NCBI GenBank assembly: GCA_963749105.1
Contig: CAVVLT010000005.1
Coordinates: 160,299-224,298, forward strand
Source of the DNA: Bryobacterales bacterium
Lineage (GTDB): Bacteria > Acidobacteriota > Terriglobia > Bryobacterales > Bryobacteraceae
DNA length: 64,000 nucleotides
Reading direction: 5' to 3'
Shown: positions 1-64,000 of the stretch, in pieces
How the letters are laid out: every line of letters starts with the position of its first letter
Numbering within the stretch: position 1 is the stretch's first letter
Notes under the pieces: generated by a model
The model's database searches: none
What the model was told of the DNA's origin: nothing
Seen by the model: only the letters and a program-made list of their open reading frames with translations
Program-made: the position numbers and the translations under genes

Positions 1-68
1 GAATGCCCCCTCTACTAGTATTGCCGTATTGTAATGCAGCCTCAATTCAGGAACGGTAAAGTATAAAC

Positions 69-1115
69 TTGGCACCAGAGATACGCAAAAGAGGCATACG
101 TCTTCTTAAGAGTGCGTTGTTGGCGTTGTCAGCGTCAGCCGCAGAATTGCCGGAACACCGCATTACCAATATCTTTCGCCCGCTCGCTACACCGGCCGAA
201 TCCGAAAAAAACATTGCCATGCTGGTGTTCGCCATTACCGGCGTCATCTTTGTTGGCGTTGCCGGTTTGATTGCTTACACGATCTGGCGGTTTCGCCATC
301 CACCGGGAGTCGAGCAGCCCGAAGAGCCGCCGCAAGTGTACGGCAGCAACCAAATTGAAGTGGCTTGGACCGTCTTACCGATCCTTATCGTATTTGTACT
401 AATCGGCGTTTCCGCGCGTGTCATCGCAGCCGTCGAGAATGCCAGCCCCCCGGCTGCGGCTTTGAAAGTAACCGTCATCGGCCATCAATGGTGGTGGGAA
501 ATCCTCTATCCTGATTTCAATATTGTTACTGCCAACGAAGTTCATGTACCCGCCACTCCCGACGGCAAAAACGCAACTTATCTTCAACTGCAAAGCGCCG
601 ACGTCATTCACAGCTTCTGGGTGCCACAACTATCGGGTAAGACAGACCTCATTCCCAATCGCACTAACTTTATGTGGATCGACCCCCGCGAACCGGGCAT
701 CTACGTCGGTAACTGTGCTGAATATTGTGGAACGCAGCACGCGAACATGTTGCTCCGCGTAGTAGGCGAAGATCCAAGATCGTTTAAGCAATGGACTATC
801 AAGCAACAGCGGCTTGCTGTTGATGATACGGGCGCCAGCGAAGGCCGTGCAGTCTTCGAATCCCTCGCTTGCGTGAACTGTCACAATATCTCTGGTTTGG
901 GCAAAGCCAACTCCGGTAGTAAATTCGGCCCCGACCTTACCCACTTAATGGATCGACGAACTTTAGGTTCGGGTGTCCTTAACAACACTCCCGAGAATTT
1001 GCGAGCCTGGGTGAACGACCCGCAGGTGCCAAAGCCCGGCTGTCTTATGCCGAGCATGAAACTTACACCAGATCAACTGACCAAAGTCGTGAACTATCTG
1101 GAGACTCTGAGGTAG
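69..1115 (+). CDS. ctaC: Cytochrome c oxidase subunit II fused to a C-terminal mono-haem cytochrome c domain (caa3-type)
   Basis: 348-aa ORF with a hydrophobic N-terminus. CuA centre HSFWVPQ...CAEYCGTQHANM (C-x3-C-x3-H-x2-M). C-terminal haem-c site CVNCH. Subunit I starts 2 nt downstream. Confidence 0.93.
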   Translation: MAPEIRKRGIRLLKSALLALSASAAELPEHRITNIFRPLATPAESEKNIAMLVFAITGVIFVGVAGLIAYTIWRFRHPPGVEQPEEPPQVYGSNQIEVAWTVLPILIVFVLIGVSARVIAAVENASPPAAALKVTVIGHQWWWEILYPDFNIVTANEVHVPATPDGKNATYLQLQSADVIHSFWVPQLSGKTDLIPNRTNFMWIDPREPGIYVGNCAEYCGTQHANMLLRVVGEDPRSFKQWTIKQQRLAVDDTGASEGRAVFESLACVNCHNISGLGKANSGSKFGPDLTHLMDRRTLGSGVLNNTPENLRAWVNDPQVPKPGCLMPSMKLTPDQLTKVVNYLETLR

Positions 1116-1117
1116 TT

Positions 1118-2797
1118 ATGTCGTCCATCCACTCTCCCTTGGAACATGCGCCCGTCGAAGAAGCGCGCTTTTCATTTTCGACCCACTTGTATGACTGGGT
1201 TTCCACCGTCGATCACAAACGGTTGGGGTTGATGTACATCGTTTCCGCGCTGGTCTTTCTCGTCATCGCTGGATTGATGGCTACGGTCATCCGCCTCCAA
1301 CTGACCTTCCCGAACGGCCACGTTGTCGATCCCGACACCTTCAATCGCCTCTTTACTATGCATGGCACCACGATGGTTTTTCTGGTGGGCATGCCATTTG
1401 TGGCCGGCCTTTCCAACTATCTTGTGCCGCTCATGATTGGCGCGCGCGATATGGCGTTTCCTCGCTTGAATGCATTTGGCTTTTGGATTTTCCTCTTCGG
1501 TGGATTCCTTCTTTACTTCAGCTATATCGGTGGCGGCGGATTGTCTGGCGCAGGTTCCGCGCCCGACGTCGGCTGGTTCGCCTATGCTCCCCTGACATCA
1601 CGCGCGTTCTCGCGTGGGGCTGGCACAGACTATTGGATCCTCGGCATTCTCGTTGCTGGCGTAGGCAGCATCGCCAGTGCCATCAATGTCATCGTCACCA
1701 CCCTTTCCATGCGCTGTCCCGGCATGACGCTCATCCGCATGCCTATGTTTGTGTGGGTCATGCTCATTGATTCCTGGCTCATCATCATCGCGCTCCCGCC
1801 GTTATCTGCCGCCCAGATCATGCTGTTGATCGATCGCTTTCTCGGTGGCAATTTCTTCAATACTCAATCCGGCGGCTCGGCCGTTTTGTGGCAGCATTTC
1901 TTTTGGATCTTCGGTCATCCGGAAGTCTACATTCTGATCTTTCCCGCCTTCGCCATCCTTTCCGAAGTGATTCCCATCTTTTCGCGCAAACCCATTTTTG
2001 GCCGCCCGGCTATGGTCGGCGCTGTCGCAGCGATCGGCTTCATCAGCCTCGGAGTCTGGGCGCATCACATGTTCGCCGTAGGTATGACCTCCTGGTCGAA
2101 CACATTCTTCACCGCGTCTACCATGCTTGTCGGTATCCCCACAGGCATTAAAATCTTTAACTGGACCGCGACCATGTACGGCGGTAAGATTCGCCTTGCC
2201 ACGCCCATGCTGTTCTGTTGCGCCTTCTTGTTTCAATTTCTGATTGCCGGCTTAACGGGTATCATGCTTGCCACCGGTCCTTTCGACTGGCAGCTTCACG
2301 ATTCCTATTTTGTCGTCGGTCACTTTCATTTCACTCTCGTTGCGGGTCTTGTATTTGGCCTCTTCGCCGGAATGTATTATTGGTTCCCCAAGGTTTCCGG
2401 GCGGATGTATAACGAGACTTTGGGCAAATGGCATTTCTGGCTCTTCACCCTCGGTGTTGAGCTGACATTCGTCCCGATGCACTTTCTCGGATTCTTGGGA
2501 ATGCCGCGCCGTATCTACACCTACGCGCCTGGCCGCGGCTGGGATTTTTGGAATCTCCTCGCTAGCTCAGGACTCCTGTTCCAACTGCCAGCCATTCTGA
2601 TTTTTGTCTGGAACATCGTCCACTCCGCGATTAAGGGCAAACCTGCCGGCGATGATCCCTGGGATGCCTGGACCCTCGAATGGGCCACCACTTCGCCGCC
2701 TCCGGAATACAACTTCGAAACCATACCCAACGTTCGCAGCAGCCGTCCACTCTGGGATTTAAAGAATCCTAACGATCCTGACTGGAGGTTCGAATAG
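1118..2797 (+). CDS. ctaD: Cytochrome c oxidase subunit I
   Basis: 559 aa. Haem-copper oxidase signatures FGHPEVYILIFPAF, WAHHMFAVGM and VVGHFHFTLV, with a multi-TM profile throughout. Confidence 0.97.
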   Translation: MSSIHSPLEHAPVEEARFSFSTHLYDWVSTVDHKRLGLMYIVSALVFLVIAGLMATVIRLQLTFPNGHVVDPDTFNRLFTMHGTTMVFLVGMPFVAGLSNYLVPLMIGARDMAFPRLNAFGFWIFLFGGFLLYFSYIGGGGLSGAGSAPDVGWFAYAPLTSRAFSRGAGTDYWILGILVAGVGSIASAINVIVTTLSMRCPGMTLIRMPMFVWVMLIDSWLIIIALPPLSAAQIMLLIDRFLGGNFFNTQSGGSAVLWQHFFWIFGHPEVYILIFPAFAILSEVIPIFSRKPIFGRPAMVGAVAAIGFISLGVWAHHMFAVGMTSWSNTFFTASTMLVGIPTGIKIFNWTATMYGGKIRLATPMLFCCAFLFQFLIAGLTGIMLATGPFDWQLHDSYFVVGHFHFTLVAGLVFGLFAGMYYWFPKVSGRMYNETLGKWHFWLFTLGVELTFVPMHFLGFLGMPRRIYTYAPGRGWDFWNLLASSGLLFQLPAILIFVWNIVHSAIKGKPAGDDPWDAWTLEWATTSPPPEYNFETIPNVRSSRPLWDLKNPNDPDWRFE

Positions 2798-3384
2798 TGG
2801 AAGCGGCCTTAGAGCAAAAGCAAGCCGAGTGGCATCTCCCGGATCGCGGCACCATGGGTGTCATTTTCCTGATAGTCACTGAAACCGCGCTGTTCACTAT
2901 TTTCGTGGTCGCTTACATCGTCTACATTGGCAAGAGCCTCACCGGGCCGTATCCGAAAGACGTCCTAGATCTCCCCATCCTGGCAAGCATCTGTCTGCTC
3001 TCCAGCAGCGCCACCATCGTGTTTGCCGAAAATTCCCTCAAGAAGCACCGTATAGGCATGTTTAAGCTCTGGTGGCTGGCCACCATTTTGCTTGGCCTGG
3101 AATTTCTTGTGTCGACCGGCTTAGAGTGGCGGAAGCTGATCTACGAGGACCATCTCACCGTGAGTACAAATCTCTTCGGTACAACCTTCTATTCACTGGT
3201 GGGCTTGCACGCCAGTCACGTGATCGTCGGTATGTGCTTTCTCATCTTGGTCATGCTCGTAAGTCTTATGGGCTTTCCGATTCACCTGCAGGAACGTCGC
3301 GTGAAATTTCTGTCCTGGTACTGGCACTTTGTCGATGGTGTCTGGGTTATCGTTTTCACTGTGGTTTATGTGATTGGGAGGTGA
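2797..3384 (+). CDS. ctaE: Cytochrome c oxidase subunit III
   Basis: 195 aa. The GTG start shares one base with the ctaD stop (TAGTG). Hydrophobic helices and a C-terminal SWYWHFVDGVWVIVF motif typical of subunit III. Confidence 0.9.
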   Translation: MEAALEQKQAEWHLPDRGTMGVIFLIVTETALFTIFVVAYIVYIGKSLTGPYPKDVLDLPILASICLLSSSATIVFAENSLKKHRIGMFKLWWLATILLGLEFLVSTGLEWRKLIYEDHLTVSTNLFGTTFYSLVGLHASHVIVGMCFLILVMLVSLMGFPIHLQERRVKFLSWYWHFVDGVWVIVFTVVYVIGR

Positions 3385-3389
3385 GGGAA

Positions 3390-4226
3390 ATGTCACAGCC
3401 AGCCAGCGGCGGAGATCAGACGCGCATTGAACTGCCCGCGCCAACCTTTTGGCCCATGGTTCTCGCCTTCGGCATAACATTGTTGTTAGCCGGCATAGTG
3501 ACGCATTGGGCAGTGAGCGTGACTGGCCTGTTGATCGCGGCTAAAGCGGCGGTGGGTTGGTGGAAAACCGTCATTCCATATGAGCTGCACGAGTCCGTGC
3601 CCATCGAAACCGAGCGCCGGCCGGCGCCTATCAGCGTCGGAGCACGCTCAGTTGTTCGCCTGAAACTGGGCGAGGGTGGCCATCGCGTCCGCGTACCTGA
3701 AGAAATTCATCCTTACTCGGCTGGACTATGGGGTGGTCTGGCAGGGGGTGCCGTAATGGCGGCTCTTGCCTGCCTATACGGTCTCATCGCCCAGCATAGT
3801 ATTTGGTATCCAATCAATCTCCTCTCCGGGGTTGTCATTCCGGACTTAGGCTCTGAAACTCTCGAACAACTCCGTAGGTTCAATGGACTCGCCTTCGTCG
3901 CGGCTATCGTCGGCCATGCTGGTATCTCGATCATGGTTGGCGTTCTGTACGCCGTCATGTTGCCAATGTTCCCTAAGTACGCGCCATTTTGGGCTGGTAT
4001 TCTGATGCCCGTAATCTGGAGCGGAGTCGTTGCTACCACTTTGAATTTCATAAACCCCGCGCTGAACTCCCGCATCAGTTGGCCGTGGTTTGTGGTGTGT
4101 CAACTCGGCTTCGGCTTGGTGGCGGGCTACATCATCGCTCGCAGCACCAGCATCCGAACCATGCAAAGCTGGAGTCTGGCGGAACGCGCCTTCCTCCACA
4201 CGCCCCAGGACGAGGATCAAAAATGA
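3390..4226 (+). CDS. Integral membrane protein of unknown family, in the subunit-IV/CtaF position of the oxidase operon
   Basis: In-frame ATG at 3390, preceded by GGGAGGTGAGGG, 5 nt after the ctaE stop. The tracked ORF start at 3072 lies inside ctaE and is not used. 278 aa with about six hydrophobic helices (FWPMVLAFGITLLLAGIV, WAVSVTGLLIAAKAAVGWW, LWGGLAGGAVMAALACLYGLI and others). I recognise no catalytic or cofactor motif. Confidence 0.6.
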   Translation: MSQPASGGDQTRIELPAPTFWPMVLAFGITLLLAGIVTHWAVSVTGLLIAAKAAVGWWKTVIPYELHESVPIETERRPAPISVGARSVVRLKLGEGGHRVRVPEEIHPYSAGLWGGLAGGAVMAALACLYGLIAQHSIWYPINLLSGVVIPDLGSETLEQLRRFNGLAFVAAIVGHAGISIMVGVLYAVMLPMFPKYAPFWAGILMPVIWSGVVATTLNFINPALNSRISWPWFVVCQLGFGLVAGYIIARSTSIRTMQSWSLAERAFLHTPQDEDQK

Positions 4227-4909
4227 TGCGGCAGGCTCTCTCCGCATTCTCCTGTGTCACACTTGTTTGGCTGGTGGCGTGCGATCCGCCAGGCAAGCCA
4301 AAAGAGGAAGAGATTGCCGCCGCGGATGTGACCGATTTTACGATTTTGTACAACGAAAATTGTGCCGGTTGTCATGGGCCCGACGGGATGAAAGGGCCTG
4401 GCCGCATATTGAACGACGCCGTGTATCTCGCCGTAATTCCCAGGGATGATTTGAAGCACATCATTGAATATGGCCGACAAGGCACCGCGATGCCGGCGTG
4501 GGCGCTGAGTGAGGGTGGTCCTCTCACGCCGCAGCAAGTAGAGGCATTAGTGGTTGGGATTGAGAGTTGGAAGAAACCTGTGAGTGTACCTGCTGGAACG
4601 GAGCTGCCCTCTTACGCCGGTACCAGTGCAGGCGACCCGGTGAACGGCAAGCGCTTATTCGTGCGCGGCTGTTTTGCTTGCCACGGTCCGGGAGCGCGTG
4701 TCGGATTAGTTACCGATCCCTCTTACTTGTCTCTCGTGACCAATCAGAATCTGCGCACCTCTGTTATCGTGGGACGCCTAGATCTGGGAATGCCGAACTA
4801 TCGTTTTTTGAATGCGGGCCACGCTTTGAACGATCAGGATGTGAGTGACTTAGTGGCCTATATGGCTTCGTTGCGGCCGGCTGAGTCGCCAATGGGGAAT
4901 ACGAAATGA
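4223..4909 (+). CDS. Dihaem cytochrome c lipoprotein (QcrC-like position)
   Basis: ATG at 4223 in an ATGA overlap with the upstream stop. Signal peptide with lipobox LVAC. Two haem-c sites, CAGCH and CFACH. 228 aa. The tracked 3989 start is an upstream extension overlapping the previous gene. Confidence 0.85.
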   Translation: MMRQALSAFSCVTLVWLVACDPPGKPKEEEIAAADVTDFTILYNENCAGCHGPDGMKGPGRILNDAVYLAVIPRDDLKHIIEYGRQGTAMPAWALSEGGPLTPQQVEALVVGIESWKKPVSVPAGTELPSYAGTSAGDPVNGKRLFVRGCFACHGPGARVGLVTDPSYLSLVTNQNLRTSVIVGRLDLGMPNYRFLNAGHALNDQDVSDLVAYMASLRPAESPMGNTK

Positions 4910-5442
4910 GTGAGCTCAAACAGGAAATAAAACCAGCAGTGGTACCAGGAAATCCATCCCGCCGGGATTGGCTTTTTTCTATCGGCGTTGCCCTGAATGT
5001 GATTGCCGGTGCGGCTATGTCGATCCCTCTGATTGGGTTCGTTTTTTCAAGTTTTGCCGAGAAGAAAGATCCTCGCAACTGGATCTCTCTCGGTCCGCTC
5101 GATCACTTTCCGGAAAAAACTACCCGCATTGCCACCTACCGCAATCCCTACACTCGCCCATGGGACGGTCAGACCGCCGACATCCCATGCTGGGTGCGGC
5201 GCGTGAGCGGCAATCAATTTCAAATTTTTGCCATTAACTGCACTCACTTGGGCTGTCCTGTGCGCTGGTTTCAAGAGTCGGGTCTCTTCCTCTGCCCCTG
5301 CCATGGCGGCGCTTATCTGGAAGATGGCTCGCGTGCCGCCGGCCCTCCCCCGCGGGGACTTTTCCAATATGACTACAAGGTGGAGAAGGGCGAACTTTGG
5401 GTGAAGGGCGGAGAGATGCCAACTCTCTCCAATCCGGTGTAG
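4906..5442 (+). CDS. Rieske 2Fe-2S subunit of a cytochrome bc-type complex
   Basis: 178 aa with an N-terminal TM helix. Rieske boxes CTHLGCPV and CPCHGG. ATGA overlap with the upstream gene. Confidence 0.92.
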   Translation: MSELKQEIKPAVVPGNPSRRDWLFSIGVALNVIAGAAMSIPLIGFVFSSFAEKKDPRNWISLGPLDHFPEKTTRIATYRNPYTRPWDGQTADIPCWVRRVSGNQFQIFAINCTHLGCPVRWFQESGLFLCPCHGGAYLEDGSRAAGPPPRGLFQYDYKVEKGELWVKGGEMPTLSNPV

Positions 5443-5443
5443 C

Positions 5444-6925
5444 ATGAATACCCTGCGAAACATAGCTGTCTGGCTGGATGACCGGCTTCACCTCACTGCC
5501 CTTTATGCTTCCACTGCTGGCCATGAGGTTCCAAAAAGTGCCGGCAGTTGGTTTTATGTTTTTGGCAGTGCTACGCTGCTGTGCTTCGTCATTCAGGTCA
5601 TCACTGGCGCTTGTCTTGCCTTCGTGTACATTCCCTCTACCAACGAAGCTTGGACCAGTCTTCAATATCTGAACCACGACCAGTTTTGGGGCTGGTATTT
5701 GCGTGCCGTTCACAATTGGGGATCGAACTTCATGGTGGCGATCATGACGCTGCACATGATTCAGGTATTCTTGTTCGGAGCCTACAAATATCCCCGCGAA
5801 CTGACTTGGGTGAGCGGGATTTTTCTGCTGTTAATGACGCTGGCAATGGCGTTCACCGGGCAAGTGATGCGCTTTGACCAGGACGCCTATTGGGGCTTGA
5901 CGATTGGCGCTTCCATTACTGGACGTGTGCCGATTATCGGCGCTCAACTCGTGCACTTATTGCTGGCCGGACCTATCATAGCCGGAGAAACACTGTCGCG
6001 TTTTTTTACGCTACACGTATTCATGATTCCCGGCTTGATCATCGCTATAGTCAGCATGCATTTGCGCTTGGTCTTAACCAAAGGCATCAACGAATACCCG
6101 ACGCCGGGCAAGCCGGTCCGCAAGGCCACCTACGATGCCCAGTACTCCGAAATTATACGCAAAGAAGGTGTGCCCTTTGTTCCACACGCCATTGGCAAAG
6201 ATCTCATTTTCGCCGCGCTGGTAATCGTTGGCATCTTGGGGGCGGCCTTTGTTTTCGGCCCCAAAGGTCCTGGCGGTCCGCCCAATCCAACGTTGGTAGA
6301 CACAAATCCTCGGCCCGATTTCTATTTCTTGTCGATCTTTGCCGCCCTCGCGCTATTGCCTGACTGGATGGAAGTGCTCATTCTCTTCGTTGCTCCTGCT
6401 GTTTGTATTGGGCTCCTGCTGGCGCTGCCATTTATCTCTCCCACGGGTGAGAAGAGCTACATTCGGAGACCGGTCGCAGTTCTGTCAGTAATCTTTGTGA
6501 TGCTTGTCATTGCGGTGCTCACCTACATGGGAGAAACTTCCCCTTGGTCTCCCAAAATGAACGCGTGGAGTGGAGACGCTATTCCTGAGAAGTACGTCCG
6601 AGGCCGAACGCCGCTTGAGTTGCGCGGTGCTTTGGTATTTCAAAACAAGCAGTGCCGCAACTGTCACGCGCTCGGAGGCGAGGGCGGTATGCGCGGTCCG
6701 GCATTAGACGAAGTAGCAACCCGACTTACTAAAGAAGAACTTGTACGGCAAGTAATCCAAGGTGGCGGCAACATGCCCGCATACGGAAAGAAGCTGAGTC
6801 CAGCGGAAGTGGAAGCGCTGGTTTCCTTCATGGCCACTCTTCACTCCACAGCGCCGGTTCGTCCTTCCAACAATCCGCAGAACAATTTACCGCGTGATGT
6901 CGCCACCCTGATGCTAGAGCGCTGA
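5444..6925 (+). CDS. Cytochrome b fused to subunit-IV-like helices and a C-terminal mono-haem cytochrome c domain
   Basis: 493 aa. Cyt b His-bearing helices RAVHNWGSNFMVAIMTLHMIQ and RFFTLHVFMIPGLIIAIVSMHL. Additional C-terminal TM helices, then the haem-c site CRNCH. Starts 1 nt after the Rieske stop. Confidence 0.9.
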   Translation: MNTLRNIAVWLDDRLHLTALYASTAGHEVPKSAGSWFYVFGSATLLCFVIQVITGACLAFVYIPSTNEAWTSLQYLNHDQFWGWYLRAVHNWGSNFMVAIMTLHMIQVFLFGAYKYPRELTWVSGIFLLLMTLAMAFTGQVMRFDQDAYWGLTIGASITGRVPIIGAQLVHLLLAGPIIAGETLSRFFTLHVFMIPGLIIAIVSMHLRLVLTKGINEYPTPGKPVRKATYDAQYSEIIRKEGVPFVPHAIGKDLIFAALVIVGILGAAFVFGPKGPGGPPNPTLVDTNPRPDFYFLSIFAALALLPDWMEVLILFVAPAVCIGLLLALPFISPTGEKSYIRRPVAVLSVIFVMLVIAVLTYMGETSPWSPKMNAWSGDAIPEKYVRGRTPLELRGALVFQNKQCRNCHALGGEGGMRGPALDEVATRLTKEELVRQVIQGGGNMPAYGKKLSPAEVEALVSFMATLHSTAPVRPSNNPQNNLPRDVATLMLER

Positions 6926-6926
6926 G

Positions 6927-9035
6927 GTGGAATCTACCGCTACCGCTGCGTTGTCATCGTGGCCCTTAGATGCGCGCGTCATAGCTCTGCTGTTACTGAG
7001 CGCCATTATTTACTTGCGGGGTTGGCTGCGCGGCCGCCGCTTGCTCCGCGATCATCGCGATGGATTACGGCTGACCTCGTTCCTGGTTAGTCTACTCGTC
7101 GTGTTTATTGCCAACGAATCGCCTCTCGACGCCTTCGACAGCCTGTTTCTCTCAGCGCACATGGCGCAGCATTTGCTGCTTATCATGATCGCGCCTCCGT
7201 TGCTGCTGCTGTCCCATCCGTTGCTTCCCATGCTGCGCGGTTTGCCAAAAACTTTTGTCAAAGAAGGTCTGGGCCCTTTCCTTTCATGGCAGCCATTGAA
7301 ACAGTTTTTCGGCTGGCTCACGTCTCCGATACCCGCTTGGACAGTGTTCGCCGTCAGTACCTTGGCCTGGCACTTGCCATTTTTGTATGAGTTGGCTCTT
7401 TCCTCCGCAACCTGGCACGCTGTTCAGCATGCTTGTTTCTTTTGGTCGGGAGTGCTCTTTTGGTGGCCCGTCATTCAGCCCGGGCCAAGCAAGCCGCGCT
7501 GGCCGAAATGGGTGGCGATCCCGTATTTGGTCTTCGCCGATATTCTGAATACCGGCCTTTCCGTCGTGTTTGTTTTCTCCGGGCATCTGATCTATCCGAG
7601 CTACGGAACAGTGCGAGCGACACACTTCGGCGCATTGGAAGACCAGAGTCTGGCTGGATTGCTAATGTGGGTTCCGGGATCGGTCGTCTACTTGGTGCCA
7701 ACTTTTGTTCTGGTAATGGGTTTGTTTACCAGTGAACGGATGCAGTCTGTCAGCGCCCCGGTACGGGTCCGTCGGAATTCCTTTCGCGCAACGCCGTGGT
7801 GGTGGAAGCGCGCGCCGGTACTTCGCCGAATCGCGCAAGTTGCGATGGCGTTGTTTTCGATTTTAGTAATTTTCGCCGGGTTCACGGGACCGCAAGTCGC
7901 CGCTTTGAATCTCGCCGGGGTTTTGCCTTGGATTCATTGGCGTGCCTTGTCGATGCTCGCGTTGCTGGCGATCGGCAATCTTTTCTGTCTAGCGTGCCCG
8001 TTCATGTTTGTACGAGATGCCGCCCGTCGTTTTCTGACGCCGAAACTCCGCTGGCCGCACTTCTTGCGTAACAAATGGCTTGCTGCTGGTTTGATCGCCG
8101 TGTATTTTTGGGCCTACGAAGCATTTTCTCTTTGGGACAGTCCTTGGCTTACCGCTTGGCTGATCGTTGGGTATTTTGTTGGCGCAGTGCTGGTTGACGG
8201 CGTTTTTCGTGGCGCCAGCTTCTGCAAATACGTTTGTCCCGTCGGCCAATATCACTTTGTCGTTTCATTAATTTCACCGCGCGAAATCGCCGTGCGAGAC
8301 AAAGCCACGTGTCGCAGTTGCCAGACCTACGATTGCATTCGCGGCAACCAAACGTCGCGCGGATGCGAACTGTATTTGTTCCAACCTAAGAAAGCGAGCA
8401 ACTTGGATTGCACCTTTTGTCTCGATTGCGTGAAAGCCTGCCCGCACGATAATGTTGCATTAATGTCGGTGACTCCTGCCAAAACGTTGCTGTCGGACGT
8501 TTACCGCTCGTCCCTTGGCAGACTCGCCAATCGTTCTGATCTAGTCGCGCTCGTTTTTTTACTTGTGTTCGGAGCGTTTACAAACGCGGCCGGAATGACT
8601 GCGCCCGTGATGATGTGGGAGCATCGCTGGCACTTCCGTTTGGGAGTTCACGCCATGCCATTTATTGTGGGAGTGTTCACTATCTTAGGCGCCGCGCTGC
8701 TTCCGCTCGCGCTGTTTGGGCTGTGTGCTCTGGTAAACGGAAACGCCCAGCGCGCCCGCCGCCTAGCCTTCTCGCTGGTTCCCCTGGGAGTCGGCATGTG
8801 GGCGGCCCATCTCGCGTTTCATGAAGCCTCTGCCTGGACGATGGCATCGGTTACATGGCTGCAAATCATACTGCTTGAAGCCGGGCTCCTGTTGACTCTT
8901 TACATCGCCTGGTGCATTTCCAAAGGAGCATTTTTAAAGCAATTTCTCCCATGGGCCAGCGTTGCCTGCCTGCTGTTTGCGACCGGTGTTTGGATCTTCT
9001 TCCAACCTATGCAAATGAGGGGGATGATGCATTGA
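6927..9035 (+). CDS. Fusion protein: caa3-type oxidase assembly factor CtaG (N-terminal) + NapH/FixG(CcoG)-like membrane polyferredoxin (C-terminal)
   Basis: 702 aa, with GTG 1 nt after the cyt b stop. Roughly aa 1-270 carry HMAQHLLLIMIAPPLLLL and WHAVQHACFFWSGVLFWWPVIQP, as in Caa3_CtaG. Roughly aa 300-702 are multi-TM, with Cys-Pro motifs LACPFM and CKYVCPVGQ plus a classical 4Fe-4S motif CTFCLDCVKACPHDN. Confidence 0.75.
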   Translation: MESTATAALSSWPLDARVIALLLLSAIIYLRGWLRGRRLLRDHRDGLRLTSFLVSLLVVFIANESPLDAFDSLFLSAHMAQHLLLIMIAPPLLLLSHPLLPMLRGLPKTFVKEGLGPFLSWQPLKQFFGWLTSPIPAWTVFAVSTLAWHLPFLYELALSSATWHAVQHACFFWSGVLFWWPVIQPGPSKPRWPKWVAIPYLVFADILNTGLSVVFVFSGHLIYPSYGTVRATHFGALEDQSLAGLLMWVPGSVVYLVPTFVLVMGLFTSERMQSVSAPVRVRRNSFRATPWWWKRAPVLRRIAQVAMALFSILVIFAGFTGPQVAALNLAGVLPWIHWRALSMLALLAIGNLFCLACPFMFVRDAARRFLTPKLRWPHFLRNKWLAAGLIAVYFWAYEAFSLWDSPWLTAWLIVGYFVGAVLVDGVFRGASFCKYVCPVGQYHFVVSLISPREIAVRDKATCRSCQTYDCIRGNQTSRGCELYLFQPKKASNLDCTFCLDCVKACPHDNVALMSVTPAKTLLSDVYRSSLGRLANRSDLVALVFLLVFGAFTNAAGMTAPVMMWEHRWHFRLGVHAMPFIVGVFTILGAALLPLALFGLCALVNGNAQRARRLAFSLVPLGVGMWAAHLAFHEASAWTMASVTWLQIILLEAGLLLTLYIAWCISKGAFLKQFLPWASVACLLFATGVWIFFQPMQMRGMMH

Positions 9036-9541
9036 GACTCATTCTGTTGTGTTGGCTTCTCTGCGGATTGGCGCGCGCCGACGGTGGCAAGGTGCAGTTT
9101 CAGCGGAAAGCGGGCGCATTCAATATAACGGTGTTCAGTGCTGAATCGCCTATTCGGGCCGGCAAGGCGGACCTCAGTGTCATGGTGCAAAATAACGCCG
9201 ATCAAAGTCCTGTTCTGGATGCTACCGTTCGCCTGCATTATGTGGTGAAGGAAGGCTCCACCGTGTTTGGATTTAGTGCGCCGGCGCGCCATGAGCAAGC
9301 GACCAACAAGTTGCTCTATGCGGCTTCACTGGATTTCAAAAACCCGGGCAAGTATCGACTTGAGGTTTCGGTCGAAACCAAAAAGGAAAGTGCTCTCGTT
9401 ACTGGAGACTTGGATGTTTCACCGCCCGAACCGCCGCTTCTCGCTCACTGGCCGTATTTTGTAGCTCTCCCGGTAATCGCGCTGCTCTTCGCCTTTAACC
9501 AGCGGCTGAAGCGGAAGAGGCGTGTTGTGAATCAGCCATAA
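9032..9541 (+). CDS. Secreted beta-rich protein with a C-terminal membrane anchor (possible FixH/YtkA-like partner of the polyferredoxin domain)
   Basis: TTG at 9032 in a TTGA overlap with the upstream stop; there is no in-frame ATG between 8912 and the signal peptide. 169 aa: signal peptide LILLCWLLCGLARA, a beta-strand-like body, and a C-terminal TM WPYFVALPVIALLFAF followed by KRKRR. The FixH-like label rests only on position and architecture. Confidence 0.5.
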   Translation: MRLILLCWLLCGLARADGGKVQFQRKAGAFNITVFSAESPIRAGKADLSVMVQNNADQSPVLDATVRLHYVVKEGSTVFGFSAPARHEQATNKLLYAASLDFKNPGKYRLEVSVETKKESALVTGDLDVSPPEPPLLAHWPYFVALPVIALLFAFNQRLKRKRRVVNQP

Positions 9542-11108
9542 CGGCCATGGCGGCGTTGCGGCCGTTGATCGCGATCACGCTGCCGCCGGGGTGAGTCGCC
9601 GCTCCGCACAAGTAGACGCCGCGCATAGGAGTTCGACAACTCAATCGATTGCTCCACATGTATTCAGGCAAGCACTCGCCTTGAAAGATGTGGCCGCCGG
9701 TGAGACCAACTTTCTTTTCGATATCGGGCGGCCCGAGTGCTTCGCTTTCAATAACCGCTGCGGGCATGTTGCTGGTATAGCGGGCGATAGCATCGAGGGC
9801 GAGTTGTTTGGCTGTCTCGCGATGCTCGTTCCAGTTTCCCTGGGCAAATTGATAAGGTACGTACTGGGAGAAAACGCTCATGGTGTGAGTGCCGGCTGGG
9901 GCCACGCTGTCGTCATGCACACTTTGGAAATAGAGTTCGGTCCACAACCGTGCAGGGAGCTTGCCTGCACGCGCTGCGGCGTAGTTGTCTTTCCACTCCT
10001 GTTTCGTTAGCGGCGTGTTGATTTGGCCGTAGTGATGCTGCTCGAACGTTCCGGGCCGGGCCCGGAAGTTGGGTAATTCTCTCAGCCAAACGTTCAGTTT
10101 CAAAGTACAGCCACGCATCGGAATGCCGGCGATTTTGCCCCGCCACGCGGCATCGGCATGATCGCCCAGCAGTCGCAAAGCGGTACGCGGATCGGCGTTT
10201 ACGATAACAACAGGTGCGTGAATCATCTCGCCGCCTGCGAGTTGGACGCCGTTTTCCGGAATTATATGTGCAACTGGAATGCCGGTGGCGATCGCCGCGC
10301 CTGCCTTTGCCGCTGCTTCCGCGATGTGGAATGACACCATGCCCATGCCTCCTTTGACATAGCCCCACATGCCAGGAAGACCGCCCAACCGCCCGGAGGA
10401 GTGATGAAAGCGAATGGAAGCTGTTCCCGGATCGAACGGACTGGCGTTGGTGCCAATCACACCTTGGCCGAGGTAGCCTGCCTGGAGACGTTCGTCTGAG
10501 AGATAGCGTTCCACGAGATCGGCCATGGACCATTCGAACAGAAGCTTGTAGGCTTCGTTGTCTTTGCCTAACCGCCTTTCGATTTCTTCATGAGTGGGAG
10601 GGAGGCCGATCCAGAGATCGTTTTGATTGGCGGGGCGCAGCTTGTCGCGTGTGCGGCGGATGAGATGAGACATGGCGCGCCAGCCCGAGACGTCGTGCGG
10701 ACAGAGTCGGGCGATCTCCGCCTCGCACTGCTCATCGTCTTCGTACAGTTGCACGCTGGCGCCGTCTTCGAAAGGGAGGAAGAGGCCGTTGATGGCGGGT
10801 GTCCAGGAGAAACCCAGGGCAGGGAGGTTCAGTTCTTCTATGACAAGAGGATGGAGCAAACCGGCCAGGTAGGCACACGGGGAAACGCGCACGCCGGGCC
10901 AAGGTTCTTCGATAGTACAAGCGCCGCCTATCCGTGCGCGGCTTTCGAGAACCAAAACACGTCTGCCCGCGCGCGCCAAGTATGCGGCACAGGTCAGGCC
11001 ATTGTGACCGGCACCCACAACAATCGCGTCCCAACGTTCGGCGGCCAGTTCCCGCAGCGGCGCGGGCAAGCCCATCCGCCCCAAACTCTTAATGGCAGAC
11101 ATTAACAC
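9495..11108 (-). CDS. FAD/NAD(P)-binding oxidoreductase, phytoene desaturase/amine oxidase-like
   Basis: 537 aa. N-terminal dinucleotide fold VVGAGHNGLTCAAYLARAGRRVLVLE. Length and layout resemble the CrtI family. Its 3' end overlaps the convergent gene 9032..9541 by 47 nt. Confidence 0.8.
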   Translation of the reverse strand: MLMSAIKSLGRMGLPAPLRELAAERWDAIVVGAGHNGLTCAAYLARAGRRVLVLESRARIGGACTIEEPWPGVRVSPCAYLAGLLHPLVIEELNLPALGFSWTPAINGLFLPFEDGASVQLYEDDEQCEAEIARLCPHDVSGWRAMSHLIRRTRDKLRPANQNDLWIGLPPTHEEIERRLGKDNEAYKLLFEWSMADLVERYLSDERLQAGYLGQGVIGTNASPFDPGTASIRFHHSSGRLGGLPGMWGYVKGGMGMVSFHIAEAAAKAGAAIATGIPVAHIIPENGVQLAGGEMIHAPVVIVNADPRTALRLLGDHADAAWRGKIAGIPMRGCTLKLNVWLRELPNFRARPGTFEQHHYGQINTPLTKQEWKDNYAAARAGKLPARLWTELYFQSVHDDSVAPAGTHTMSVFSQYVPYQFAQGNWNEHRETAKQLALDAIARYTSNMPAAVIESEALGPPDIEKKVGLTGGHIFQGECLPEYMWSNRLSCRTPMRGVYLCGAATHPGGSVIAINGRNAAMAVMADSQHASSASAAG

Positions 11109-11291
11109 CCCGTTCCCATAAGATATCGCGGCGACTCGATTAGCGAGTGAATACGTGGCGAATCAACGACGGCAAGTGATAAACCCGATCATGTTAAAGT
11201 CGGCGTCTGCTTGGGTATTCCATTTGTTTCGAAATTGCGCTCAGTTTCCTCAAGGTACTTAGCGAGGTTGGATTGATTATCCAGGTAAAGT

Positions 11292-11320
11292 GCTCGGGGA
11301 CTTGGCACAGATCCCCGAGC
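11292..11320 (-). terminator. Hairpin 6 nt downstream of the ppdK stop; possible intrinsic terminator
   Basis: Perfect 9-bp inverted repeat GCTCGGGGA / TCCCCGAGC with an 11-nt loop. The trailing U-tract on the minus strand is only short (ACUUUACC). Confidence 0.4.
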
Positions 11321-11326
11321 CACAAA

Positions 11327-14068
11327 CTACGCGGTGCGGCCGATGGCCGTGCTGGTTTCGCCGCTAGTGAGAGCGGCTTGGGCGGCCGCGAGACGGGCAA
11401 TCGGTACGCGATAGGGCGAGCATGAAACGTAATTCATCCCAGCCCGGTAACAGAACTCCACCGAACTTGGCTCGCCACCGTGTTCGCCGCAGATACCAAC
11501 CTCCAGATTAGGCCGCGTTTCGCGTCCGAGCTTCACGGCCATCAGGATCAGCTTGCCGACGCCTTCCTGATCTAAAACCGCAAATGGGTCCGCTTTGAAA
11601 ATCTTCAGATCTTCGTATTGTTTCGAGAATTTCGTATAGTCGTCCCGCGAAAGACCCATAGTGGTCTGCGTCAGATCGTTGGTTCCAAAGCTGAAGAATT
11701 CGGCGTCTTTAGCCACTAGATCTGCCGTCAACGCTGCGCGCGGAATTTCGATCATCGTACCGACCAGGTATTTCAGCTTCTTCATGCCCGCGGCCTTCAA
11801 TACTTCGTCGGCCACGCGCACCACAATGGCTTTCTGATTTTCGAATTCCTTCACGCTGCCGATCAGCGGAATCATGACTTCCGGAATCACCTTGACGCTC
11901 TTCTTGGCTACTTGCACAACGGCTTCGAAAATGGCGCGGGCTTGCATTTCGGTGATCTCGGGATACGTAATGCCCAGACGGCAGCCACGATGGCCGAGCA
12001 TCGGATTGAATTCGTGCAATTCTTCGACGCGCTGCAGCAGTTCGGGCAGAAACTTCTTCAGCTCCGGAACGGACACGCGATAGGTTTCCGCCATTTCCTT
12101 CTTTTCCTTGGCGCCCGCGTGCGGCAGTTTGGCGATATCCACCATGACGTTTTCGCGCTTCGGCAGGAATTCGTGCAGCGGCGGATCAAGGGTTCGGATG
12201 ACCACGGGAAATCCGTCCATGGCTTTAAACAAGCCCGCGAAATCGGCGCGCTGCATGGGCAACAGCTTCTGCAAGGCCTTTTTGCGGGTCTTTTCATCGC
12301 GCGCTAGAATCATGGCCTGCACATGCGGCAAGCGGTCTTCGGCGAAGAACATGTGCTCGGTGCGGCAGAGACCAATGCCTTCGGCGCCGAACGCTTGAGC
12401 TGCCTTGGCATCGCGCGGTACGTCTGCGTTGGCCCGGACACCGAATTTGCCGCGGAATTCATCGGCCCACTTCATGAACGTTGCGAAGTAGTGCGACTTC
12501 GGATCAGGATCGCTGGTCTTGCACTGGCCGAGGTAAACTTCGCCGAGTGTGCCATCGAGCGAAATCCACTCGCCTTCCTTGACAACGAGCTTTTTGCCTT
12601 CGAATGTGATACTGGCGATTTTCTTATGTTCGTCTACGGCTATGGAAGCGGCGCCGACCACGCAGGGCCGACCCATGCCGCGCGCCACCACAGCGGCATG
12701 GCTGGTCAAGCCACCCACGGCGGTCAAAATGCCTTTTGAGACGTCCATGCCGTGAATATCATCGGGTGTGGTTTCTTTGCGAACCAGAATGACCGGGCCC
12801 GTCGCGGACATGTGCACCGCGTCTTCCGAGGAGAAAGCAGCGCGTCCTACAGCTGCGCCGGGCGACGCTGGAAGGCCAACCGCAATCTTCTGTAAGCTCT
12901 TGCGCAAGGCTGGGTCGAGCACCGGGTGCAGCAGTTGGTCGAGTTGATTCGGACCCACGCGCATTACGGCTTCCTTCTTGTCGATCAGCCGTTCGCCCAC
13001 CATGTCGACTGCAATGCGGACGGCGGCAGGACCTGTGCGCTTACCGTTACGGGTTTGCAGCATGTATAGCTTGCTGTCTTCAATGGTGAACTCGAAATCC
13101 TGAACATCCTTATAATGTTTCTCGAGCATGGAAGTGATAGTGCGCAGCTGTTTGTAGGCGGCCGGCATCACTTTTTCGAGTTCGTCGATGGGCTGCGGCG
13201 TGCGGATACCAGCTACCACGTCTTCGCCTTGGGCGTTCACAAGAAACTCACCATAGAATGCTCTCTCGCCTGTGGAAGGATTGCGCGTGAAGCCGACGCC
13301 CGTGGCTGAAGTATCGCCCATATTGCCATACACCATGGCTTGCACGTTGGCGGCGGTGCCGATGGAATCGGGAATCTTTTCCATTTTGCGATAGTAGACG
13401 GCTTTCGGGGTGTTCCAGGAATTGAAGACGGCGTCGCGCGCCAACGTGAGCTGCTCCAATGGATCTTGCGGAAAATCTTTACCGGTCTCTTTCTTCACGA
13501 ACGTTTTGTAATCGGCGATGATCGCCTGCAAATCTACGGCGCTCAGATCGGTATCGAGCTTGGCTTTCACCTGACGCTTGCGCGTATCGAAAATATGATC
13601 GAACTTCGCCATGTCGAGGCTGAGCGCAACCTCGCCGAACATTTGGATAAAGCGGCGGTAACAATCATAAGCGAAGCGCGGATTATCAGTTCTCTTGAGG
13701 AGACCTTCAGTGCTGGCGTCGTTCAAGCCTAGATTGAGAATGGTATTCATCATGCCAGGCATTGAGAACTTAGCGCCGGAACGCACGCTTACCAGAAGGG
13801 GATCGTCTGCGGCGCCCAGTTTCTTGCCCATCTGTTTTTCGAGCTTGGCGAGTGCGTCCTCAATCTGATCGTCGACTTCCCGGGGCACTTTGTTGCCGTT
13901 TTCGAAGAAGAGGTTACAGACCTCCGTGGAAATGGTGAAGCCCGGCGGCACAGGCACACCGGCCTTGCTCATCTCGGCCAGGCCTGAGCCTTTGCCTCCC
14001 AGTATGTCCTTCATCTTGCCGTCGCCGTCGGCGGTGCCTCCGCCAAACGAGTAAACGTATTTTGTCAT
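11327..14068 (-). CDS. ppdK: Pyruvate, phosphate dikinase
   Basis: 913 aa. N-terminus MTKYVYSFGGG. Phospho-histidine loop GGLTSHAAVVARGMG. C-terminal PEP-utilising motif GICGEHGGEP. GGGAGG Shine-Dalgarno upstream. Confidence 0.97.
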   Translation of the reverse strand: MTKYVYSFGGGTADGDGKMKDILGGKGSGLAEMSKAGVPVPPGFTISTEVCNLFFENGNKVPREVDDQIEDALAKLEKQMGKKLGAADDPLLVSVRSGAKFSMPGMMNTILNLGLNDASTEGLLKRTDNPRFAYDCYRRFIQMFGEVALSLDMAKFDHIFDTRKRQVKAKLDTDLSAVDLQAIIADYKTFVKKETGKDFPQDPLEQLTLARDAVFNSWNTPKAVYYRKMEKIPDSIGTAANVQAMVYGNMGDTSATGVGFTRNPSTGERAFYGEFLVNAQGEDVVAGIRTPQPIDELEKVMPAAYKQLRTITSMLEKHYKDVQDFEFTIEDSKLYMLQTRNGKRTGPAAVRIAVDMVGERLIDKKEAVMRVGPNQLDQLLHPVLDPALRKSLQKIAVGLPASPGAAVGRAAFSSEDAVHMSATGPVILVRKETTPDDIHGMDVSKGILTAVGGLTSHAAVVARGMGRPCVVGAASIAVDEHKKIASITFEGKKLVVKEGEWISLDGTLGEVYLGQCKTSDPDPKSHYFATFMKWADEFRGKFGVRANADVPRDAKAAQAFGAEGIGLCRTEHMFFAEDRLPHVQAMILARDEKTRKKALQKLLPMQRADFAGLFKAMDGFPVVIRTLDPPLHEFLPKRENVMVDIAKLPHAGAKEKKEMAETYRVSVPELKKFLPELLQRVEELHEFNPMLGHRGCRLGITYPEITEMQARAIFEAVVQVAKKSVKVIPEVMIPLIGSVKEFENQKAIVVRVADEVLKAAGMKKLKYLVGTMIEIPRAALTADLVAKDAEFFSFGTNDLTQTTMGLSRDDYTKFSKQYEDLKIFKADPFAVLDQEGVGKLILMAVKLGRETRPNLEVGICGEHGGEPSSVEFCYRAGMNYVSCSPYRVPIARLAAAQAALTSGETSTAIGRTA

Positions 14069-14115
14069 TCAGTCTTTGCCTCCCAGTGACGGACTTCCCG
14101 CCACGAAAAAAAATG

Positions 14116-16101
14116 TCAGGCGCTTGCGCCTTGCGTTACGATTTCGGAAAAGTCGGCGATGGTCGAGAACTCCGTCAACAGGCTATGCAGCAAAGCCAAG
14201 CGGTTCTCACGGATCGCCGGATCTGGATCGTTCACTAGAATCTTATCGAAGAAGAGATCCACCTGCGGCCTCAAAGAGGCAATTTGGGCGAGTTTTTCGC
14301 GATAAATTGCGGTCGCTTGTGTCGCCGCGCACACTTTTACGAATGCCTGGTATAGTTCTTGCTCGGGACCCGGAACCAGTAAGTCAGGGTTAGGCGGGTT
14401 TGCCTGAGTAAGTTGCGCTTGCTTGAGTATGTTCTTGATGCGTTTGAAGCTGGCGGCGAGGGGCTCGAAGTTAGCGGTTGGGCGGACATTGTGAACGGCT
14501 TCGGCGCGGTCGGCGAGATCGGGGAGCGTGGTGTAACCGGCGGCCATCACAGCATTGACTTCGTCGTACGCGTAACCACGTGCATCTTTCAAATAGAATT
14601 GGATGCGCTCCTGCATGAAGGGCAGTAGTGCGGGGATGTCGGCCACATACTTTTTCAGATCGACCGGCAGCTTGGCTTCAAACAGGATCTTGACGACGCC
14701 TTGCGCGGCTCGGCGTAAGGCGAAGGGATCTCCCGACCCTGTAGGGATCATGCCAACGCGGAAGCATTCGCGCAAGGTATCTAGCTTGTCGGCAGTCGAA
14801 ACCACTTGCCCTTCGAGCGTGCGCGGAATCGGCGCTTCCATGCCGACGGGTTGGTAATGATCGTAGATGGCGTTAGCCACGGCATCAGTTTCACCTTGCG
14901 CCTTCGCGTAAAGGCCACCGACGACGCCTTGTAACTCGGTGAACTCTTTGACCATGTCGGTAGTCAGATCGGTTTTGGCAAGCAGTGTGGCCTGGTCCAC
15001 GGTATTTTGATCTGCACCCAAGGCGTGTGCGATTTGCTGGGCGAGGATGCGAACACGTTCCGTTTTGTCTTTGTAGCTGCCGAGCTTGGCTTGAAATGTA
15101 ACTTTTTCTAAGTCGGCCACACGCGCAGAGAGCTTCCTCTGTTGATCAACCTGCCAGAAGAAGCGGGCATCGTTGAAGCGGGCGCGCAAGACGCGTTCGT
15201 TGCCTTGGCGAATCAAACCGTCGGGATCGCCGTCGGTATTCGTAACTGCCACAAACTCGGGCGCCAGCGACCCGTCGGCATTCACAACCGAGAAATAGCG
15301 CTGGTGATGACGCATCACCGTCGACAGAATTTCCTTCGGCAGTTCCAGGAAAGATTTGTCAAAGCTGCCGCGAATCGGGGTAGGGAACTCCGTCAGATAG
15401 ACAAGGGTGTTGAGTAACTCGGCGTCCTTCTGAACGTCCGGCCGCAGAGCTTTTTCAATGCGGGCTTTGCGTTCTTCGGCAGAAACGATGACGAAGTTCG
15501 CGCGCAAGGCTTGAACGTAGGTATTGATACCTACCAAGAGCGGCGCTTTTGAGCCGATAATGCGATGGCCCCGAGTGATGTTGTCGGACTTCACGCCGGC
15601 GATTTCAATGGGAATGATTTGATCGTCAAGTAGCGCTACTATCCAACGGATTGGGCGAATAAACTTGACACCGCCTTTGCCGGTCCAATACATGGTCTTT
15701 GGAAAGTGAATGCCGGTGATGACCTCGGGCAGTTTTTCACTGAGAGCCTGAGCGGCCGCTTGGCCTTTCACCAGTTGATTGAAGAAGTACCGCTCTCCTT
15801 TGGCATCGGACATTTTGGCGAGCTTGTCCACCGTCGTCTGCTGCTTGCGTGCGAACCCCTCGGCGGCTTTTTCGCCTGCGGATAGATAGGGCCCTTGCAC
15901 CACCACTTCCGCATCGGCTGCTTGTCCGATCAAATCGCGTGCCTGCAAAAGCAGCCTTCTTGGGGTCGCATCGGTGGTAATCGCCGAACCTTCAAACGCT
16001 CCAAACGCTGCCGCGAAACGCTTGTGCAAATCTGCGAGCGCTGGCTCAATCATCCAATCGGGAATCTCTTCGACGCCGATCTCGAGTAGAAAGTTTGCCA
16101 T
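14116..16101 (-). CDS. glyS: Glycine-tRNA ligase beta subunit
   Basis: 661 aa, starting immediately after the glyQ stop. N-terminus MANFLLEIGVEEIPDWMI is typical of GlyS. Confidence 0.93.
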   Translation of the reverse strand: MANFLLEIGVEEIPDWMIEPALADLHKRFAAAFGAFEGSAITTDATPRRLLLQARDLIGQAADAEVVVQGPYLSAGEKAAEGFARKQQTTVDKLAKMSDAKGERYFFNQLVKGQAAAQALSEKLPEVITGIHFPKTMYWTGKGGVKFIRPIRWIVALLDDQIIPIEIAGVKSDNITRGHRIIGSKAPLLVGINTYVQALRANFVIVSAEERKARIEKALRPDVQKDAELLNTLVYLTEFPTPIRGSFDKSFLELPKEILSTVMRHHQRYFSVVNADGSLAPEFVAVTNTDGDPDGLIRQGNERVLRARFNDARFFWQVDQQRKLSARVADLEKVTFQAKLGSYKDKTERVRILAQQIAHALGADQNTVDQATLLAKTDLTTDMVKEFTELQGVVGGLYAKAQGETDAVANAIYDHYQPVGMEAPIPRTLEGQVVSTADKLDTLRECFRVGMIPTGSGDPFALRRAAQGVVKILFEAKLPVDLKKYVADIPALLPFMQERIQFYLKDARGYAYDEVNAVMAAGYTTLPDLADRAEAVHNVRPTANFEPLAASFKRIKNILKQAQLTQANPPNPDLLVPGPEQELYQAFVKVCAATQATAIYREKLAQIASLRPQVDLFFDKILVNDPDPAIRENRLALLHSLLTEFSTIADFSEIVTQGASA

Positions 16102-16983
16102 CTATGCCACCGCCTGTTGTTTGGCCCAAGCAGCGGCCACGCCCACCGCTAACTTGCGCACCCGGCCGATGACCCCGACGCGCTCGGTTACGCTAATCGC
16201 ACCGCGTGAGTCGAGCAGGTTAAACAAATTCGAACACTTCAGGGCTTGATCATAGGCGGGTAAGACCGGAAAACGCTCGATGCCGCCCTTCTTGGCGCGG
16301 AACAGATCCAGCAACCGCTGACATTCCTTCTCATGCAGTTCGAATTCTTTCCACAGCATGTCGACATCGGCCATTTCAAAGTTGTATACGGAGAACTGTT
16401 GCTCGTCGGCTAGTCTCACATCGGAATATTTGAAGCCGGGGGCCCATTCGATATCGTAGACGCTGTTCACGTTTTGTAAGAACGCGACGATGCGTTCGAG
16501 GCCGTAAGTGATTTCGGCGGGGACTAAGTCGAGATCGATGCCGCCGCATTGTTGGAAGTAAGTGAACTGAGTGATCTCAAGACCATCGAGCATCACTTGC
16601 CAGCCGATGCCCCAAGCGCCGAGAGTGGGGGCTTCCCAGTTATCTTCTTCGAACTTGATGTCGTGCTTTTTGAGATCGATGCCGATGGCTTCGAGGCTGC
16701 CGAGATACTGTTCGAGCACGTCATCGGGCGTGGGCTTCAGGATCACTTGCAGTTGTTGGTGCTTGTACAGGCGGTTGGGGTTTTCGCCGTAACGGCCGTC
16801 GGCAGGGCGGCGACTGGGTTGCACGTAGGCGACCTTGTACGGCTTGGGACCGAGGACGCGCAGGAAGGTTTCGGGCGCCATGGTTCCGGCGCCGACTTCA
16901 AGGTCGTGCGGCTCTTGGATGATGACGCCGCGATCGGCCCAGTAGTGTTTTAGCTTGAAGATCGTGTCTTGAAAAGAGTCCAT
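16102..16983 (-). CDS. glyQ: Glycine-tRNA ligase alpha subunit
   Basis: 293 aa. [39 protein letters not shown] parallels the conserved GlyQ N-terminus. Confidence 0.96.
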
Positions 16984-16990
16984 CGGGTGT

Positions 16991-17376
16991 TTACTTCAGA
17001 GAGCTTTGAGCAGCGCAGGGGTTTGAAAACGGCGTCGACCCTGTCCTCCATGCGGTCGATGAGGAAGCGCCGCAAATCGAGAGCGGTGTCTTTGGAGGGT
17101 GGAGAGCGGCATAGAAGCTGTGAAGAGGGCCGAACGGCGACTGCAACAAATCGCAAGAGTTCAGGTTGACTAAGTCGCGAGTTTCCTTCTGCGAGTACGA
17201 TAAATTCACGAGCGATAACCGTCCCAAGCCGGAGCTAAAACTGTTTTTTGGCCTTCTGGCCCGGTGGGTGACACCACGGAGTTGCCCTGATCGCGCTTAA
17301 AGAAACTAACAATCAGGTCCGATTCACGAAACGGGTATGTGCGCAGAACATAGGTCTCACTCACCCGAGCCGGCAT
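16991..17376 (-). pseudogene. recO: recO remnant: a 1-nt frameshift plus loss of the C-terminal half
   Basis: From ATG 17376 the sequence reads MPARVSETYVLRTYPFRESDLIVSFFKRDQG, a RecO OB-fold N-terminus. The frame then breaks at about 17282-17283 (TT where TTT would restore Lys). The next frame continues (K)LRGVTHRARRPKNSFSSGLGRLSLVNLSYSQKETRDLVNLNSCDLLQSPF, matching the RecO GK-x-G-V-x-A-R-G-A-R-K-P-x-S pattern. It stops at 16991, 8 nt before glyQ, so at most about 129 codons remain versus about 250 for intact RecO. Confidence 0.7.
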
Positions 17377-17713
17377 CACTTTAAGGCCGGTGCCAAGTAG
17401 GTTTGCAGCCGGTAGAACTATAAGGTTAGCAAACAACCCCGCCTGGGCCCGGGCTGCCATGGGGACAGACTTACCGAGAGGAGAGGCCGGAAGAGGCGGG
17501 GAATAGAATACGTTTATCGCTAGAACCGTTTTCCGGGCCCGGAATTCCGATGTTTATCTCTCTCATAGAGGCGAACAAGTAGCCTAAGCCAACAACTCAA
17601 AGAATCAGAGAATTCTGCCGCAAGTCGCCCACCTTTTCCTAGAGAGTTGTGTGGCTGGACGTCAGCAAGTGATCAAGACGGGCTCATCTCTCAAGAAAAG
17701 GGGATTCATCTCT

Positions 17714-18661
17714 ATGGGCTCAATGGGTACATCCCCAAAGCGGAACGGGGATGCGGACGCACAAAACCGACTTTATGTTGTAGCTAATCCGGAAACTTCA
17801 GCAACCCAGGAAACGGCACGGGCGGTTATAGACCGGAACAATACAGTGTTGGAGCAAGTGGATCGGGTGGAACAGTTGATGACGCAACTCGAAGCAAAGT
17901 CGGTTGCTCTTGTACCTTACGGCTATTGGAATGAGCCACAAACTCAAGCAAAGAGATCTAATACCTGGGTCATTGCTGCAGTTCTCGGCTTTATTTGGCT
18001 CTCAAGCCTGGCGCTGGCCGTCGCCTATTTTTCCTATAGGCACTCGTCGCAGGTTGCCGAACGCGAACTGCCCAGCACGCCAACTGTAATTTCCTCGCCA
18101 TCTGATCAGCAGGACCGTAAGACAGCCGAGTCAGTAGACCAATTGACTGAGGCATTGGTAAGTTCTTCGAATCGGCTCAATCGAATCGAAGCGATACTTG
18201 AGAAATCCAATCTAGATCTTCAGCAACTCAAAACGAAGGTGGGTTCTGAAGGGACGAACACGGTGACTCGACAGTCCGAAGCTGCACCTGTCGAGATTAA
18301 TAATGCTGCGACTACATCTGCCAGCACGTTCGGGAAAGCAAATCAAAACGCTGCCGCCGCACTGGCCGCAAATGAAGCCACTGCACTGGCGCTCAAACCT
18401 GCTCTCAACGCTCTTAATGTGCAAGCGCCGCCGAAGGCAACATACCAAATTCTTTCAGTAAAGCCCACAGATGCTGCCGTTCCGCACAAAGCCGATGACG
18501 GCACTATCGACTATTGGCTAGTGGCACACGGTGCCTTCAAGGAGTTGGCCAAGGTGCAGCCCATTGCGATTAGTGCGGATGGCGTCGTGATTCACAATCT
18601 AGAGGATGGCAAGAACTACACACTGACGCGGCAAGGCGAATGGCGCAACGCTGAATGGTAA
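17714..18661 (+). CDS. Hypothetical single-pass membrane protein
   Basis: ATG at 17714 preceded by AAAAGGGG; the tracked ORF starts at GTG 17651. 315 aa with a coiled-coil-like N-terminal part (LEQVDRVEQLMTQLEAK), one TM (WVIAAVLGFIWLSSLALAVAYFSY), an Ala/Asn/Thr-rich linker and a compact C-terminal domain. No family recognised. Confidence 0.55.
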   Translation: MGSMGTSPKRNGDADAQNRLYVVANPETSATQETARAVIDRNNTVLEQVDRVEQLMTQLEAKSVALVPYGYWNEPQTQAKRSNTWVIAAVLGFIWLSSLALAVAYFSYRHSSQVAERELPSTPTVISSPSDQQDRKTAESVDQLTEALVSSSNRLNRIEAILEKSNLDLQQLKTKVGSEGTNTVTRQSEAAPVEINNAATTSASTFGKANQNAAAALAANEATALALKPALNALNVQAPPKATYQILSVKPTDAAVPHKADDGTIDYWLVAHGAFKELAKVQPIAISADGVVIHNLEDGKNYTLTRQGEWRNAEW

Positions 18662-18666
18662 GCCCG

Positions 18667-20013
18667 CTATGGTGCTCTGTTTCGAGCGTTGGAATTTTCT
18701 GCTGACTGATCCTCCAACGCGGCGTAGGCCATGGTATGGAAATCGGCCGCTGTATTCGGTCCGCCTGGATGAAGCTGCGCCATGAAGATTGTGATCATGT
18801 CTTCCTGCGGATCGATTGTAAAAGCCGTATAGAAGAATCCGCCCCATTGATATTGGCCCGGACTGCCAAGTGCGTGAAGAGGCGTTTTTTCGCCGTCGAT
18901 ACCAAAGCCGAGGCCGAATGCCTGCTCTGGAAACTTTGGACCAAGCTGATCGTGAGTCATCAACTCAATCGATTTCCTGCTGACTAACTGCGTCTTGCCA
19001 CACTTGCCCTGGTTGAGCATGAGTTGACAGAAGCGGGCATAATCCGCCGCCGTGGAGCAAAGACCGCCGCCGCCGGAGAATAGCTTTTTGGGACCGGCAA
19101 TCGGGTAATCCGCCGAGTAGGAAAACGGTCCTTCGGTGATGGGGCCGTCTGGAAAACGCGCCAATCCTTTGCCCTCGTACCACGTGTAGGCGGTGGCAAG
19201 CCTGTCCACTTTGTCTGGCGGAACGTAGAAGAATGTGTCCTTCATGCCGAGTGGGTCGAAGATGCGTTCCTTGAAGAACTGATCCAGCGGCTTGCCGGAA
19301 ATGACTTCGATTAGATAGCCAAGCACATCAATGTTCAGTCCGTAATTCCAGCGTTCGCCGGGATTAAACAACAGCGGCAATTTAGCGAGTCGTTTGACGC
19401 TCTCGCCGATGGTGCCGTCGAACGGAAGGATGCCGCTGGCGACGTTTGCTTCCTTGTATAGCGGTCCAAGATCGGCGTCCCAGTTGTAGCTGATACCGGA
19501 GGTGTGGGTAAGCAGGTGGCGGATGGTGATCGGCTGGGTCGCGGGAATTGTGTACGGCTTGCCCTCTTTGGGTTTGACCAGAACTTTCGGGTTGGCGAAT
19601 TCAGGGATGTATTTTGCGACTGGATCGTCCAGCTGAAAACGGCCTTCTTCATAAAGCATCATGACGCCCAGAGTAGTGATTGGCTTGGTCATTGAGCAGA
19701 TGCGGAAGATGGAGTCAGGGCGCATCGGCTGCGAGTTTTCTTTATCCCGATTGCCGGTCGCGCGGAGCCAAACTACTTGGCCGTGGCGAGCGACCAGTGT
19801 GACAGCGCCCGCGATTTCTCCCTTGTCAACGCTAGCTTGGACGGCGGTGGCGATTCTCTCCAGGCGGGTGGAGGATAGGCCGACTGTTTCGGGCTTGGCG
19901 GGTGACTGCTGGGCAGTGGCGTAGCGGCAGCTACCGGCGGCGAGGAGGATGAGGAGTTGCGCCTGTACAAGGCGCCGGTAGATTGTCTGAAAAAGCGCGG
20001 ATTTGCCTGTCAT
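18667..20013 (-). CDS. Serine hydrolase, beta-lactamase/PBP4-like fold (class C family)
   Basis: S-x-x-K motif in RICSMTKPITTLG. A signal-like N-terminus begins at ATG 20013 (MTGKSALFQTIYRRLVQAQLLILLAAGS...ATAQQ). The tracked GTG at 20097 would overlap the upstream gene by 19 nt. Confidence 0.8.
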   Translation of the reverse strand: MTGKSALFQTIYRRLVQAQLLILLAAGSCRYATAQQSPAKPETVGLSSTRLERIATAVQASVDKGEIAGAVTLVARHGQVVWLRATGNRDKENSQPMRPDSIFRICSMTKPITTLGVMMLYEEGRFQLDDPVAKYIPEFANPKVLVKPKEGKPYTIPATQPITIRHLLTHTSGISYNWDADLGPLYKEANVASGILPFDGTIGESVKRLAKLPLLFNPGERWNYGLNIDVLGYLIEVISGKPLDQFFKERIFDPLGMKDTFFYVPPDKVDRLATAYTWYEGKGLARFPDGPITEGPFSYSADYPIAGPKKLFSGGGGLCSTAADYARFCQLMLNQGKCGKTQLVSRKSIELMTHDQLGPKFPEQAFGLGFGIDGEKTPLHALGSPGQYQWGGFFYTAFTIDPQEDMITIFMAQLHPGGPNTAADFHTMAYAALEDQSAENSNARNRAP

Positions 20014-20078
20014 GGTGAAGGGTATCAGTTGCAGCTTATCATCCAGATAGGATTGGTGAACGATGCGCGGCTGGCTCG

Positions 20079-20933
20079 CTAAGGCTGAGTGACCCACTTG
20101 ATTGTGAACGCGCCCGCTTCATCGACCACTGTGTACTCCGGCGGTGGCTGAAACAAATCGGCTGACGGCTCTGCACGGCTAATGTTTGTGAGCTTCTGTG
20201 TGTGTTCCCCACTTTGCGGATCGCTCGACTTGAACAAGATCATGACCTTGAGGTCTGGCGACATCCAGGTTTCGTTCACCGTGGAAATGGGTCGATCATT
20301 GCCGCGCGCTCCGGTTGGAAAGGTGGTGGTGTTGCGGGTCCCCTCGACGAGCAATCCTTCAATCGTCTGAGTTCCGAGTTTTTCTATAGTGTGCTCCGGC
20401 CTCTCGGTTGCGGGAACTTGGCCAGCGCCCACCACTGCTCCTATGTTGCCCGTTGCGCCCACAGTCCCTGTTTGGGGGCGAGCACTGATCCGATTGGCAC
20501 GTTCTGGCGCAGGCGGCAGTTGTTGGCGGTGAGCCACCTTATTGACGGTATCGAGGGTGTACTTCGCTTGTGCCGCAGGGTCGACGATTTCGACCACAAT
20601 CGGCACGTCGGGGTTAGCTCCCGCGATTGCCATACCACGGACCAGTGAGCGCTCAGTACGAGTCCTGCCGAGCGAATCGCGATACACCTTAGTAGGAAGC
20701 GAGTTATGGGTGATGTGCGTTCCGTCGGCGAGTGTCTGAACCTGCTCCCACACTTCTTCCGCCGAATAGGGAGCGCCAGTGACGGCACGTGCCATGAATC
20801 GCGGGGGCGCAGGAAACGTGGTGGTTCCACTGAAACCGTTTGGTCCAGAGTTAAAGGTCGCGGAGGTTTGTCCAGACAGACCCACTGCACAGAGCGCGAA
20901 AGAGATGAAAACCAACACACAGCGCATAGGCAC
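20079..20933 (-). CDS. Hypothetical secreted protein
   Basis: 284 aa with signal peptide MPMRCVLVFISFALCAVGLSGQ. No catalytic motif recognised. Confidence 0.6.
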   Translation of the reverse strand: MPMRCVLVFISFALCAVGLSGQTSATFNSGPNGFSGTTTFPAPPRFMARAVTGAPYSAEEVWEQVQTLADGTHITHNSLPTKVYRDSLGRTRTERSLVRGMAIAGANPDVPIVVEIVDPAAQAKYTLDTVNKVAHRQQLPPAPERANRISARPQTGTVGATGNIGAVVGAGQVPATERPEHTIEKLGTQTIEGLLVEGTRNTTTFPTGARGNDRPISTVNETWMSPDLKVMILFKSSDPQSGEHTQKLTNISRAEPSADLFQPPPEYTVVDEAGAFTIKWVTQP

Positions 20934-20967
20934 TCCTGACAGAAAGTTTAGCGCGAAAATAGCTCCT

Positions 20968-22071
20968 TTATTCCTTGCTCCGATGAAAACTCAACTCCCG
21001 TTCTCCTAAATGTGCATCCAGGAACCTAGCCATGATCTGGTCAGCCTCCTGCGATTCCGGCAGCGCCGGATTATTCCAAAACGCGTGGGGCAGAGCCTCA
21101 AAGACAACTAACTGTGCAGCGACGCCAGCCCGCAGATAAGCACGGTGGAGAATGGTTGTTCCGCTGAGTAGCAGATCGCGCCCGCTAGTGATGAATAGCG
21201 TTGGCGGGAATCCAATAAGATCCGCGTACAAAGGGGACAGCACCGGATCTTTCGGATCGGTCGCGCCAACGTAGGAATCCAGTTGCCGAGTGCCGCGTTG
21301 GGGGGGATCGAGATGACCAGAGAACCCGTTCAGCGCAAAGATGGCCTGCGAGTCTCCACTTCGACTAAAGTCACCCATGCCTGAGAAAATTCCCGTGGCT
21401 CCGGGCAGCGGCAGGTTTAGCTGTTTCAGTTTTACGGTTACTTCGGCAGTGAGAATTGCGCCGGCCGAAGTGCCGTATATACCGATGTGGCTTGGCTTGT
21501 AAGTTTTGAGCAGTTCTTTGAAGACCGCAATCGCGTCTTCCACGCCAGCAGGGAACGGGTGTTCGGGAGCGAGACGGTACAGCACCGCAACCACTTTTGT
21601 TCCTGTCAGATTGGCGATTGGAATCGTTTCGGTAAGCGAACCTGAATCCGAATTAAACCCACCGCCGTGCAAGTTGATCAGTACCCGATCACGCTTTTCC
21701 GGAGCGATGTTAAGGGGAGTGATTATGCGCACTGGCACGCCCGCGATTGTGTCCGTAGTTACATTCGCCGGGTACAATTTTTTCGATTCTTCACCCGCTC
21801 CCGCCTGCCACTTGTCCGTCGCAGTTCGCCTTTGTTCCAGTGTTTGCGGCACAGCGGCATCGGACACTACTCGTGCGAGTACCTTTTGCGCCTGCGGGCT
21901 GATCGTGGTGGGTACAGGCACAACTCGGGTGACGTACGCTGTTCCGTCTGGTCCAATTTTGCTACTATCCGTCTGCGGAAAATCGCTGGAATTCTGCTGT
22001 GCAAAGACTTGGCACACGGCGAGTGAAACGCCGATCAGGGTGTAAGAAATCCGCCTGCTCAGTTTGTCCAT
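20968..22071 (-). CDS. Alpha/beta hydrolase, esterase/lipase (hormone-sensitive-lipase-like HGGG family)
   Basis: Oxyanion-hole motif INLHGGGF and nucleophile elbow GTSAGA. ATG at 22071 preceded by AGGAG (11-nt spacer), followed by signal peptide MDKLSRRISYTLIGVSLAVCQVFAQQ. Confidence 0.85.
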   Translation of the reverse strand: MDKLSRRISYTLIGVSLAVCQVFAQQNSSDFPQTDSSKIGPDGTAYVTRVVPVPTTISPQAQKVLARVVSDAAVPQTLEQRRTATDKWQAGAGEESKKLYPANVTTDTIAGVPVRIITPLNIAPEKRDRVLINLHGGGFNSDSGSLTETIPIANLTGTKVVAVLYRLAPEHPFPAGVEDAIAVFKELLKTYKPSHIGIYGTSAGAILTAEVTVKLKQLNLPLPGATGIFSGMGDFSRSGDSQAIFALNGFSGHLDPPQRGTRQLDSYVGATDPKDPVLSPLYADLIGFPPTLFITSGRDLLLSGTTILHRAYLRAGVAAQLVVFEALPHAFWNNPALPESQEADQIMARFLDAHLGERELSFHRSKE

Positions 22072-22160
22072 AAGAACAAGATCTCCTGGGCCATATATTA
22101 TCGACAAGACTGGATGGTTGGGATCGTTAGGTCGAATTATGCGGCTATGGTGAAGAGAGA

Positions 22161-23003
22161 GTGCGCGGACTCAAACTACATTCTTCGACGCGGATCGATC
22201 AGGCCGAATGGCTAAAGCCGCGGCTGCGGCCCTCCTCGGGCAGTGTTGCTTCGATTGTGCCAGACGGATTTCCGGCTTATGTTCGAATTCTTCATCCCGC
22301 GCGCGGTCCTAACGATCAGCTATCCACTTGGGCTCAAGTGGCGGCTCGCTCAGGGGGCACAATGCACAGACTGGCGCAATTTCATGTGATTGAACGTCCT
22401 CTCCCGTCCATCTCGGCCAGCAGCGCTGGCAGACCGTATGGGGATTTGATCAATGGATTGGTCAGCCCGCCGGACATGGGGAATCTCCCGGCTCACCTGC
22501 TAACCGCTCTTTGTGAAGTTCTAGCTGAACACACAACGACAAGAGAATCATGCTTCTTTTGCCTTTGGGACGGCCATGGTTGGCTGCCGGACAAAGCAAC
22601 TGGAGATGGGCTGGTTTTCACACCATCAACAGAAGAGCTGAAGAACACTCCGACCACGCCTCTCGATCCTTCGCCGGTGCCGCCGCCATTCCCGAGGGAG
22701 TTGGGGAAACAGCCCAAGATAGATTTCTTATTCCGCAGCTATTTTCTATTCGAAGGCCCCCTGGGTGCAGCGAACCAGTTTGGCTGGAGACTAACGGAAG
22801 ACTGCTTCATGACGGAGTCGCCGAATCTGTTCTGGTCTGAAGACCATGCCTGGTGTGTCGCCTCGGAGATTGATCTATTTTGCACTTTGGTTGCAGGGTC
22901 CGAGGCACTGGTGGAAGCAATTCTTGCCGACCCTCGCTTGGAGACGTGGCGAGTATTTCCCTACGATCCTGTGACGTACGACAGCGACAAAATCAACACT
23001 TAA
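22161..23003 (+). CDS. Hypothetical cytoplasmic protein
   Basis: 280-aa ORF with a non-ATG (GTG) start as tracked. No signal peptide, TM segment or recognisable motif. Coding status is inferred from its length and the lack of a competing ORF. Confidence 0.5.
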   Translation: MRGLKLHSSTRIDQAEWLKPRLRPSSGSVASIVPDGFPAYVRILHPARGPNDQLSTWAQVAARSGGTMHRLAQFHVIERPLPSISASSAGRPYGDLINGLVSPPDMGNLPAHLLTALCEVLAEHTTTRESCFFCLWDGHGWLPDKATGDGLVFTPSTEELKNTPTTPLDPSPVPPPFPRELGKQPKIDFLFRSYFLFEGPLGAANQFGWRLTEDCFMTESPNLFWSEDHAWCVASEIDLFCTLVAGSEALVEAILADPRLETWRVFPYDPVTYDSDKINT

Positions 23004-23044
23004 TAATTTCGGACCAAGCGGTTCTCTTCCGAAGAATTTAGCCT

Positions 23045-23656
23045 CTATTGAGGAAGAGACTTGCGGGCGGCTAGCTTCGCGTCGTACTCCGCCTGCTCAC
23101 GCTCCTGGCGTTCGCGGAACTCGCGGGAGCGCTTTTCCCGCAGTGTCTTTCCTTCTTCTATCGAATCGAAAAAGGAATCATCGCGATCACGTCTCCATAG
23201 GGCTTCAAAGTGACTGTCCTTTTTGTATTCGGGGTTCAAGAAACGGACAACGATTTCGCGGTCGTCTTCCGCAACAACTTCGGCTAACTTCGGTTCGGAT
23301 GTTTCTCCACGCGACCAAACGCAGAGGGATTTGCCGATTAGGGATTCCTGCTCGCGAGCCGTGCGAGCCTTCTTTTCTTCCTCGCTAAGGGGCGGATCGA
23401 AATGGAAAGGGGGCCTCTCACTGACGGGCAACGCTGGGGCAAGGGAGCACTCCGTTTGTTTGATTTCGACTATGCGGCCGTCCTGGAACAAGGCTTCGTA
23501 GGTTACTCTCAGCCCATCTTCGCCGTTGGCGGTGTATTGCGGATAGTAGGAGAGGAGGTTGGAACCATAGAACTCGACAGCGCCATTGTGATGAGTGGGT
23601 GCGCCCGCGTCGTCCATCAGAACGCCTTCTTCGCTGATCGTATAGCTGGTCAGCAC
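23045..23656 (-). CDS. Hypothetical protein downstream of the Hsp70-like gene
   Basis: 203 aa. Highly charged C-terminal helix REKRSREFRERQEREQAEYDAKLAARK. No family recognised. Confidence 0.5.
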   Translation of the reverse strand: MLTSYTISEEGVLMDDAGAPTHHNGAVEFYGSNLLSYYPQYTANGEDGLRVTYEALFQDGRIVEIKQTECSLAPALPVSERPPFHFDPPLSEEEKKARTAREQESLIGKSLCVWSRGETSEPKLAEVVAEDDREIVVRFLNPEYKKDSHFEALWRRDRDDSFFDSIEEGKTLREKRSREFRERQEREQAEYDAKLAARKSLPQ

Positions 23657-23791
23657 GCAGTCGAGATCTTTGGTTTGATATTCCAGTGCCGCCGCTTCGG
23701 CCGAATACGCGCCGGGAAGCGGGTATTTGCAGTGGATAGAGTCGAAACATTCCCATGAGTATGGTTACTGCTGGCTGCGCGAGGCTACGCC

Positions 23792-25381
23792 TTACCCGGT
23801 CGTTCCAACGCTCAGCGTCGATTTCTTTTTCCGGCCCGATGCCTTCACGGCTTTGGCATCGGTAGACCACCGCCCGAGCTTATACGTGCGGCTGAATCCG
23901 TTCATTGTGTTCGAAATGGTTACGGCAATGGCACCTCCTGCATCGCATTCGTACAACTCTTCGATTCGTTGTTTTGCCGCACACGGCGAATACTGTACCG
24001 GCAAGGATTTCAAATCGGCCGTTTCCTGTAACGTCGGGTCGAACGGGAAGAAGATTTCATCCCACATGGTGACTTCGCCGCTTGGTCCGCCGTCGGAGGC
24101 GCGATGACTGCATTCCATAAAACGAAAGTGGCCAACGTTGTGAACCGGGGAATAGGACCGTCGAATGGCGACCGGTGGCGCGCCGGATTGGGGCAAGTCC
24201 AAACCCTTGGCAAACAGTGGATCGAACACGATGCGGGAACCGCTCTCGGCTTCACGCCACACGCCAAAGAAACGCGCCAACTTTTCGCTGAGTTTATATG
24301 TTCCTGGCTGGTCTGCTTGGATTGCCAAGCCAATGGCAGTTGCCGAGCGCGTGTAGGCCGAACGCAGCACGCGGCGGCCGAATTTTTCGCGCAAGACACG
24401 AGCCACCAATGGCAACTCACTGCCGCCGCCGGTGACGTACAAAGCTCCAAATTCGCCGTGATGCTTAGCCAGTAAATCTTCGGCTGCGGCAATCGTTTCT
24501 TCCACCAGCGGCTTGGCCATCTCGTAAAAATCGGACACTTGCACGACCACACTGCCCCAAGCTGGATTGATCGGTTCTAGATCAATCGAGACGCGCCGCG
24601 AATTCGGATTTAGCGATTCCTTCTTGAGACGGCATTCTTCCAGCAGAGAGAACCAACCGCCAGCCGAAATTTCGTCGCGGCCGTCGAGGCTCACACCTGC
24701 TTTATCGAGGGCCAAATCGGCCAGGATGTGATCGAAATCGTCGCCACCGATGGATGGTATGCCTTCGGATGCGATCACGTGATGCACGTTTTCATCGAGG
24801 GTCACCAGTGACGCGTCAAACGTCCCGCCGCCTAAATCGTAGACCAGAATCGTTTCACGGCTCGCCTTGCTTTGCTTTTGCCGGTGGCCAAATTCTATGC
24901 TGGCTGCGCTGGGTTCGTTGAGTATGCCGAGCACTTCAAAGCCCGAAGCGCGAAACGCCTCCACCGTAAGAAAGCGCTGATTACTGTTCGCATGAGCCGG
25001 CACGCCCAACATGATTTGCAGAGGCTCACCGGGTTTCGGCGATACGTTCGAATGCTCCCGCAATTCCAGGCACAAAGCCGAGGTCAAGCCACGCAGCAAG
25101 TCATTCAGGGATACTCGCCGGTCGCCCAAATCCAGTAGCGTCTGCGGACCTGCGTCCTCCAAGAGTCTCTTGATGGACCGCACGACCGTCCACGACTCGT
25201 CACCTTGCGTTTCCCAGGCTCGCCAGCCATAACGTCGCTCCTCGCCACGAATAGCGACTAAGGATGGAAACCAATCCGGACTGGTTCCATCAGGAGATTC
25301 GAACGAGACCAACGGATAATTGCCGCGATCGGCGGCGGCAACGACGATCCGATTCGTCCCGAAGTCGATGCCCAACTTCAT
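23792..25381 (-). CDS. Atypical Hsp70-family (actin-fold) ATPase
   Basis: 529 aa. Phosphate-1 motif MKLGIDFGTN and phosphate-2 motif VYDLGGGTFDASLV of the Hsp70/actin fold. The C-terminal ~160 aa are not recognisably DnaK substrate-binding domain or lid. Confidence 0.85.
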   Translation of the reverse strand: MKLGIDFGTNRIVVAAADRGNYPLVSFESPDGTSPDWFPSLVAIRGEERRYGWRAWETQGDESWTVVRSIKRLLEDAGPQTLLDLGDRRVSLNDLLRGLTSALCLELREHSNVSPKPGEPLQIMLGVPAHANSNQRFLTVEAFRASGFEVLGILNEPSAASIEFGHRQKQSKASRETILVYDLGGGTFDASLVTLDENVHHVIASEGIPSIGGDDFDHILADLALDKAGVSLDGRDEISAGGWFSLLEECRLKKESLNPNSRRVSIDLEPINPAWGSVVVQVSDFYEMAKPLVEETIAAAEDLLAKHHGEFGALYVTGGGSELPLVARVLREKFGRRVLRSAYTRSATAIGLAIQADQPGTYKLSEKLARFFGVWREAESGSRIVFDPLFAKGLDLPQSGAPPVAIRRSYSPVHNVGHFRFMECSHRASDGGPSGEVTMWDEIFFPFDPTLQETADLKSLPVQYSPCAAKQRIEELYECDAGGAIAVTISNTMNGFSRTYKLGRWSTDAKAVKASGRKKKSTLSVGTTG

Positions 25382-25510
25382 CCCCTACAGTGTAGCGGTC
25401 AGCTTCTCGATTTGCCAAACCTTCGCTTCATTACCGGCAGTCCTTGACAGTGGGCGCACATTTTGAAACCCTCAGGGGTAATCTAAGAACTAGGCAAAAG
25501 GAGTTACTAT

Positions 25511-25870
25511 ATGGCACTGACTGCAAAGACACGGCAAGTTGGCAATGTCTCAATTGTCGATTTGAACGGTAAGATCACACTCGGAGAAAGCTCGGGTGTT
25601 TTGCGCGATGAACTGAATTCGCTGCTCGCCATGGGGCGCAAGAGCATCATCGTAAACATGGCCAACGTTTCCTACGTGGACAGCGCCGGGCTAGGCGAAT
25701 TGGTAGGTAAATATACAACCGCGACGAACCAAGGGGGTTCCATTAAGTTGCTCCATCTGCAAGGAAAGATGAAAGATCTGTTGCAGATTACCAAGCTTCA
25801 CACCATCTTCCCCATCTTTGAAAATGAGGACGAGGCGGTGGCCAGTTTTGGCACCAGTGCAACTGCATAA
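25511..25870 (+). CDS. STAS-domain protein (anti-sigma-factor antagonist, SpoIIAA-like)
   Basis: 119 aa. IVDLNGKITLGESSGVLRDELNSLL ... NMANVSYVDSAGLGELVG is typical of STAS. Strong AAAGGAG Shine-Dalgarno 7 nt upstream. Confidence 0.85.
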   Translation: MALTAKTRQVGNVSIVDLNGKITLGESSGVLRDELNSLLAMGRKSIIVNMANVSYVDSAGLGELVGKYTTATNQGGSIKLLHLQGKMKDLLQITKLHTIFPIFENEDEAVASFGTSATA

Positions 25871-25887
25871 AACCCGACGGTTCTATC

Positions 25888-25920
25888 AATGGCGCGGACT
25901 GTGTTGACAGCTGCGCCATT
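25888..25920. terminator. Hairpin between the convergent STAS and BCCP-like genes; possible bidirectional terminator
   Basis: Perfect 8-bp inverted repeat AATGGCGC / GCGCCATT enclosing a second small stem CTGT/ACAG. No clear U-tract on either strand. Confidence 0.3.
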
Positions 25921-25927
25921 TCAGTCA

Positions 25928-26428
25928 TTATTCGACCACTAGCAGTGTCTCGCCAGCAGCTACCGTTGCGCCGGGGCCAACTAGAATCTTCAGGACGACA
26001 CCCGTTTTAGGCGACTTGACCTCGTTCTGCATTTTCATGGCTTCGACCACAATCAAGCCTTGGCCCGCCTCCACTTGCGCTCCGACTTCTACTAGTAGCG
26101 TGACGATTTTTCCAGGCATTTGAGCGCGAACACTGGCCGGACCCTTGGAAGAGCCTGCTTCGGCCGGCCCTAACCGGTCCCGAGTATCGGAGACGGAAAT
26201 AAAGTGACGAAGACCGTCGCTGCTGACCACCTCGTAGGAATCCGGGTAGGCAACAATATTCACCGTGAAGCTGCGTGCCCCAAGCAGAATAGAAAGCACT
26301 CCAGGTCTAATTTCCTCGATAGAGGCGGAACCGGGAGGAGCGCCGTCGAGCACGTACTCGGTGGCAGATCCGCTGCCACGCATTTCCAGCGTATGACTCT
26401 CGTTATCTACATCAATACGGAGTTTCAT
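25928..26428 (-). CDS. Biotinyl-carrier (BCCP) domain protein, C-terminal piece of a split acyl-CoA carboxylase alpha subunit
   Basis: ATG at 26428 in an ATGA overlap with the biotin carboxylase stop. 166 aa. Biotinylation motif VVEAMKMQNEV near the C-terminus. The tracked 233-aa ORF start lies inside the upstream gene. Confidence 0.85.
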   Translation of the reverse strand: MKLRIDVDNESHTLEMRGSGSATEYVLDGAPPGSASIEEIRPGVLSILLGARSFTVNIVAYPDSYEVVSSDGLRHFISVSDTRDRLGPAEAGSSKGPASVRAQMPGKIVTLLVEVGAQVEAGQGLIVVEAMKMQNEVKSPKTGVVLKILVGPGATVAAGETLLVVE

Positions 26429-27924
26429 CGCAGCAACCCTTGCCTTCCACTCACGCGCCAGGCAGACGCCGTGCCATTCATTTGTTGTGGAACTGTCACT
26501 GGCTGCAGCAGCGCTGTGTGAGTGGCTGCCAGCATGCCGGAAAGGAATGCCTCGCTGTTCGGCTTTTCCTTTTTCCGTTGCTGCATAAACCGATCGAGAA
26601 AACCCGTGTCCAAATCGCCAGCCACCCACGCTGGATCATTCATCAGAGGACTAAACAGACCTAAATTCGTTTTGACGCCGAGCACACGGTATTCCAAGAC
26701 AGCCCGCCGCATGCGCTCGATCGCCGAAGTGCGGGTATCGCTCCAGACGGTTAGCTTGGCCAGCAGTGGGTCGTATTCCAGCGGTACCGTCCAGCCTTCG
26801 TAAACACCGCCGTCGACGCGCACACCAGGACCACAGGGTTCTTCGTAGTGGGTTAAACTGCCAGCGCTTGGAAAGAAGTTATTGTCGGGATCTTCGGCAT
26901 AGAGGCGACACTCAATCGCCGACCCGCTCCAGCGAACGTCTTCCTGTTTCAGCGTGAGCGGCTCGCCGGCGGCAATGCGGATTTGCCAGCGGACTAAATC
27001 AATCCCTGTCACCCACTCGGTTACCGGGTGCTCCACTTGCAGGCGCGTATTCATTTCCAAAAAATAAAAATTGCCGCTTTGATCGGCTAGAAACTCCAGC
27101 GTTCCGGCGCTTGAAAAATTGACTGCGCGGGCCACGCGCAAAGCCGCTTCGCCCAGTTGTTGCCGTAGTTCGGGCTTGGCCAGCACTAACGGAGACGGCG
27201 ATTCTTCCACTACTTTTTGATGGCGGCGCTGCAAGGAACATTCGCGCTCGCCCAAGTGGATCAGGTGACCGTGCTCATCGCCTAGCACTTGCACCTCAAT
27301 GTGCCGCGGCCGCAGAATCAACTTTTCCAAATAAACTTCGCCATCACCAAAGGAGCGCTCGGCCTCGCTGGAAGCAGCCTTCATGGCAGAGGCCAATTCC
27401 GATTCCTGGTCCACCCGCCGCATACCTTTGCCGCCACCGCCTGCTGCGGCTTTCAGTAGTACTGGATAACCAAGTTTGGCGGCAATCTTGCGCGCCTCCT
27501 GTGGATCGCTGATGCCCTTTTCCGTGCCCGGAACAACGGGCGCACCGGCCGCAATGGCTACGCTGCGCGCCGACGTTTTGGAACCCATTTTCTCTATCGC
27601 GCGCCAGTCAGGTCCTATGAACTTGATGTTCGCCTCGCCGCAGGCTTTGGCAAATTCCGCATTTTCGCTGAGGAATCCGTAGCCCGGATGAATTGCCTCC
27701 GCGCCTGTCTGTTTGGCGGCGTTGATGATCTTCTCTACAACGAGATAGCTGTCCCCCGAAAACGGCGGCCCGACGCAAATCGCTTCATCGGCCATTTGCA
27801 CGTGCAGCGAACGACGGTCGGCTTCAGAATAAACGGCGACACTGCCAATTCGCATTTCGCGCAGCGCACGAATGACGCGGACGGCGATCTCACCACGATT
27901 AGCAATCAGTACTTTACGGAACAA
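26425..27924 (-). CDS. accC: Biotin carboxylase (ATP-grasp) subunit
   Basis: 499 aa. MFRKVLIANRGEIAVRVIRALREM N-terminus, ATP-grasp Gly-rich loop KAAAGGGGKGMR, and NFYFLEMNTRLQVEHPVTE. Confidence 0.93.
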   Translation of the reverse strand: MFRKVLIANRGEIAVRVIRALREMRIGSVAVYSEADRRSLHVQMADEAICVGPPFSGDSYLVVEKIINAAKQTGAEAIHPGYGFLSENAEFAKACGEANIKFIGPDWRAIEKMGSKTSARSVAIAAGAPVVPGTEKGISDPQEARKIAAKLGYPVLLKAAAGGGGKGMRRVDQESELASAMKAASSEAERSFGDGEVYLEKLILRPRHIEVQVLGDEHGHLIHLGERECSLQRRHQKVVEESPSPLVLAKPELRQQLGEAALRVARAVNFSSAGTLEFLADQSGNFYFLEMNTRLQVEHPVTEWVTGIDLVRWQIRIAAGEPLTLKQEDVRWSGSAIECRLYAEDPDNNFFPSAGSLTHYEEPCGPGVRVDGGVYEGWTVPLEYDPLLAKLTVWSDTRTSAIERMRRAVLEYRVLGVKTNLGLFSPLMNDPAWVAGDLDTGFLDRFMQQRKKEKPNSEAFLSGMLAATHTALLQPVTVPQQMNGTASAWRVSGRQGLLR

Positions 27925-28010
27925 GGTGGAATAGGCTCCGACTTTGTTGTATCAGATTAAGAGATCGTTCGTTGTGCGTTGACGCACAGTTGCGAGACTA
28001 TACTGAACTC

Positions 28011-28583
28011 ATGGGCGTCGCCTCACAGTTCGTAACGTTGGCGGAATACCTAACGATGGAGTATCCGGAAGGTGTGAAGGACGAACTGATCAAAGGAGAG
28101 GTGGTTATTTCGCCAACCGCTAAGCCAAATCATCAGATCATCATGAAGCGCCTGATGGAACTGCTCGACAAGATTATCGATCAGGCAAAGTTTGAAGCGA
28201 GCTTCGACACCAGCATCGTGGTAGAGCCTGCCGATCCCGCGTCCATGCCCCGCCCTGACGTCTTTGTAATGGATCGCAGCCGCTTCCGCGCTGCCGCGGC
28301 TGAAGATCGTTATCCGGAAGGCTCGCCCGAATTGGCGATCGAAGTTGTTTCTCCCAGCAACACAAAACCGAAGCTTACCGAAAAGATCGACTTGTACTTG
28401 GCAAACGGCTCTTTGGCCGTTTGGGTCATCTATCCGAAAACGCGTACCGTTATTGTTTGGGAATCCCGGGGCAAGAAGAGCGAATTCAGAGAGGGCGACG
28501 CCTTGCCGCTCCCATACCCGCTCAGCAGGCGAACCATTGGAGTCTCTGAGATCTTTTCCGATCAACGCTCTTCCTTGTCGTAA
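28011..28583 (+). CDS. Uma2-family (DUF820) putative endonuclease
   Basis: 190 aa from ATG 28011. ELIKGEVVISP, RPDVFVMD and PELAIEVVSPSN resemble the PD-(D/E)xK-like Uma2 core. Overlaps the convergent truA 3' end by 22 nt. Confidence 0.7.
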   Translation: MGVASQFVTLAEYLTMEYPEGVKDELIKGEVVISPTAKPNHQIIMKRLMELLDKIIDQAKFEASFDTSIVVEPADPASMPRPDVFVMDRSRFRAAAAEDRYPEGSPELAIEVVSPSNTKPKLTEKIDLYLANGSLAVWVIYPKTRTVIVWESRGKKSEFREGDALPLPYPLSRRTIGVSEIFSDQRSSLS

Positions 28584-29320
28584 TCCACTGAAAGCAAAAT
28601 CAAGCCACTTGGCGGCAAGCGTGGTCCCGGATTAATTCCGCACTGCGGTTGAAGGCGTGCGCGTACATCGTCTTCGTTCAAATTGCCTTTGCCAACCTCG
28701 ATCAACACGCCCACGATATTTCGGACCATGTGCTTGAGGAATCCAGAGCCCGTTACCCGATAAATCAGCAGGTCTTCGCAGCGCTCGATTTTTGAACTGA
28801 ACAGCGTCCGAATTTGAGGCTGCCCTTCGGCATAACGCTCGTCGGCTGCGGCAAAAGCCGTGAAGTTATACTCGCCTTCTAACAAAAGTGCCGCTCGCAT
28901 CATGGCCGCTTCATTCAGCGGGTAGGGATGGTGGTGAACAAACCGCCGCACGAATGGCGAGCAAACCTCGGCGCGATAAAGGCGGAATTCGTACGTCTTG
29001 CGCGTAGCATCGAAACGCGGGTGAAACGTGGCGGGCGCCTCACTTACGCGATTAATGCGAATCGTGCTGGGCAGCAAACGATTCACGGCGCGCCGGAAAT
29101 TGTCGGTAGGAATGCGATTCTCAAGCGAAACAGCGGCGACTTGGGCCATAGCATGGACCCCCGCGTCTGTGCGGCCCGAGCCTGCGACGTGCACCGGCCG
29201 GCCTTCGATGCCGCCGATAATCTCTTCGAGAATGCCTTGAATGGTGGGCAGGCCGGGCTGCACCTGCCAACCGTGAAAATCGGTTCCATCGTAGGCGACT
29301 TCGAAACGGATTCTGCGCAT
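28562..29320 (-). CDS. truA: tRNA pseudouridine(38-40) synthase
   Basis: 252 aa. RFEVAYDGTDFHGWQVQPG and the catalytic-Asp motif AGSGRTDAGVHA. Confidence 0.95.
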   Translation of the reverse strand: MRRIRFEVAYDGTDFHGWQVQPGLPTIQGILEEIIGGIEGRPVHVAGSGRTDAGVHAMAQVAAVSLENRIPTDNFRRAVNRLLPSTIRINRVSEAPATFHPRFDATRKTYEFRLYRAEVCSPFVRRFVHHHPYPLNEAAMMRAALLLEGEYNFTAFAAADERYAEGQPQIRTLFSSKIERCEDLLIYRVTGSGFLKHMVRNIVGVLIEVGKGNLNEDDVRARLQPQCGINPGPRLPPSGLILLSVDYDKEER

Positions 29321-29329
29321 GGCAGAGTC

Positions 29330-29962
29330 TCAGGATAGCGGTTCCGTGCGGCGTGAACCGGGCTTAGTCAACGGAAGGCCTTGCTTGCACAACGGACAAT
29401 CTTCCGGCTGGTAAGCCACCGCCTTGAGAGTTTGCAAAGCGACGCGAGGCACTCCTACATCGGCACGCCCGTTGCTGCGGTCGATAATCGAACCGGCAGC
29501 CTGCACCTTGACGCCGTATGCATCCACCACGCGGATGACTTCCTTCGTGCTGCCTCCAGTGGTGATTACGTCTTCGATGACGACGACGGACTCGCCCGGT
29601 TTGATTTCAAAACCGCGGCGCAGCAACATACTGTTCGTATCAACATCGCGTTCGGTGAATAGCGATCGGGCCCGCAGCGCGCGCGCTACTTCATGGCCAA
29701 TGATAATACCGCCGATCGCCGGGGCAACCACCACTTGTGGAACCGCGCCTGCGAGTAGCGTTTTGATTTGCTCGGCCAGGTCCTGACCCAGTCGTTCGGC
29801 GTAAGCGGGAAGGGCCAATACTTTGGCGCATTGTAAGTACTCGCTACTATGAAGGCCGCTGGTCAAGCGAAAGTGGCCATGTAAATATGCGCCGGTCTCT
29901 TCAAACAGCGCCATCACCGAAGTTTCCATCGCCGTCAGGATAACAGCCGCGGCAGTCTGCAT
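29330..29962 (-). CDS. pyrE: Orotate phosphoribosyltransferase
   Basis: PRPP-binding motif VVVIEDVITTGGST, and GHFRLTSGLHSSEYLQ near the N-terminus. The start is uncertain: in-frame ATGs also occur at 29929 and 29914. Confidence 0.88.
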   Translation of the reverse strand: MQTAAAVILTAMETSVMALFEETGAYLHGHFRLTSGLHSSEYLQCAKVLALPAYAERLGQDLAEQIKTLLAGAVPQVVVAPAIGGIIIGHEVARALRARSLFTERDVDTNSMLLRRGFEIKPGESVVVIEDVITTGGSTKEVIRVVDAYGVKVQAAGSIIDRSNGRADVGVPRVALQTLKAVAYQPEDCPLCKQGLPLTKPGSRRTEPLS

Positions 29963-30242
29963 TTTGGAAAATTGGCCATGCTATTCCCAAGACCGAACAC
30001 TCCGCACAACGTGTGTACAAGCGTCGTCCCTTGTTTTCAGCCACGTCGTATTGGCCGCTCTTTTGCAACAAGTTATGGACGCTTCAATACGTTACTATGG
30101 GTTTGCACGCGCTAAACACGGAACTTCGGCGGCGCAATCATCGTTCTTCGTTCAAGCGGGGTCGGTCGTCTTGAGGCGCGGAAATGTGAGAGCGCAGGCG
30201 GTCTCCTGCGTTTTATTTATTGGGGGTCTTGAGTAAATTCGA

Positions 30243-32132
30243 ATGATAAGGTTCAAAGCACTTTTGTCAATGCTTTGCAGTTTCACGTTACTTCTTGGAA
30301 CGGTCAACGCACAGAACGCGATACGCGTTGAGCCGGCAAGGGGAATTTTTCGTTGGTACAAGCAGCGGAATGTGGCGCCCATCAATCTTGCAAATTCGGG
30401 TCGGCTGGAATCTTTGATTCACGCGGGAAATCTCTACCTCTCCGCGCAAGATGTAATTGCGCTGACGCTCGAGAACAACCTCGATATTGAGATTCAGCGA
30501 TACAACCCGATTCTCACTAGAGAAGTGACGTTACGAACGCAAGGGGGCGGTGCGATTCGAAGTGTGGGTGCGGGGCTTGCAGCCGGACCGACGAGCGTAA
30601 GTTTGACCGGTGTAAGCCTGAATGCCAGCGGCGGCGGAACAAGCGCGAGCGGTGTGAGTTCGAGCGGCATTTTGACACAACTCGGCCCGGCGATTCCGAA
30701 CCTTGACCCGCAGCTTTCAGCAATCGCCCAGTTTGCGCACAGCACAAGCCCGCAAAGCAACACGTTCTTGACGGGAACGACCTCTTTGATCTCGAATACC
30801 CGCACGTACCAAGGCCAGTATTCGCAATATAACGATTGGGGCAGTTACTGGCAGTTCACAGTTAGCGATTCGCATTTACGATATAACAGTCCTTTTTATT
30901 CGCTCAATCCATTCACCGTGGCAGACCTGGATTTACAGGTCACGCAAAACTTGTTGCAAGGATTTGGACGCCCGGTGTTAGGCCGCAATATTCGCGTTTC
31001 TAAGAATAATGAAAAGGTTTCAAATCTGCAATTCAAGCAGCAGGTGATTACGACGGTTTCAGCGGTGTTGAATTTGTACTGGGATCTGGTGAGTTTTAAT
31101 GCCGATCTCAAAGCCCGCAGGGATGAATTGGCGACGGCCCAGGCGCTGTTCGAAGACAATCAGAAGCAGGTGAAGATTGGTACGCTGGCGCCGATTGAAG
31201 TGACGCGAGCGGAGGCGCAGGTTTATTCGAGCCAGCAGGATTTGCTTATTTCGCAAACCAATCTGTTGCAGCAGGAAACAGTTCTGAAAAATGCATTGAG
31301 CCGGAACGGCGTGGCGAGTCCAACGCTGGCGGATGTTCATGTTGTGCCGTTGGACACGGTGCAGGTGCCGCCGCAGGAAGACATTCAGCCCATTGATCAA
31401 TTGGTGGGAGAAGCATTGACGAAGCGTATTGAAATTGCCCAAGACAAGATCAATATCGATAGCCAGCAGATTAATCTAAAGGCCATTCGCAACGGTTTGC
31501 GGCCGACGCTGCAGTTGTTTGCGGAACTCACGAACAACGGGTTGGCCGGCAGCGTGAACTACTTGAATCCGGCAATTGGGGCGCCCTCTTTCTTGACTGG
31601 AAATACGGCGACGGCCTTCCAGCAGATTCTGAATCGCGACTTTCCGAACTATTCGGCGGGAGTTTCATTGAACATTCCCCTGCGGAACCGAGCGGCGCAA
31701 TCGGACTATGTGACGTCGGCGCTAGAAGAGCGGCAGGCGGAACTTTCGCTGCAGAAGGCGGTAAATCAGGTTCGTGTCGACGTGCAGAACGCTGTAATTG
31801 GTTTGCGGCAGGCGCGGGTCCGTTATGATTCATCGGTGAAGGCGCGCATTTTGCAACAGCAGACGCTGGATGCGGATAGGAAGAAGTACACACTGGGCGC
31901 ATCGACTGTGTTCCAGGTGGTTCAGGACCAACAGACTTTAGCGGCGGCGCAAAGCACGGAACAGCAATCGCTGGCCAATTACAGCCATGCAAGGATTTCG
32001 TTTGACCAAGCGATGGGCACCACGCTTGAGACGAATCACGTTTCCATCGACGAGGCGTTATCTGGAAGGGTCAATCGGCCGTCGGAACTGCCGACGAATC
32101 TGCCGCCCTCCGCACAGGAGCAAAAGCAGTGA
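30243..32132 (+). CDS. TolC-family outer-membrane channel protein (oversized, 629 aa)
   Basis: Signal peptide MIRFKALLSMLCSFTLLLGTVNAQ. Repeated OEP-type helical segments (LSAQDVIALTLENNLDIEIQRYN; EVTRAEAQVYSSQQDLLISQTNLLQ; ALEERQAELSLQKAVNQV). A Gly/Ser/Thr-rich insertion at about aa 100-140. Confidence 0.85.
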   Translation: MIRFKALLSMLCSFTLLLGTVNAQNAIRVEPARGIFRWYKQRNVAPINLANSGRLESLIHAGNLYLSAQDVIALTLENNLDIEIQRYNPILTREVTLRTQGGGAIRSVGAGLAAGPTSVSLTGVSLNASGGGTSASGVSSSGILTQLGPAIPNLDPQLSAIAQFAHSTSPQSNTFLTGTTSLISNTRTYQGQYSQYNDWGSYWQFTVSDSHLRYNSPFYSLNPFTVADLDLQVTQNLLQGFGRPVLGRNIRVSKNNEKVSNLQFKQQVITTVSAVLNLYWDLVSFNADLKARRDELATAQALFEDNQKQVKIGTLAPIEVTRAEAQVYSSQQDLLISQTNLLQQETVLKNALSRNGVASPTLADVHVVPLDTVQVPPQEDIQPIDQLVGEALTKRIEIAQDKINIDSQQINLKAIRNGLRPTLQLFAELTNNGLAGSVNYLNPAIGAPSFLTGNTATAFQQILNRDFPNYSAGVSLNIPLRNRAAQSDYVTSALEERQAELSLQKAVNQVRVDVQNAVIGLRQARVRYDSSVKARILQQQTLDADRKKYTLGASTVFQVVQDQQTLAAAQSTEQQSLANYSHARISFDQAMGTTLETNHVSIDEALSGRVNRPSELPTNLPPSAQEQKQ

Positions 32133-34102
32133 AGCGGGCGAAGCAGTACATAGCGATTGGCCTGTGTGCGCTAGCGACGGGGCCGCTGGGTTGGAGCCAG
32201 CAATCGATTGATCCGGTTCCGCACAAAGGCGGCATTTTCGGTTCGTACTCGGCGCCTTATTTGCCGGGCGTGCGCTTGGCAAATAGCAACCGATTTGCGC
32301 CCCTGATTCGTGGCGGCAAACTGTACCTGACGGCGCAAGACGCGATTGCCCTGGCGCTGGAGAACAATATTGATATTGAGAGCGATCGTTACAACGCGCT
32401 GATCAGCACCGGCAATTACACCCGGGCGCTGGCGGGTGGCCCCTTGCCTGGCGTGCCCAGTGGTTCGTCACAGGCGGGATCGGTACAAAGCGGGCAAGGC
32501 GTAGCGGGAAGCCAAGCGGCGGCGGGCGTGAGCAATTCCGGCAACAGCAGTAACAATGGGAATGGAACGAACGCGACTATCACGCAGATTGGCCCAGTTA
32601 CGCCCACTCTTGACCCATCCTTTACCAGTTCTGAGGTTTTTTCGCATAAATCGAACCCACAACCCAACTCTACTCAGGCCGATACTTCCAACCTGATTGA
32701 CAATACCCGCAACTATCAAGAGACCCTTAATGCGGGTTTTATCTACGGCGGCAAAGCGACGCTCACGTATTCAGACGCGTACTTGAAGGAGAACTCACCG
32801 GGAGACGTATTGAATCCGACGAACGGCACTGCGCTTTCGCTAAGTGTGCAGCAGAATCTTTTCTACGGTTTTGGAAAAGCCCTAAATGCCCGCACTATCA
32901 CAATTGCTAAAGCGAATATCGGCATTAACGACCTGACTTTTCAAACGCAGGTGATTGCTGTAGTGGTGAGCGTGCTGAATAATTACTATTCGCTGGCGGC
33001 GGATTATGAAAACGTAAAAGCGAATCGGGAAGCGCTCTCCGTAGCGCAAAGATTTTTTGAAGACAACAAGAAACAAGTGCAGATTGGCACCATGGCGCCG
33101 CTGGATGTGACGACGGCGGAAGCACAGGTTGCGACCAGCCAACAAAATTTGGTTGTGGCAGAAACCACGCTTGAGCAGGACCAGGTGACGCTGAAGAACC
33201 TCTTGAGCCGGAACGGATTGGCTGATCCGGTGATTGCCAACGTGGAAATCATTCCGCTGGATCGGATTGAAGTTCCCGAACAAGAGAAGCTGCCGCCGTT
33301 TAAAGATGCGCTGGCGACGGCGATGACATATCGAGTGGATTTGCAATCGGACCGTTTGAACTTGATCAATTCGCAGACGAATGCACTGGGCACATCCAAT
33401 GGCGTTTTGCCACAAACGGTGGCGTTTGGAACGCTGAAACAGCAAGGGCTGTCGGGTTCACCGCAAACGGCGTTTCAAGGGAATATTCCAGCGAACCAGC
33501 CGTTTAGTCTCCCTCCCGGGTATGTGGCCTGCCCAGCGTTTGGTCCACGAGCTTACTGCGAGGTCCCGGACAAATATTTCGTAGGCGGCATTACAACGGC
33601 ATTGGGCCAGATGATCAGGCGCGACTTCCCGTCGGAGAGTGGCGGCATTTACTTTGGCCCGACGCTGCGCAACCGCCAGGCGCGCGCTGACCAAAGTATC
33701 GATCAACTTTCCCTTAGGCAGCAGGAACTCGAGAACGAGCGGACCATCAATCAGGTAGCGGTGGATGTCTCGAATCAATTAATCGGCCTTCAGCAGGCAC
33801 GCATTAAATACCAAGCCGCCGTCAAGAATCGAGTACTGGAACAACAGTTGCTCGAGGCCGAACAGAAGAAGTTTGCCCTTGGTGCATCAACCACCTTCAA
33901 CGTTGTCACCCAGGAGCGCGATTTAGCCACTGCGCAAGCCACGGAAATCGCGGCCCTCGCCGGTTACAGCCAAGCCCGCATTCTGCTCGATCAGACGCTG
34001 GGGACGACGCTCAAGACGAACAACATCTCCATCGACGAAGTGCAAAACGGACGGGTCGCGCGAACATCGGCGCTGCCGGCCGTGCTGCCGGATGTTCACT
34101 GA
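32129..34102 (+). CDS. TolC-family outer-membrane channel protein, paralogue of the upstream gene (657 aa)
   Basis: GTG start in a GTGA overlap with the upstream stop. Same architecture and colinear motifs (LTAQDAIALALENNIDIESDRYN; DVTTAEAQVATSQQNLVVAETTLEQ). Gly/Ser/Asn-rich insertion SSQAGSVQSGQGVAGSQAAAGVSNSGNSSNNGNGTN. Confidence 0.85.
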   Translation: MKRAKQYIAIGLCALATGPLGWSQQSIDPVPHKGGIFGSYSAPYLPGVRLANSNRFAPLIRGGKLYLTAQDAIALALENNIDIESDRYNALISTGNYTRALAGGPLPGVPSGSSQAGSVQSGQGVAGSQAAAGVSNSGNSSNNGNGTNATITQIGPVTPTLDPSFTSSEVFSHKSNPQPNSTQADTSNLIDNTRNYQETLNAGFIYGGKATLTYSDAYLKENSPGDVLNPTNGTALSLSVQQNLFYGFGKALNARTITIAKANIGINDLTFQTQVIAVVVSVLNNYYSLAADYENVKANREALSVAQRFFEDNKKQVQIGTMAPLDVTTAEAQVATSQQNLVVAETTLEQDQVTLKNLLSRNGLADPVIANVEIIPLDRIEVPEQEKLPPFKDALATAMTYRVDLQSDRLNLINSQTNALGTSNGVLPQTVAFGTLKQQGLSGSPQTAFQGNIPANQPFSLPPGYVACPAFGPRAYCEVPDKYFVGGITTALGQMIRRDFPSESGGIYFGPTLRNRQARADQSIDQLSLRQQELENERTINQVAVDVSNQLIGLQQARIKYQAAVKNRVLEQQLLEAEQKKFALGASTTFNVVTQERDLATAQATEIAALAGYSQARILLDQTLGTTLKTNNISIDEVQNGRVARTSALPAVLPDVH

Positions 34103-34368
34103 CGGGTAATCTTATCCGGCCTCGGTAAAAAATTCTTCAAAACGATAACGCAATCTAGCGCAAGTCTTTGAAAATAATGACGCGTCGGTTTGGCACGGAA
34201 GGTGCTAGGGAAGTAGCGTAAACGAAAAAGAAAGCAGCTCAGGGACTGATGGTTGTTCCGCAACACAAATCCACGACTCACGAACCCAGCCTGTAAGTTT
34301 CCACCCAAAACCCCACAATTAGCCCACCCGACCGATTTCCCTGAGCTCGTTTTTCGCTCTGTAGTACG

Positions 34369-35379
34369 GTGGGGCTTGTGCCCGAGTTACGAATCCTCCC
34401 GCTCATTTCCAGCGCAACCGAAATTGTTCACGCACTCGGATTAGACAGGTTTCAAGTTGGGCGCTCGCATGAGTGCGATTATCCGGCCGAGGTTCTGGAT
34501 CTGCCCATTTGTACGCGTCCAGCGATTGCAGTCAATGGTTCCAGTGCTGAGATTGACCAACTCGTCAAACAACGCCTCCATTCCGCTTTGAGCATCTACG
34601 AAGTGGATGCGCCGCTGATTCGCGAACTGCGCCCGACGCACATCATCACCCAGACGCAATGCAAGGTTTGCGCCGTAAGTCTGGACGATGTGCAGAGTGC
34701 GCTGCGGGATGAGTGGGCGGTGGCAGCGCAGATCGTTTCTTGCGAACCGTATGCGCTAGCCGATGTTTGGAACGATATTCAACGAATTGCTGGCGCGTGT
34801 TGTGAAGCCGAGCGTGGAGATCGATTAGTTGCCGATCTGCGGAACCGGATGGCAGCGGTTCGTCCTCCGCTGGCAGGAAGGCCGACAGTGGTGGCAATTG
34901 AATGGCTTGAGCCGCTCATGACTGCCGGAAATTGGGTGCCTGAGTTGATAGAGCGGGCGGGCGGAGTCAATCTTTTCGGTACCGCCGGGCAACATTCGCC
35001 TTGGATGACTTGGGAACAGCTGGTTAGGGCCGATTCCGATGTGATTGTTGCGCTGCCGTGCGGCTTCGATTTAACGCGCACCCGCGAGGAAATGCATTGG
35101 CTTACTGAGCGTGCCGAATGGCCGCAGTTGAAAGCCGTCCGGCACGGACGCGTTTACATTTGCGACGGCAATCAGTTCATGAATCGCCCTGGACCGCGCT
35201 TAGTGGAATCGCTAGAGATTTTTGCGCAAATGCTACATCCCGAGCGATTCCCGCCTTCGCTAGAAAATATTGGCTGGCAGCACTTTGGAAATGGCGTCGG
35301 CGATCTGAACACCGTGAAATCGGCCGTTCTCGATGAAAATTTCGTTGGTGTGCGTGCCCGCGACGATCACGCCCGCTAG
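34369..35379 (+). CDS. Periplasmic-binding-protein type 8 fold (BtuF/cobalamin- or siderophore-binding-like) protein without a signal peptide
   Basis: 336 aa. N-terminus LRILPLISSATEIVHALGL, and WLEPLMTAGNWVPELIERAGG is typical of the BtuF-like family. No leader peptide. The last ~40 codons run antisense through the ypdA 3' end. Confidence 0.7.
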   Translation: MGLVPELRILPLISSATEIVHALGLDRFQVGRSHECDYPAEVLDLPICTRPAIAVNGSSAEIDQLVKQRLHSALSIYEVDAPLIRELRPTHIITQTQCKVCAVSLDDVQSALRDEWAVAAQIVSCEPYALADVWNDIQRIAGACCEAERGDRLVADLRNRMAAVRPPLAGRPTVVAIEWLEPLMTAGNWVPELIERAGGVNLFGTAGQHSPWMTWEQLVRADSDVIVALPCGFDLTRTREEMHWLTERAEWPQLKAVRHGRVYICDGNQFMNRPGPRLVESLEIFAQMLHPERFPPSLENIGWQHFGNGVGDLNTVKSAVLDENFVGVRARDDHAR

Positions 35380-36237
35380 ATAAACGCCGGCACGTTCGCT
35401 TTCCAGTGTCAGCGGATCGGTGATCGGCTTCGAAGTTTTCGGGTCGAGGTGAATGCCGTGTTCGGACATGAACTCGAAATCGGGGCGATAGCCAATCATT
35501 GCGAAGACGAAATCGTTTTTGACCGTCACTTCGCCGTCTGGCGTTTGGATCACGACGTCATGCTGGCGGATTTCTCGCACAGTGCTGCGAAAATATGCTT
35601 TCACTTCACCGCACTTGATACGGTTTTCAATGTTGGGTTTGATCCAATATTTCACGTTGTGGTGAATAGCCGTTTCCCGAATGACCATGGTGACGCGCGC
35701 GCCTGTCCAGAATAGTTCTAAAGCGGCGATGGCGGCCGAGTTCTTGGCGCCCACAATCAGCACATCATGGTTGTAATAAGGGTGAGCTTCGCGGTAGTAG
35801 TGAATGACCTTGTCAAGTTCTTCACCGGGAACATTCAGGCGGTTCGGAATGTCATAGTAGCCACTGGCGAGAATGATTTTGCGCGCGCGATAACACTGCT
35901 TCTCAGTACGGATTGTGAAATTGCCGTCCGAACCATCGAAGCCGAGCACGCGCTCATATTGGTGGATATTGAGCTTGTAGTGATCGGCAACGCGCCGATA
36001 ATATTTCAACGCCTCGGTACGACCCGGCTTTTCGTTGAGCGACGTCATTGGAATATCGCCAATTTCGAGGAGCTCAGGCGTAGTAAAGAAAACGAGATTC
36101 GTTGGGTAATTATAAAGGGAATTGACGACGCAGCCCTTATCGAACAGCACCGGTTTCAAGCTGCGTTTTTCGAGTTCGATTCCACAGGCGAGACCAGTCG
36201 GCCCCGCACCTACGATGGCGACGTCAAATTGTTCCAC
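35260..36237 (-). CDS. ypdA: YpdA-family putative bacillithiol-disulfide/flavin oxidoreductase
   Basis: 325 aa. The GTG start shares one base with the alaS stop. FAD fold FDVAIVGAGPTGLACGIEL, a second dinucleotide fold DVLIVGAKNSAAIAALEL, and LYNYPTNLVFFTTPELLEIGDIP as in YpdA. Confidence 0.8.
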   Translation of the reverse strand: MEQFDVAIVGAGPTGLACGIELEKRSLKPVLFDKGCVVNSLYNYPTNLVFFTTPELLEIGDIPMTSLNEKPGRTEALKYYRRVADHYKLNIHQYERVLGFDGSDGNFTIRTEKQCYRARKIILASGYYDIPNRLNVPGEELDKVIHYYREAHPYYNHDVLIVGAKNSAAIAALELFWTGARVTMVIRETAIHHNVKYWIKPNIENRIKCGEVKAYFRSTVREIRQHDVVIQTPDGEVTVKNDFVFAMIGYRPDFEFMSEHGIHLDPKTSKPITDPLTLESERAGVYLAGVIVAGTHTNEIFIENGRFHGVQIADAISKVLPANIF

Positions 36238-38864
36238 TACAGAAGGGCTCCCACTCTTTCGTAAATTCCCGACATGGCCTGCGGCAACGCCGCCGGATCT
36301 TTACCAGCGCCTTCGGCCATATCAGGCCGGCCGCCACCCTTGCCGCCGATGGCTTTCGCCAGATCGCCCACCAATTTTCCGGCTTGCACTTTCGAGGTGA
36401 GATCTTTGCTCACGGCTGAGATAATCGAGACGTTTTCACCATTGACTGAAGCCAGCAAAATCACCGTGCTGCCCCACTTGTTGCGCAGTTCGTCGACCAC
36501 ACTGCGCAGTTGTTTCGAATCTAAGCCTTCCACCTGTTCAGCCAGAACGGTAGCTGCGCCAAATTTGCGGCCAGGAAGTTTTTCAATCCGACTATGCGCC
36601 ACCTGAACCTTTAGATGGTTGACCTGGCGTTCGAGAATCTTTTGTTGCTCCAGCAGTTTTTCAACTTGTTCCAGCACGCCGGTCTCGGAGGTGTGGAGCA
36701 GTTGGCCGAATTTGGTCAACTGACCAGTGGCCGATTGGAAACGTTCGAGCGAGCCTTCCCCGGTGACGGCCTCAATGCGCCGCACGCCGGCAGAAATGCT
36801 GCCTTCGTACACAATTTTCATGAGACCGATATCGCCGGTGCGCTTCACATGGGTACCGCCGCAAAGTTCGCGGCTGAAATCGGGAATGCTCACGACGCGC
36901 ACGCTTTCGCCGTATTTTTCGCCGAACAGAGCCATGGCCCCGGTGGCCAAGGCTTGATCGAGATCCATGACCTCGGTCTTAACTTCAGTATTGGCAAGGA
37001 TCTGTTGGTTAACCAGCCATTCCACTTCGCGCAGTTCGTCCGCAGTCAGGGCGGAGTAGTGATGGAAATCGAAGCGCAAACGACCGGGTTCGACAACGCT
37101 GCCGGCTTGTTTGACATGCTGGCCTAAAACCTGGCGAAGTGCCGCTTGCAACAGGTGCGTGGCCGTGTGGTTGCGCATGGTGGCGCCGCGCGAAGGCCTG
37201 TCGACAATGCCGATGAGTTTGTCTCCTAATTTGATAGGGCGTAGGACGCGGATCTTCTGCACCATCGCGGTGGGCGCGGGTTTGTAGGCGCCTTCCACAA
37301 TGGCTACCCGCTCGCGAGTCTCCGGATCGAGCAATAGGCCGGTATCACCAACCTGTCCGCCGGATTCAGCATAGAACGGTGTCTTGCCGAAAACGATTTC
37401 TGCTTCACCGTGGTCGGCCCGCGGAACGGCGTTTTTGTCGACGATCAGTTGAGTCACTTCAACCGGGGCTTCCAACGTTTCGCGACCGATGAATTCGACA
37501 GGCGGAAGCGACTTGTACACATCGGGAACTTGTGCTTTATCGGCACCCTTCCAACTGGCGCGCGCCCGGGCACGCTGCTTGTCCATTTCGGCGGTGAAGC
37601 TTTCATGATCAATCTTCAGACCAAACTCGCGCGCCATTTCTTCCTGCTCATCAAGAGCGAGGCCAAACGAATCGTAGAGCTTAAACGCCGCGGCGCCGGG
37701 AAGCACGCCATTAACAGCCGATTTGGCTTCTTCCTGGAAGAACCGCTCGGCAATCTGAAAAGTGCTGGCGTAACGGGTTTCTTCATCACGCACGATGCGC
37801 GACACGCGGCTGATGCTTTCCTGCAGTTCGGGATATGCAGGCTTCATGAGATCGGCTACGAAGCCAGTGAGCTTATACAGATAGGCATCGTTGAAGCCAG
37901 TTAATCGACCGTTACGCATAGCTCGGCGCATAATCTTGCGAAGCACGTAGCCGCGGCCTTCATTGGAAGGAACCACGCCATCGTGAATAAGAAAAGCAGT
38001 GGCGCGCGCATGATCGGCATTGATTCGTAACGCTGTTTCAGAGCGTTCGTCCCGGCCGCGTTTGATGTGCAGGAGTTCCGACGCATGTTGCACAATGGGC
38101 TGGATCAGATCGGTGTCATAGTTCGACAAATGGCCCTGCAGAACGGCAGCAAGGCGCTCAAGTCCCATGCCTGTATCGATCGACGGTTTGGGCAGCGGCG
38201 TCAGTTTGCCATCGGCAGAGCGGTCGAATTGCATGAATACGAGATTCCAGATTTCGACAAAGCGACCACCGCCATCAAGGGGAAATTGTTCGTGCTCCCG
38301 GCCTTTTTCGGCAGCATCGACGCCGAGATCATAGTGGATCTCAGAACAAGGACCGCAGGGTCCGGTTTCGCCCATTTGCCAGAAATTATCTTTTTCGTCG
38401 AGGCGGAAAATGCGCTCTTTCGGTATACCGGCAACCTTCTGCCAGAGCGCTTCGGCGTCGTCATCTTCGCGGAAAACCGTGACGTAGAGCTTGTCTTTCG
38501 GCAAGCCATACCATCTGGCGCTGGTGATTAATTCCCAAGCGTAGGCGATGGCGTCTTGCTTGAAGTAGTCGCCGAACGAGAAGTTGCCGAGCATCTCGAA
38601 GAAAGTGTGATGGCGGCGCGTATAGCCGACATTTTCCAGGTCGTTATGCTTGCCACCGGCGCGCACACATTTTTGCGATGTGGTGGCGCGTGAATAGTCG
38701 CGTTTTTCCAATCCGAGAAAAACTTCTTTGAACTGATTCATCCCGGCATTGGCGAAAAGCAGAGTTGGGTCGTCGGCGGGAACAAGCGACGAACTGCGCA
38801 CAACGCGGTGGCTCTGACCGGCGAAGTATTCCAGGAACTTCGCCCGTGTGTCGTTTCCAGTCAT
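36237..38864 (-). CDS. alaS: Alanine-tRNA ligase
   Basis: 875 aa. HHTFFEMLGNFSFGDYFK, editing-domain HTATHLL, and C-terminal GGKGGGRPDMAEG. Confidence 0.97.
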   Translation of the reverse strand: MTGNDTRAKFLEYFAGQSHRVVRSSSLVPADDPTLLFANAGMNQFKEVFLGLEKRDYSRATTSQKCVRAGGKHNDLENVGYTRRHHTFFEMLGNFSFGDYFKQDAIAYAWELITSARWYGLPKDKLYVTVFREDDDAEALWQKVAGIPKERIFRLDEKDNFWQMGETGPCGPCSEIHYDLGVDAAEKGREHEQFPLDGGGRFVEIWNLVFMQFDRSADGKLTPLPKPSIDTGMGLERLAAVLQGHLSNYDTDLIQPIVQHASELLHIKRGRDERSETALRINADHARATAFLIHDGVVPSNEGRGYVLRKIMRRAMRNGRLTGFNDAYLYKLTGFVADLMKPAYPELQESISRVSRIVRDEETRYASTFQIAERFFQEEAKSAVNGVLPGAAAFKLYDSFGLALDEQEEMAREFGLKIDHESFTAEMDKQRARARASWKGADKAQVPDVYKSLPPVEFIGRETLEAPVEVTQLIVDKNAVPRADHGEAEIVFGKTPFYAESGGQVGDTGLLLDPETRERVAIVEGAYKPAPTAMVQKIRVLRPIKLGDKLIGIVDRPSRGATMRNHTATHLLQAALRQVLGQHVKQAGSVVEPGRLRFDFHHYSALTADELREVEWLVNQQILANTEVKTEVMDLDQALATGAMALFGEKYGESVRVVSIPDFSRELCGGTHVKRTGDIGLMKIVYEGSISAGVRRIEAVTGEGSLERFQSATGQLTKFGQLLHTSETGVLEQVEKLLEQQKILERQVNHLKVQVAHSRIEKLPGRKFGAATVLAEQVEGLDSKQLRSVVDELRNKWGSTVILLASVNGENVSIISAVSKDLTSKVQAGKLVGDLAKAIGGKGGGRPDMAEGAGKDPAALPQAMSGIYERVGALL

Positions 38865-38953
38865 GATTTACTTCCAGTGTCGCAAAGGCGAGCACGGAAG
38901 AAGCGCGTGCGCTGAAGGGTCGGCTCTAGCGAAGTTCTGGCAAATGCCGAGTT

Positions 38954-40021
38954 TCAACGATCCAGCGCAATTACGCCCCAAGGGCTCGTGCCGACTTTGA
39001 TCTTTTTCGTTACCGAGTTAGTAGCAAGATCTACGACGGAAATATCGTTCGAAGGTCCATTCGCAGAGTAGAGAGTCTTAGCGTCGGGCGAAAGGGCGAT
39101 ACCCCAGGGGCGCGGCCCTACTTCAAGAGAACTGGCAATTTTATTGGTGGTTGTATCGATGGTGAAGACCTGATGGCCGCGGCCTGTGCTGACGTACAGT
39201 TTCGTGGCGTCCGGTGACAGCAGGACCGCCATGGGTTTGATCACGCCCGGCTTGCCGAGCGATATCGCCTGGATCATCTTATCTTTCACCGCATCCACCA
39301 CTACCACGGTTCCATCGTTTTCGGCGTTCACATAGGCCTTAGAGCCGTCTGGCATAAAAGCGACCGAGCGCGGGCGGTGGCCAACTTTAAACGTCTTGAG
39401 GATCTTGCCCGCCACTGGGTCGAGAACGGAGACGGTGCCGGTTTCCTCCGAAGTAACCCAAACAAGCTTGCCGTCTGGAGTGACCTTCACGCCCTCGGGC
39501 TGCGCTCCCACTTTCACGGATTTAACCACCGTCCCTGATGCAACATCGACGATGCTGACGGCTTCCTCGTCCTCGTTAGAGATGTACAACTGGCTGCCGT
39601 CTTTGCTTACGTCGAAGTTTTCCGGATCGGAACCGGCCTTCATGATGCGAACAACTTTGTTCTGCGCAACGTTGAAGACACCAATTCCGTCGGCACTCTT
39701 GTCGGGTGGCGGAAGCGTGCTTTCGTCAACATCGGGTCCGGCGACCGGCGATCCACTGAGCGCCACGTAAATAGTCTTTCGATCGGGACTGGCGTGAATG
39801 CCCCTGGGCCGTTTGCCCAGCGGCACTGTGGCGATCACGCTATAAGTTGCGGAATCGATCACTGTCATGTCGCCCGAAGCTTCATTGGTGACATAGAGTC
39901 GGAACGCCGAGGATTCCGCTGCCGGCTTGGGCTCTGCCTTTTCGACTGGCGCTGGATGCGAGCAACTCATACAGATAGCGACAAGACAAAAGGTAGGAAG
40001 CAGATACTTCAGGTTGGTCAC
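38954..40021 (-). CDS. YVTN-type beta-propeller lipoprotein
   Basis: 355 aa with a lipoprotein-like leader ending CMSC. Repeated units of the type LYVTNEASGDMTVIDSAT..V..V.VG..P.G....PDG. No cofactor motif seen. Confidence 0.8.
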   Translation of the reverse strand: MTNLKYLLPTFCLVAICMSCSHPAPVEKAEPKPAAESSAFRLYVTNEASGDMTVIDSATYSVIATVPLGKRPRGIHASPDRKTIYVALSGSPVAGPDVDESTLPPPDKSADGIGVFNVAQNKVVRIMKAGSDPENFDVSKDGSQLYISNEDEEAVSIVDVASGTVVKSVKVGAQPEGVKVTPDGKLVWVTSEETGTVSVLDPVAGKILKTFKVGHRPRSVAFMPDGSKAYVNAENDGTVVVVDAVKDKMIQAISLGKPGVIKPMAVLLSPDATKLYVSTGRGHQVFTIDTTTNKIASSLEVGPRPWGIALSPDAKTLYSANGPSNDISVVDLATNSVTKKIKVGTSPWGVIALDR

Positions 40022-40024
40022 GAA

Positions 40025-40804
40025 CTATTCTCCTTTGAAGGTAAAATTGGTTTCGATTTTGCCGGACGGCGTCACCGTTATCTTCTGTTCCTGCGTCCCC
40101 AGCGTTTCTTGCCATGCTTCAACCACGTAGTCGCCCGGCGGAATATTGCGAATCTCAAAAGACCCGTCCGCCCCCGTAACGGCAAAGTACGGGTGCTCCA
40201 CAACGCCTATGAATGCGCGCATCCAACTATGAATGTTGCATTTGACGCGAATCATAATTTCAGGCTTGATGAACCTGCGCGCCAGCGGTGCATCGCCCTG
40301 TCCCTGACTATGATTCCATTCGCGATTAATTTGAGCAAGCGGGTGAATATTGTGGGTGACCGGATCGGAGTTCGTCACCTGCAAGGTCTGACCCGTTTGT
40401 ATGCCCATAACGCGCGGATGAAACCAGCAGCCGTGCTGGTCGATGACGACCGGCGTGGCTGGCACCGGGAACGTCTTTCCTTCCAGTCCACTCTTCAGGT
40501 AGACAAAGGTGTTGGCTAACGTGCCATTTGGATTAACGACGACCGATTCGTCGTAAGCCTTGCTATGATGCGCCTCAACGCAGGCAGGATCTTCACTCAT
40601 GTCAATCAACTTGCGCGCGGGCTTCCTGCCGGTAAATTTAATTGTTCCGGTCAGCGTGCCGGCCGTGGTGGCGTCAACCTTAAAATAGGAAGGCGCAGCC
40701 GCTTGCTTCGACGGGGCCGCGGGCTCCTCTTTTGTTTTCGTTCGCGAACAACTGGAGAGCAAGACGACAGCGCAGGGAAGCGCAAACAGACGCAGCCGTT
40801 TCAT
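40025..40804 (-). CDS. Cupredoxin-like (amicyanin-spaced type-1 Cu site) lipoprotein with a C-terminal CarboxypepD_reg-like beta-sandwich
   Basis: 259 aa with lipobox LLSSC. Candidate Cu ligands are THNIH and CNIHSWM (C-x2-H-x2-M). The C-terminal segment ADGSFEIRNIPPGDYVVEAW is typical of carboxypeptidase-regulatory-like domains. Confidence 0.65.
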   Translation of the reverse strand: MKRLRLFALPCAVVLLSSCSRTKTKEEPAAPSKQAAAPSYFKVDATTAGTLTGTIKFTGRKPARKLIDMSEDPACVEAHHSKAYDESVVVNPNGTLANTFVYLKSGLEGKTFPVPATPVVIDQHGCWFHPRVMGIQTGQTLQVTNSDPVTHNIHPLAQINREWNHSQGQGDAPLARRFIKPEIMIRVKCNIHSWMRAFIGVVEHPYFAVTGADGSFEIRNIPPGDYVVEAWQETLGTQEQKITVTPSGKIETNFTFKGE

Positions 40805-41916
40805 TTGATACTCCCCATTTGAATTTTCTCGGGCGGTCCAGCATTCGGCGGCATCTCACCGGTAAGCGATTTGAGGAATTCAACTAAATCGGCACGATCC
40901 TGCCCTGAGAGTTGGATCGTTTTAATTTCCTTATCGAGGTAAGGGTTCGAGTTGCCGCCGCCGGCGTAGTAATCGACAACGTCTTTGAGCGTCTTCAGGC
41001 TCCCGTCATGCATGTAAGGTGCGGTCTTCGCCACGTTGCGCAGCGTGGGGGTTTTGAAGGCGCCCTTATCGGCAGCCAGTTTCGTCTCGGTATAGCGACC
41101 GAGGTCGGTTAGCTCGCCTTCGTCGTTCACGCCCACCCCAATGTTGTGAAATTTGCCGTCGGTAAAAAGTGCGTAGCTCTTGTCGATGGTATGGCAGGTG
41201 GCGCAGTTGCCTTTTTGCGCGTCGCGGAATATTGCAAGACCGCGCCGGGCAGCCGGAGTGAGCGCGTTTCTGTTGCCGCCGAACTCGTATTGATCAAAAG
41301 GTGAGTTGCCGCTGATAAGAGTTCGTTCAAAGCTGGCCAGCGCAGTCGTCACCTTGCCGATAGTCATTGGTCCGGCGCCAAACGCCTTCTCAAAATGTGC
41401 CCGGTATGCCGGGTCTGCTGCGAGTTTCGAAACGGTCACCTCGTGTGCCTGATTCATTTCGATCGGGTTGGCCATAGGACCGCCGGCCTGCTCCTCCAAA
41501 CTGTGGGCGCGTCCGTCCCAAAACTGCTCCGGAACATAGGCGGCGTTTACCAGAGTGGGAGCGTTGCGAATACCAACCTTCCCCCCAACGCCGGTCGAAT
41601 GCTTTTGGCCGTCGGTAAAAGTGAGCAGCGGATTGTGGCAAGAAGCGCAGGCCAACGAGTTGTCCACAGAAAGTTTTTTTTCGTAGAACAGTGCCCGGCC
41701 AAGCGCGATCGTTTCCGCTGTTTCAGGCGCGGCGATTGGTACGGGAACTGGAGGTAGTCCGAGGGGCGTTTTGATCTCGATAGGCGCGCCAATCGGTTTC
41801 ACATTAGGAGCGGTATCCATCACATTGTTATGATTTCCGCCACATCCGGCCATAAGAATCAGCAAAAGGACGGACAAAAGCGGAAAGGATGTTTGAAGCT
41901 GATTCAAAGCACGCAT
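40801..41916 (-). CDS. Dihaem cytochrome c peroxidase / MauG-family lipoprotein
   Basis: 371 aa with lipobox LMAGC. Two haem sites, CASCHNP and CATCH. FKTPTLRNVAKTAPYMHDGS is the family signature. 4-nt overlap with the downstream gene. Confidence 0.92.
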   Translation of the reverse strand: MRALNQLQTSFPLLSVLLLILMAGCGGNHNNVMDTAPNVKPIGAPIEIKTPLGLPPVPVPIAAPETAETIALGRALFYEKKLSVDNSLACASCHNPLLTFTDGQKHSTGVGGKVGIRNAPTLVNAAYVPEQFWDGRAHSLEEQAGGPMANPIEMNQAHEVTVSKLAADPAYRAHFEKAFGAGPMTIGKVTTALASFERTLISGNSPFDQYEFGGNRNALTPAARRGLAIFRDAQKGNCATCHTIDKSYALFTDGKFHNIGVGVNDEGELTDLGRYTETKLAADKGAFKTPTLRNVAKTAPYMHDGSLKTLKDVVDYYAGGGNSNPYLDKEIKTIQLSGQDRADLVEFLKSLTGEMPPNAGPPEKIQMGSIK

Positions 41917-41917
41917 A

Positions 41918-42409
41918 TTACTGCTTGGGCGCGGGTTTCCACTCGCGGGCTAACCGTTTCGCTTCCGCAATCTGCTGGGTAGTCAGTTTCTCGGCTATTC
42001 CATCGCGCATTTCTACAATCGAATCCTTGTTGCCACCCTGGGAATGCATGGCTGCTCGTTCGTACCACATGTACGCCTCGGTGTAGTCGCGTTGCACACC
42101 CTTTCCAAAGTTAAATAAAATACCAAGACTCGCCTCAGCGTAAGGGTCTCCCTGATCGGCAGCCTTGTGGTACCAAAACTGTGCCTGGGAGAAGTCCTTC
42201 GGCAAGCCGATTCTACCGGTTTCGTAGTCTTTCCCGAGTTCGAATTGCGCTTCCGCATCGCCGTTTCGAGCGCGATCCAATAGCCTTTCGCGTAAAGGCT
42301 TTGGCGGCTTAGTGGGTGCACCTGAAGGCTGCTGGCTGAGACCAGCCGCAATCGATAGGCTGGCAGCAAAGGCTATGACAAGTGTACGGCGATTCATCAC
42401 TCGAAGCAT
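41918..42409 (-). CDS. Sel1-repeat (TPR-like) secreted protein
   Basis: 163 aa with a signal peptide. Three Sel1-type repeats (AEAQFELGKDYETG, AQFWYHKAADQGDPYAEASLGILFNFGKGV, AYMWYERAA). Confidence 0.85.
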   Translation of the reverse strand: MLRVMNRRTLVIAFAASLSIAAGLSQQPSGAPTKPPKPLRERLLDRARNGDAEAQFELGKDYETGRIGLPKDFSQAQFWYHKAADQGDPYAEASLGILFNFGKGVQRDYTEAYMWYERAAMHSQGGNKDSIVEMRDGIAEKLTTQQIAEAKRLAREWKPAPKQ

Positions 42410-42448
42410 CTTTTTATCATCCGGTCCTGTGTTCCGGCACTGCCAATG

Positions 42449-44761
42449 TCAAAAGTTAAAGGACAAACGCGCATCTACCGAACGCATAATACCAATCGCG
42501 GTACCCGAAAACAGACCGGCGAAATCCAGAACATTCAACGAGTTGGTTAAATTCGTTCCATCCACTTGAAAGCGCACCGGGTACTTTTCGTTCTTGCTCA
42601 GGATCACTCCCGCGGAAGCGTTTAACGACCATAGCGGACGCGGACGTAAGTCTGAAAAGTTCACTCGATTGAGAATATTCTGCGTATACCCTTGGGCCGC
42701 GGCAGCGGGTTCCGAGCCGCCGAAGTCGATAGGCAGACCGCTATCGTACGTGCCGCCAAACGCCAGCCAAAAGCGCGCTGTAACCTCGTAACGGAAACGC
42801 GCCCTCACAGAGTTGCGCTGTTCTTGAGAAACCGGAAACACACCGCTTGTCTGCTGAACCGCCTGTGCTGCGTTGTCGCCAAGGAAGAGACCTCCGGTAG
42901 CGGGGAAATAGCCGTTGCCGCGCTCGTTGGTCCAACTGATATAGCCAGACAACCTACCCCAGCGCGGAATTTCCAGTTTCGCCTCTTCTCCATAGATATT
43001 GGCCAATGCAAAGGTGATGGGGAAACTCACACCGGTATTGAGCAGCAGATCGTCATCCGGATAATTGTGATATCTACGCCAAAAGAAATTTCCGGTGAGC
43101 CGTATGTGCGAGAACAGCGCTCTGCCAAAACCAGCCTCATAATAATTGCCGCGCGCCGGTTGCACAGGCAGCCGCAGCACCAGCGGATCAAGGCTGGTGA
43201 CAGCGGGCGAACTGGAAACAAGCAAGTTTTCGAAAGGCGGCGTTTGAAACACACGGTCATAAGAAGCGTGAAAGTTAATCTTCGCTTTCGGCCAGAAATA
43301 AGCAAGGCCGAAACGCGGGCTCCAGCCAACTTGATTCACCAGTAGATCGTAATGATCGAAGCGAATCCCGCCGCTCACCGCAAAATTCTTCCAATGGATT
43401 TCGTCTTGTCCGAACAGCGACTGTTCGCGATCGGGTGCGTGGCCGTAAAAGTTGAAAGCAAGCGGTGTCCCCGAGTCGAATTGAGTGGGATCGGTAATCA
43501 GATAGCTGAGCGCCTCTTCAATTTGCGCGAAATCCGCTTCGCCGCCAAACTTGAACTCATGTTTGCCGGCATGCACCGAAAGCGTCCCTTTGGCGTACTC
43601 TTCGTGGTAGCCGCGATCTTGCCCAGCGATCATGGGCGTGGCAAGGTTGTTTGACCAGAAACCCGCCGTGATATCGCGGGTCATCGCGCGGAAATTCCCC
43701 AGCACGTTTGCCGAGAAAATGTGCTCGTAGGAAAGCTGGGCGGAGCTTTCGAAGTTCTGGCGATCCTGCCGCTGCCCGACCTCTTCCTGCGGGACCTCAT
43801 TCGGCACAAGAAACTTGGATTGGTTGCGGCTCACGATGACGCCGATACGGTTTTTGTCGTCTATGTCGTATTCGTAGTGCGCCATGAAGTCGGCGGTCGT
43901 GCCATGATTCGTATAATTCTGCGTGGCTGGAGGATCAAGAAAATGGTCGGTCTGAGCGCCGGAAATGCTCATCGTCAGGGTATTCGCGCCAAAGCCGTAC
44001 TGGCCCTCGAGAAAGCCGTTCAGCGTGTCGAAGCTCCCGCCTCCCAGCGAGCTTCTACCATGGAAACCTTGCCTCTTGTCGCGTGTCGTTTGCACTTCAA
44101 TCACCCCGCCTAACTTGCGCCCGTATTCAACTGGAAAACCGGCCACCATCTCGCTCATTTCCTGCACGTTGTCGGCGTCAAAATCAGCCACATAGGCGGC
44201 CGAACGATTCTCCGTTAGCGGCATGCCATCAACAACGTATTGGACTTGGTACTCTTCGGCGCGCGGATGCAAAATGCCATTCGCTTCAAACATCCAGCCG
44301 GGTTCTTGATTGATGAGTTCGGCTAAACCACGGCCCGGCTGAGCAGATAAGCGGTCGGTTAACGTATCGCCGCCAATGCGATTCACGCTGCTGGTGGCAT
44401 AGGGGTCGACGAGCGTCTGTTCGCTTTGGACATCGACCGTCGTTTGCACGGAACCTAACGCAAGCGCGACCTTTATCTCTTTGGGCAAGGCCGAACGGAT
44501 TTCCACCAGCTCGCGCGAAGATGCAAAACCTGCGTGGCTTACCGTCACGAGATAAAGACCGGGGGGCAATCTTTTGGCGACGACTCGTCCATCCGCGTCT
44601 GCCTCAAATGTGCGGTTGTATTGATTTACTTCGCTGGTTAATTTTACGGTGGCTTGAACGGGCGCTCCGCTTGGGTCTACGGCCAGCAGCCGCAGTTCGC
44701 CGGAATTGGTCTGGCAGAAAGCGCAAGAGGCGATCAACAGGCTGCAAAACAGTCTAAACAT
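42449..44761 (-). CDS. TonB-dependent outer-membrane receptor with an N-terminal CarboxypepD_reg domain
   Basis: ATG at 44761 gives signal peptide MFRLFCSLLIASCAFCQ. It is followed by a CarboxypepD_reg-like segment (ELRLLAVDPSGAPV...GLYLVTVSHAGF), a plug-like region, a long beta-barrel, and a C-terminal aromatic residue (RLSFNF). The tracked start at 44869 adds an implausible leader. Confidence 0.85.
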   Translation of the reverse strand: MFRLFCSLLIASCAFCQTNSGELRLLAVDPSGAPVQATVKLTSEVNQYNRTFEADADGRVVAKRLPPGLYLVTVSHAGFASSRELVEIRSALPKEIKVALALGSVQTTVDVQSEQTLVDPYATSSVNRIGGDTLTDRLSAQPGRGLAELINQEPGWMFEANGILHPRAEEYQVQYVVDGMPLTENRSAAYVADFDADNVQEMSEMVAGFPVEYGRKLGGVIEVQTTRDKRQGFHGRSSLGGGSFDTLNGFLEGQYGFGANTLTMSISGAQTDHFLDPPATQNYTNHGTTADFMAHYEYDIDDKNRIGVIVSRNQSKFLVPNEVPQEEVGQRQDRQNFESSAQLSYEHIFSANVLGNFRAMTRDITAGFWSNNLATPMIAGQDRGYHEEYAKGTLSVHAGKHEFKFGGEADFAQIEEALSYLITDPTQFDSGTPLAFNFYGHAPDREQSLFGQDEIHWKNFAVSGGIRFDHYDLLVNQVGWSPRFGLAYFWPKAKINFHASYDRVFQTPPFENLLVSSSPAVTSLDPLVLRLPVQPARGNYYEAGFGRALFSHIRLTGNFFWRRYHNYPDDDLLLNTGVSFPITFALANIYGEEAKLEIPRWGRLSGYISWTNERGNGYFPATGGLFLGDNAAQAVQQTSGVFPVSQEQRNSVRARFRYEVTARFWLAFGGTYDSGLPIDFGGSEPAAAAQGYTQNILNRVNFSDLRPRPLWSLNASAGVILSKNEKYPVRFQVDGTNLTNSLNVLDFAGLFSGTAIGIMRSVDARLSFNF

Positions 44762-44884
44762 AGCTTCTGTTTGTATATTCGATCCAGGCGCTTTTTGTTC
44801 AGGGTTTTTGATAATTGGGAAAGAGGGAAAAAAGGTTGAACAAGAAATGCCGGATTGGAATATACGCATGAAGGCATTTGCGTG

Positions 44885-45460
44885 ATGGCGAACTGGTCCG
44901 ACAATCCGACGTTTGTCGATCGATTGCTTTCATCCACAATTTTCGCAGAACGGGAATCGGCCCACGAGGAAGAACTCGTGAGATTCTTTTGCCAGTTACG
45001 TAACCCGCTGTTACGCTACGCGCTCAGCTTCGGTGTGGCGGCGCAAGACGGCGAGGAAATTATTCAGGAAGTGTTCCTGGCGCTCTTCGAGCACCTCAAA
45101 GGAGGCAAACCTCGCACTAATCTTTATGGCTGGGTCTTCCGCGTCTGCCATAACTTGGCGTTGAAACATTTGGAAGGAGTACGCGCTAGAAGTACAGCAG
45201 TGTTTCCTACGTTCGGTTGGGAAGACGCACAGATCGATTCGTCTCTCAATCCGGAAGAGCTGTTAGTTGCAGCGCAACGTCGCCAAAAACTGCAGGCAGT
45301 GTTAGGAGCGCTGCCTGAGCCGGACCGGTATTGTGTCTGCTTACGCGCCGAGGGCTTGCGATACCGGGAAATCGCTGAAATTCTGGGTATGTCGCTTGGC
45401 GCGGTTTCGATTTCGCTAGCGCGATCATTGGCCCGGTTTGAGCGCGCCGATCAGGATTAA
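44885..45460 (+). CDS. ECF-type RNA polymerase sigma-70 factor
   Basis: Region-2-like EEIIQEVFLALFEHL...WVFRVCHNLA and a region-4 HTH YREIAEILGMSLGAVSISLARSL. The start is either ATG 44885 or the tracked 44855. Divergent from the TonB receptor gene. Confidence 0.88.
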   Translation: MANWSDNPTFVDRLLSSTIFAERESAHEEELVRFFCQLRNPLLRYALSFGVAAQDGEEIIQEVFLALFEHLKGGKPRTNLYGWVFRVCHNLALKHLEGVRARSTAVFPTFGWEDAQIDSSLNPEELLVAAQRRQKLQAVLGALPEPDRYCVCLRAEGLRYREIAEILGMSLGAVSISLARSLARFERADQD

Positions 45461-45466
45461 CAAATC

Positions 45467-46261
45467 ATGCTACCTCAAGACTCACATTTGTCCGATCCGG
45501 AGTTGCTCAGCGCGGCGGACGGCGAATTGACGGCACGGCGCCTGCGAGAAGTGCGTGCCCATTTGCATTCATGTTGGACTTGCCGAACCCGTATGGCTGA
45601 GTTGGAACACACCATCGCAGATTTCGTAACGACTTACCGATCCGTTTTTGATCGTCAGCTTCCGGCTGAGGATCTGTCGGCGGCGCGGTTGAGAGCAGGC
45701 GTTGCGCGGTTGATCTCGAAGCCGGTCAAGCGCTTCTCGATGTTTTCTCGTGAAGCGTCCTGGTACTGGAGGTGGGCCATTCCGGCGCTATTGATCCTGG
45801 GCATATCGTTTTGGACCGACTCATACTTTGGCAAACGGCGGACTGCGTTAAGTCCCGAAACGCAAATTGTTCCTAATTCGCGTCTTACGCCAGGTGAAGT
45901 CAGATTGGTGTCGACGGAAGAGGTGTGCCAGGTGAACGCGCAAATCGAGCAGCAGCGAATACCAGAAGAGCTGAAGCGGGCGGTGTTCTATCAATACGGA
46001 TTTAAGCAAGCGCGGGAAGACGCATATGAGGTTGACTACCTGATTACGCCTGAATTAGGCGGCTCGACTAGCATTCAGAATCTCTGGCCGGAACCGTATT
46101 TCAGTAGAAAGTGGAACGCTCACGTGAAAGATGCACTGGAAGAACGGTTGCACAAGCTGGTTTGCAGCGGCGATCTCGAGCTATCGACGGCCCAACGCGA
46201 AATAGCCGCGAATTGGGTCGACGCTTATAAGAAATATGTGCAGACAGACGATCTGCGGTAG
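45467..46261 (+). CDS. Anti-sigma factor (zf-HC2) with one TM and a periplasmic HNH-like (degenerate) domain
   Basis: 264 aa. HLHSCWTCRTRM matches the H-x3-C-x2-C anti-sigma zinc motif. TM segment WYWRWAIPALLILGISFW. C-terminal region YEVDYLITPELGGSTSIQNLWPEP...HVKDALEERLHKLVCSGDLELSTAQ. Starts 6 nt after the sigma gene. Confidence 0.8.
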   Translation: MLPQDSHLSDPELLSAADGELTARRLREVRAHLHSCWTCRTRMAELEHTIADFVTTYRSVFDRQLPAEDLSAARLRAGVARLISKPVKRFSMFSREASWYWRWAIPALLILGISFWTDSYFGKRRTALSPETQIVPNSRLTPGEVRLVSTEEVCQVNAQIEQQRIPEELKRAVFYQYGFKQAREDAYEVDYLITPELGGSTSIQNLWPEPYFSRKWNAHVKDALEERLHKLVCSGDLELSTAQREIAANWVDAYKKYVQTDDLR

Positions 46262-46294
46262 TCGTTCTGTGGAATCGCTTTCAAGATGAGCCAT

Positions 46295-46355
46295 CGCCTT
46301 CGCCTTGCCTTCATCGAGTCTGTCTAGATAGACTAGCGGGCAGGCAAGGAAGGCG
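46295..46355 (+). promoter_or_regulatory. Stem-loop whose 3' arm contains the Shine-Dalgarno sequence of the downstream cytochrome c gene
   Basis: CGCCTT(CG)CCTTGCC at 46295-46309 pairs with GGCAAGGAAGGCG at 46343-46355: 13 bp with a 2-nt bulge. An inner stem AGTCT/AGACT sits in the loop. The 3' arm AAGGAAGG ends 4 nt before the GTG start at 46360. Confidence 0.35.
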
Positions 46356-46359
46356 TTCG

Positions 46360-47229
46360 GTGTCTCGTAAATATTACTCTGCAAAAATCAGCACCAATCA
46401 TCGATGGCTTATCCGCGTTCTCTTGGCATGCACAGTCGCTGGTCTGTCCATTCTTTCTTCACAAGAGCCCGATGCAACGCGCCAGCGCCCTCCTGCGGGA
46501 CGCGGTTCTACGCGTGAGTTTCTCGGCCTGGGCCCGGCTCCCGATGCTGCCGCTGCCAAGAAAGGCGAATCTCTCTATAAACAGAATTGCGCGGCGTGCC
46601 ACGGAGAGACAGCGCGCGGAGCGCAAGGCCCTAATCTGGTGCGTTCGGTAGTGGTTCTGCATGACGAGAAAGAAAACGAAATTGGTCCGGTCATTAAGAA
46701 CGGGCGTCCGCAGGCAGGAATGCCGCCGTTCCCTCAACTCTCGGCAGACGACATCCACAACATTTCTGAATACATTAAGCTGCAAGTCGAACAGGCAGCT
46801 AACCGCGGCATCTACAATCAGATCTATGCCGGATCGAAAAACGCGCTTCGCGGCGACCCCAACAAGGGAAACGAATTCTTTCAGGCCCATTGCCGCGGCT
46901 GTCATTCCGCCGCGGGTGATCTGGCGAAGATCGGCGCAAAGTTCCCCGAAGCTTCCTTGATGCAGAGCCGCTTCCTCTGGCCCGCATCCAAAGAACCTGA
47001 GCGCGCTACGGTCTCAACTCCATCGGGCGAAAGCGTCACCGGTTCTATCGTCAAACTCGATGACTTCGACGTCGCGCTGCGCGATTCCAATGGAGAGTAT
47101 CATTATTGGCCAAGATCACAGGTGAAGGTGAGCGTTGTGGACAATTTGCAAGGGCACCGTTCGCTTTTACCGATCTACACTGACGCTGACATACATAACG
47201 TAACCGCCTATTTGGAGACTCTGAAATGA
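46360..47229 (+). CDS. Dihaem c-type cytochrome with a C-terminal non-haem beta-rich domain (partner of PQQ dehydrogenase 1)
   Basis: 289 aa with a signal/anchor helix WLIRVLLACTVAGLSIL. Haem sites CAACHGE and CRGCHS. C-terminal block SGESVTGSIVKLDDFDVALRD...DIHNVTAYLETLK is shared with the 48888 gene. 4-nt overlap with the next gene. Confidence 0.85.
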   Translation: MSRKYYSAKISTNHRWLIRVLLACTVAGLSILSSQEPDATRQRPPAGRGSTREFLGLGPAPDAAAAKKGESLYKQNCAACHGETARGAQGPNLVRSVVVLHDEKENEIGPVIKNGRPQAGMPPFPQLSADDIHNISEYIKLQVEQAANRGIYNQIYAGSKNALRGDPNKGNEFFQAHCRGCHSAAGDLAKIGAKFPEASLMQSRFLWPASKEPERATVSTPSGESVTGSIVKLDDFDVALRDSNGEYHYWPRSQVKVSVVDNLQGHRSLLPIYTDADIHNVTAYLETLK

Positions 47230-48848
47230 TTGGGCTCTCAAGAGTTCTCATTCTGGCCACATCACTGAGTGGCATCCTCAGCGCGCAACTTCTGGACCCC
47301 GCCGCGCTGACCCTGTTCAACCAACCCCCAAATGTCTGGCCCACCTATAACGGAGATTATTCCGGACGACGCTTTAGCAGCCTTAGCGAGATCAATCAAG
47401 CCAACGTAAATCTTCTGAAGATTGAATGGGCCTATCGCATTTCCGGTATCGGGCCGCAAAGAGGAGTGGGCGCGCCAACCATCAAGTCGACGCCGTTGAT
47501 GGTGAATGGCGTTCTTTACTTCACTATTCCCGACCATGTTTTCGCGCTCAATGCAATAACGGGCGCATTGCTCTGGCAGTTTGACTTTGAAGACCACGGC
47601 GGACATTTAATTGGTCAGCGCGGCGTGGGCATGTATGGCAACTGGCTCTATTTCTTGACGCCCGACGGCTGGTTCATTTCGCTGAACGCCAAGGATGGCA
47701 AGGAGCGCTGGCGGCATAAAGTTGCCGACGAGAAGCTGCAATACTTCACAACCATGTCGACCATGATCGTCAAGAACCATGTGTTGGTAGGAGTGGGCGG
47801 CGATGCAATGGATGTGCGCGGCTATCTCGAAGCGCATGATCCGGAAACCGGCGCGCTGCAGTGGCGTTGGTGGAGTGAACCCCAAAAGATGGGGGATCCC
47901 GGATCGGAGACTTGGCCGAACCAGGCAGCCATGGACCACGGAGGTGGTATGACTTGGCTTCCTGGCACGTATGATCCCGAACTGAACTTACTGTACTGGG
48001 GAACGGGCAACGCGAATCCTGTATTCGCCGGCCAAGGCCGGCAAGGCGCAAATTTGTATACGGCGTCTATTGTCGCGCTCAACGCCGATACCGGCAAACT
48101 GGTCTGGTGCTTTCAGGCCTCTCCGCACGACACGCATGATTGGGATAACGTCGAAACTCCGGTTTTATTCGACGCAACGATAGATGGGAAGCCGCGTAAA
48201 CTTCTCGCACAGGGCGCGCGCTGCGGCTGGTTTTTTGTGCTCGATCGCACGAATGGTCAAAATTTAGTTTCGAAACCCTTTACCGGAACCGGCAACTGGG
48301 CAAAGGGAGTGGATAGCAAAGGCCAACCGATTCCCGATCCCGCAAAGGAACCTCAAGTAGACGGATCCATGATCGATATGCCAGCCATGGGAGCCACCAA
48401 TTGGCCGCCCCCCAGCTACGATCCGCAGACAGAACTGTTCTATTTGAATGGCACCGAAGGCTACGGAGTGGCTTACCTTTACGACACATCTCCTGAGCCC
48501 GCAGGTTATGGTGGCGGCGGCGGAGGCAACTTTGACACGCGATCCAGTTTGTTCGCGATAGACATTCGCACCGGCAAAATTAGCTGGAAGCATTCACACC
48601 AGAGCATCGCTTCGAGAAACGATGGGGGCATGAGCGGCGGAATTTTAACCACAGCGGGCCATCTTTTGTTTACCGGAGATTCGGGGCAGTTCGTGGCGTT
48701 CGACCCTGCCGGCGGCAGCATCCTGTGGCACCAGCGGCTCACGGCGGCCTTAAGCAATGGTCCGTCGACGTATATGTTGGGCGGCAAGCAATACATCATC
48801 GCGGGCGCGGGCGATACGCTCTACGCTTTGACGCTGGCGGGTAAGTAA
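47226..48848 (+). CDS. PQQ-dependent dehydrogenase, eight-bladed alcohol-dehydrogenase-like family (divergent)
   Basis: 540 aa with a signal peptide. WPTYNGDYSGRRFSSLSEINQANV, DHGGGMTWLPGTYDPELNLLYWGTGN and SPHDTHDWD are colinear with quinoprotein ADH/MDH signatures. Confidence 0.85.
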   Translation: MIGLSRVLILATSLSGILSAQLLDPAALTLFNQPPNVWPTYNGDYSGRRFSSLSEINQANVNLLKIEWAYRISGIGPQRGVGAPTIKSTPLMVNGVLYFTIPDHVFALNAITGALLWQFDFEDHGGHLIGQRGVGMYGNWLYFLTPDGWFISLNAKDGKERWRHKVADEKLQYFTTMSTMIVKNHVLVGVGGDAMDVRGYLEAHDPETGALQWRWWSEPQKMGDPGSETWPNQAAMDHGGGMTWLPGTYDPELNLLYWGTGNANPVFAGQGRQGANLYTASIVALNADTGKLVWCFQASPHDTHDWDNVETPVLFDATIDGKPRKLLAQGARCGWFFVLDRTNGQNLVSKPFTGTGNWAKGVDSKGQPIPDPAKEPQVDGSMIDMPAMGATNWPPPSYDPQTELFYLNGTEGYGVAYLYDTSPEPAGYGGGGGGNFDTRSSLFAIDIRTGKISWKHSHQSIASRNDGGMSGGILTTAGHLLFTGDSGQFVAFDPAGGSILWHQRLTAALSNGPSTYMLGGKQYIIAGAGDTLYALTLAGK

Positions 48849-48887
48849 ACATCCGAGGGTCAAATGCTGGTAACGTAAGAATATTCA

Positions 48888-49964
48888 ATGACATTCACAA
48901 GTGCCTGCGTCCTGCTGCTTGCTGGTTTCATCCCCTTTTGCGCTTTCGCACAATCACCCGGCCCGCAATTACCCGACGCGCCGAATCGAGAAACCGTTCA
49001 ACGCATATGTTCATCGTGTCATCCTGCCCAAATTATTCTTGGGCGCGGCATGACTCGCGAACAGTGGGGCGCCATCGTTTCGAACATGATCAGCCGTGGG
49101 GCTAAAGGCTCGGACGAAGAGTTCGCGCAAGTTGTCGATTATCTCGCCAAGAATCTGCCCCTTACTAAGGGGGCGGGCATTCCAACGGCGCAAACCAAAG
49201 CGCCGCGCCCTCCGAACCTCATTGACCAGGCAGGCGCCAACGACAAGCAGGTAGTAGACGACGATGCGGCAGCGCGCGGCAAGACCGTGTACATCGCTGA
49301 GTGCATCACCTGCCATGGAACGAAAGCGCGCGGCGGCGAGCGCGGGGCAGACCTGGTGCGATCGTTGGTGGTTCTTCACGATCGCTATGGCAGCACCATC
49401 GGACCTTTTCTGGCAAAAGGCCATCCAGAGGGAAAATCGCTCGCACTCACGCAGGACCAGATTGTGGATCTCTCTCACTTCCTGCACCAGCAAGTGGGCA
49501 ACACACTGCGAACCGGGCCCTTTAACAGCGTGCTCAATGTTTTGATCGGAGATCCCAGAGAAGGAAAGGCTTTCTTCAACGGACCTGGAAAATGCAGTGA
49601 ATGTCACTCGACAACCGGCGATTTAGCTCACATCGCCAGCAAATATGATCCCCCCGTTTTGCAGTTGAAAGTGGTTTTTCCGCAGACGGCCGCTTTCGGC
49701 CGCCGAACTGCGGTAAACTCACGCAAGCCGGTCACCGTGACGGTAACCACTTCCTCGGGCGAAAGCGTAACCGGCGTGCTGGACGAAATCGACGATTTCA
49801 GTGTGTCCTTGCACGACGATTCAGGCCGCTATCGCAGTTTTCAACGCGGGCCTGGAGTCAAGGTCGAGAAACACGATCCGTACGCCGGTCACGTTGCGCT
49901 GCTCGATGAATATACCGATAAAGATATTCACGACGTGGTTGCTTACCTGGAGACCTTTAAATGA
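48888..49964 (+). CDS. Trihaem c-type cytochrome with a C-terminal non-haem domain (partner of PQQ dehydrogenase 2)
   Basis: 358 aa with a signal peptide. Haem sites CSSCHP, CITCHG and CSECHS. C-terminal block SGESVTGVLDEIDDFSVSLHD...DIHDVVAYLETFK. 4-nt overlap with the next gene. Confidence 0.85.
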   Translation: MTFTSACVLLLAGFIPFCAFAQSPGPQLPDAPNRETVQRICSSCHPAQIILGRGMTREQWGAIVSNMISRGAKGSDEEFAQVVDYLAKNLPLTKGAGIPTAQTKAPRPPNLIDQAGANDKQVVDDDAAARGKTVYIAECITCHGTKARGGERGADLVRSLVVLHDRYGSTIGPFLAKGHPEGKSLALTQDQIVDLSHFLHQQVGNTLRTGPFNSVLNVLIGDPREGKAFFNGPGKCSECHSTTGDLAHIASKYDPPVLQLKVVFPQTAAFGRRTAVNSRKPVTVTVTTSSGESVTGVLDEIDDFSVSLHDDSGRYRSFQRGPGVKVEKHDPYAGHVALLDEYTDKDIHDVVAYLETFK

Positions 49965-51550
49965 AGTTTCTTTCCGTAATATTGTTGACGCTGCTTCCTC
50001 TTCTAGCTGGGCCTGACGCCGCTCCAGGAGGTGGCATGGATCCTTCCGTCCTGTTGCATCCTCCGATTGACTCCTGGCCCACCTATAACGGCGATTACTC
50101 GGGCCGGCGTTTCAGCAGCCTGACTAAGATCAACGATCACAATGTCAAATCGTTGAGCCTCGCTTGGATGTATCAACTCCCAGGCGGTGGCGACTCTTCC
50201 GGCGGGCGCATTTCGGCAACCCCGCTGTTAGTCAATGGGGTTATGTATTTCACCGTGCCCGATAAAGTTTGGGCCATTGACGCGCTCAGCGGCCGCCAGA
50301 TCTGGAGTTACACGTGGACCTCCAAAGGAGGCATTCACCTGGGCAATCGAGGCGTCGGCATTTCCGGCAATTCGCTCTATTTCGAAACGCCGGATTGCAA
50401 TCTTGTCTCGCTCAATTTGAATGATGGCAAGAAGCGCTGGAATCAGGCGATCTGCGATCTGGATCAGATGTATTATGCCTCCGTCGCTCCCGTCGTAATC
50501 AAGAATCACATCATTACAGGCGTCAGCGGTGACGATCTGGACCGCCCTGGCTATTTGGAAGCACGAGATCCCGAAACAGGCGATCTGCAATGGCATTGGT
50601 CAGTCGTCCCCAAGCCTGGTGAACCGGGCTCCGAAACATGGCCGAACGCAGATGCCATGGAGCATGGCGGTGGTATGACGTGGCTGTCTTGCACTTATGA
50701 CCCGGATTTGAACATGCTGTTCGTCGGCACTGGTAATCCCCAGCCGGTGATTGCGTCCAAAGGTCGCGAAGGCGCTAATCTTTTCACCGAATCGATTGTG
50801 GCCCTCAATGCCGATACCGGCAAAATGGTTTGGTATTTTCAGCCTTCCCCGCATGACACCCACGACTGGGACGCCATTCAGACGCCCGTTCTCTTTGACG
50901 GTGAGATCGACGGAAAGAAGCGCAAGCTAGTGGCACAAGCGAGCCGCAATGGATGGTTTTTCGTGCTTGACCGCGAAACCGGGAAGAATTATGTCAGTTC
51001 CCAATTTGTGAAAACGAACTGGGCCAAAGGTGTAGATGCCAAAGGTCAGCCCATACCTAATCCAGCCAAGGAGCCGCAGATTGCCGGTGCGCTGGTCTCA
51101 CCCAATCAAGGAGGCGCCGCTAATTGGATGCCGCCCTCGTTTAGTCCGGCGACCGGCTTGTTTTACATCAACGCCACGCGTGCCTTCAGCATCTACTACA
51201 TTTTTGACACCGACGACAAGCCAGAGGGATGGGGCGGCAATGACCAGGGTGGCTGGGCGGAGTCGATGCTGGAAGCCCTAGACTACCGCACGGGCAAAGT
51301 CCGCTGGAGTCACAAATGGGAGACGCCGGGCATTCGCGGGGGATTGCTAAGCACCGCCGGTAATCTCGTGTTTGCGGGTGATCCGAGCAACAATTTTGTT
51401 GCACTGAATGCTACAACTGGCGAGCCGCTATGGCATGCCAACCTCGGTAAGTCTGTCTCGAACGGCGCGATCACTTACGAACTCGACGGCCGCCAATATG
51501 TGGTTGTGGGCGCAGGCGACAAATTATTTGCTTTCGTCATGAATCAATAG
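49961..51550 (+). CDS. PQQ-dependent dehydrogenase, paralogue of 47226..48848
   Basis: 529 aa. WPTYNGDYSGRRFSSLTKINDHNV, EHGGGMTWLSCTYDPDLNMLFVGTGN and SPHDTHDWD. Colinear with the upstream paralogue. Confidence 0.85.
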   Translation: MKFLSVILLTLLPLLAGPDAAPGGGMDPSVLLHPPIDSWPTYNGDYSGRRFSSLTKINDHNVKSLSLAWMYQLPGGGDSSGGRISATPLLVNGVMYFTVPDKVWAIDALSGRQIWSYTWTSKGGIHLGNRGVGISGNSLYFETPDCNLVSLNLNDGKKRWNQAICDLDQMYYASVAPVVIKNHIITGVSGDDLDRPGYLEARDPETGDLQWHWSVVPKPGEPGSETWPNADAMEHGGGMTWLSCTYDPDLNMLFVGTGNPQPVIASKGREGANLFTESIVALNADTGKMVWYFQPSPHDTHDWDAIQTPVLFDGEIDGKKRKLVAQASRNGWFFVLDRETGKNYVSSQFVKTNWAKGVDAKGQPIPNPAKEPQIAGALVSPNQGGAANWMPPSFSPATGLFYINATRAFSIYYIFDTDDKPEGWGGNDQGGWAESMLEALDYRTGKVRWSHKWETPGIRGGLLSTAGNLVFAGDPSNNFVALNATTGEPLWHANLGKSVSNGAITYELDGRQYVVVGAGDKLFAFVMNQ

Positions 51551-51630
51551 AGCGAGGGTTGTATGCCTTCGTGCTCCCGCGACTGCTCAACTCGTGTCCC
51601 CAGTCGTGCGCAACGCAGCCGGTGCCAAGC

Positions 51631-51996
51631 TCAAAGCTTCTTTGTCAACTTGTTCACGATGGTGGTCACCTGCGCTTCACTAGCATCCTCAATCAAGATC
51701 AAAAGCAAGTCTGTCTGCGACCAATCCTTCCAGATACGGCGCAGTATCTCTAAGCCTCCCCCAGAGCCCAGCCCTATCACGCCCGCTGCGACCCGCACCT
51801 TCTGCGACTCGGAGGACAGCAACATCACGACGCACAGAATCAACCCGCACACCACCAAGCCGGTAACAAATAGGAAAATGCGATATTCCCGCTGGCGGTG
51901 CTTGCGTAGCGCCTGCTTGACCTTCAAGGAAGCCGAACCGCCCGCTTTGAGAAATTCACCTGCTGAGTTGCTGAGGACGTCCTTTAGATTTGCCAT
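51631..51996 (-). CDS. Small membrane protein, last gene of the orphan four-gene cassette
   Basis: 121 aa with a basic N-terminal segment (KVKQALRKHRQREYR), one clear TM (IFLFVTGLVVCGLILCVVMLL), a Gly-rich weakly hydrophobic segment (VAAGVIGLGSGGGLEIL) and a C-terminal helix-like tail. Its ATG at 51996 lies 41 nt inside the 3' end of the upstream gene. No family recognised. Confidence 0.5.
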   Translation of the reverse strand: MANLKDVLSNSAGEFLKAGGSASLKVKQALRKHRQREYRIFLFVTGLVVCGLILCVVMLLSSESQKVRVAAGVIGLGSGGGLEILRRIWKDWSQTDLLLILIEDASEAQVTTIVNKLTKKL

Positions 51997-52909
51997 TGTG
52001 GTTAGCCAGTAGCCTTTTCATCTCATTTCGAAGGATCTGAACAACAATGCCCCGAGCTTCCAGGTAGCCGAAGTTGCCCGTAGTCAATAGGCCCAGGGTG
52101 TCGGCAATGCACCTCGCAGCCCACACAAATTCAATCTCATTGGCGAACTGAATTGTGCGGATACTGTGCTGCCGCCGCGAGGCAATATAATCGGCCGGTA
52201 TTGTGGAGGTGCATACAGGCAAGTCCAGGACCCCCTTGAAGGTTGGCGCTATCGCCTCCTCCAGCGCCTCTTTCGTCTGCATTTTATCGTAGAGTTCCAG
52301 ACGATTCCCTTGTCTTAGCAACTCCGCGAACAGCTCGTTCAGTTGTTCGCGGATGCGGGCGTGACGGGTAACAGCATGCTCTAAGATCAGGGTGCCCTCA
52401 GCGCTCCTGCTGCTTGCGGGGGCGTAATCCAGCGCAGCCGCAAAGATCTTGACCAATTGAGAAATATCCGGGCCGGCAAGGCTAAGCTGCGAGCGAAGCC
52501 AAGCTGATAAGTCATCCTGATTGCTCGCGAGCCGGGCCATGAAGGGCAACGTCGAATCATGCTCGCTGAAATCCTCAAACGTAACCTCCGGCCCTTTCCA
52601 GTGTGCAAACAAGATGGCGATCTGTTTGGCCTCGGTAATCGACCGTACATCCTGTAAAGTTGCGTCGCGACATACCATTGCCCCGGCGGCCGATGCTAAG
52701 TCGAGCACTTTGCAAACCGGGTCGGCAACCAGTTCTCGATACTCAAGCTCCCAGCGGCAACGCAAATACTTCTCCCGCTCTTCCGCGTCTAGATCGCGAT
52801 CGAAATACTTCGCCAGCCAGTCCGATTCGCCAGCGCGTGATCGGAAACCATCCCAGGTCAAAGGGATTGCGACGGCGATCCCCACATCCCGGAGTTCGCT
52901 AACGGACAA
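51956..52909 (-). CDS. Hypothetical protein with a possible CHAT/caspase-like His-Cys arrangement
   Basis: 317 aa. TTG start at 52909, 6 nt after GGAGG inside the end of the upstream gene. By-eye resemblance to CHAT: a strand followed by His (TLILEHAVTRH, His178/183; alternatively AILFAHW, His103), then GNRLELYDKMQTKEALEEAI....GVLDLPVCTS (Cys233), then EIEFVWAARCIADTLGLLTTGNFGYLEA. Not verified by any search. Confidence 0.45.
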   Translation of the reverse strand: MSVSELRDVGIAVAIPLTWDGFRSRAGESDWLAKYFDRDLDAEEREKYLRCRWELEYRELVADPVCKVLDLASAAGAMVCRDATLQDVRSITEAKQIAILFAHWKGPEVTFEDFSEHDSTLPFMARLASNQDDLSAWLRSQLSLAGPDISQLVKIFAAALDYAPASSRSAEGTLILEHAVTRHARIREQLNELFAELLRQGNRLELYDKMQTKEALEEAIAPTFKGVLDLPVCTSTIPADYIASRRQHSIRTIQFANEIEFVWAARCIADTLGLLTTGNFGYLEARGIVVQILRNEMKRLLANHNGKSKGRPQQLSR

Positions 52910-55622
52910 GCGTCCCCTCCGCTAACTGATGCCTATTCAAGGACATCAAAGTCCGTGTTTCGCCGTTCTGGACAATCACTGAGAATCGCCGCACTTTGAT
53001 ATCGGACATTTGCCGCAGCTCATTGCGTACTGTCATGGCGTATTGCGCTATGCTCCCCTGCTTGGCGGCGGCCGAGCTCAAACTCTTTTCGTGGCTGGCC
53101 ACAAGGCGAGCGCCTCCCGCCGCATACTCACGATCGTCGAAACCCGCAACGACGGACACATCGATGGCCGGGTCTCTCGTTGAGGTGCCGCGGAATTTCA
53201 GTGAAACTGCCGCGGGCCTGCCGTCCCGGTTCGCATCCCAACCAATGTCTTTAACAAACCTCCCCACTTGGCCGGTCTCCATCGTTTGCACCTCGACACC
53301 TCTCCAAGTAGCCGCCGTTTCGTTGACCGTTATGCGCCCAAATAGCGCCTTAACGCGAGATTCAGTGACCCTCCCAATAGACCGGAGCCATGATTCGCGG
53401 CCGTTCAGGTCTCTTTGCGCCAGTCCGTCCAAGCGCGCTTCGGGTTCCCCCGAGGTGCGCTCTCCCAGCAGCTCAGCCATACTCGTTAGCCTAGTTTCAC
53501 TGTTGCTCTCCAGCCCGATGCCAAGCGCACGAACGTGACTCTCCGGGGTATCGAAGAAAATGACCGCTCGTTCTCCCGCGCCTTTTCGGTCAGAGACCGA
53601 CTTCAAATAATCGCCTAATGAGGGCGTGTCGCGGATCTCGTAAACGATTACTGCCGGTGGCGGTTTCAGGTTTTGTTCAGTCGCGAAAGCAACTTCTTCC
53701 TGGTCGTGCGCAATAAAGATGCAGCAATCGTTCTTTTCCGCGATCGATCGTAGATCGTCCACAAATCCCTGCTTGTTCACATACGTCCGCTTCCCGATCC
53801 GTCCCGCCCATGTGGCGCGCTCGGCTGGCGAATTCGGTAGCTCCAGCGCGGCAAAACGCGTGCGCACCGGCGGCGGCGCACTCGAAGCAATTCTTGCCAG
53901 TTCATCCACGTCCCGTATCCGCTGGTGCTCCACCGCCCGCGCCAGCTCCGCTGCATGTGCTTCCACTTGCGACGCTTTAGCGGGGTTGTATTCCAATACG
54001 TAGCCCTTTTCCGATTCCTTCAGCGCGAAGCCGCTTACCGAGGCATTCGGCTTCAGTTCTAAAGCGCGGGCATCGATATTGTGACCTCCGATGGCCTCAA
54101 TATCATTGCGGTCCCAGGAAACGACAATCGACGGCGTTTTGATACAACCGGCAGGCTCGTAAACGTGCTTCTGGACAAATTCGTAGCGCACGTTTTCCAG
54201 GTCTCCATAAGCCATTGCGACTCTCCAAAGCAACTTCGACAGGCTGGTTATTGGATTTTGCTGCTTCTCTGCTGTCGCTAAGTCCTTATAAGTCGCTTCC
54301 AGTTCCTTACGGCGCTGAGCCAATTCTGCTCGCTTAAGGGCGATCGTGAGCTCACTCCCGTGTGGATTCGTGACCATTGCGTTGAAAAGCCTGACGTCGG
54401 CATCAAACTGATCGGTCTGCTTTTGCAGTTGGGCTTCCTGGCTCTCCAATTTAGCCGCTCTTGCTCTCTCAATGCGTGTTGCATCGTCGGAGAAGCGGTC
54501 TGCCAGAACGTTTGCAAGCTGTCGCGGCGATAGGCCCGGAAACGTCTGCCGCACTGCTTCCAACAGAGCCGTGAACTGCTGTTTCGTGGAAGGTTTGAGG
54601 CGAAGATTGCCAGATTCGATGTCGTTTAGCAGCCCATATGTGTACTCCGAACGAACTTGGGCTGCTTTCCGATTTGCAAGAACTCCCTCGCTGCTTGCCA
54701 TGCCGAGGTTTTTCGCCAGCGTGTTCTGCCCCCGGCTTTGCGTAATGGCGCGGCAAAACTGATAAAGCAGGGTGTACTGCACCACGCGTTCGAGGTTGGA
54801 GTCGCGGAGCTTGGCAAAGTACTTGTAGGCCGTCTCCTCCTCGGGCAGAAGCTTCCCGGCAGCCGTGTTATCAGACCCAAGCATGTCTGATCCATAAGTG
54901 ACGGGCAGAGCTCCTGTCTGACGCGACGTCAAAACTTTGCCTGACGTCCCCTCCACCACAACTGCGGAGCCTGAGGTGTTCCAGTTGAAGAGAACTTGCG
55001 TACTGCCGGTTTCTTTTTGAATAACCCTGCTGAGCGGCATAGCGCCAAATGGAAATGTTGCCGGTTTAGGGTAATTAAAGTAAAGGTACTCGGTGCTGCC
55101 TGCCTCCGACCACGATTTCAGCATCTGGTCGGTCGTGTTGAGCAGAGCGCCAAACTCAGAATCTATCAGCGGATCGCTCAAATAGATCGGAGCCCAGTCC
55201 TTACCCCGGTACTCACCTGCTGACAACCTGCCTGCGAATAAAGCCGTGCGCTCATAACTTTGCGACAGTTCATCTGACGACTGCGAGGCGACAAGCTGAA
55301 AAGTTTCAAATCGCAGGGGCGGAAGTTTAGACAAATCGTTCGTGCGTGGCCTGCCCACAATGGCCACTTGACCACCCGGAGAAACCAGCGCGCCAATCAG
55401 TGCGTCGCTCGCCACCGCAAAGCAGCGGAATGGTAGTCGCAGCGGCTCCAGCACCGTCGGATTCTCTTGCGCGCGAAGCAATAACGAAGACGGAAATGTC
55501 AGTAAAACCAGCGTCCGATCGCCTGTAACAAAAGCGCCCATCGTGTGCGACTTAGCAATGGCCGGCCACGTTGTGCTGCCCCCGGTGTTTCCATCCAAAG
55601 CGCTCCCAGGAATTCGTCGCAC
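52899..55622 (-). CDS. Large orphan protein (~880-907 aa) with a central coiled-coil
   Basis: Long uninterrupted ORF. The start is either GTG 55622 (71-nt overlap with the upstream gene) or ATG 55541 (10 nt after the upstream stop). Central heptad-like region (ERARAAKLESQEAQLQKQTDQFDADV...LKRAELAQRRKELEATYKDLATAEKQQ). No Walker, HExxH, nuclease or other motif recognised. Its stop overlaps the next gene's start by 11 nt. Confidence 0.6.
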   Translation of the reverse strand: MRRIPGSALDGNTGGSTTWPAIAKSHTMGAFVTGDRTLVLLTFPSSLLLRAQENPTVLEPLRLPFRCFAVASDALIGALVSPGGQVAIVGRPRTNDLSKLPPLRFETFQLVASQSSDELSQSYERTALFAGRLSAGEYRGKDWAPIYLSDPLIDSEFGALLNTTDQMLKSWSEAGSTEYLYFNYPKPATFPFGAMPLSRVIQKETGSTQVLFNWNTSGSAVVVEGTSGKVLTSRQTGALPVTYGSDMLGSDNTAAGKLLPEEETAYKYFAKLRDSNLERVVQYTLLYQFCRAITQSRGQNTLAKNLGMASSEGVLANRKAAQVRSEYTYGLLNDIESGNLRLKPSTKQQFTALLEAVRQTFPGLSPRQLANVLADRFSDDATRIERARAAKLESQEAQLQKQTDQFDADVRLFNAMVTNPHGSELTIALKRAELAQRRKELEATYKDLATAEKQQNPITSLSKLLWRVAMAYGDLENVRYEFVQKHVYEPAGCIKTPSIVVSWDRNDIEAIGGHNIDARALELKPNASVSGFALKESEKGYVLEYNPAKASQVEAHAAELARAVEHQRIRDVDELARIASSAPPPVRTRFAALELPNSPAERATWAGRIGKRTYVNKQGFVDDLRSIAEKNDCCIFIAHDQEEVAFATEQNLKPPPAVIVYEIRDTPSLGDYLKSVSDRKGAGERAVIFFDTPESHVRALGIGLESNSETRLTSMAELLGERTSGEPEARLDGLAQRDLNGRESWLRSIGRVTESRVKALFGRITVNETAATWRGVEVQTMETGQVGRFVKDIGWDANRDGRPAAVSLKFRGTSTRDPAIDVSVVAGFDDREYAAGGARLVASHEKSLSSAAAKQGSIAQYAMTVRNELRQMSDIKVRRFSVIVQNGETRTLMSLNRHQLAEGTLVR

Positions 55623-56238
55623 CGTCCATCCACTGCCGCACCTCGCGGGTGGTGACCTGTAGGTTTGGCGCTGCGACTGCCTTCAAGTTGAAATGGTTGT
55701 CCGCATCGATATCAAAGCCGCCGCCGAAAGTGGTGCCGAAAAGTGCCAGGTACAAAAAAGCGATCCGGTCTCGAAGTACCGGGTCTGACATTAGATTTCC
55801 CGCACTCGGCCAGCTGCGAACAGTCAATACGACATCCTCCAACCAGCCATCCACGCCCAATCTCCAGCGGAATCTGTTGAGCGCGACCAAGTCTTTTCCA
55901 AAAGCGGCTCTGATCAGACGGTCAAGCCGTCCTTTCGACATAACCGGAGCCGGTTCAGAGATGAAGATCGCCAACGTTCCGCCAGCAAGCGGCCGTCCCT
56001 CTATGGATTGGTATGGAAATGGATGATTCGACCGAAACTGCGTCCATGCTTGACAAGAAAGATCGCCAACAGGGCACGCATACTGATAGGCCGCCGCGGT
56101 AGAACGGTTCAACCAGTCCTGTTGCGAGGCAACGCTGGTTGCGCCTATGCACAAAGAAACTACAACCGACACCGCTAACCCGCGTAATTTTCGTCCCCGA
56201 TCGCCTCTGCTTTTGTACAAATTTGCTTTCACCAACAC
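55552..56238 (-). CDS. Hypothetical secreted protein, first gene of the orphan cassette
   Basis: GTG at 56238, 8 nt after a strong AAGGAGG, giving (M)LVKANLYKSRGDRGRKLRGLAVSVVVSLCIGATSVASQQ, a signal peptide. The tracked ATG at 56382 adds a leader with no Shine-Dalgarno. 228 aa. No family recognised. Confidence 0.55.
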   Translation of the reverse strand: MLVKANLYKSRGDRGRKLRGLAVSVVVSLCIGATSVASQQDWLNRSTAAAYQYACPVGDLSCQAWTQFRSNHPFPYQSIEGRPLAGGTLAIFISEPAPVMSKGRLDRLIRAAFGKDLVALNRFRWRLGVDGWLEDVVLTVRSWPSAGNLMSDPVLRDRIAFLYLALFGTTFGGGFDIDADNHFNLKAVAAPNLQVTTREVRQWMDGATNSWERFGWKHRGQHNVAGHC

Positions 56239-56431
56239 GACTAATGCCTCCTTCTCAGTCGCAAGCTGTGAAAATCCGAGCACGCAAATGTCCATCGAAT
56301 ACGGCAAACAACGCAAATTTAGTTTGCAAGCTGAACGGAGTGCCAAGAGCGCCATGCGCACAACGAAGCATGAAAGGAGCAAAAAGCGTGAACCAAAAGG
56401 ATAATTGCGACCGCTTTATGGTTAACGTATT

Positions 56432-56456
56432 TAAATCACTTAAAGGCAGTGATTTA
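56432..56456. other. Perfect 9-bp hairpin/palindrome in an AT-rich patch of the 440-nt divergent intergenic region
   Basis: TAAATCACT (56432-56440) / AGTGATTTA (56448-56456) with a 7-nt loop TAAAGGC. It lies between the cassette start (56238) and the sugar dehydrogenase start (56681). Function unknown; an operator or an RNA element are both possible. Confidence 0.3.
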
Positions 56457-56680
56457 TTGAGCGCTTCTGCTTGACGGGCCTCGTATGCCGTGCAAGTTGG
56501 CGGTTGGGGCAGCAACGTATCGGCGTGAACAATATGGTTTAGCCAGTGACGCACTGGGGCTTGGCTCTGGAGGACTGAGCCGTGCGGAATATACTAAGTT
56601 CGTGCGTAAGCAATGCGGTTAGCCCCTCAATACTGATCACTGCCTATCCGGAAGCCGCAATCCTTACCATCACTCATCTA

Positions 56681-58555
56681 ATGAAAACGAATCATTCAGC
56701 GCGCACAGCGGTCATGCCGATCGCCTTTTTGATCCTTGGATTGGGATTGGCGCAGGACGGCCCGGAGACGGTCACGCGAGGGACGAAACAATTCCGCAAG
56801 AGTGTGTTGGTATCCGGGCTTGCGGGCCCGTGGGAATTGACTTGGGGACCGGATAGCATGCTTTGGGTGACTGAGCGAACCGGCAAGCGGATTACGCGCA
56901 TCGATCCGGCTAGCGGCAAGGGCAGCGTCGCGATCACCATCGATGAGGTTTCCGCCCCCGGCGGCCAGGACGGTTTGCTGGGTATGGCACTACACCCGGA
57001 ACTGCTGGCAAATACTGGTAACAATTATGTCTATGCGGCCTACACTTACGTCGACCGAAACAAGGGAGCCAACCAGTTCTTCCCCGATCCCAACAGTCCG
57101 TATCGCTATCTCTATGGAAAGATCGTGCGTCTGAGTTATGACAAGACGAATGGCATACTCTCCAACCCCGTAGATCTGATTACGGGGTTACCGGTAGGCG
57201 ATGACCACGTCTCTGGACGTCTTAAGATCGGCCCTGATAGGAAGTTATATTTCACCGTCGGCGATGAAGGGCACAACCAGATGGGAAATTCCTGCTTGCC
57301 CATTGAATCTCAGCGCCTGCCGACCCAGCACGAGATTGATCGCAAGGTCTACGAGGCCTATGTGGGTAAATCGCTGCGACTGAACCTGGATGGCTCCATC
57401 CCTGCCGACAATCCGAAACTGGCCGGCGTTGTCAGCCATGTCTATACGTATGGTCACCGCAATATGCAAGGCATCGATTTCGGGCCGGAAGGAACACTCT
57501 ATGCTTCCGAACAGGGTCCAAAGACCGATGACGAGATCAATATTTTGAAGCCGGGCGCCAACTATGGTTGGCCCAATGTTGCGGGTATGAAGGACAACAA
57601 GGCCTACGAGTACGCTCGCTGGGCCGACTCCTCCACGCCCTGCTCACAACTGACTTACACTTTCAGCAACGACATTCCGCCGTCTGTGCCGCGTGACCCG
57701 GAATCGGCTTTCAAAAAGCCGTTCGAGGAGCCGATTGCCACTATGTTCACCGTGCCCACGGGCTTCAATTTCGAGGACCCGGCCTGTAAGGGTGTTGACT
57801 TCATCTGTTGGCCCACGGTGGCCGCTTCAAGCATCGAGTACTACGCCTCGCAAGGCAAAGGCATTCCAGGTTGGGACAAGGTTCTGCTGGTGACCACCCT
57901 GAAGCGCGGCTCGCTTTATGTGCTTCCGCTGACTGCCGACGGAAAGGCTGCAGCCGGTCACTTTTCGCGGTACTTTCAGAGCGAGAACCGTTATCGCGAT
58001 ACGGCGGTCAGTCCCGATGGCAGGACAATCTACATCGCTACCGATCCGGGAGGTCTTGCAGAAGGACTGAACGGCGGATTGGCTGAGAAGATGCAGAACC
58101 CCGGGGCCATTCTGGCATTTACTTACGTGGGCGAAGGGTCCGGTGCGCCGAGCAGCGTGGGCCCTACCGCCACCAGCCAAACGAGTGTCACCACCGGGCC
58201 TGCTGCGATCACCGGCGTCTCTGGGGATGAGCCGCCACAGTTCACCGCCGAACAGGCCATTGCGGGCAAAACGGCCTTTGATTCCAAGTGCGCGTCTTGC
58301 CACGGCAACACGCTTGCCAACGGCACGTTCGGCCCACCGTTGGCCGGCCCGTACTTTCGTAATAAATGGGTCGGTCAGACTGTTCGGGCATTTTACGATC
58401 ATTCGAAGACCATGCCGCCATCCGCTCCTGGTTCGCTGCCAGACGACACGTATGTGAACATCATGGCGTACGTGCTGAAGGTCAACGGGTTCAAGGCCGG
58501 CAATGCCAAACTGCCGGTCGATGGGGATGCGCTCGGCAAGATGACAATTCGCTAG
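56681..58555 (+). CDS. PQQ-dependent sugar (glucose/sorbosone) dehydrogenase beta-propeller fused to a C-terminal cytochrome c domain
   Basis: ATG at 56681 gives signal peptide MKTNHSARTAVMPIAFLILGLGLAQ. LWVTERTGKRITRID, HVSGRLKIGPDRKLYFTVGDEG and YGHRNMQGIDFGPEGTLYASEQGPKTDDEINILKPGANYGWP are sGDH-family signatures. C-terminal haem site CASCHGN. Confidence 0.88.
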   Translation: MKTNHSARTAVMPIAFLILGLGLAQDGPETVTRGTKQFRKSVLVSGLAGPWELTWGPDSMLWVTERTGKRITRIDPASGKGSVAITIDEVSAPGGQDGLLGMALHPELLANTGNNYVYAAYTYVDRNKGANQFFPDPNSPYRYLYGKIVRLSYDKTNGILSNPVDLITGLPVGDDHVSGRLKIGPDRKLYFTVGDEGHNQMGNSCLPIESQRLPTQHEIDRKVYEAYVGKSLRLNLDGSIPADNPKLAGVVSHVYTYGHRNMQGIDFGPEGTLYASEQGPKTDDEINILKPGANYGWPNVAGMKDNKAYEYARWADSSTPCSQLTYTFSNDIPPSVPRDPESAFKKPFEEPIATMFTVPTGFNFEDPACKGVDFICWPTVAASSIEYYASQGKGIPGWDKVLLVTTLKRGSLYVLPLTADGKAAAGHFSRYFQSENRYRDTAVSPDGRTIYIATDPGGLAEGLNGGLAEKMQNPGAILAFTYVGEGSGAPSSVGPTATSQTSVTTGPAAITGVSGDEPPQFTAEQAIAGKTAFDSKCASCHGNTLANGTFGPPLAGPYFRNKWVGQTVRAFYDHSKTMPPSAPGSLPDDTYVNIMAYVLKVNGFKAGNAKLPVDGDALGKMTIR

Positions 58556-58647
58556 CAGACAGGAGATGCCGTCCGCGACGCGGCGATTGGTTCCTCGATA
58601 CCCGAGAACTTCAGGCTGCCGCCGTTAGAGATGCGAATATTGTCAGA

Positions 58648-60354
58648 ATGATACTTCGGATACGCCATCGAAACTGTGCATTATTGCTGTTGCAGTGTGT
58701 TGCCGCCGTCAATGCAAGTGCTGCCGACAGTCTGACTCAGCTGAGTGAAAATTTCTGGGCGTGGCGCGCGCACGAACAGCCATTCAGTGAAGATGATATT
58801 CCTCGCCTTGAGCGGCCACCACAGCTGTCCATCGATTGGTCTATGACGACCATTCAGAAACGCCGTCACCAACTCACCGCCTTCGAACAACGCTGGAAGA
58901 ATCTCACGCCACTCACCGGCGCCTCCATCGCTGAAGAAGTCGACTATCGTCTGATCGGATCCGCGCTCGCTCGCGTACGTTGGGAATTCGATATTCAGAA
59001 GGCCTGGAAGCGAAATCCAGAATTCTATGTGGACCAGACATTGGGCGCGGCCTATATTCTGCTTCTGCCGCCTCCGCCATTTTCGGCCGAGCGGCTGAAG
59101 CAACTCATCGGCCGTTTCGAATCGGTACCTGCCACCCTGCGTGCTGCGGAAGAAAACCTGACCGACATGCGCAAGCCTTTTGCGCTTCTGGCGATCGAGT
59201 CACTCAAAGACTTGCCTGATCGAATGCAAACGATGCAGCGTGCGCTGGCCCCGCAATTGACCGACGAAGCTAACACAGCCTTGGCCAAAGCTTTGGTCGC
59301 CGCTGTTCCAGCGCTTACCCGATATCGTGCCTGGCTTCAGTCGCGGGTAGAGGCACTGCCCAAAGAAACCGCGATTGGCCGCGAGAACTATCTTTTCTTC
59401 TTGCGCAATGTTGCGTTGCTTCCTTACTCGCCGGAACAACTGCTTGCCATGAGTCGCCAGGAGTTGAGCCGTTCCTTTGCCTTTGAAACTTATGAACGCA
59501 ACCGCAATGCCGAGCTGCCCGCTTTGGCTCTGTTTCCTACACAAGCGGCGCAAATGGCCCAAGAAGCTGCCGACGAAGACGCCATCCGCGAGCTGCTCTC
59601 GAAGCAGCACTTACTCACCGTTCCCGGCTGGATGAAGCATTATCGCAATTTGCCGCTGCCGGATTACGTAGCTCCCTTTGAAGGTCTTGGCGTAACGGAC
59701 GATCTCACTGGACCGTCGCGGCTCGACCAGGACGCGACGAGTTATATCCGTGTGCCGAATCCGAATCTCGGATTCTTTGCTTTATCGACCGCGCGAGATC
59801 CAAGGCCCATCATCGTTCACGAAGGCGTTCCGGGACATTATTTTCAACTCGCCCTATCCTGGGCCAACCCCGATCCCATTCGCCGCCATTATTATGATTC
59901 CAGCGCCAACGAAGGGATTGGATTCTATGCCGAAGAGATGATGCTGCAAGCAGGACTTTTCGACGACAAGCCCAGAACGCGCGAAATCATCTACAGCTTC
60001 ATGCGTCTGCGCGCACTGCGGGTGGAAGCGGACGTAAAACTGGCGCTGGGGCTATTCACTCTCCAACAAGCCGCCGATTACTTGGCCGAAACAGTTCCCA
60101 TGGACCATGGCACCGCACTCGAGGAAGCCGCGCTCTTTGCTAGTTCGCCTGGTCAGGCCATTAGCTACCAGATCGGCAAAATTCAAATTACTCAGCTATT
60201 AGCCGATGCGCGCCGCTCACAAGGCGACAAATTTTCACTTCTTAAATTCAACGATTTTGTTTGGAGCAATGGGAACGTGCCCATCGCGCTACAACGCTGG
60301 CAAATGCTCGGCGACGCCCATGACATACCTGTCGCAATCGCCGCGCCAAAATGA
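58648..60354 (+). CDS. DUF885-family protein (putative metallopeptidase-like)
   Basis: ATG at 58648 gives signal peptide MILRIRHRNCALLLLQCVAAVNASA. HEGVPGHYFQ and the overall layout (FWAWRAHEQP..., PGQAISYQIGK) are typical of DUF885. The tracked 58366 start overlaps the previous gene. Confidence 0.8.
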   Translation: MILRIRHRNCALLLLQCVAAVNASAADSLTQLSENFWAWRAHEQPFSEDDIPRLERPPQLSIDWSMTTIQKRRHQLTAFEQRWKNLTPLTGASIAEEVDYRLIGSALARVRWEFDIQKAWKRNPEFYVDQTLGAAYILLLPPPPFSAERLKQLIGRFESVPATLRAAEENLTDMRKPFALLAIESLKDLPDRMQTMQRALAPQLTDEANTALAKALVAAVPALTRYRAWLQSRVEALPKETAIGRENYLFFLRNVALLPYSPEQLLAMSRQELSRSFAFETYERNRNAELPALALFPTQAAQMAQEAADEDAIRELLSKQHLLTVPGWMKHYRNLPLPDYVAPFEGLGVTDDLTGPSRLDQDATSYIRVPNPNLGFFALSTARDPRPIIVHEGVPGHYFQLALSWANPDPIRRHYYDSSANEGIGFYAEEMMLQAGLFDDKPRTREIIYSFMRLRALRVEADVKLALGLFTLQQAADYLAETVPMDHGTALEEAALFASSPGQAISYQIGKIQITQLLADARRSQGDKFSLLKFNDFVWSNGNVPIALQRWQMLGDAHDIPVAIAAPK

Positions 60355-60526
60355 GGCCGCCATTCGGTACCCAAAGACTTCCGCTGCAAGTGCTGCGCTA
60401 CTGACCCATCTGGAATGAGAAGACCTTTTTTGCTAGTTATTCTCCCCAGCGAGGATTACGAGGGAAACGGTGTCCTCCACCAAGCGATCTTACTAAGCGA
60501 GTAAGGAGAAGAATGGAATTACCTTT

Positions 60527-62473
60527 GTGCCGTCTGTTGGATGGGGGACACAGCACCTAGTGGCGAGTGGTCCACTTGAGCAGGCATTGCGACGAAATTT
60601 CCCGATTGGTGCTGAGGTTCACCTTTCGCAAGGAGTCGATTTTCGCGTTTGGGCTCCGAGCGCGAAGAAGGTCCGCGTAATCTTTGAGGGAAGCGAGGAA
60701 GGCGTTGAACCACTGGCGCTAGTTCGAGATGATTCTGGTTATCATGCAGGATTGTCGCCGAACGTCGGCTCCGGCACTCTTTACCGCTTCGAGCTGGACG
60801 GCAAATCTGAAATCTATCCCGATCCAGCTTCACGCTTCCAACCCGATGGGCCGCATGGCCCTTCTGAAGTGATCGACCCTTCCGCTTTTCCATGGACAGA
60901 CGGGAAGTGGTCCGGCGTCAAAATTGAAAACCAGATTCTTTATGAGATGCATATCGGTACCTTTACGAAGAAGGGTACGTGGCAAGCTGCGATAGAGGAA
61001 CTGAAAGAACTTGCCGACATTGGCATCACTGTAATAGAAATCATGCCGATCGCTGATTTCCCGGGCCGCTTCGGCTGGGGTTACGACGGTGTTGATTTGT
61101 TTGCACCTACCTGGCTGTACGGTCGCCCTGACGATTTCAGAACGTTCGTCAATGAAGCACATGCATTGGGTTTAGCGGTTATTCTGGACGTCGTATACAA
61201 TCACCTCGGACCCGATGGGAATTTCCTACCGTTTTTTTCTCCCGATTACTTCAATCCGAAAATTCAGACCGACTGGGGAAATGCCATTAATTTCGACGGG
61301 CCCAATTGCCAACCCGTGCGGGAATTCTATCTTACGAATGCAGCCTATTGGGTGAAGGAATTTCATCTGGATGGCTTGCGGTTAGACGCTACGCAGGATA
61401 TACATGACACTTCGTCTCCTCACCTTTTGGCGGAAATGTCGACTTGTACGCGGGAAGCCGCCAAAGGCCGCAACATCATTCTAATCGCGGAAAATGAGCC
61501 GCAGGATACTCGCTTGGTGCGCTCCCAATCTGCCAAGGGCTATGGCCTGGACGCACTTTGGAATGACGATTTTCACCACAGCGCGATCGTTGCGCTCACT
61601 GGCCGCAACGAAGCGTATTACTCCGACTATAACGGCGCGCCGCAAGAGTTCGTCTCCGCCATCAAATACGGCTACTTGTATCAGGGCCAGTGGTATCTGT
61701 GGCAGAAGGGCCGGCGAGGTACTTTCGGACTCGATATACCGCCTGCGGCCTTTGTCACGTTTATTCAAAATCACGATCAAATTGCAAATACCGCGCGTGG
61801 TGAGCGGCCAAATATTTTGGCGCCTCGAAGCAAATACAAGGCTCTCACCGCGCTACTGCTATTGGCCCCCAACACGCCAATGTTGTTTCAAGGCCAGGAA
61901 TTCGGCGCTACCACTCCTTTTCTTTATTTTTGCGACCACCGGAACGAGTTATCTAAGATGGTGCGCGAGGGTCGCTCTAAGTTTCTCGCGCAGTTTCGCA
62001 CTTTAGCTTTGCCCGAGATGCAAACTGTGTTTGGCGATCCGGGCAATCCATCCACCTTCGAGGCATCGAAGTTGGATTTTTCGGAACGTCAGAAGAATGC
62101 TGCAATGTATAACCTGCACAAAGATCTACTCGCACTTCGCCGCAAGGATCCGGTCTTTCGTCAGCAGCGCAAGGGGGCAGTGGATGGAGCGGTGATTGGT
62201 ACTAATGCGTTCGCGCTGCGTTTTTTCGGTGGCGCCGAAAACGGTGACCGCATCCTGTTTGTCAATTTGGGCCGCGACCTCCATTTCAATCCCGCTCCTG
62301 AACCATTGCTAGCCCCGCCACCCGATCACCGCTGGACCGTTATTTGGTCAAGTGAACATCCCGACTACGGCGGCTACGGTACCTACCCGCCTGATAGCAG
62401 TGAGAACTGGCGTATCTCAGGCTATTCCGCCGTTGTTCTCTGGGCAGAGAAACTGGACGAAGACAATGCTTAG
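60527..62473 (+). CDS. treZ: Malto-oligosyltrehalose trehalohydrolase (GH13)
   Basis: FRVWAPSAKKVRV, YEMHIGTFT, FGWGYDGVDLFAP, LDVVYNHLGPDGN, GLRLDATQ, LIAENE and FIQNHDQ match GH13 conserved regions in TreZ order. The start is uncertain: non-ATG at 60527 as tracked, with an alternative GTG at 60560. Confidence 0.9.
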   Translation: MPSVGWGTQHLVASGPLEQALRRNFPIGAEVHLSQGVDFRVWAPSAKKVRVIFEGSEEGVEPLALVRDDSGYHAGLSPNVGSGTLYRFELDGKSEIYPDPASRFQPDGPHGPSEVIDPSAFPWTDGKWSGVKIENQILYEMHIGTFTKKGTWQAAIEELKELADIGITVIEIMPIADFPGRFGWGYDGVDLFAPTWLYGRPDDFRTFVNEAHALGLAVILDVVYNHLGPDGNFLPFFSPDYFNPKIQTDWGNAINFDGPNCQPVREFYLTNAAYWVKEFHLDGLRLDATQDIHDTSSPHLLAEMSTCTREAAKGRNIILIAENEPQDTRLVRSQSAKGYGLDALWNDDFHHSAIVALTGRNEAYYSDYNGAPQEFVSAIKYGYLYQGQWYLWQKGRRGTFGLDIPPAAFVTFIQNHDQIANTARGERPNILAPRSKYKALTALLLLAPNTPMLFQGQEFGATTPFLYFCDHRNELSKMVREGRSKFLAQFRTLALPEMQTVFGDPGNPSTFEASKLDFSERQKNAAMYNLHKDLLALRRKDPVFRQQRKGAVDGAVIGTNAFALRFFGGAENGDRILFVNLGRDLHFNPAPEPLLAPPPDHRWTVIWSSEHPDYGGYGTYPPDSSENWRISGYSAVVLWAEKLDEDNA

Positions 62474-64000
62474 GGGAAAGCGTTTAATTCAAGGTGTTCG
62501 ACCCGCTTCAGATCAAGACCCGCACCTTCATCAGGAATGGCTCCTGACGAATGGCCTCGGTGGCTACGCTTCAGGCACGGTATCGGGAGAATTGACTCGG
62601 CGCTATCACGGCCTTTTGATTGCGGCGCTGCCCAATCCATGGGGTCGCTACTTGATGTTGACAGCGCTGTCGGAGCGCTGTAACCTGCCTAAGCAGGAAC
62701 CCGTGTTTCTGGGCTCTTGCGAGCTTTGGGGCACGGTTGAGCACGATTGCAGTTTACTTCCAAGTGAATTCTCTTTGGAGTTGGGTTTCCCCGTTTGGAC
62801 ATACCGGGTGGGCGGCAACGTTGTCGAGAAAAGCTTGTTCATGCTGAATGGACAAAATACCGTTCATGTAAACTATCGCCTCGTTTCGAGTACGCCGTCG
62901 TTAGAATCGCTTTCGGTAGATGTCCTCGCGGGATTGAATTTTCGGCCACATGGCGCCGATGTCACTGCGCCTTTGGATGAGCATTTCGAGATAAACTCCA
63001 ATGCCGATGGCTTTGAGATTTGTGCTCACGGGGAAGGTCCCGTCTTGCGCCTGGCTTGTTCCCCGAGTGTGCCGCGTCTGGTCGAGCAACGGAGTGTTCA
63101 GTGCATCGACTATCGAACGGAACAAAGTCGTGGTTATCCTTATCGAGGCCCCGTTTTTACCCCTGGGTTCTTTACTTTGTGTCTGAAACCTCAGGAAGAA
63201 GTCACCTTCATTGCTTCCACTGATTCGTGGGATGTGATTCGCGCGCTCTCGCCTGTTGAGGCGCGAGGCTTGTCCATGCAGCGACGAAGATCTCTCTTAC
63301 AGCGGGTCCCGCCGGCCATGCGCGATGGTCCAAGTGCCGAGCTAGTTCTCGCGGCTGATCAGTTTGTGATCATGCCGCGTGGACGTGCGAACGACGAAAT
63401 ACGCGCTCAGGTGTCGGGAAATGAATTGCGCACAGTCATCGCCGGCTATTATTGGTTTACTGATTGGGGACGTGACACGATGATCAGTTTGGAAGGGCTG
63501 ACTCTCACCACAGGCCGATCGTTTGAAGCGCGCTGGATTCTTCGCACTTTTGCACACTACATAAAGAACGGACTGATTCCTAATATGTTCCCGGAGGGGA
63601 CAAACGAGGGCCTTTATCACACGGCTGACGCCACACTGTGGTTCTTTCACGCGCTTTCTCGTTATTGGCATGCGACACAGGACGAGGCCACTCTGCGTCA
63701 AATATTGCCAGCTCTCGAAGATATTGTCCAGAAGCACATAAGAGGGACTTCTTTCGGAATTCATGTTGACGACAAAGACGGTCTGTTGAGTCAAGGGGCG
63801 GAAGGCTATCAACTAACCTGGATGGACGCTAAGGTAAATGGTTGGGTTGTTACGCCCCGCCGAGGGAAAGCCGTCGAGATTAATGCGCTCTGGTATAACG
63901 CGCTCTGCTTATTAGCCGGCTGGAAAGATCTGATCGAAGGCCAAGGCGCCGGACGGAGTCTTGCGGAACGAGCGGAAGGGGTCCGCCAATCTTTTAACCG
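62466..64000 (+). CDS. Glycogen debranching enzyme (amylo-alpha-1,6-glucosidase, GDE_N/GDE_C type), 3' end beyond the window
   Basis: This ORF is absent from the track because it has no stop inside the window. I translated it by hand from ATG 62466 (8-nt overlap with treZ) and found no in-frame stops down to ~63380; the frame remains consistent with the motifs further downstream. It reads MLRGKRLIQ...HQEWLLTNGLGGYASGTVSGELTRRYHGLLIAALP and later VIAGYYWFTDWGRDTMISLEGLTL...GYQLTWMDAKVNGWVVTPRRGKAVEINALWYNAL. Confidence 0.85.
   Translation, partial: MLRGKRLIQGVRPASDQDPHLHQEWLLTNGLGGYASGTVSGELTRRYHGLLIAALPNPWGRYLMLTALSERCNLPKQEPVFLGSCELWGTVEHDCSLLPSEFSLELGFPVWTYRVGGNVVEKSLFMLNGQNTVHVNYRLVSSTPSLESLSVDVLAGLNFRPHGADVTAPLDEHFEINSNADGFEICAHGEGPVLRLACSPSVPRLVEQRSVQCIDYRTEQSRGYPYRGPVFTPGFFTLCLKPQEEVTFIASTDSWDVIRALSPVEARGLSMQRRRSLLQRVPPAMRDGPSAELVLAADQFVIMPRGRANDEIRAQVSGNELRTVIAGYYWFTDWGRDTMISLEGLTLTTGRSFEARWILRTFAHYIKNGLIPNMFPEGTNEGLYHTADATLWFFHALSRYWHATQDEATLRQILPALEDIVQKHIRGTSFGIHVDDKDGLLSQGAEGYQLTWMDAKVNGWVVTPRRGKAVEINALWYNALCLLAGWKDLIEGQGAGRSLAERAEGVRQSFN

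Follow-up and report, generated by a model that had tools for sequence, protein, structure and literature searches.

A three-gene cassette of orphan proteins with a protease-like middle protein in a Bryobacterales genome and its possible role at the cell envelope

Gene layout and a frameshift in the big gene

The window, a stretch of 64,000 nucleotides from a Bryobacterales bacterium (assembly GCA_963749105.1, contig CAVVLT010000005.1, positions 160,299-224,298 of the forward strand), carries a compact cassette of ~4.6 kb that consists of three genes, here called the big gene, g3 and g4 (Table 1; all coordinates are window positions). An initial annotation had listed four open reading frames on the minus strand, and their positions, overlaps and ribosome-binding sites were all recovered when the sequence was read again. 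The TTG start of g3 (52909) overlaps the stop of the big gene by 11 nt, and the ATG of g4 (51996) lies 41 nt within g3. Both overlaps are also present in a relative with 89% identity (locus L003).

Table 1. Position of the genes, signals and candidate active-site codons of the cassette
Feature	Position	Strand	Description
Big gene	52899-56238	-	~1,112 codons once repaired; predicted to be exported and lipid- or membrane-anchored; central helical or coiled-coil region
Gene 1 of the initial annotation	55552-56238	-	Covers the N-terminus of the big protein (signal peptide, conserved Cys pair and first alpha/beta domain), then 14 out-of-frame codons
Gene 2 of the initial annotation	52899-55622 (or 55541)	-	C-terminal ~890 aa of the big gene; open from 55622, homology to full-length proteins from ~55600
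Frameshift site	55597-55599	-	TTT in the window, one extra T compared with the 89%-identical relative (L003)
AAGGAGG ribosome-binding site	56253-56247	-	8 nt before the GTG of the big gene at 56238; read from sequence
GGAGG ribosome-binding site of g3	52920-52916	-	In the final codons of the big gene; the TTG at 52909 follows after 6 nt; read from sequence
g3	51956-52909	-	317 aa, alpha/beta; His103, Glu205, Cys233; ~100-aa helical insert between His and Glu
His103 codon	52601-52603	-	Motif FAHWKG, end of strand 97-101
Glu205 codon	52295-52297	-	Motif GNRLEL
Cys233 codon	52211-52213	-	Motif LDLxxCTS, end of strand 227-230
g4	51631-51996	-	121 aa; basic, predicted cytoplasmic N-terminus; two hydrophobic segments, the second Gly-rich with invariant Gly75; C-terminal helix

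The interpretation of these frames as four translationally coupled genes was ruled out. Gene 1 encodes the N-terminal and gene 2 the C-terminal part of a single protein, which is intact in homologues of ~1,100 aa that span both window frames. The gene 1 product shares 63% identity with residues 14-214 of homologue P0001, 45% with P0005 and 36% with P0050 from Burkholderia ubonensis. What had been taken for coupling at the junction of the two frames is a frameshift, because deleting one T in silico restores an open reading frame of 1,112 codons that is 88.9% identical to the protein of L003, where the big gene is intact (1,096 aa). In the DNA alignment the window reads GAGCGCTTTGGATGG and the relative reads GAGCGC-CTGGATGG. 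Programmed frameshifting was rejected as well, since the shift is absent from this 89%-identical relative.

Unless the extra base is a sequencing error, the window copy is probably inactive. It is quite possible, although we lean against it, that the cassette in this genome is the decaying remnant of a pseudogene without current function, whatever the role of the family elsewhere. The +1 frameshift splits the big gene, the downstream fragment would have no export signal, and several other metagenome-assembled copies with split big or g3 genes exist (L007, L009, L050 and L055). However, this is a lone single-base change in a locus that is otherwise intact and 89% identical to an intact relative, the repaired big gene contains no further stops and no further frame-breaking indels, and g3 and g4 are both intact in the window. 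Single-base indels of this kind are frequent assembly errors. A contig with 99% identity (L060) ends short of the frameshift site and has no bearing either way.

Promoter, terminator and Rfam scans found no regulatory RNA at the locus, and there is no repeat array in 51300-56800. The block had also been proposed to be an insertion. Flanking repeats, a tRNA and a shift in GC content were looked for at the cassette and none was found. The neighbours of the cassette do differ in relatives.

The outer proteins, the effector slot and the distribution of the trio

The signal peptide annotated in gene 1 was seen again as a signal-peptide-like segment at its start. Among 90 homologues of the big protein, 83 have a hydrophobic segment at the N-terminus, many have lipoboxes (including LAGC, LSGC and LSAC) or long anchors, and some Bacteroidales variants carry a Zn-ribbon followed by a transmembrane segment. 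By its signal peptide, lipobox or membrane anchor the big protein is predicted to be extracytoplasmic, and since the supposed secreted protein is its N-terminus, this should apply to the whole ~1,100 aa. Of the separate secreted protein and large sensor or scaffold that had been proposed, the export signal thus held up, but both are one extracytoplasmic protein, which would make the arrangement a trans-membrane one and not a cytoplasmic sensor-scaffold. The Cys pair is conserved, and strong conservation and a large number of invariant polar residues characterise the N-terminal two-thirds of the consensus; the C-terminal third differs between subfamilies. An AF2 model of homologue P0001 reached a pLDDT of 90.2 and a pTM of 0.89, and Foldseek found no fold match for it in PDB or BFVD, with nothing below E 0.02. 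A P-loop or STAND NTPase was considered and rejected, with no such Pfam or NCBIfam domain in the big protein and no P-loop motif in its consensus by eye.

For g4, one clear transmembrane helix and a Gly-rich segment had been noted, and one clear hydrophobic helix and a Gly-rich second segment were found, followed by a conserved C-terminal helix (WK..W/K...DL.L.L); the region around Gly19 is conserved as well. Because the family alignment shows this second hydrophobic segment, a two-helix membrane hairpin with both ends inside appears more likely than a bitopic adaptor with a periplasmic C-terminal domain, which was discarded. Matches to the g4 profile lie downstream of g3, or fused to it, in ~38 loci, and g3-g4 fusions occur in P0150, P0154, L006, L014 and L028. 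No Pfam or PDB family matches g4.

In relatives, the place of g4 is also taken by other proteins. Bacteroidales g3 proteins are fused to Ig-like and DUF4062 domains (E 1e-13 to 1e-20), and the DUF4062 matches in relatives span model positions 1-82 of 82 (1-81 of 82 in L045). TIR_2, with E values of 1e-14 to 1e-20 in relatives, is found more often than any other Pfam family in the 142 nearest neighbours, and genes for Ig-TIR proteins with a transmembrane segment replace g4 or lie in the operon of the module in L015, L055 and L035 and adjoin the module in L017 and L058. DUF4062 was experimentally shown to be a TIR-like NADase with antiphage activity (bioRxiv 10.64898/2026.05.01.722283; 10.64898/2026.06.25.731849). 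According to Pfam, the window cassette itself has neither a TIR nor a DUF4062 domain.

The initial annotation had left open whether the homologues occur together. The three families do co-occur, and their order is kept in at least eight phyla (Acidobacteriota, Pseudomonadota, Desulfobacterota, Cyanobacteria, Bacteroidota, Gemmatimonadota, Myxococcota and Planctomycetota), and where the flanks could be read (48 loci), g3 directly follows the big gene in 45. In B. ubonensis, an intact operon runs from the big gene to g4 on the reverse strand of LPMZ01000113.1, at ~448.4-453.1 kb. A scan with three peptide patterns found the module in at least 53 of 185,579 species genomes. The neighbours of the cassette differ among relatives, close relatives included, and because the flanking genes are unrelated at each locus, the trio is inherited as a unit. 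These observations support a self-contained, co-inherited cassette of orphan proteins. As to the proximity to defence islands, also raised initially, some loci have a mobile or defence context. SIR2, WYL, IS66 and an integrase lie near the Methylomonas locus and transposases near other loci. Most flanks are ordinary metabolic genes with few defence matches besides the TIR genes, and enrichment in defence islands is modest.

The initial statement that none of the proteins belongs to a recognised family was borne out by profile searches and by Foldseek on AF models. Searches of all window frames and many family members against Pfam, NCBIfam, PADLOC and PHROGs gave nothing above noise, and a PDB sequence-profile search with four alignments returned only coiled-coil and transmembrane noise. 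The defence models of PADLOC-DB v2 did not match the four window frames or eight divergent relatives, save for a chance-level SduA match in L028 (E 0.015, 12.7 bits). For the big protein, tblastn found no match on known plasmids and phages. The module has no conserved transcription factor or sigma/anti-sigma partner next to it, and in a literature search the trio was not described.

Comparison of g3 with CHAT and caspase-fold proteases

The middle protein g3 has no signal sequence, is fused in other loci either to DUF4062 or to g4, at the latter's basic N-in end, and is predicted to be cytoplasmic. Its homologues (n=47) belong to a family of 1,043 clusters at 50% identity, and a further word-indexed protein search with the core g3 alignment added almost no members. 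Among 27 diverse members, His103, Glu205 and Cys233 are the only invariant residues, and the His and the Cys are also invariant in 43. His178 and His183, which had been named as candidate catalytic residues, are not conserved. In the AF2 model (pLDDT 90), His103 follows one strand and Cys233 another, so that g3 shows the order known from CHAT and caspase-fold proteins, a His followed by a Cys, with a hydrophobic beta-strand immediately before each.

The layout that had been read from the sequence stood, together with its invariant His and Cys, but membership in the CHAT family did not follow from Pfam, PADLOC, PDB-profile and Foldseek searches. No match to Pfam CHAT, Peptidase_C14 or the PADLOC chat models was obtained at E<=1 for the window protein and 43 family members; the same searches do find genuine CHAT proteins among neighbouring genes. 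Foldseek with the g3 model against PDB gave alpha/beta hydrolases as best matches (E 0.02, TM ~0.2), a search in which the ~100-aa insert may lower sensitivity, and no caspase, metacaspase or CHAT chain was among the best 50 matches. When the g3 alignment was compared by hhalign with an alignment of 82 genuine small CHAT domains, 110 columns aligned, in which the His and Cys positions of both coincided, and the score was 20.7 (E 0.021). This score was attained by five of 200 column shuffles (13.8±2.6) and 14 of 200 block shuffles; unrelated alpha/beta controls scored 12-14 and the known remote pair of TIR and DUF4062 28.6. The result is thus marginal, and homology of g3 to CHAT is suggested but not proven by these alignments. 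At locus L056, a CHAT protein with a significant Pfam match begins 3 nt past the big gene and occupies the slot of g3.

Modules with CHAT or caspase-fold (clan CD) proteases, such as SAVED-CHAT in CBASS, TPR-CHAT in type III-E CRISPR and protease-gasdermin pairs, resemble the cassette in several ways. Like in g3, His precedes Cys and both are at the ends of hydrophobic strands; His and Cys are ~33-45 residues apart in the minimal forms, the motif between them, vEL.DG....e....iP, is similar to the one in genuine small CHAT domains, and an effector protein is encoded alongside. In contrast, g3 has an extra invariant Glu, the window form has the helical insert, and its partner is an exported giant protein instead of a cytoplasmic nucleotide or RNA sensor. 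The parallel to gasdermins and type III-E CRISPR drawn in the initial annotation was ruled out, as Pfam, NCBIfam and PADLOC found no gasdermin, SAVED, Cas7-11 or other CRISPR component in the cassette. Its more general idea, a logic resembling protease-centred conflict systems, gained support from the His...Cys pair, the CHAT protein of L056 and the exchange of effectors for TIR and DUF4062.

The nearest described logic is that of the two-gene EACC1-caspase system (Kaur et al. 2020), compared here by its description. There, a caspase-type protein accompanies a small membrane protein whose helix bears a patch of Gly or other small residues, much as the caspase-like g3 accompanies g4 in the cassette. 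Variable effector domains occur with both, and in the proposed logic a membrane-level signal activates the caspase domain so that effectors are deployed by proteolysis. However, EACC1 is encoded by the 5' gene and has a single transmembrane helix, whereas g4 is the 3' gene with two hydrophobic segments and has no Pfam match to any family, and a giant exported partner is absent from the EACC1 system. The antiphage NADases with TIR or DUF4062 domains (TIRs of the Thoeris ThsB type; Swarozyc and Evangelion) are related to the module through the TIR_2 and DUF4062 domains of its relatives, which are fused to g3 or membrane-anchored next to it. They differ from the window cassette, where a protein with two transmembrane segments fills the effector slot; Swarozyc and Evangelion are single cytoplasmic proteins, and Thoeris acts via a ThsA partner that is absent here. 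ZorAB of Zorya and KwaAB of Kiwa likewise have a sensing component in or at the envelope and an output in the cytoplasm or membrane. ZorAB is a stator of the MotAB type and KwaA a polytopic membrane protein. No sequence or fold relationship to them exists, and the component at the envelope is here exported, ~1,100 aa long and of unmatched fold.

A possible immune role and its alternatives

The architecture of the genes, their conservation, the topology signals, the invariant residues and the swapping of effectors are established; sensing, proteolysis, a trigger and an immune role are what we infer. The reading we prefer, with a confidence that stops just short of balanced, is an immune module that senses at the envelope, signals through a protease-like protein and can exchange its effectors. 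The big protein would reside either in the periplasm or at the outer side of the membrane, retained by a lipid anchor, a signal-anchor or, in Bacteroidales, a Zn-ribbon and transmembrane segment of its own, and might act as the sensor or as an envelope-acting component. In the cytoplasm, g3 would be the transducer, most likely a protease with the candidate His/Glu/Cys site that is turned on by an envelope signal. The g4 hairpin would tether g3, to which it is sometimes fused, and fill the effector slot; once released or activated, it might damage the membrane. In other lineages, a membrane-anchored Ig-TIR or Ig-DUF4062 protein would fill this slot and lead to destruction of NAD+ and cell arrest. 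A more specific version resembles the Toll-like receptor pathway and is unlikely, though not far-fetched: an extracytoplasmic receptor with a novel fold would detect envelope attack (such as phage adsorption or DNA ejection, cell-wall damage or weapons of competitors) and signal through the inner membrane to a highly divergent caspase- or CHAT-type protease that releases the hairpin or membrane-anchored TIR or DUF4062 NADases.

Several observations speak against an immune module. No component matches a PADLOC defence model, the flanks are mostly metabolic, there are no copies on known plasmids or phages, and the CHAT or caspase identity of g3 was not established by the Pfam, PADLOC, PDB-profile or Foldseek searches. 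With a lipoprotein or a cleaved periplasmic big protein, the short periplasmic loop of g4 would be the sole candidate path for a signal. The many invariant polar residues of the big protein suit an enzyme better than a variable sensor, and the window copy is frameshifted.

Some of these points would fit a trans-envelope module for housekeeping or stress signalling, in which the giant protein monitors or remodels the envelope and g3 and g4 relay or process the signal, similar to regulated proteolysis in envelope stress. An extracytoplasmic big protein with strongly conserved N-terminal two-thirds and many invariant polar residues, mostly metabolic neighbourhoods in place of defence islands and the lack of plasmid or phage copies speak for it. 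We nevertheless consider it rather improbable, as the distribution is rare and patchy, the flanks vary even among close relatives, no transcription factor or sigma/anti-sigma partner adjoins the module in a conserved manner, and the repeated coupling to TIR and DUF4062 NADase domains links it to cell-killing immune effectors. Even less can be said for a big protein that acts as a secreted or surface toxin, or as an envelope-degrading enzyme, against competitors, with g3 and g4 as immunity or maturation factors. It is very unlikely, although the protein is predicted to be exported, is large, has no known fold and carries enzyme-like invariant residues, its C-terminal third varies between subfamilies, and the downstream genes are tightly coupled. 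Profile searches found no toxin, secretion-system or immunity family, many homologues appear lipid- or transmembrane-anchored and not released, and the conserved part is the N-terminal two-thirds and not the C-terminal tip, the opposite of polymorphic toxins. The invariant His, Glu and Cys of g3 and its fusions to TIR-like NADases are also ill-suited to an immunity protein.

To our knowledge, nearly all characterised bacterial immune systems sense infection within the cytoplasm. If the preferred immune reading applies, the module would be a route for envelope sensing that joins an exported giant and a cytoplasmic caspase-like protein to interchangeable membrane, TIR or DUF4062 effectors, and the recurrent coupling to TIR would tie it to a deep evolutionary theme common to animal and plant immunity. 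Three protein families without any database annotation would be added, of which the g3 family alone comprises >1,000 clusters at 50% identity; for two of the families, the models are confident but match no known fold. Because the module is compact (~4.6 kb) and intact in cultured bacteria, it is directly testable; such intact copies are found in Burkholderia, Paraburkholderia, Bradyrhizobium, Methylomonas and Sorangium.

Organisation and conservation of the cassette

The initial annotation described four translationally coupled genes, and its raw description of the open reading frames, their coordinates, ribosome-binding sites and overlaps was accurate when read from the sequence. The TTG start overlaps the preceding stop by 11 nt, the next start codon (ATG, 51996) is placed 41 nt within the preceding frame, and the cassette has the same GC content as its flanks. 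The orphan status of all four frames also held, as searches of Pfam, PADLOC and NCBIfam gave no credible match.

Coordinates of the features in the window and in related loci (L numbers, other genomes)
Feature	Position	Strand	Remark
Four long ORFs	51631-56238	-
Big gene (first two ORFs)	52899-56238	-
g3, middle gene	51956-52909	-
g4, small gene	51631-51996	-
AAGGAGG	56253-56247	-	8 nt upstream of GTG at 56238
GGAGG	52920-52916	-	6 nt upstream of TTG at 52909
Additional T	55597-55599
Inverted repeat, arm inside g3	52687-52708
Inverted repeat, arm at junction of first two ORFs	55543-55564
Gly19-Gly20 of g4	51937-51942
PQQ-dehydrogenase/cytochrome c cluster	47226-51550
PQQ-type sugar dehydrogenase with cytochrome c domain	56582-58555
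L035, five-gene operon	7104-16590		same strand
L056, big gene	9890-13678
L056, CHAT gene	13681-15369		3 nt past big gene
L030, CHAT gene	14022-14990	-	convergent
L027, shortened big gene and g4 homologue	9896-12239

The number of genes had to be revised. A search with the second frame found 219 homologues, nearly all of about 1,100 aa and extending about 220 aa beyond the query, and the first frame aligns with the N-terminal ~200 residues of the same proteins (identity 63% for P0001, 45% for P0005 and 36% for the Burkholderia ubonensis protein). L003, an 89%-identical relative, carries a single 1,096-aa gene followed by genes for 317 and 121 aa, with overlaps of 11 and 41 nt as in the window. 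DNA alignment showed one additional T in the window (GAGCGCTTTGGATGG versus GAGCGC-CTGGATGG in L003), and its in-silico removal yielded a single 1,112-codon frame whose product is 88.9% identical to the L003 protein across 1,097 aa. The cassette therefore consists of three genes, and the odd junction previously taken for coupling is a frameshift. It may be a genuine mutation or have arisen in assembly; L060, the only near-identical contig and one with the same PQQ flank, ends short of the site. In some other metagenome-assembled loci, the big gene (L009, L050 and L055) or g3 (L007) is split into two or three frames, a pattern that could come from repeated pseudogenisation or from indel errors of long-read assembly and is relevant to how the window frameshift is interpreted. 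A 22-nt imperfect inverted repeat (82% complementary) is probably due to chance.

The order big gene, g3, g4 was also found in Burkholderia ubonensis, a Desulfomonilaceae MAG and Methylomonas, and in a cyanobacterial locus with g3 and g4 fused. Scanning 185,579 species genomes for peptide patterns identified 53 loci in Acidobacteriota, Pseudomonadota, Desulfobacterota, Cyanobacteria, Bacteroidota, Gemmatimonadota, Myxococcota and Planctomycetota. Profiles built in this analysis placed g3 immediately 3' of the big gene at 43 loci, and a core profile added two more, L034 and L045; five of the remaining loci stop at the big gene, where the sequence ends. In about 38 loci g4 follows g3 or is fused with it. 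In a library of 1.84 billion proteins, members of the g3 family form 1,043 clusters when grouped at 50% identity. Flanking genes vary among all lineages, also between the window and L003. The trio is conserved, self-contained and co-inherited, and its families co-occur in the same order across at least eight phyla.

Insertion between the PQQ genes, as proposed earlier, was not confirmed: flanking repeats, a tRNA or a GC shift were not found at the window locus. The cassette does have other neighbours in relatives. No copies were found among known plasmids and phages. The cassette sits between two PQQ-enzyme loci, and in L060 (99% identical) g4 adjoins the same PQQ cluster. In a Chitinophagaceae MAG (L027), a shortened 644-aa big gene is directly followed by a g4 homologue, and g3 was not detected.

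The three protein families

A hydrophobic N-terminal segment is present in 83 of 90 big-protein homologues. Its type varies by lineage, from an apparent cleavable signal peptide (window) to a lipobox (LAGC, LSGC, LSAC and others) or a long signal-anchor, and Bacteroidales proteins have cytoplasmic-type Zn-ribbons and a basic stretch before a transmembrane segment. A Cys pair immediately after the anchor is nearly invariant. By standard topology rules, these features suggest that the body of the protein is extracytoplasmic. The AlphaFold model of the full-length homologue P0001 (69% identical; pLDDT 90.2, pTM 0.89) has long helices bundled at its centre together with several alpha/beta domains. 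Foldseek with this model returned nothing below E 0.08 (PDB) or E 0.7 (BFVD), and a PDB sequence-profile search gave coiled-coil noise only. Conservation is confined to the N-terminal two-thirds, with many invariant polar residues, and the C-terminal third differs among subfamilies.

In the g4 alignment, the N-terminal region is basic and contains a near-invariant Gly; it is followed by a hydrophobic helix, a short loop often with Asp/Asn-Pro, a Gly-rich second hydrophobic segment with invariant Gly75 and a conserved amphipathic tail. The family has no match in Pfam or PDB. Of the one helix and Gly-rich segment noted before, the helix stood and the Gly-rich part turned out to be a second hydrophobic segment. 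The positive-inside rule predicts a hairpin with both ends cytoplasmic. Fusions (P0150, P0154, L006, L014 and L028) link the g3 C-terminus to the predicted cytoplasmic g4 N-terminus. In the window and in homologues alike, about 20 residues separate the near-invariant Gly, in many cases a Gly-Gly pair, from the first membrane helix; the position could be a processing site or hinge.

For g3, the model is an alpha/beta protein (pLDDT 90, pTM 0.87), and the sole residues invariant in both sets of members, 43 close and 27 diverse, are His103, Glu205 and Cys233. Strands 97-101 and 227-230 of the model end at His103 and Cys233. The His/Cys layout that had suggested a CHAT/caspase fold was thus confirmed, but no CHAT/caspase match was obtained in Pfam, PADLOC or by PDB profile, and no caspase-fold chain was among the top Foldseek matches. 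Minimal forms of ~200 aa without the helical insert (Planctomycetota, Saprospiraceae, Chitinophagaceae and Bacteroidales) follow the pattern hhhhAH[WHG]...vEL.DG....e....iP..f.G.lDL..C.S, a layout shared with small CHAT domains; a genuine CHAT gene adjoining the Sorangium locus reads FSAHGTKGEALLLHDG...RVVVLNACHS. Alignment by hhalign with a metagenome-derived set of 82 real small CHAT domains scored 20.7 over 110 columns, His on His and Cys on Cys. This score was reached by 5 of 200 column shuffles (13.8±2.6) and 14 of 200 block shuffles; unrelated alpha/beta controls gave 12-14, and the accepted remote pair TIR and DUF4062 gave 28.6. Together with the negative searches, these values leave the similarity to CHAT suggestive but unproven.

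Independent contextual support comes from L056, a Phaeodactylibacter MAG with a 562-aa CHAT protein (Pfam 32.7 bits, cut-off 24) in the usual g3 slot. It was not detected by the g3 profile, its C-terminal ~370 residues had no g3 core-profile match, and a Pfam scan at E<=0.001 returned CHAT only. Separately, in Sorangium cellulosum So ce26 (L030), a gene overlapping the g4 end at a locus with a normal g3 encodes a CHAT-domain protein of 322 aa whose C-terminal part includes a hydrophobic segment.

Exchangeable effectors and proposed mechanism

Bacteroidales loci lack g4. Their g3 domain forms part of a fusion protein that also contains an Ig-like domain and ends in DUF4062 (matches at E 1e-13 to 1e-20, above the Pfam cut-off); the big protein of these loci has its own Zn-ribbon and transmembrane segment. 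DUF4062 is a TIR-like NADase conferring phage defence (preprints 10.64898/2026.05.01.722283; 10.64898/2026.06.25.731849). Among the 142 nearest ORFs, two per side at ~50 loci, the commonest Pfam family was TIR_2 (seven proteins), ahead of transposases. Most were TM-Ig-TIR proteins with a transmembrane segment and an Ig-like domain, located in the g4 slot (L015), just upstream on the same strand (L055) or adjacent (L017 and L058). A Bacteroidales MAG (L035) combines three TIR genes with the trio's core in the order TIR with three transmembrane segments (TM), TIR with coiled coil and three TM, big gene, g3-Ig-DUF4062, and TIR with coiled coil and TM. The motif of its Ig-like segment, S.[FY]AP....G..f.vqvf.H, recurs in the TM-Ig-TIR proteins of L015, L017 and L055. 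In comparative-genomics practice (e.g. Kaur et al. 2020, PMC7159879), such a conserved core with interchangeable cell-killing-type effectors would be the signature of a conflict system.

What the analysis shows is that the three genes are inherited together, that the big protein is exported or anchored, that g3 is cytoplasmic and has an invariant His/Glu/Cys site, and that the membrane-hairpin g4 shares its slot with alternating TIR or DUF4062 modules and is physically linked to g3 in fusions. The big protein might sense an envelope event, or act on the envelope, and pass a signal to g3 via a membrane-spanning partner (g4, the transmembrane segment of a TIR protein, or its own transmembrane segment and Zn-ribbon). 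Acting as a protease, g3 would then free or activate the effector, with membrane damage or NAD+ loss as the end result. As a whole, this chain is tentative, its chances falling just short of even. A non-immune envelope signalling module seems unlikely, and an exported toxin whose partners serve in immunity or maturation is more improbable still. Compatible with any of these readings, the frameshifted window copy may be a pseudogene, although we lean slightly towards it not being one.

Returning to the protease-effector reading, the closest described logic is that of the EACC1-caspase membrane two-gene system, along with CHAT-based and TIR/DUF4062-based defence systems, all of which lack the giant exported component present here. 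All three families are absent from Pfam (2025), NCBIfam (2026), PADLOC (2023) and PHROGs, and a literature search found no paper describing the trio. We rate the module as belonging with protease- or TIR-type conflict systems, with a real chance of its being the founding example of a separate class that senses outside the cytoplasm.

Other defence genes among the neighbours were few (PDC-S27, MADS, AriA, PbeA and CHAT, one match each), and a single locus has SIR2, WYL, IS66 and an integrase as neighbours. PADLOC candidates among the neighbours were PDC-S27 in one protein (E 2e-196) and PDC-S66 in three (E 2e-8), the latter of which may be the TM-Ig-TIR proteins.
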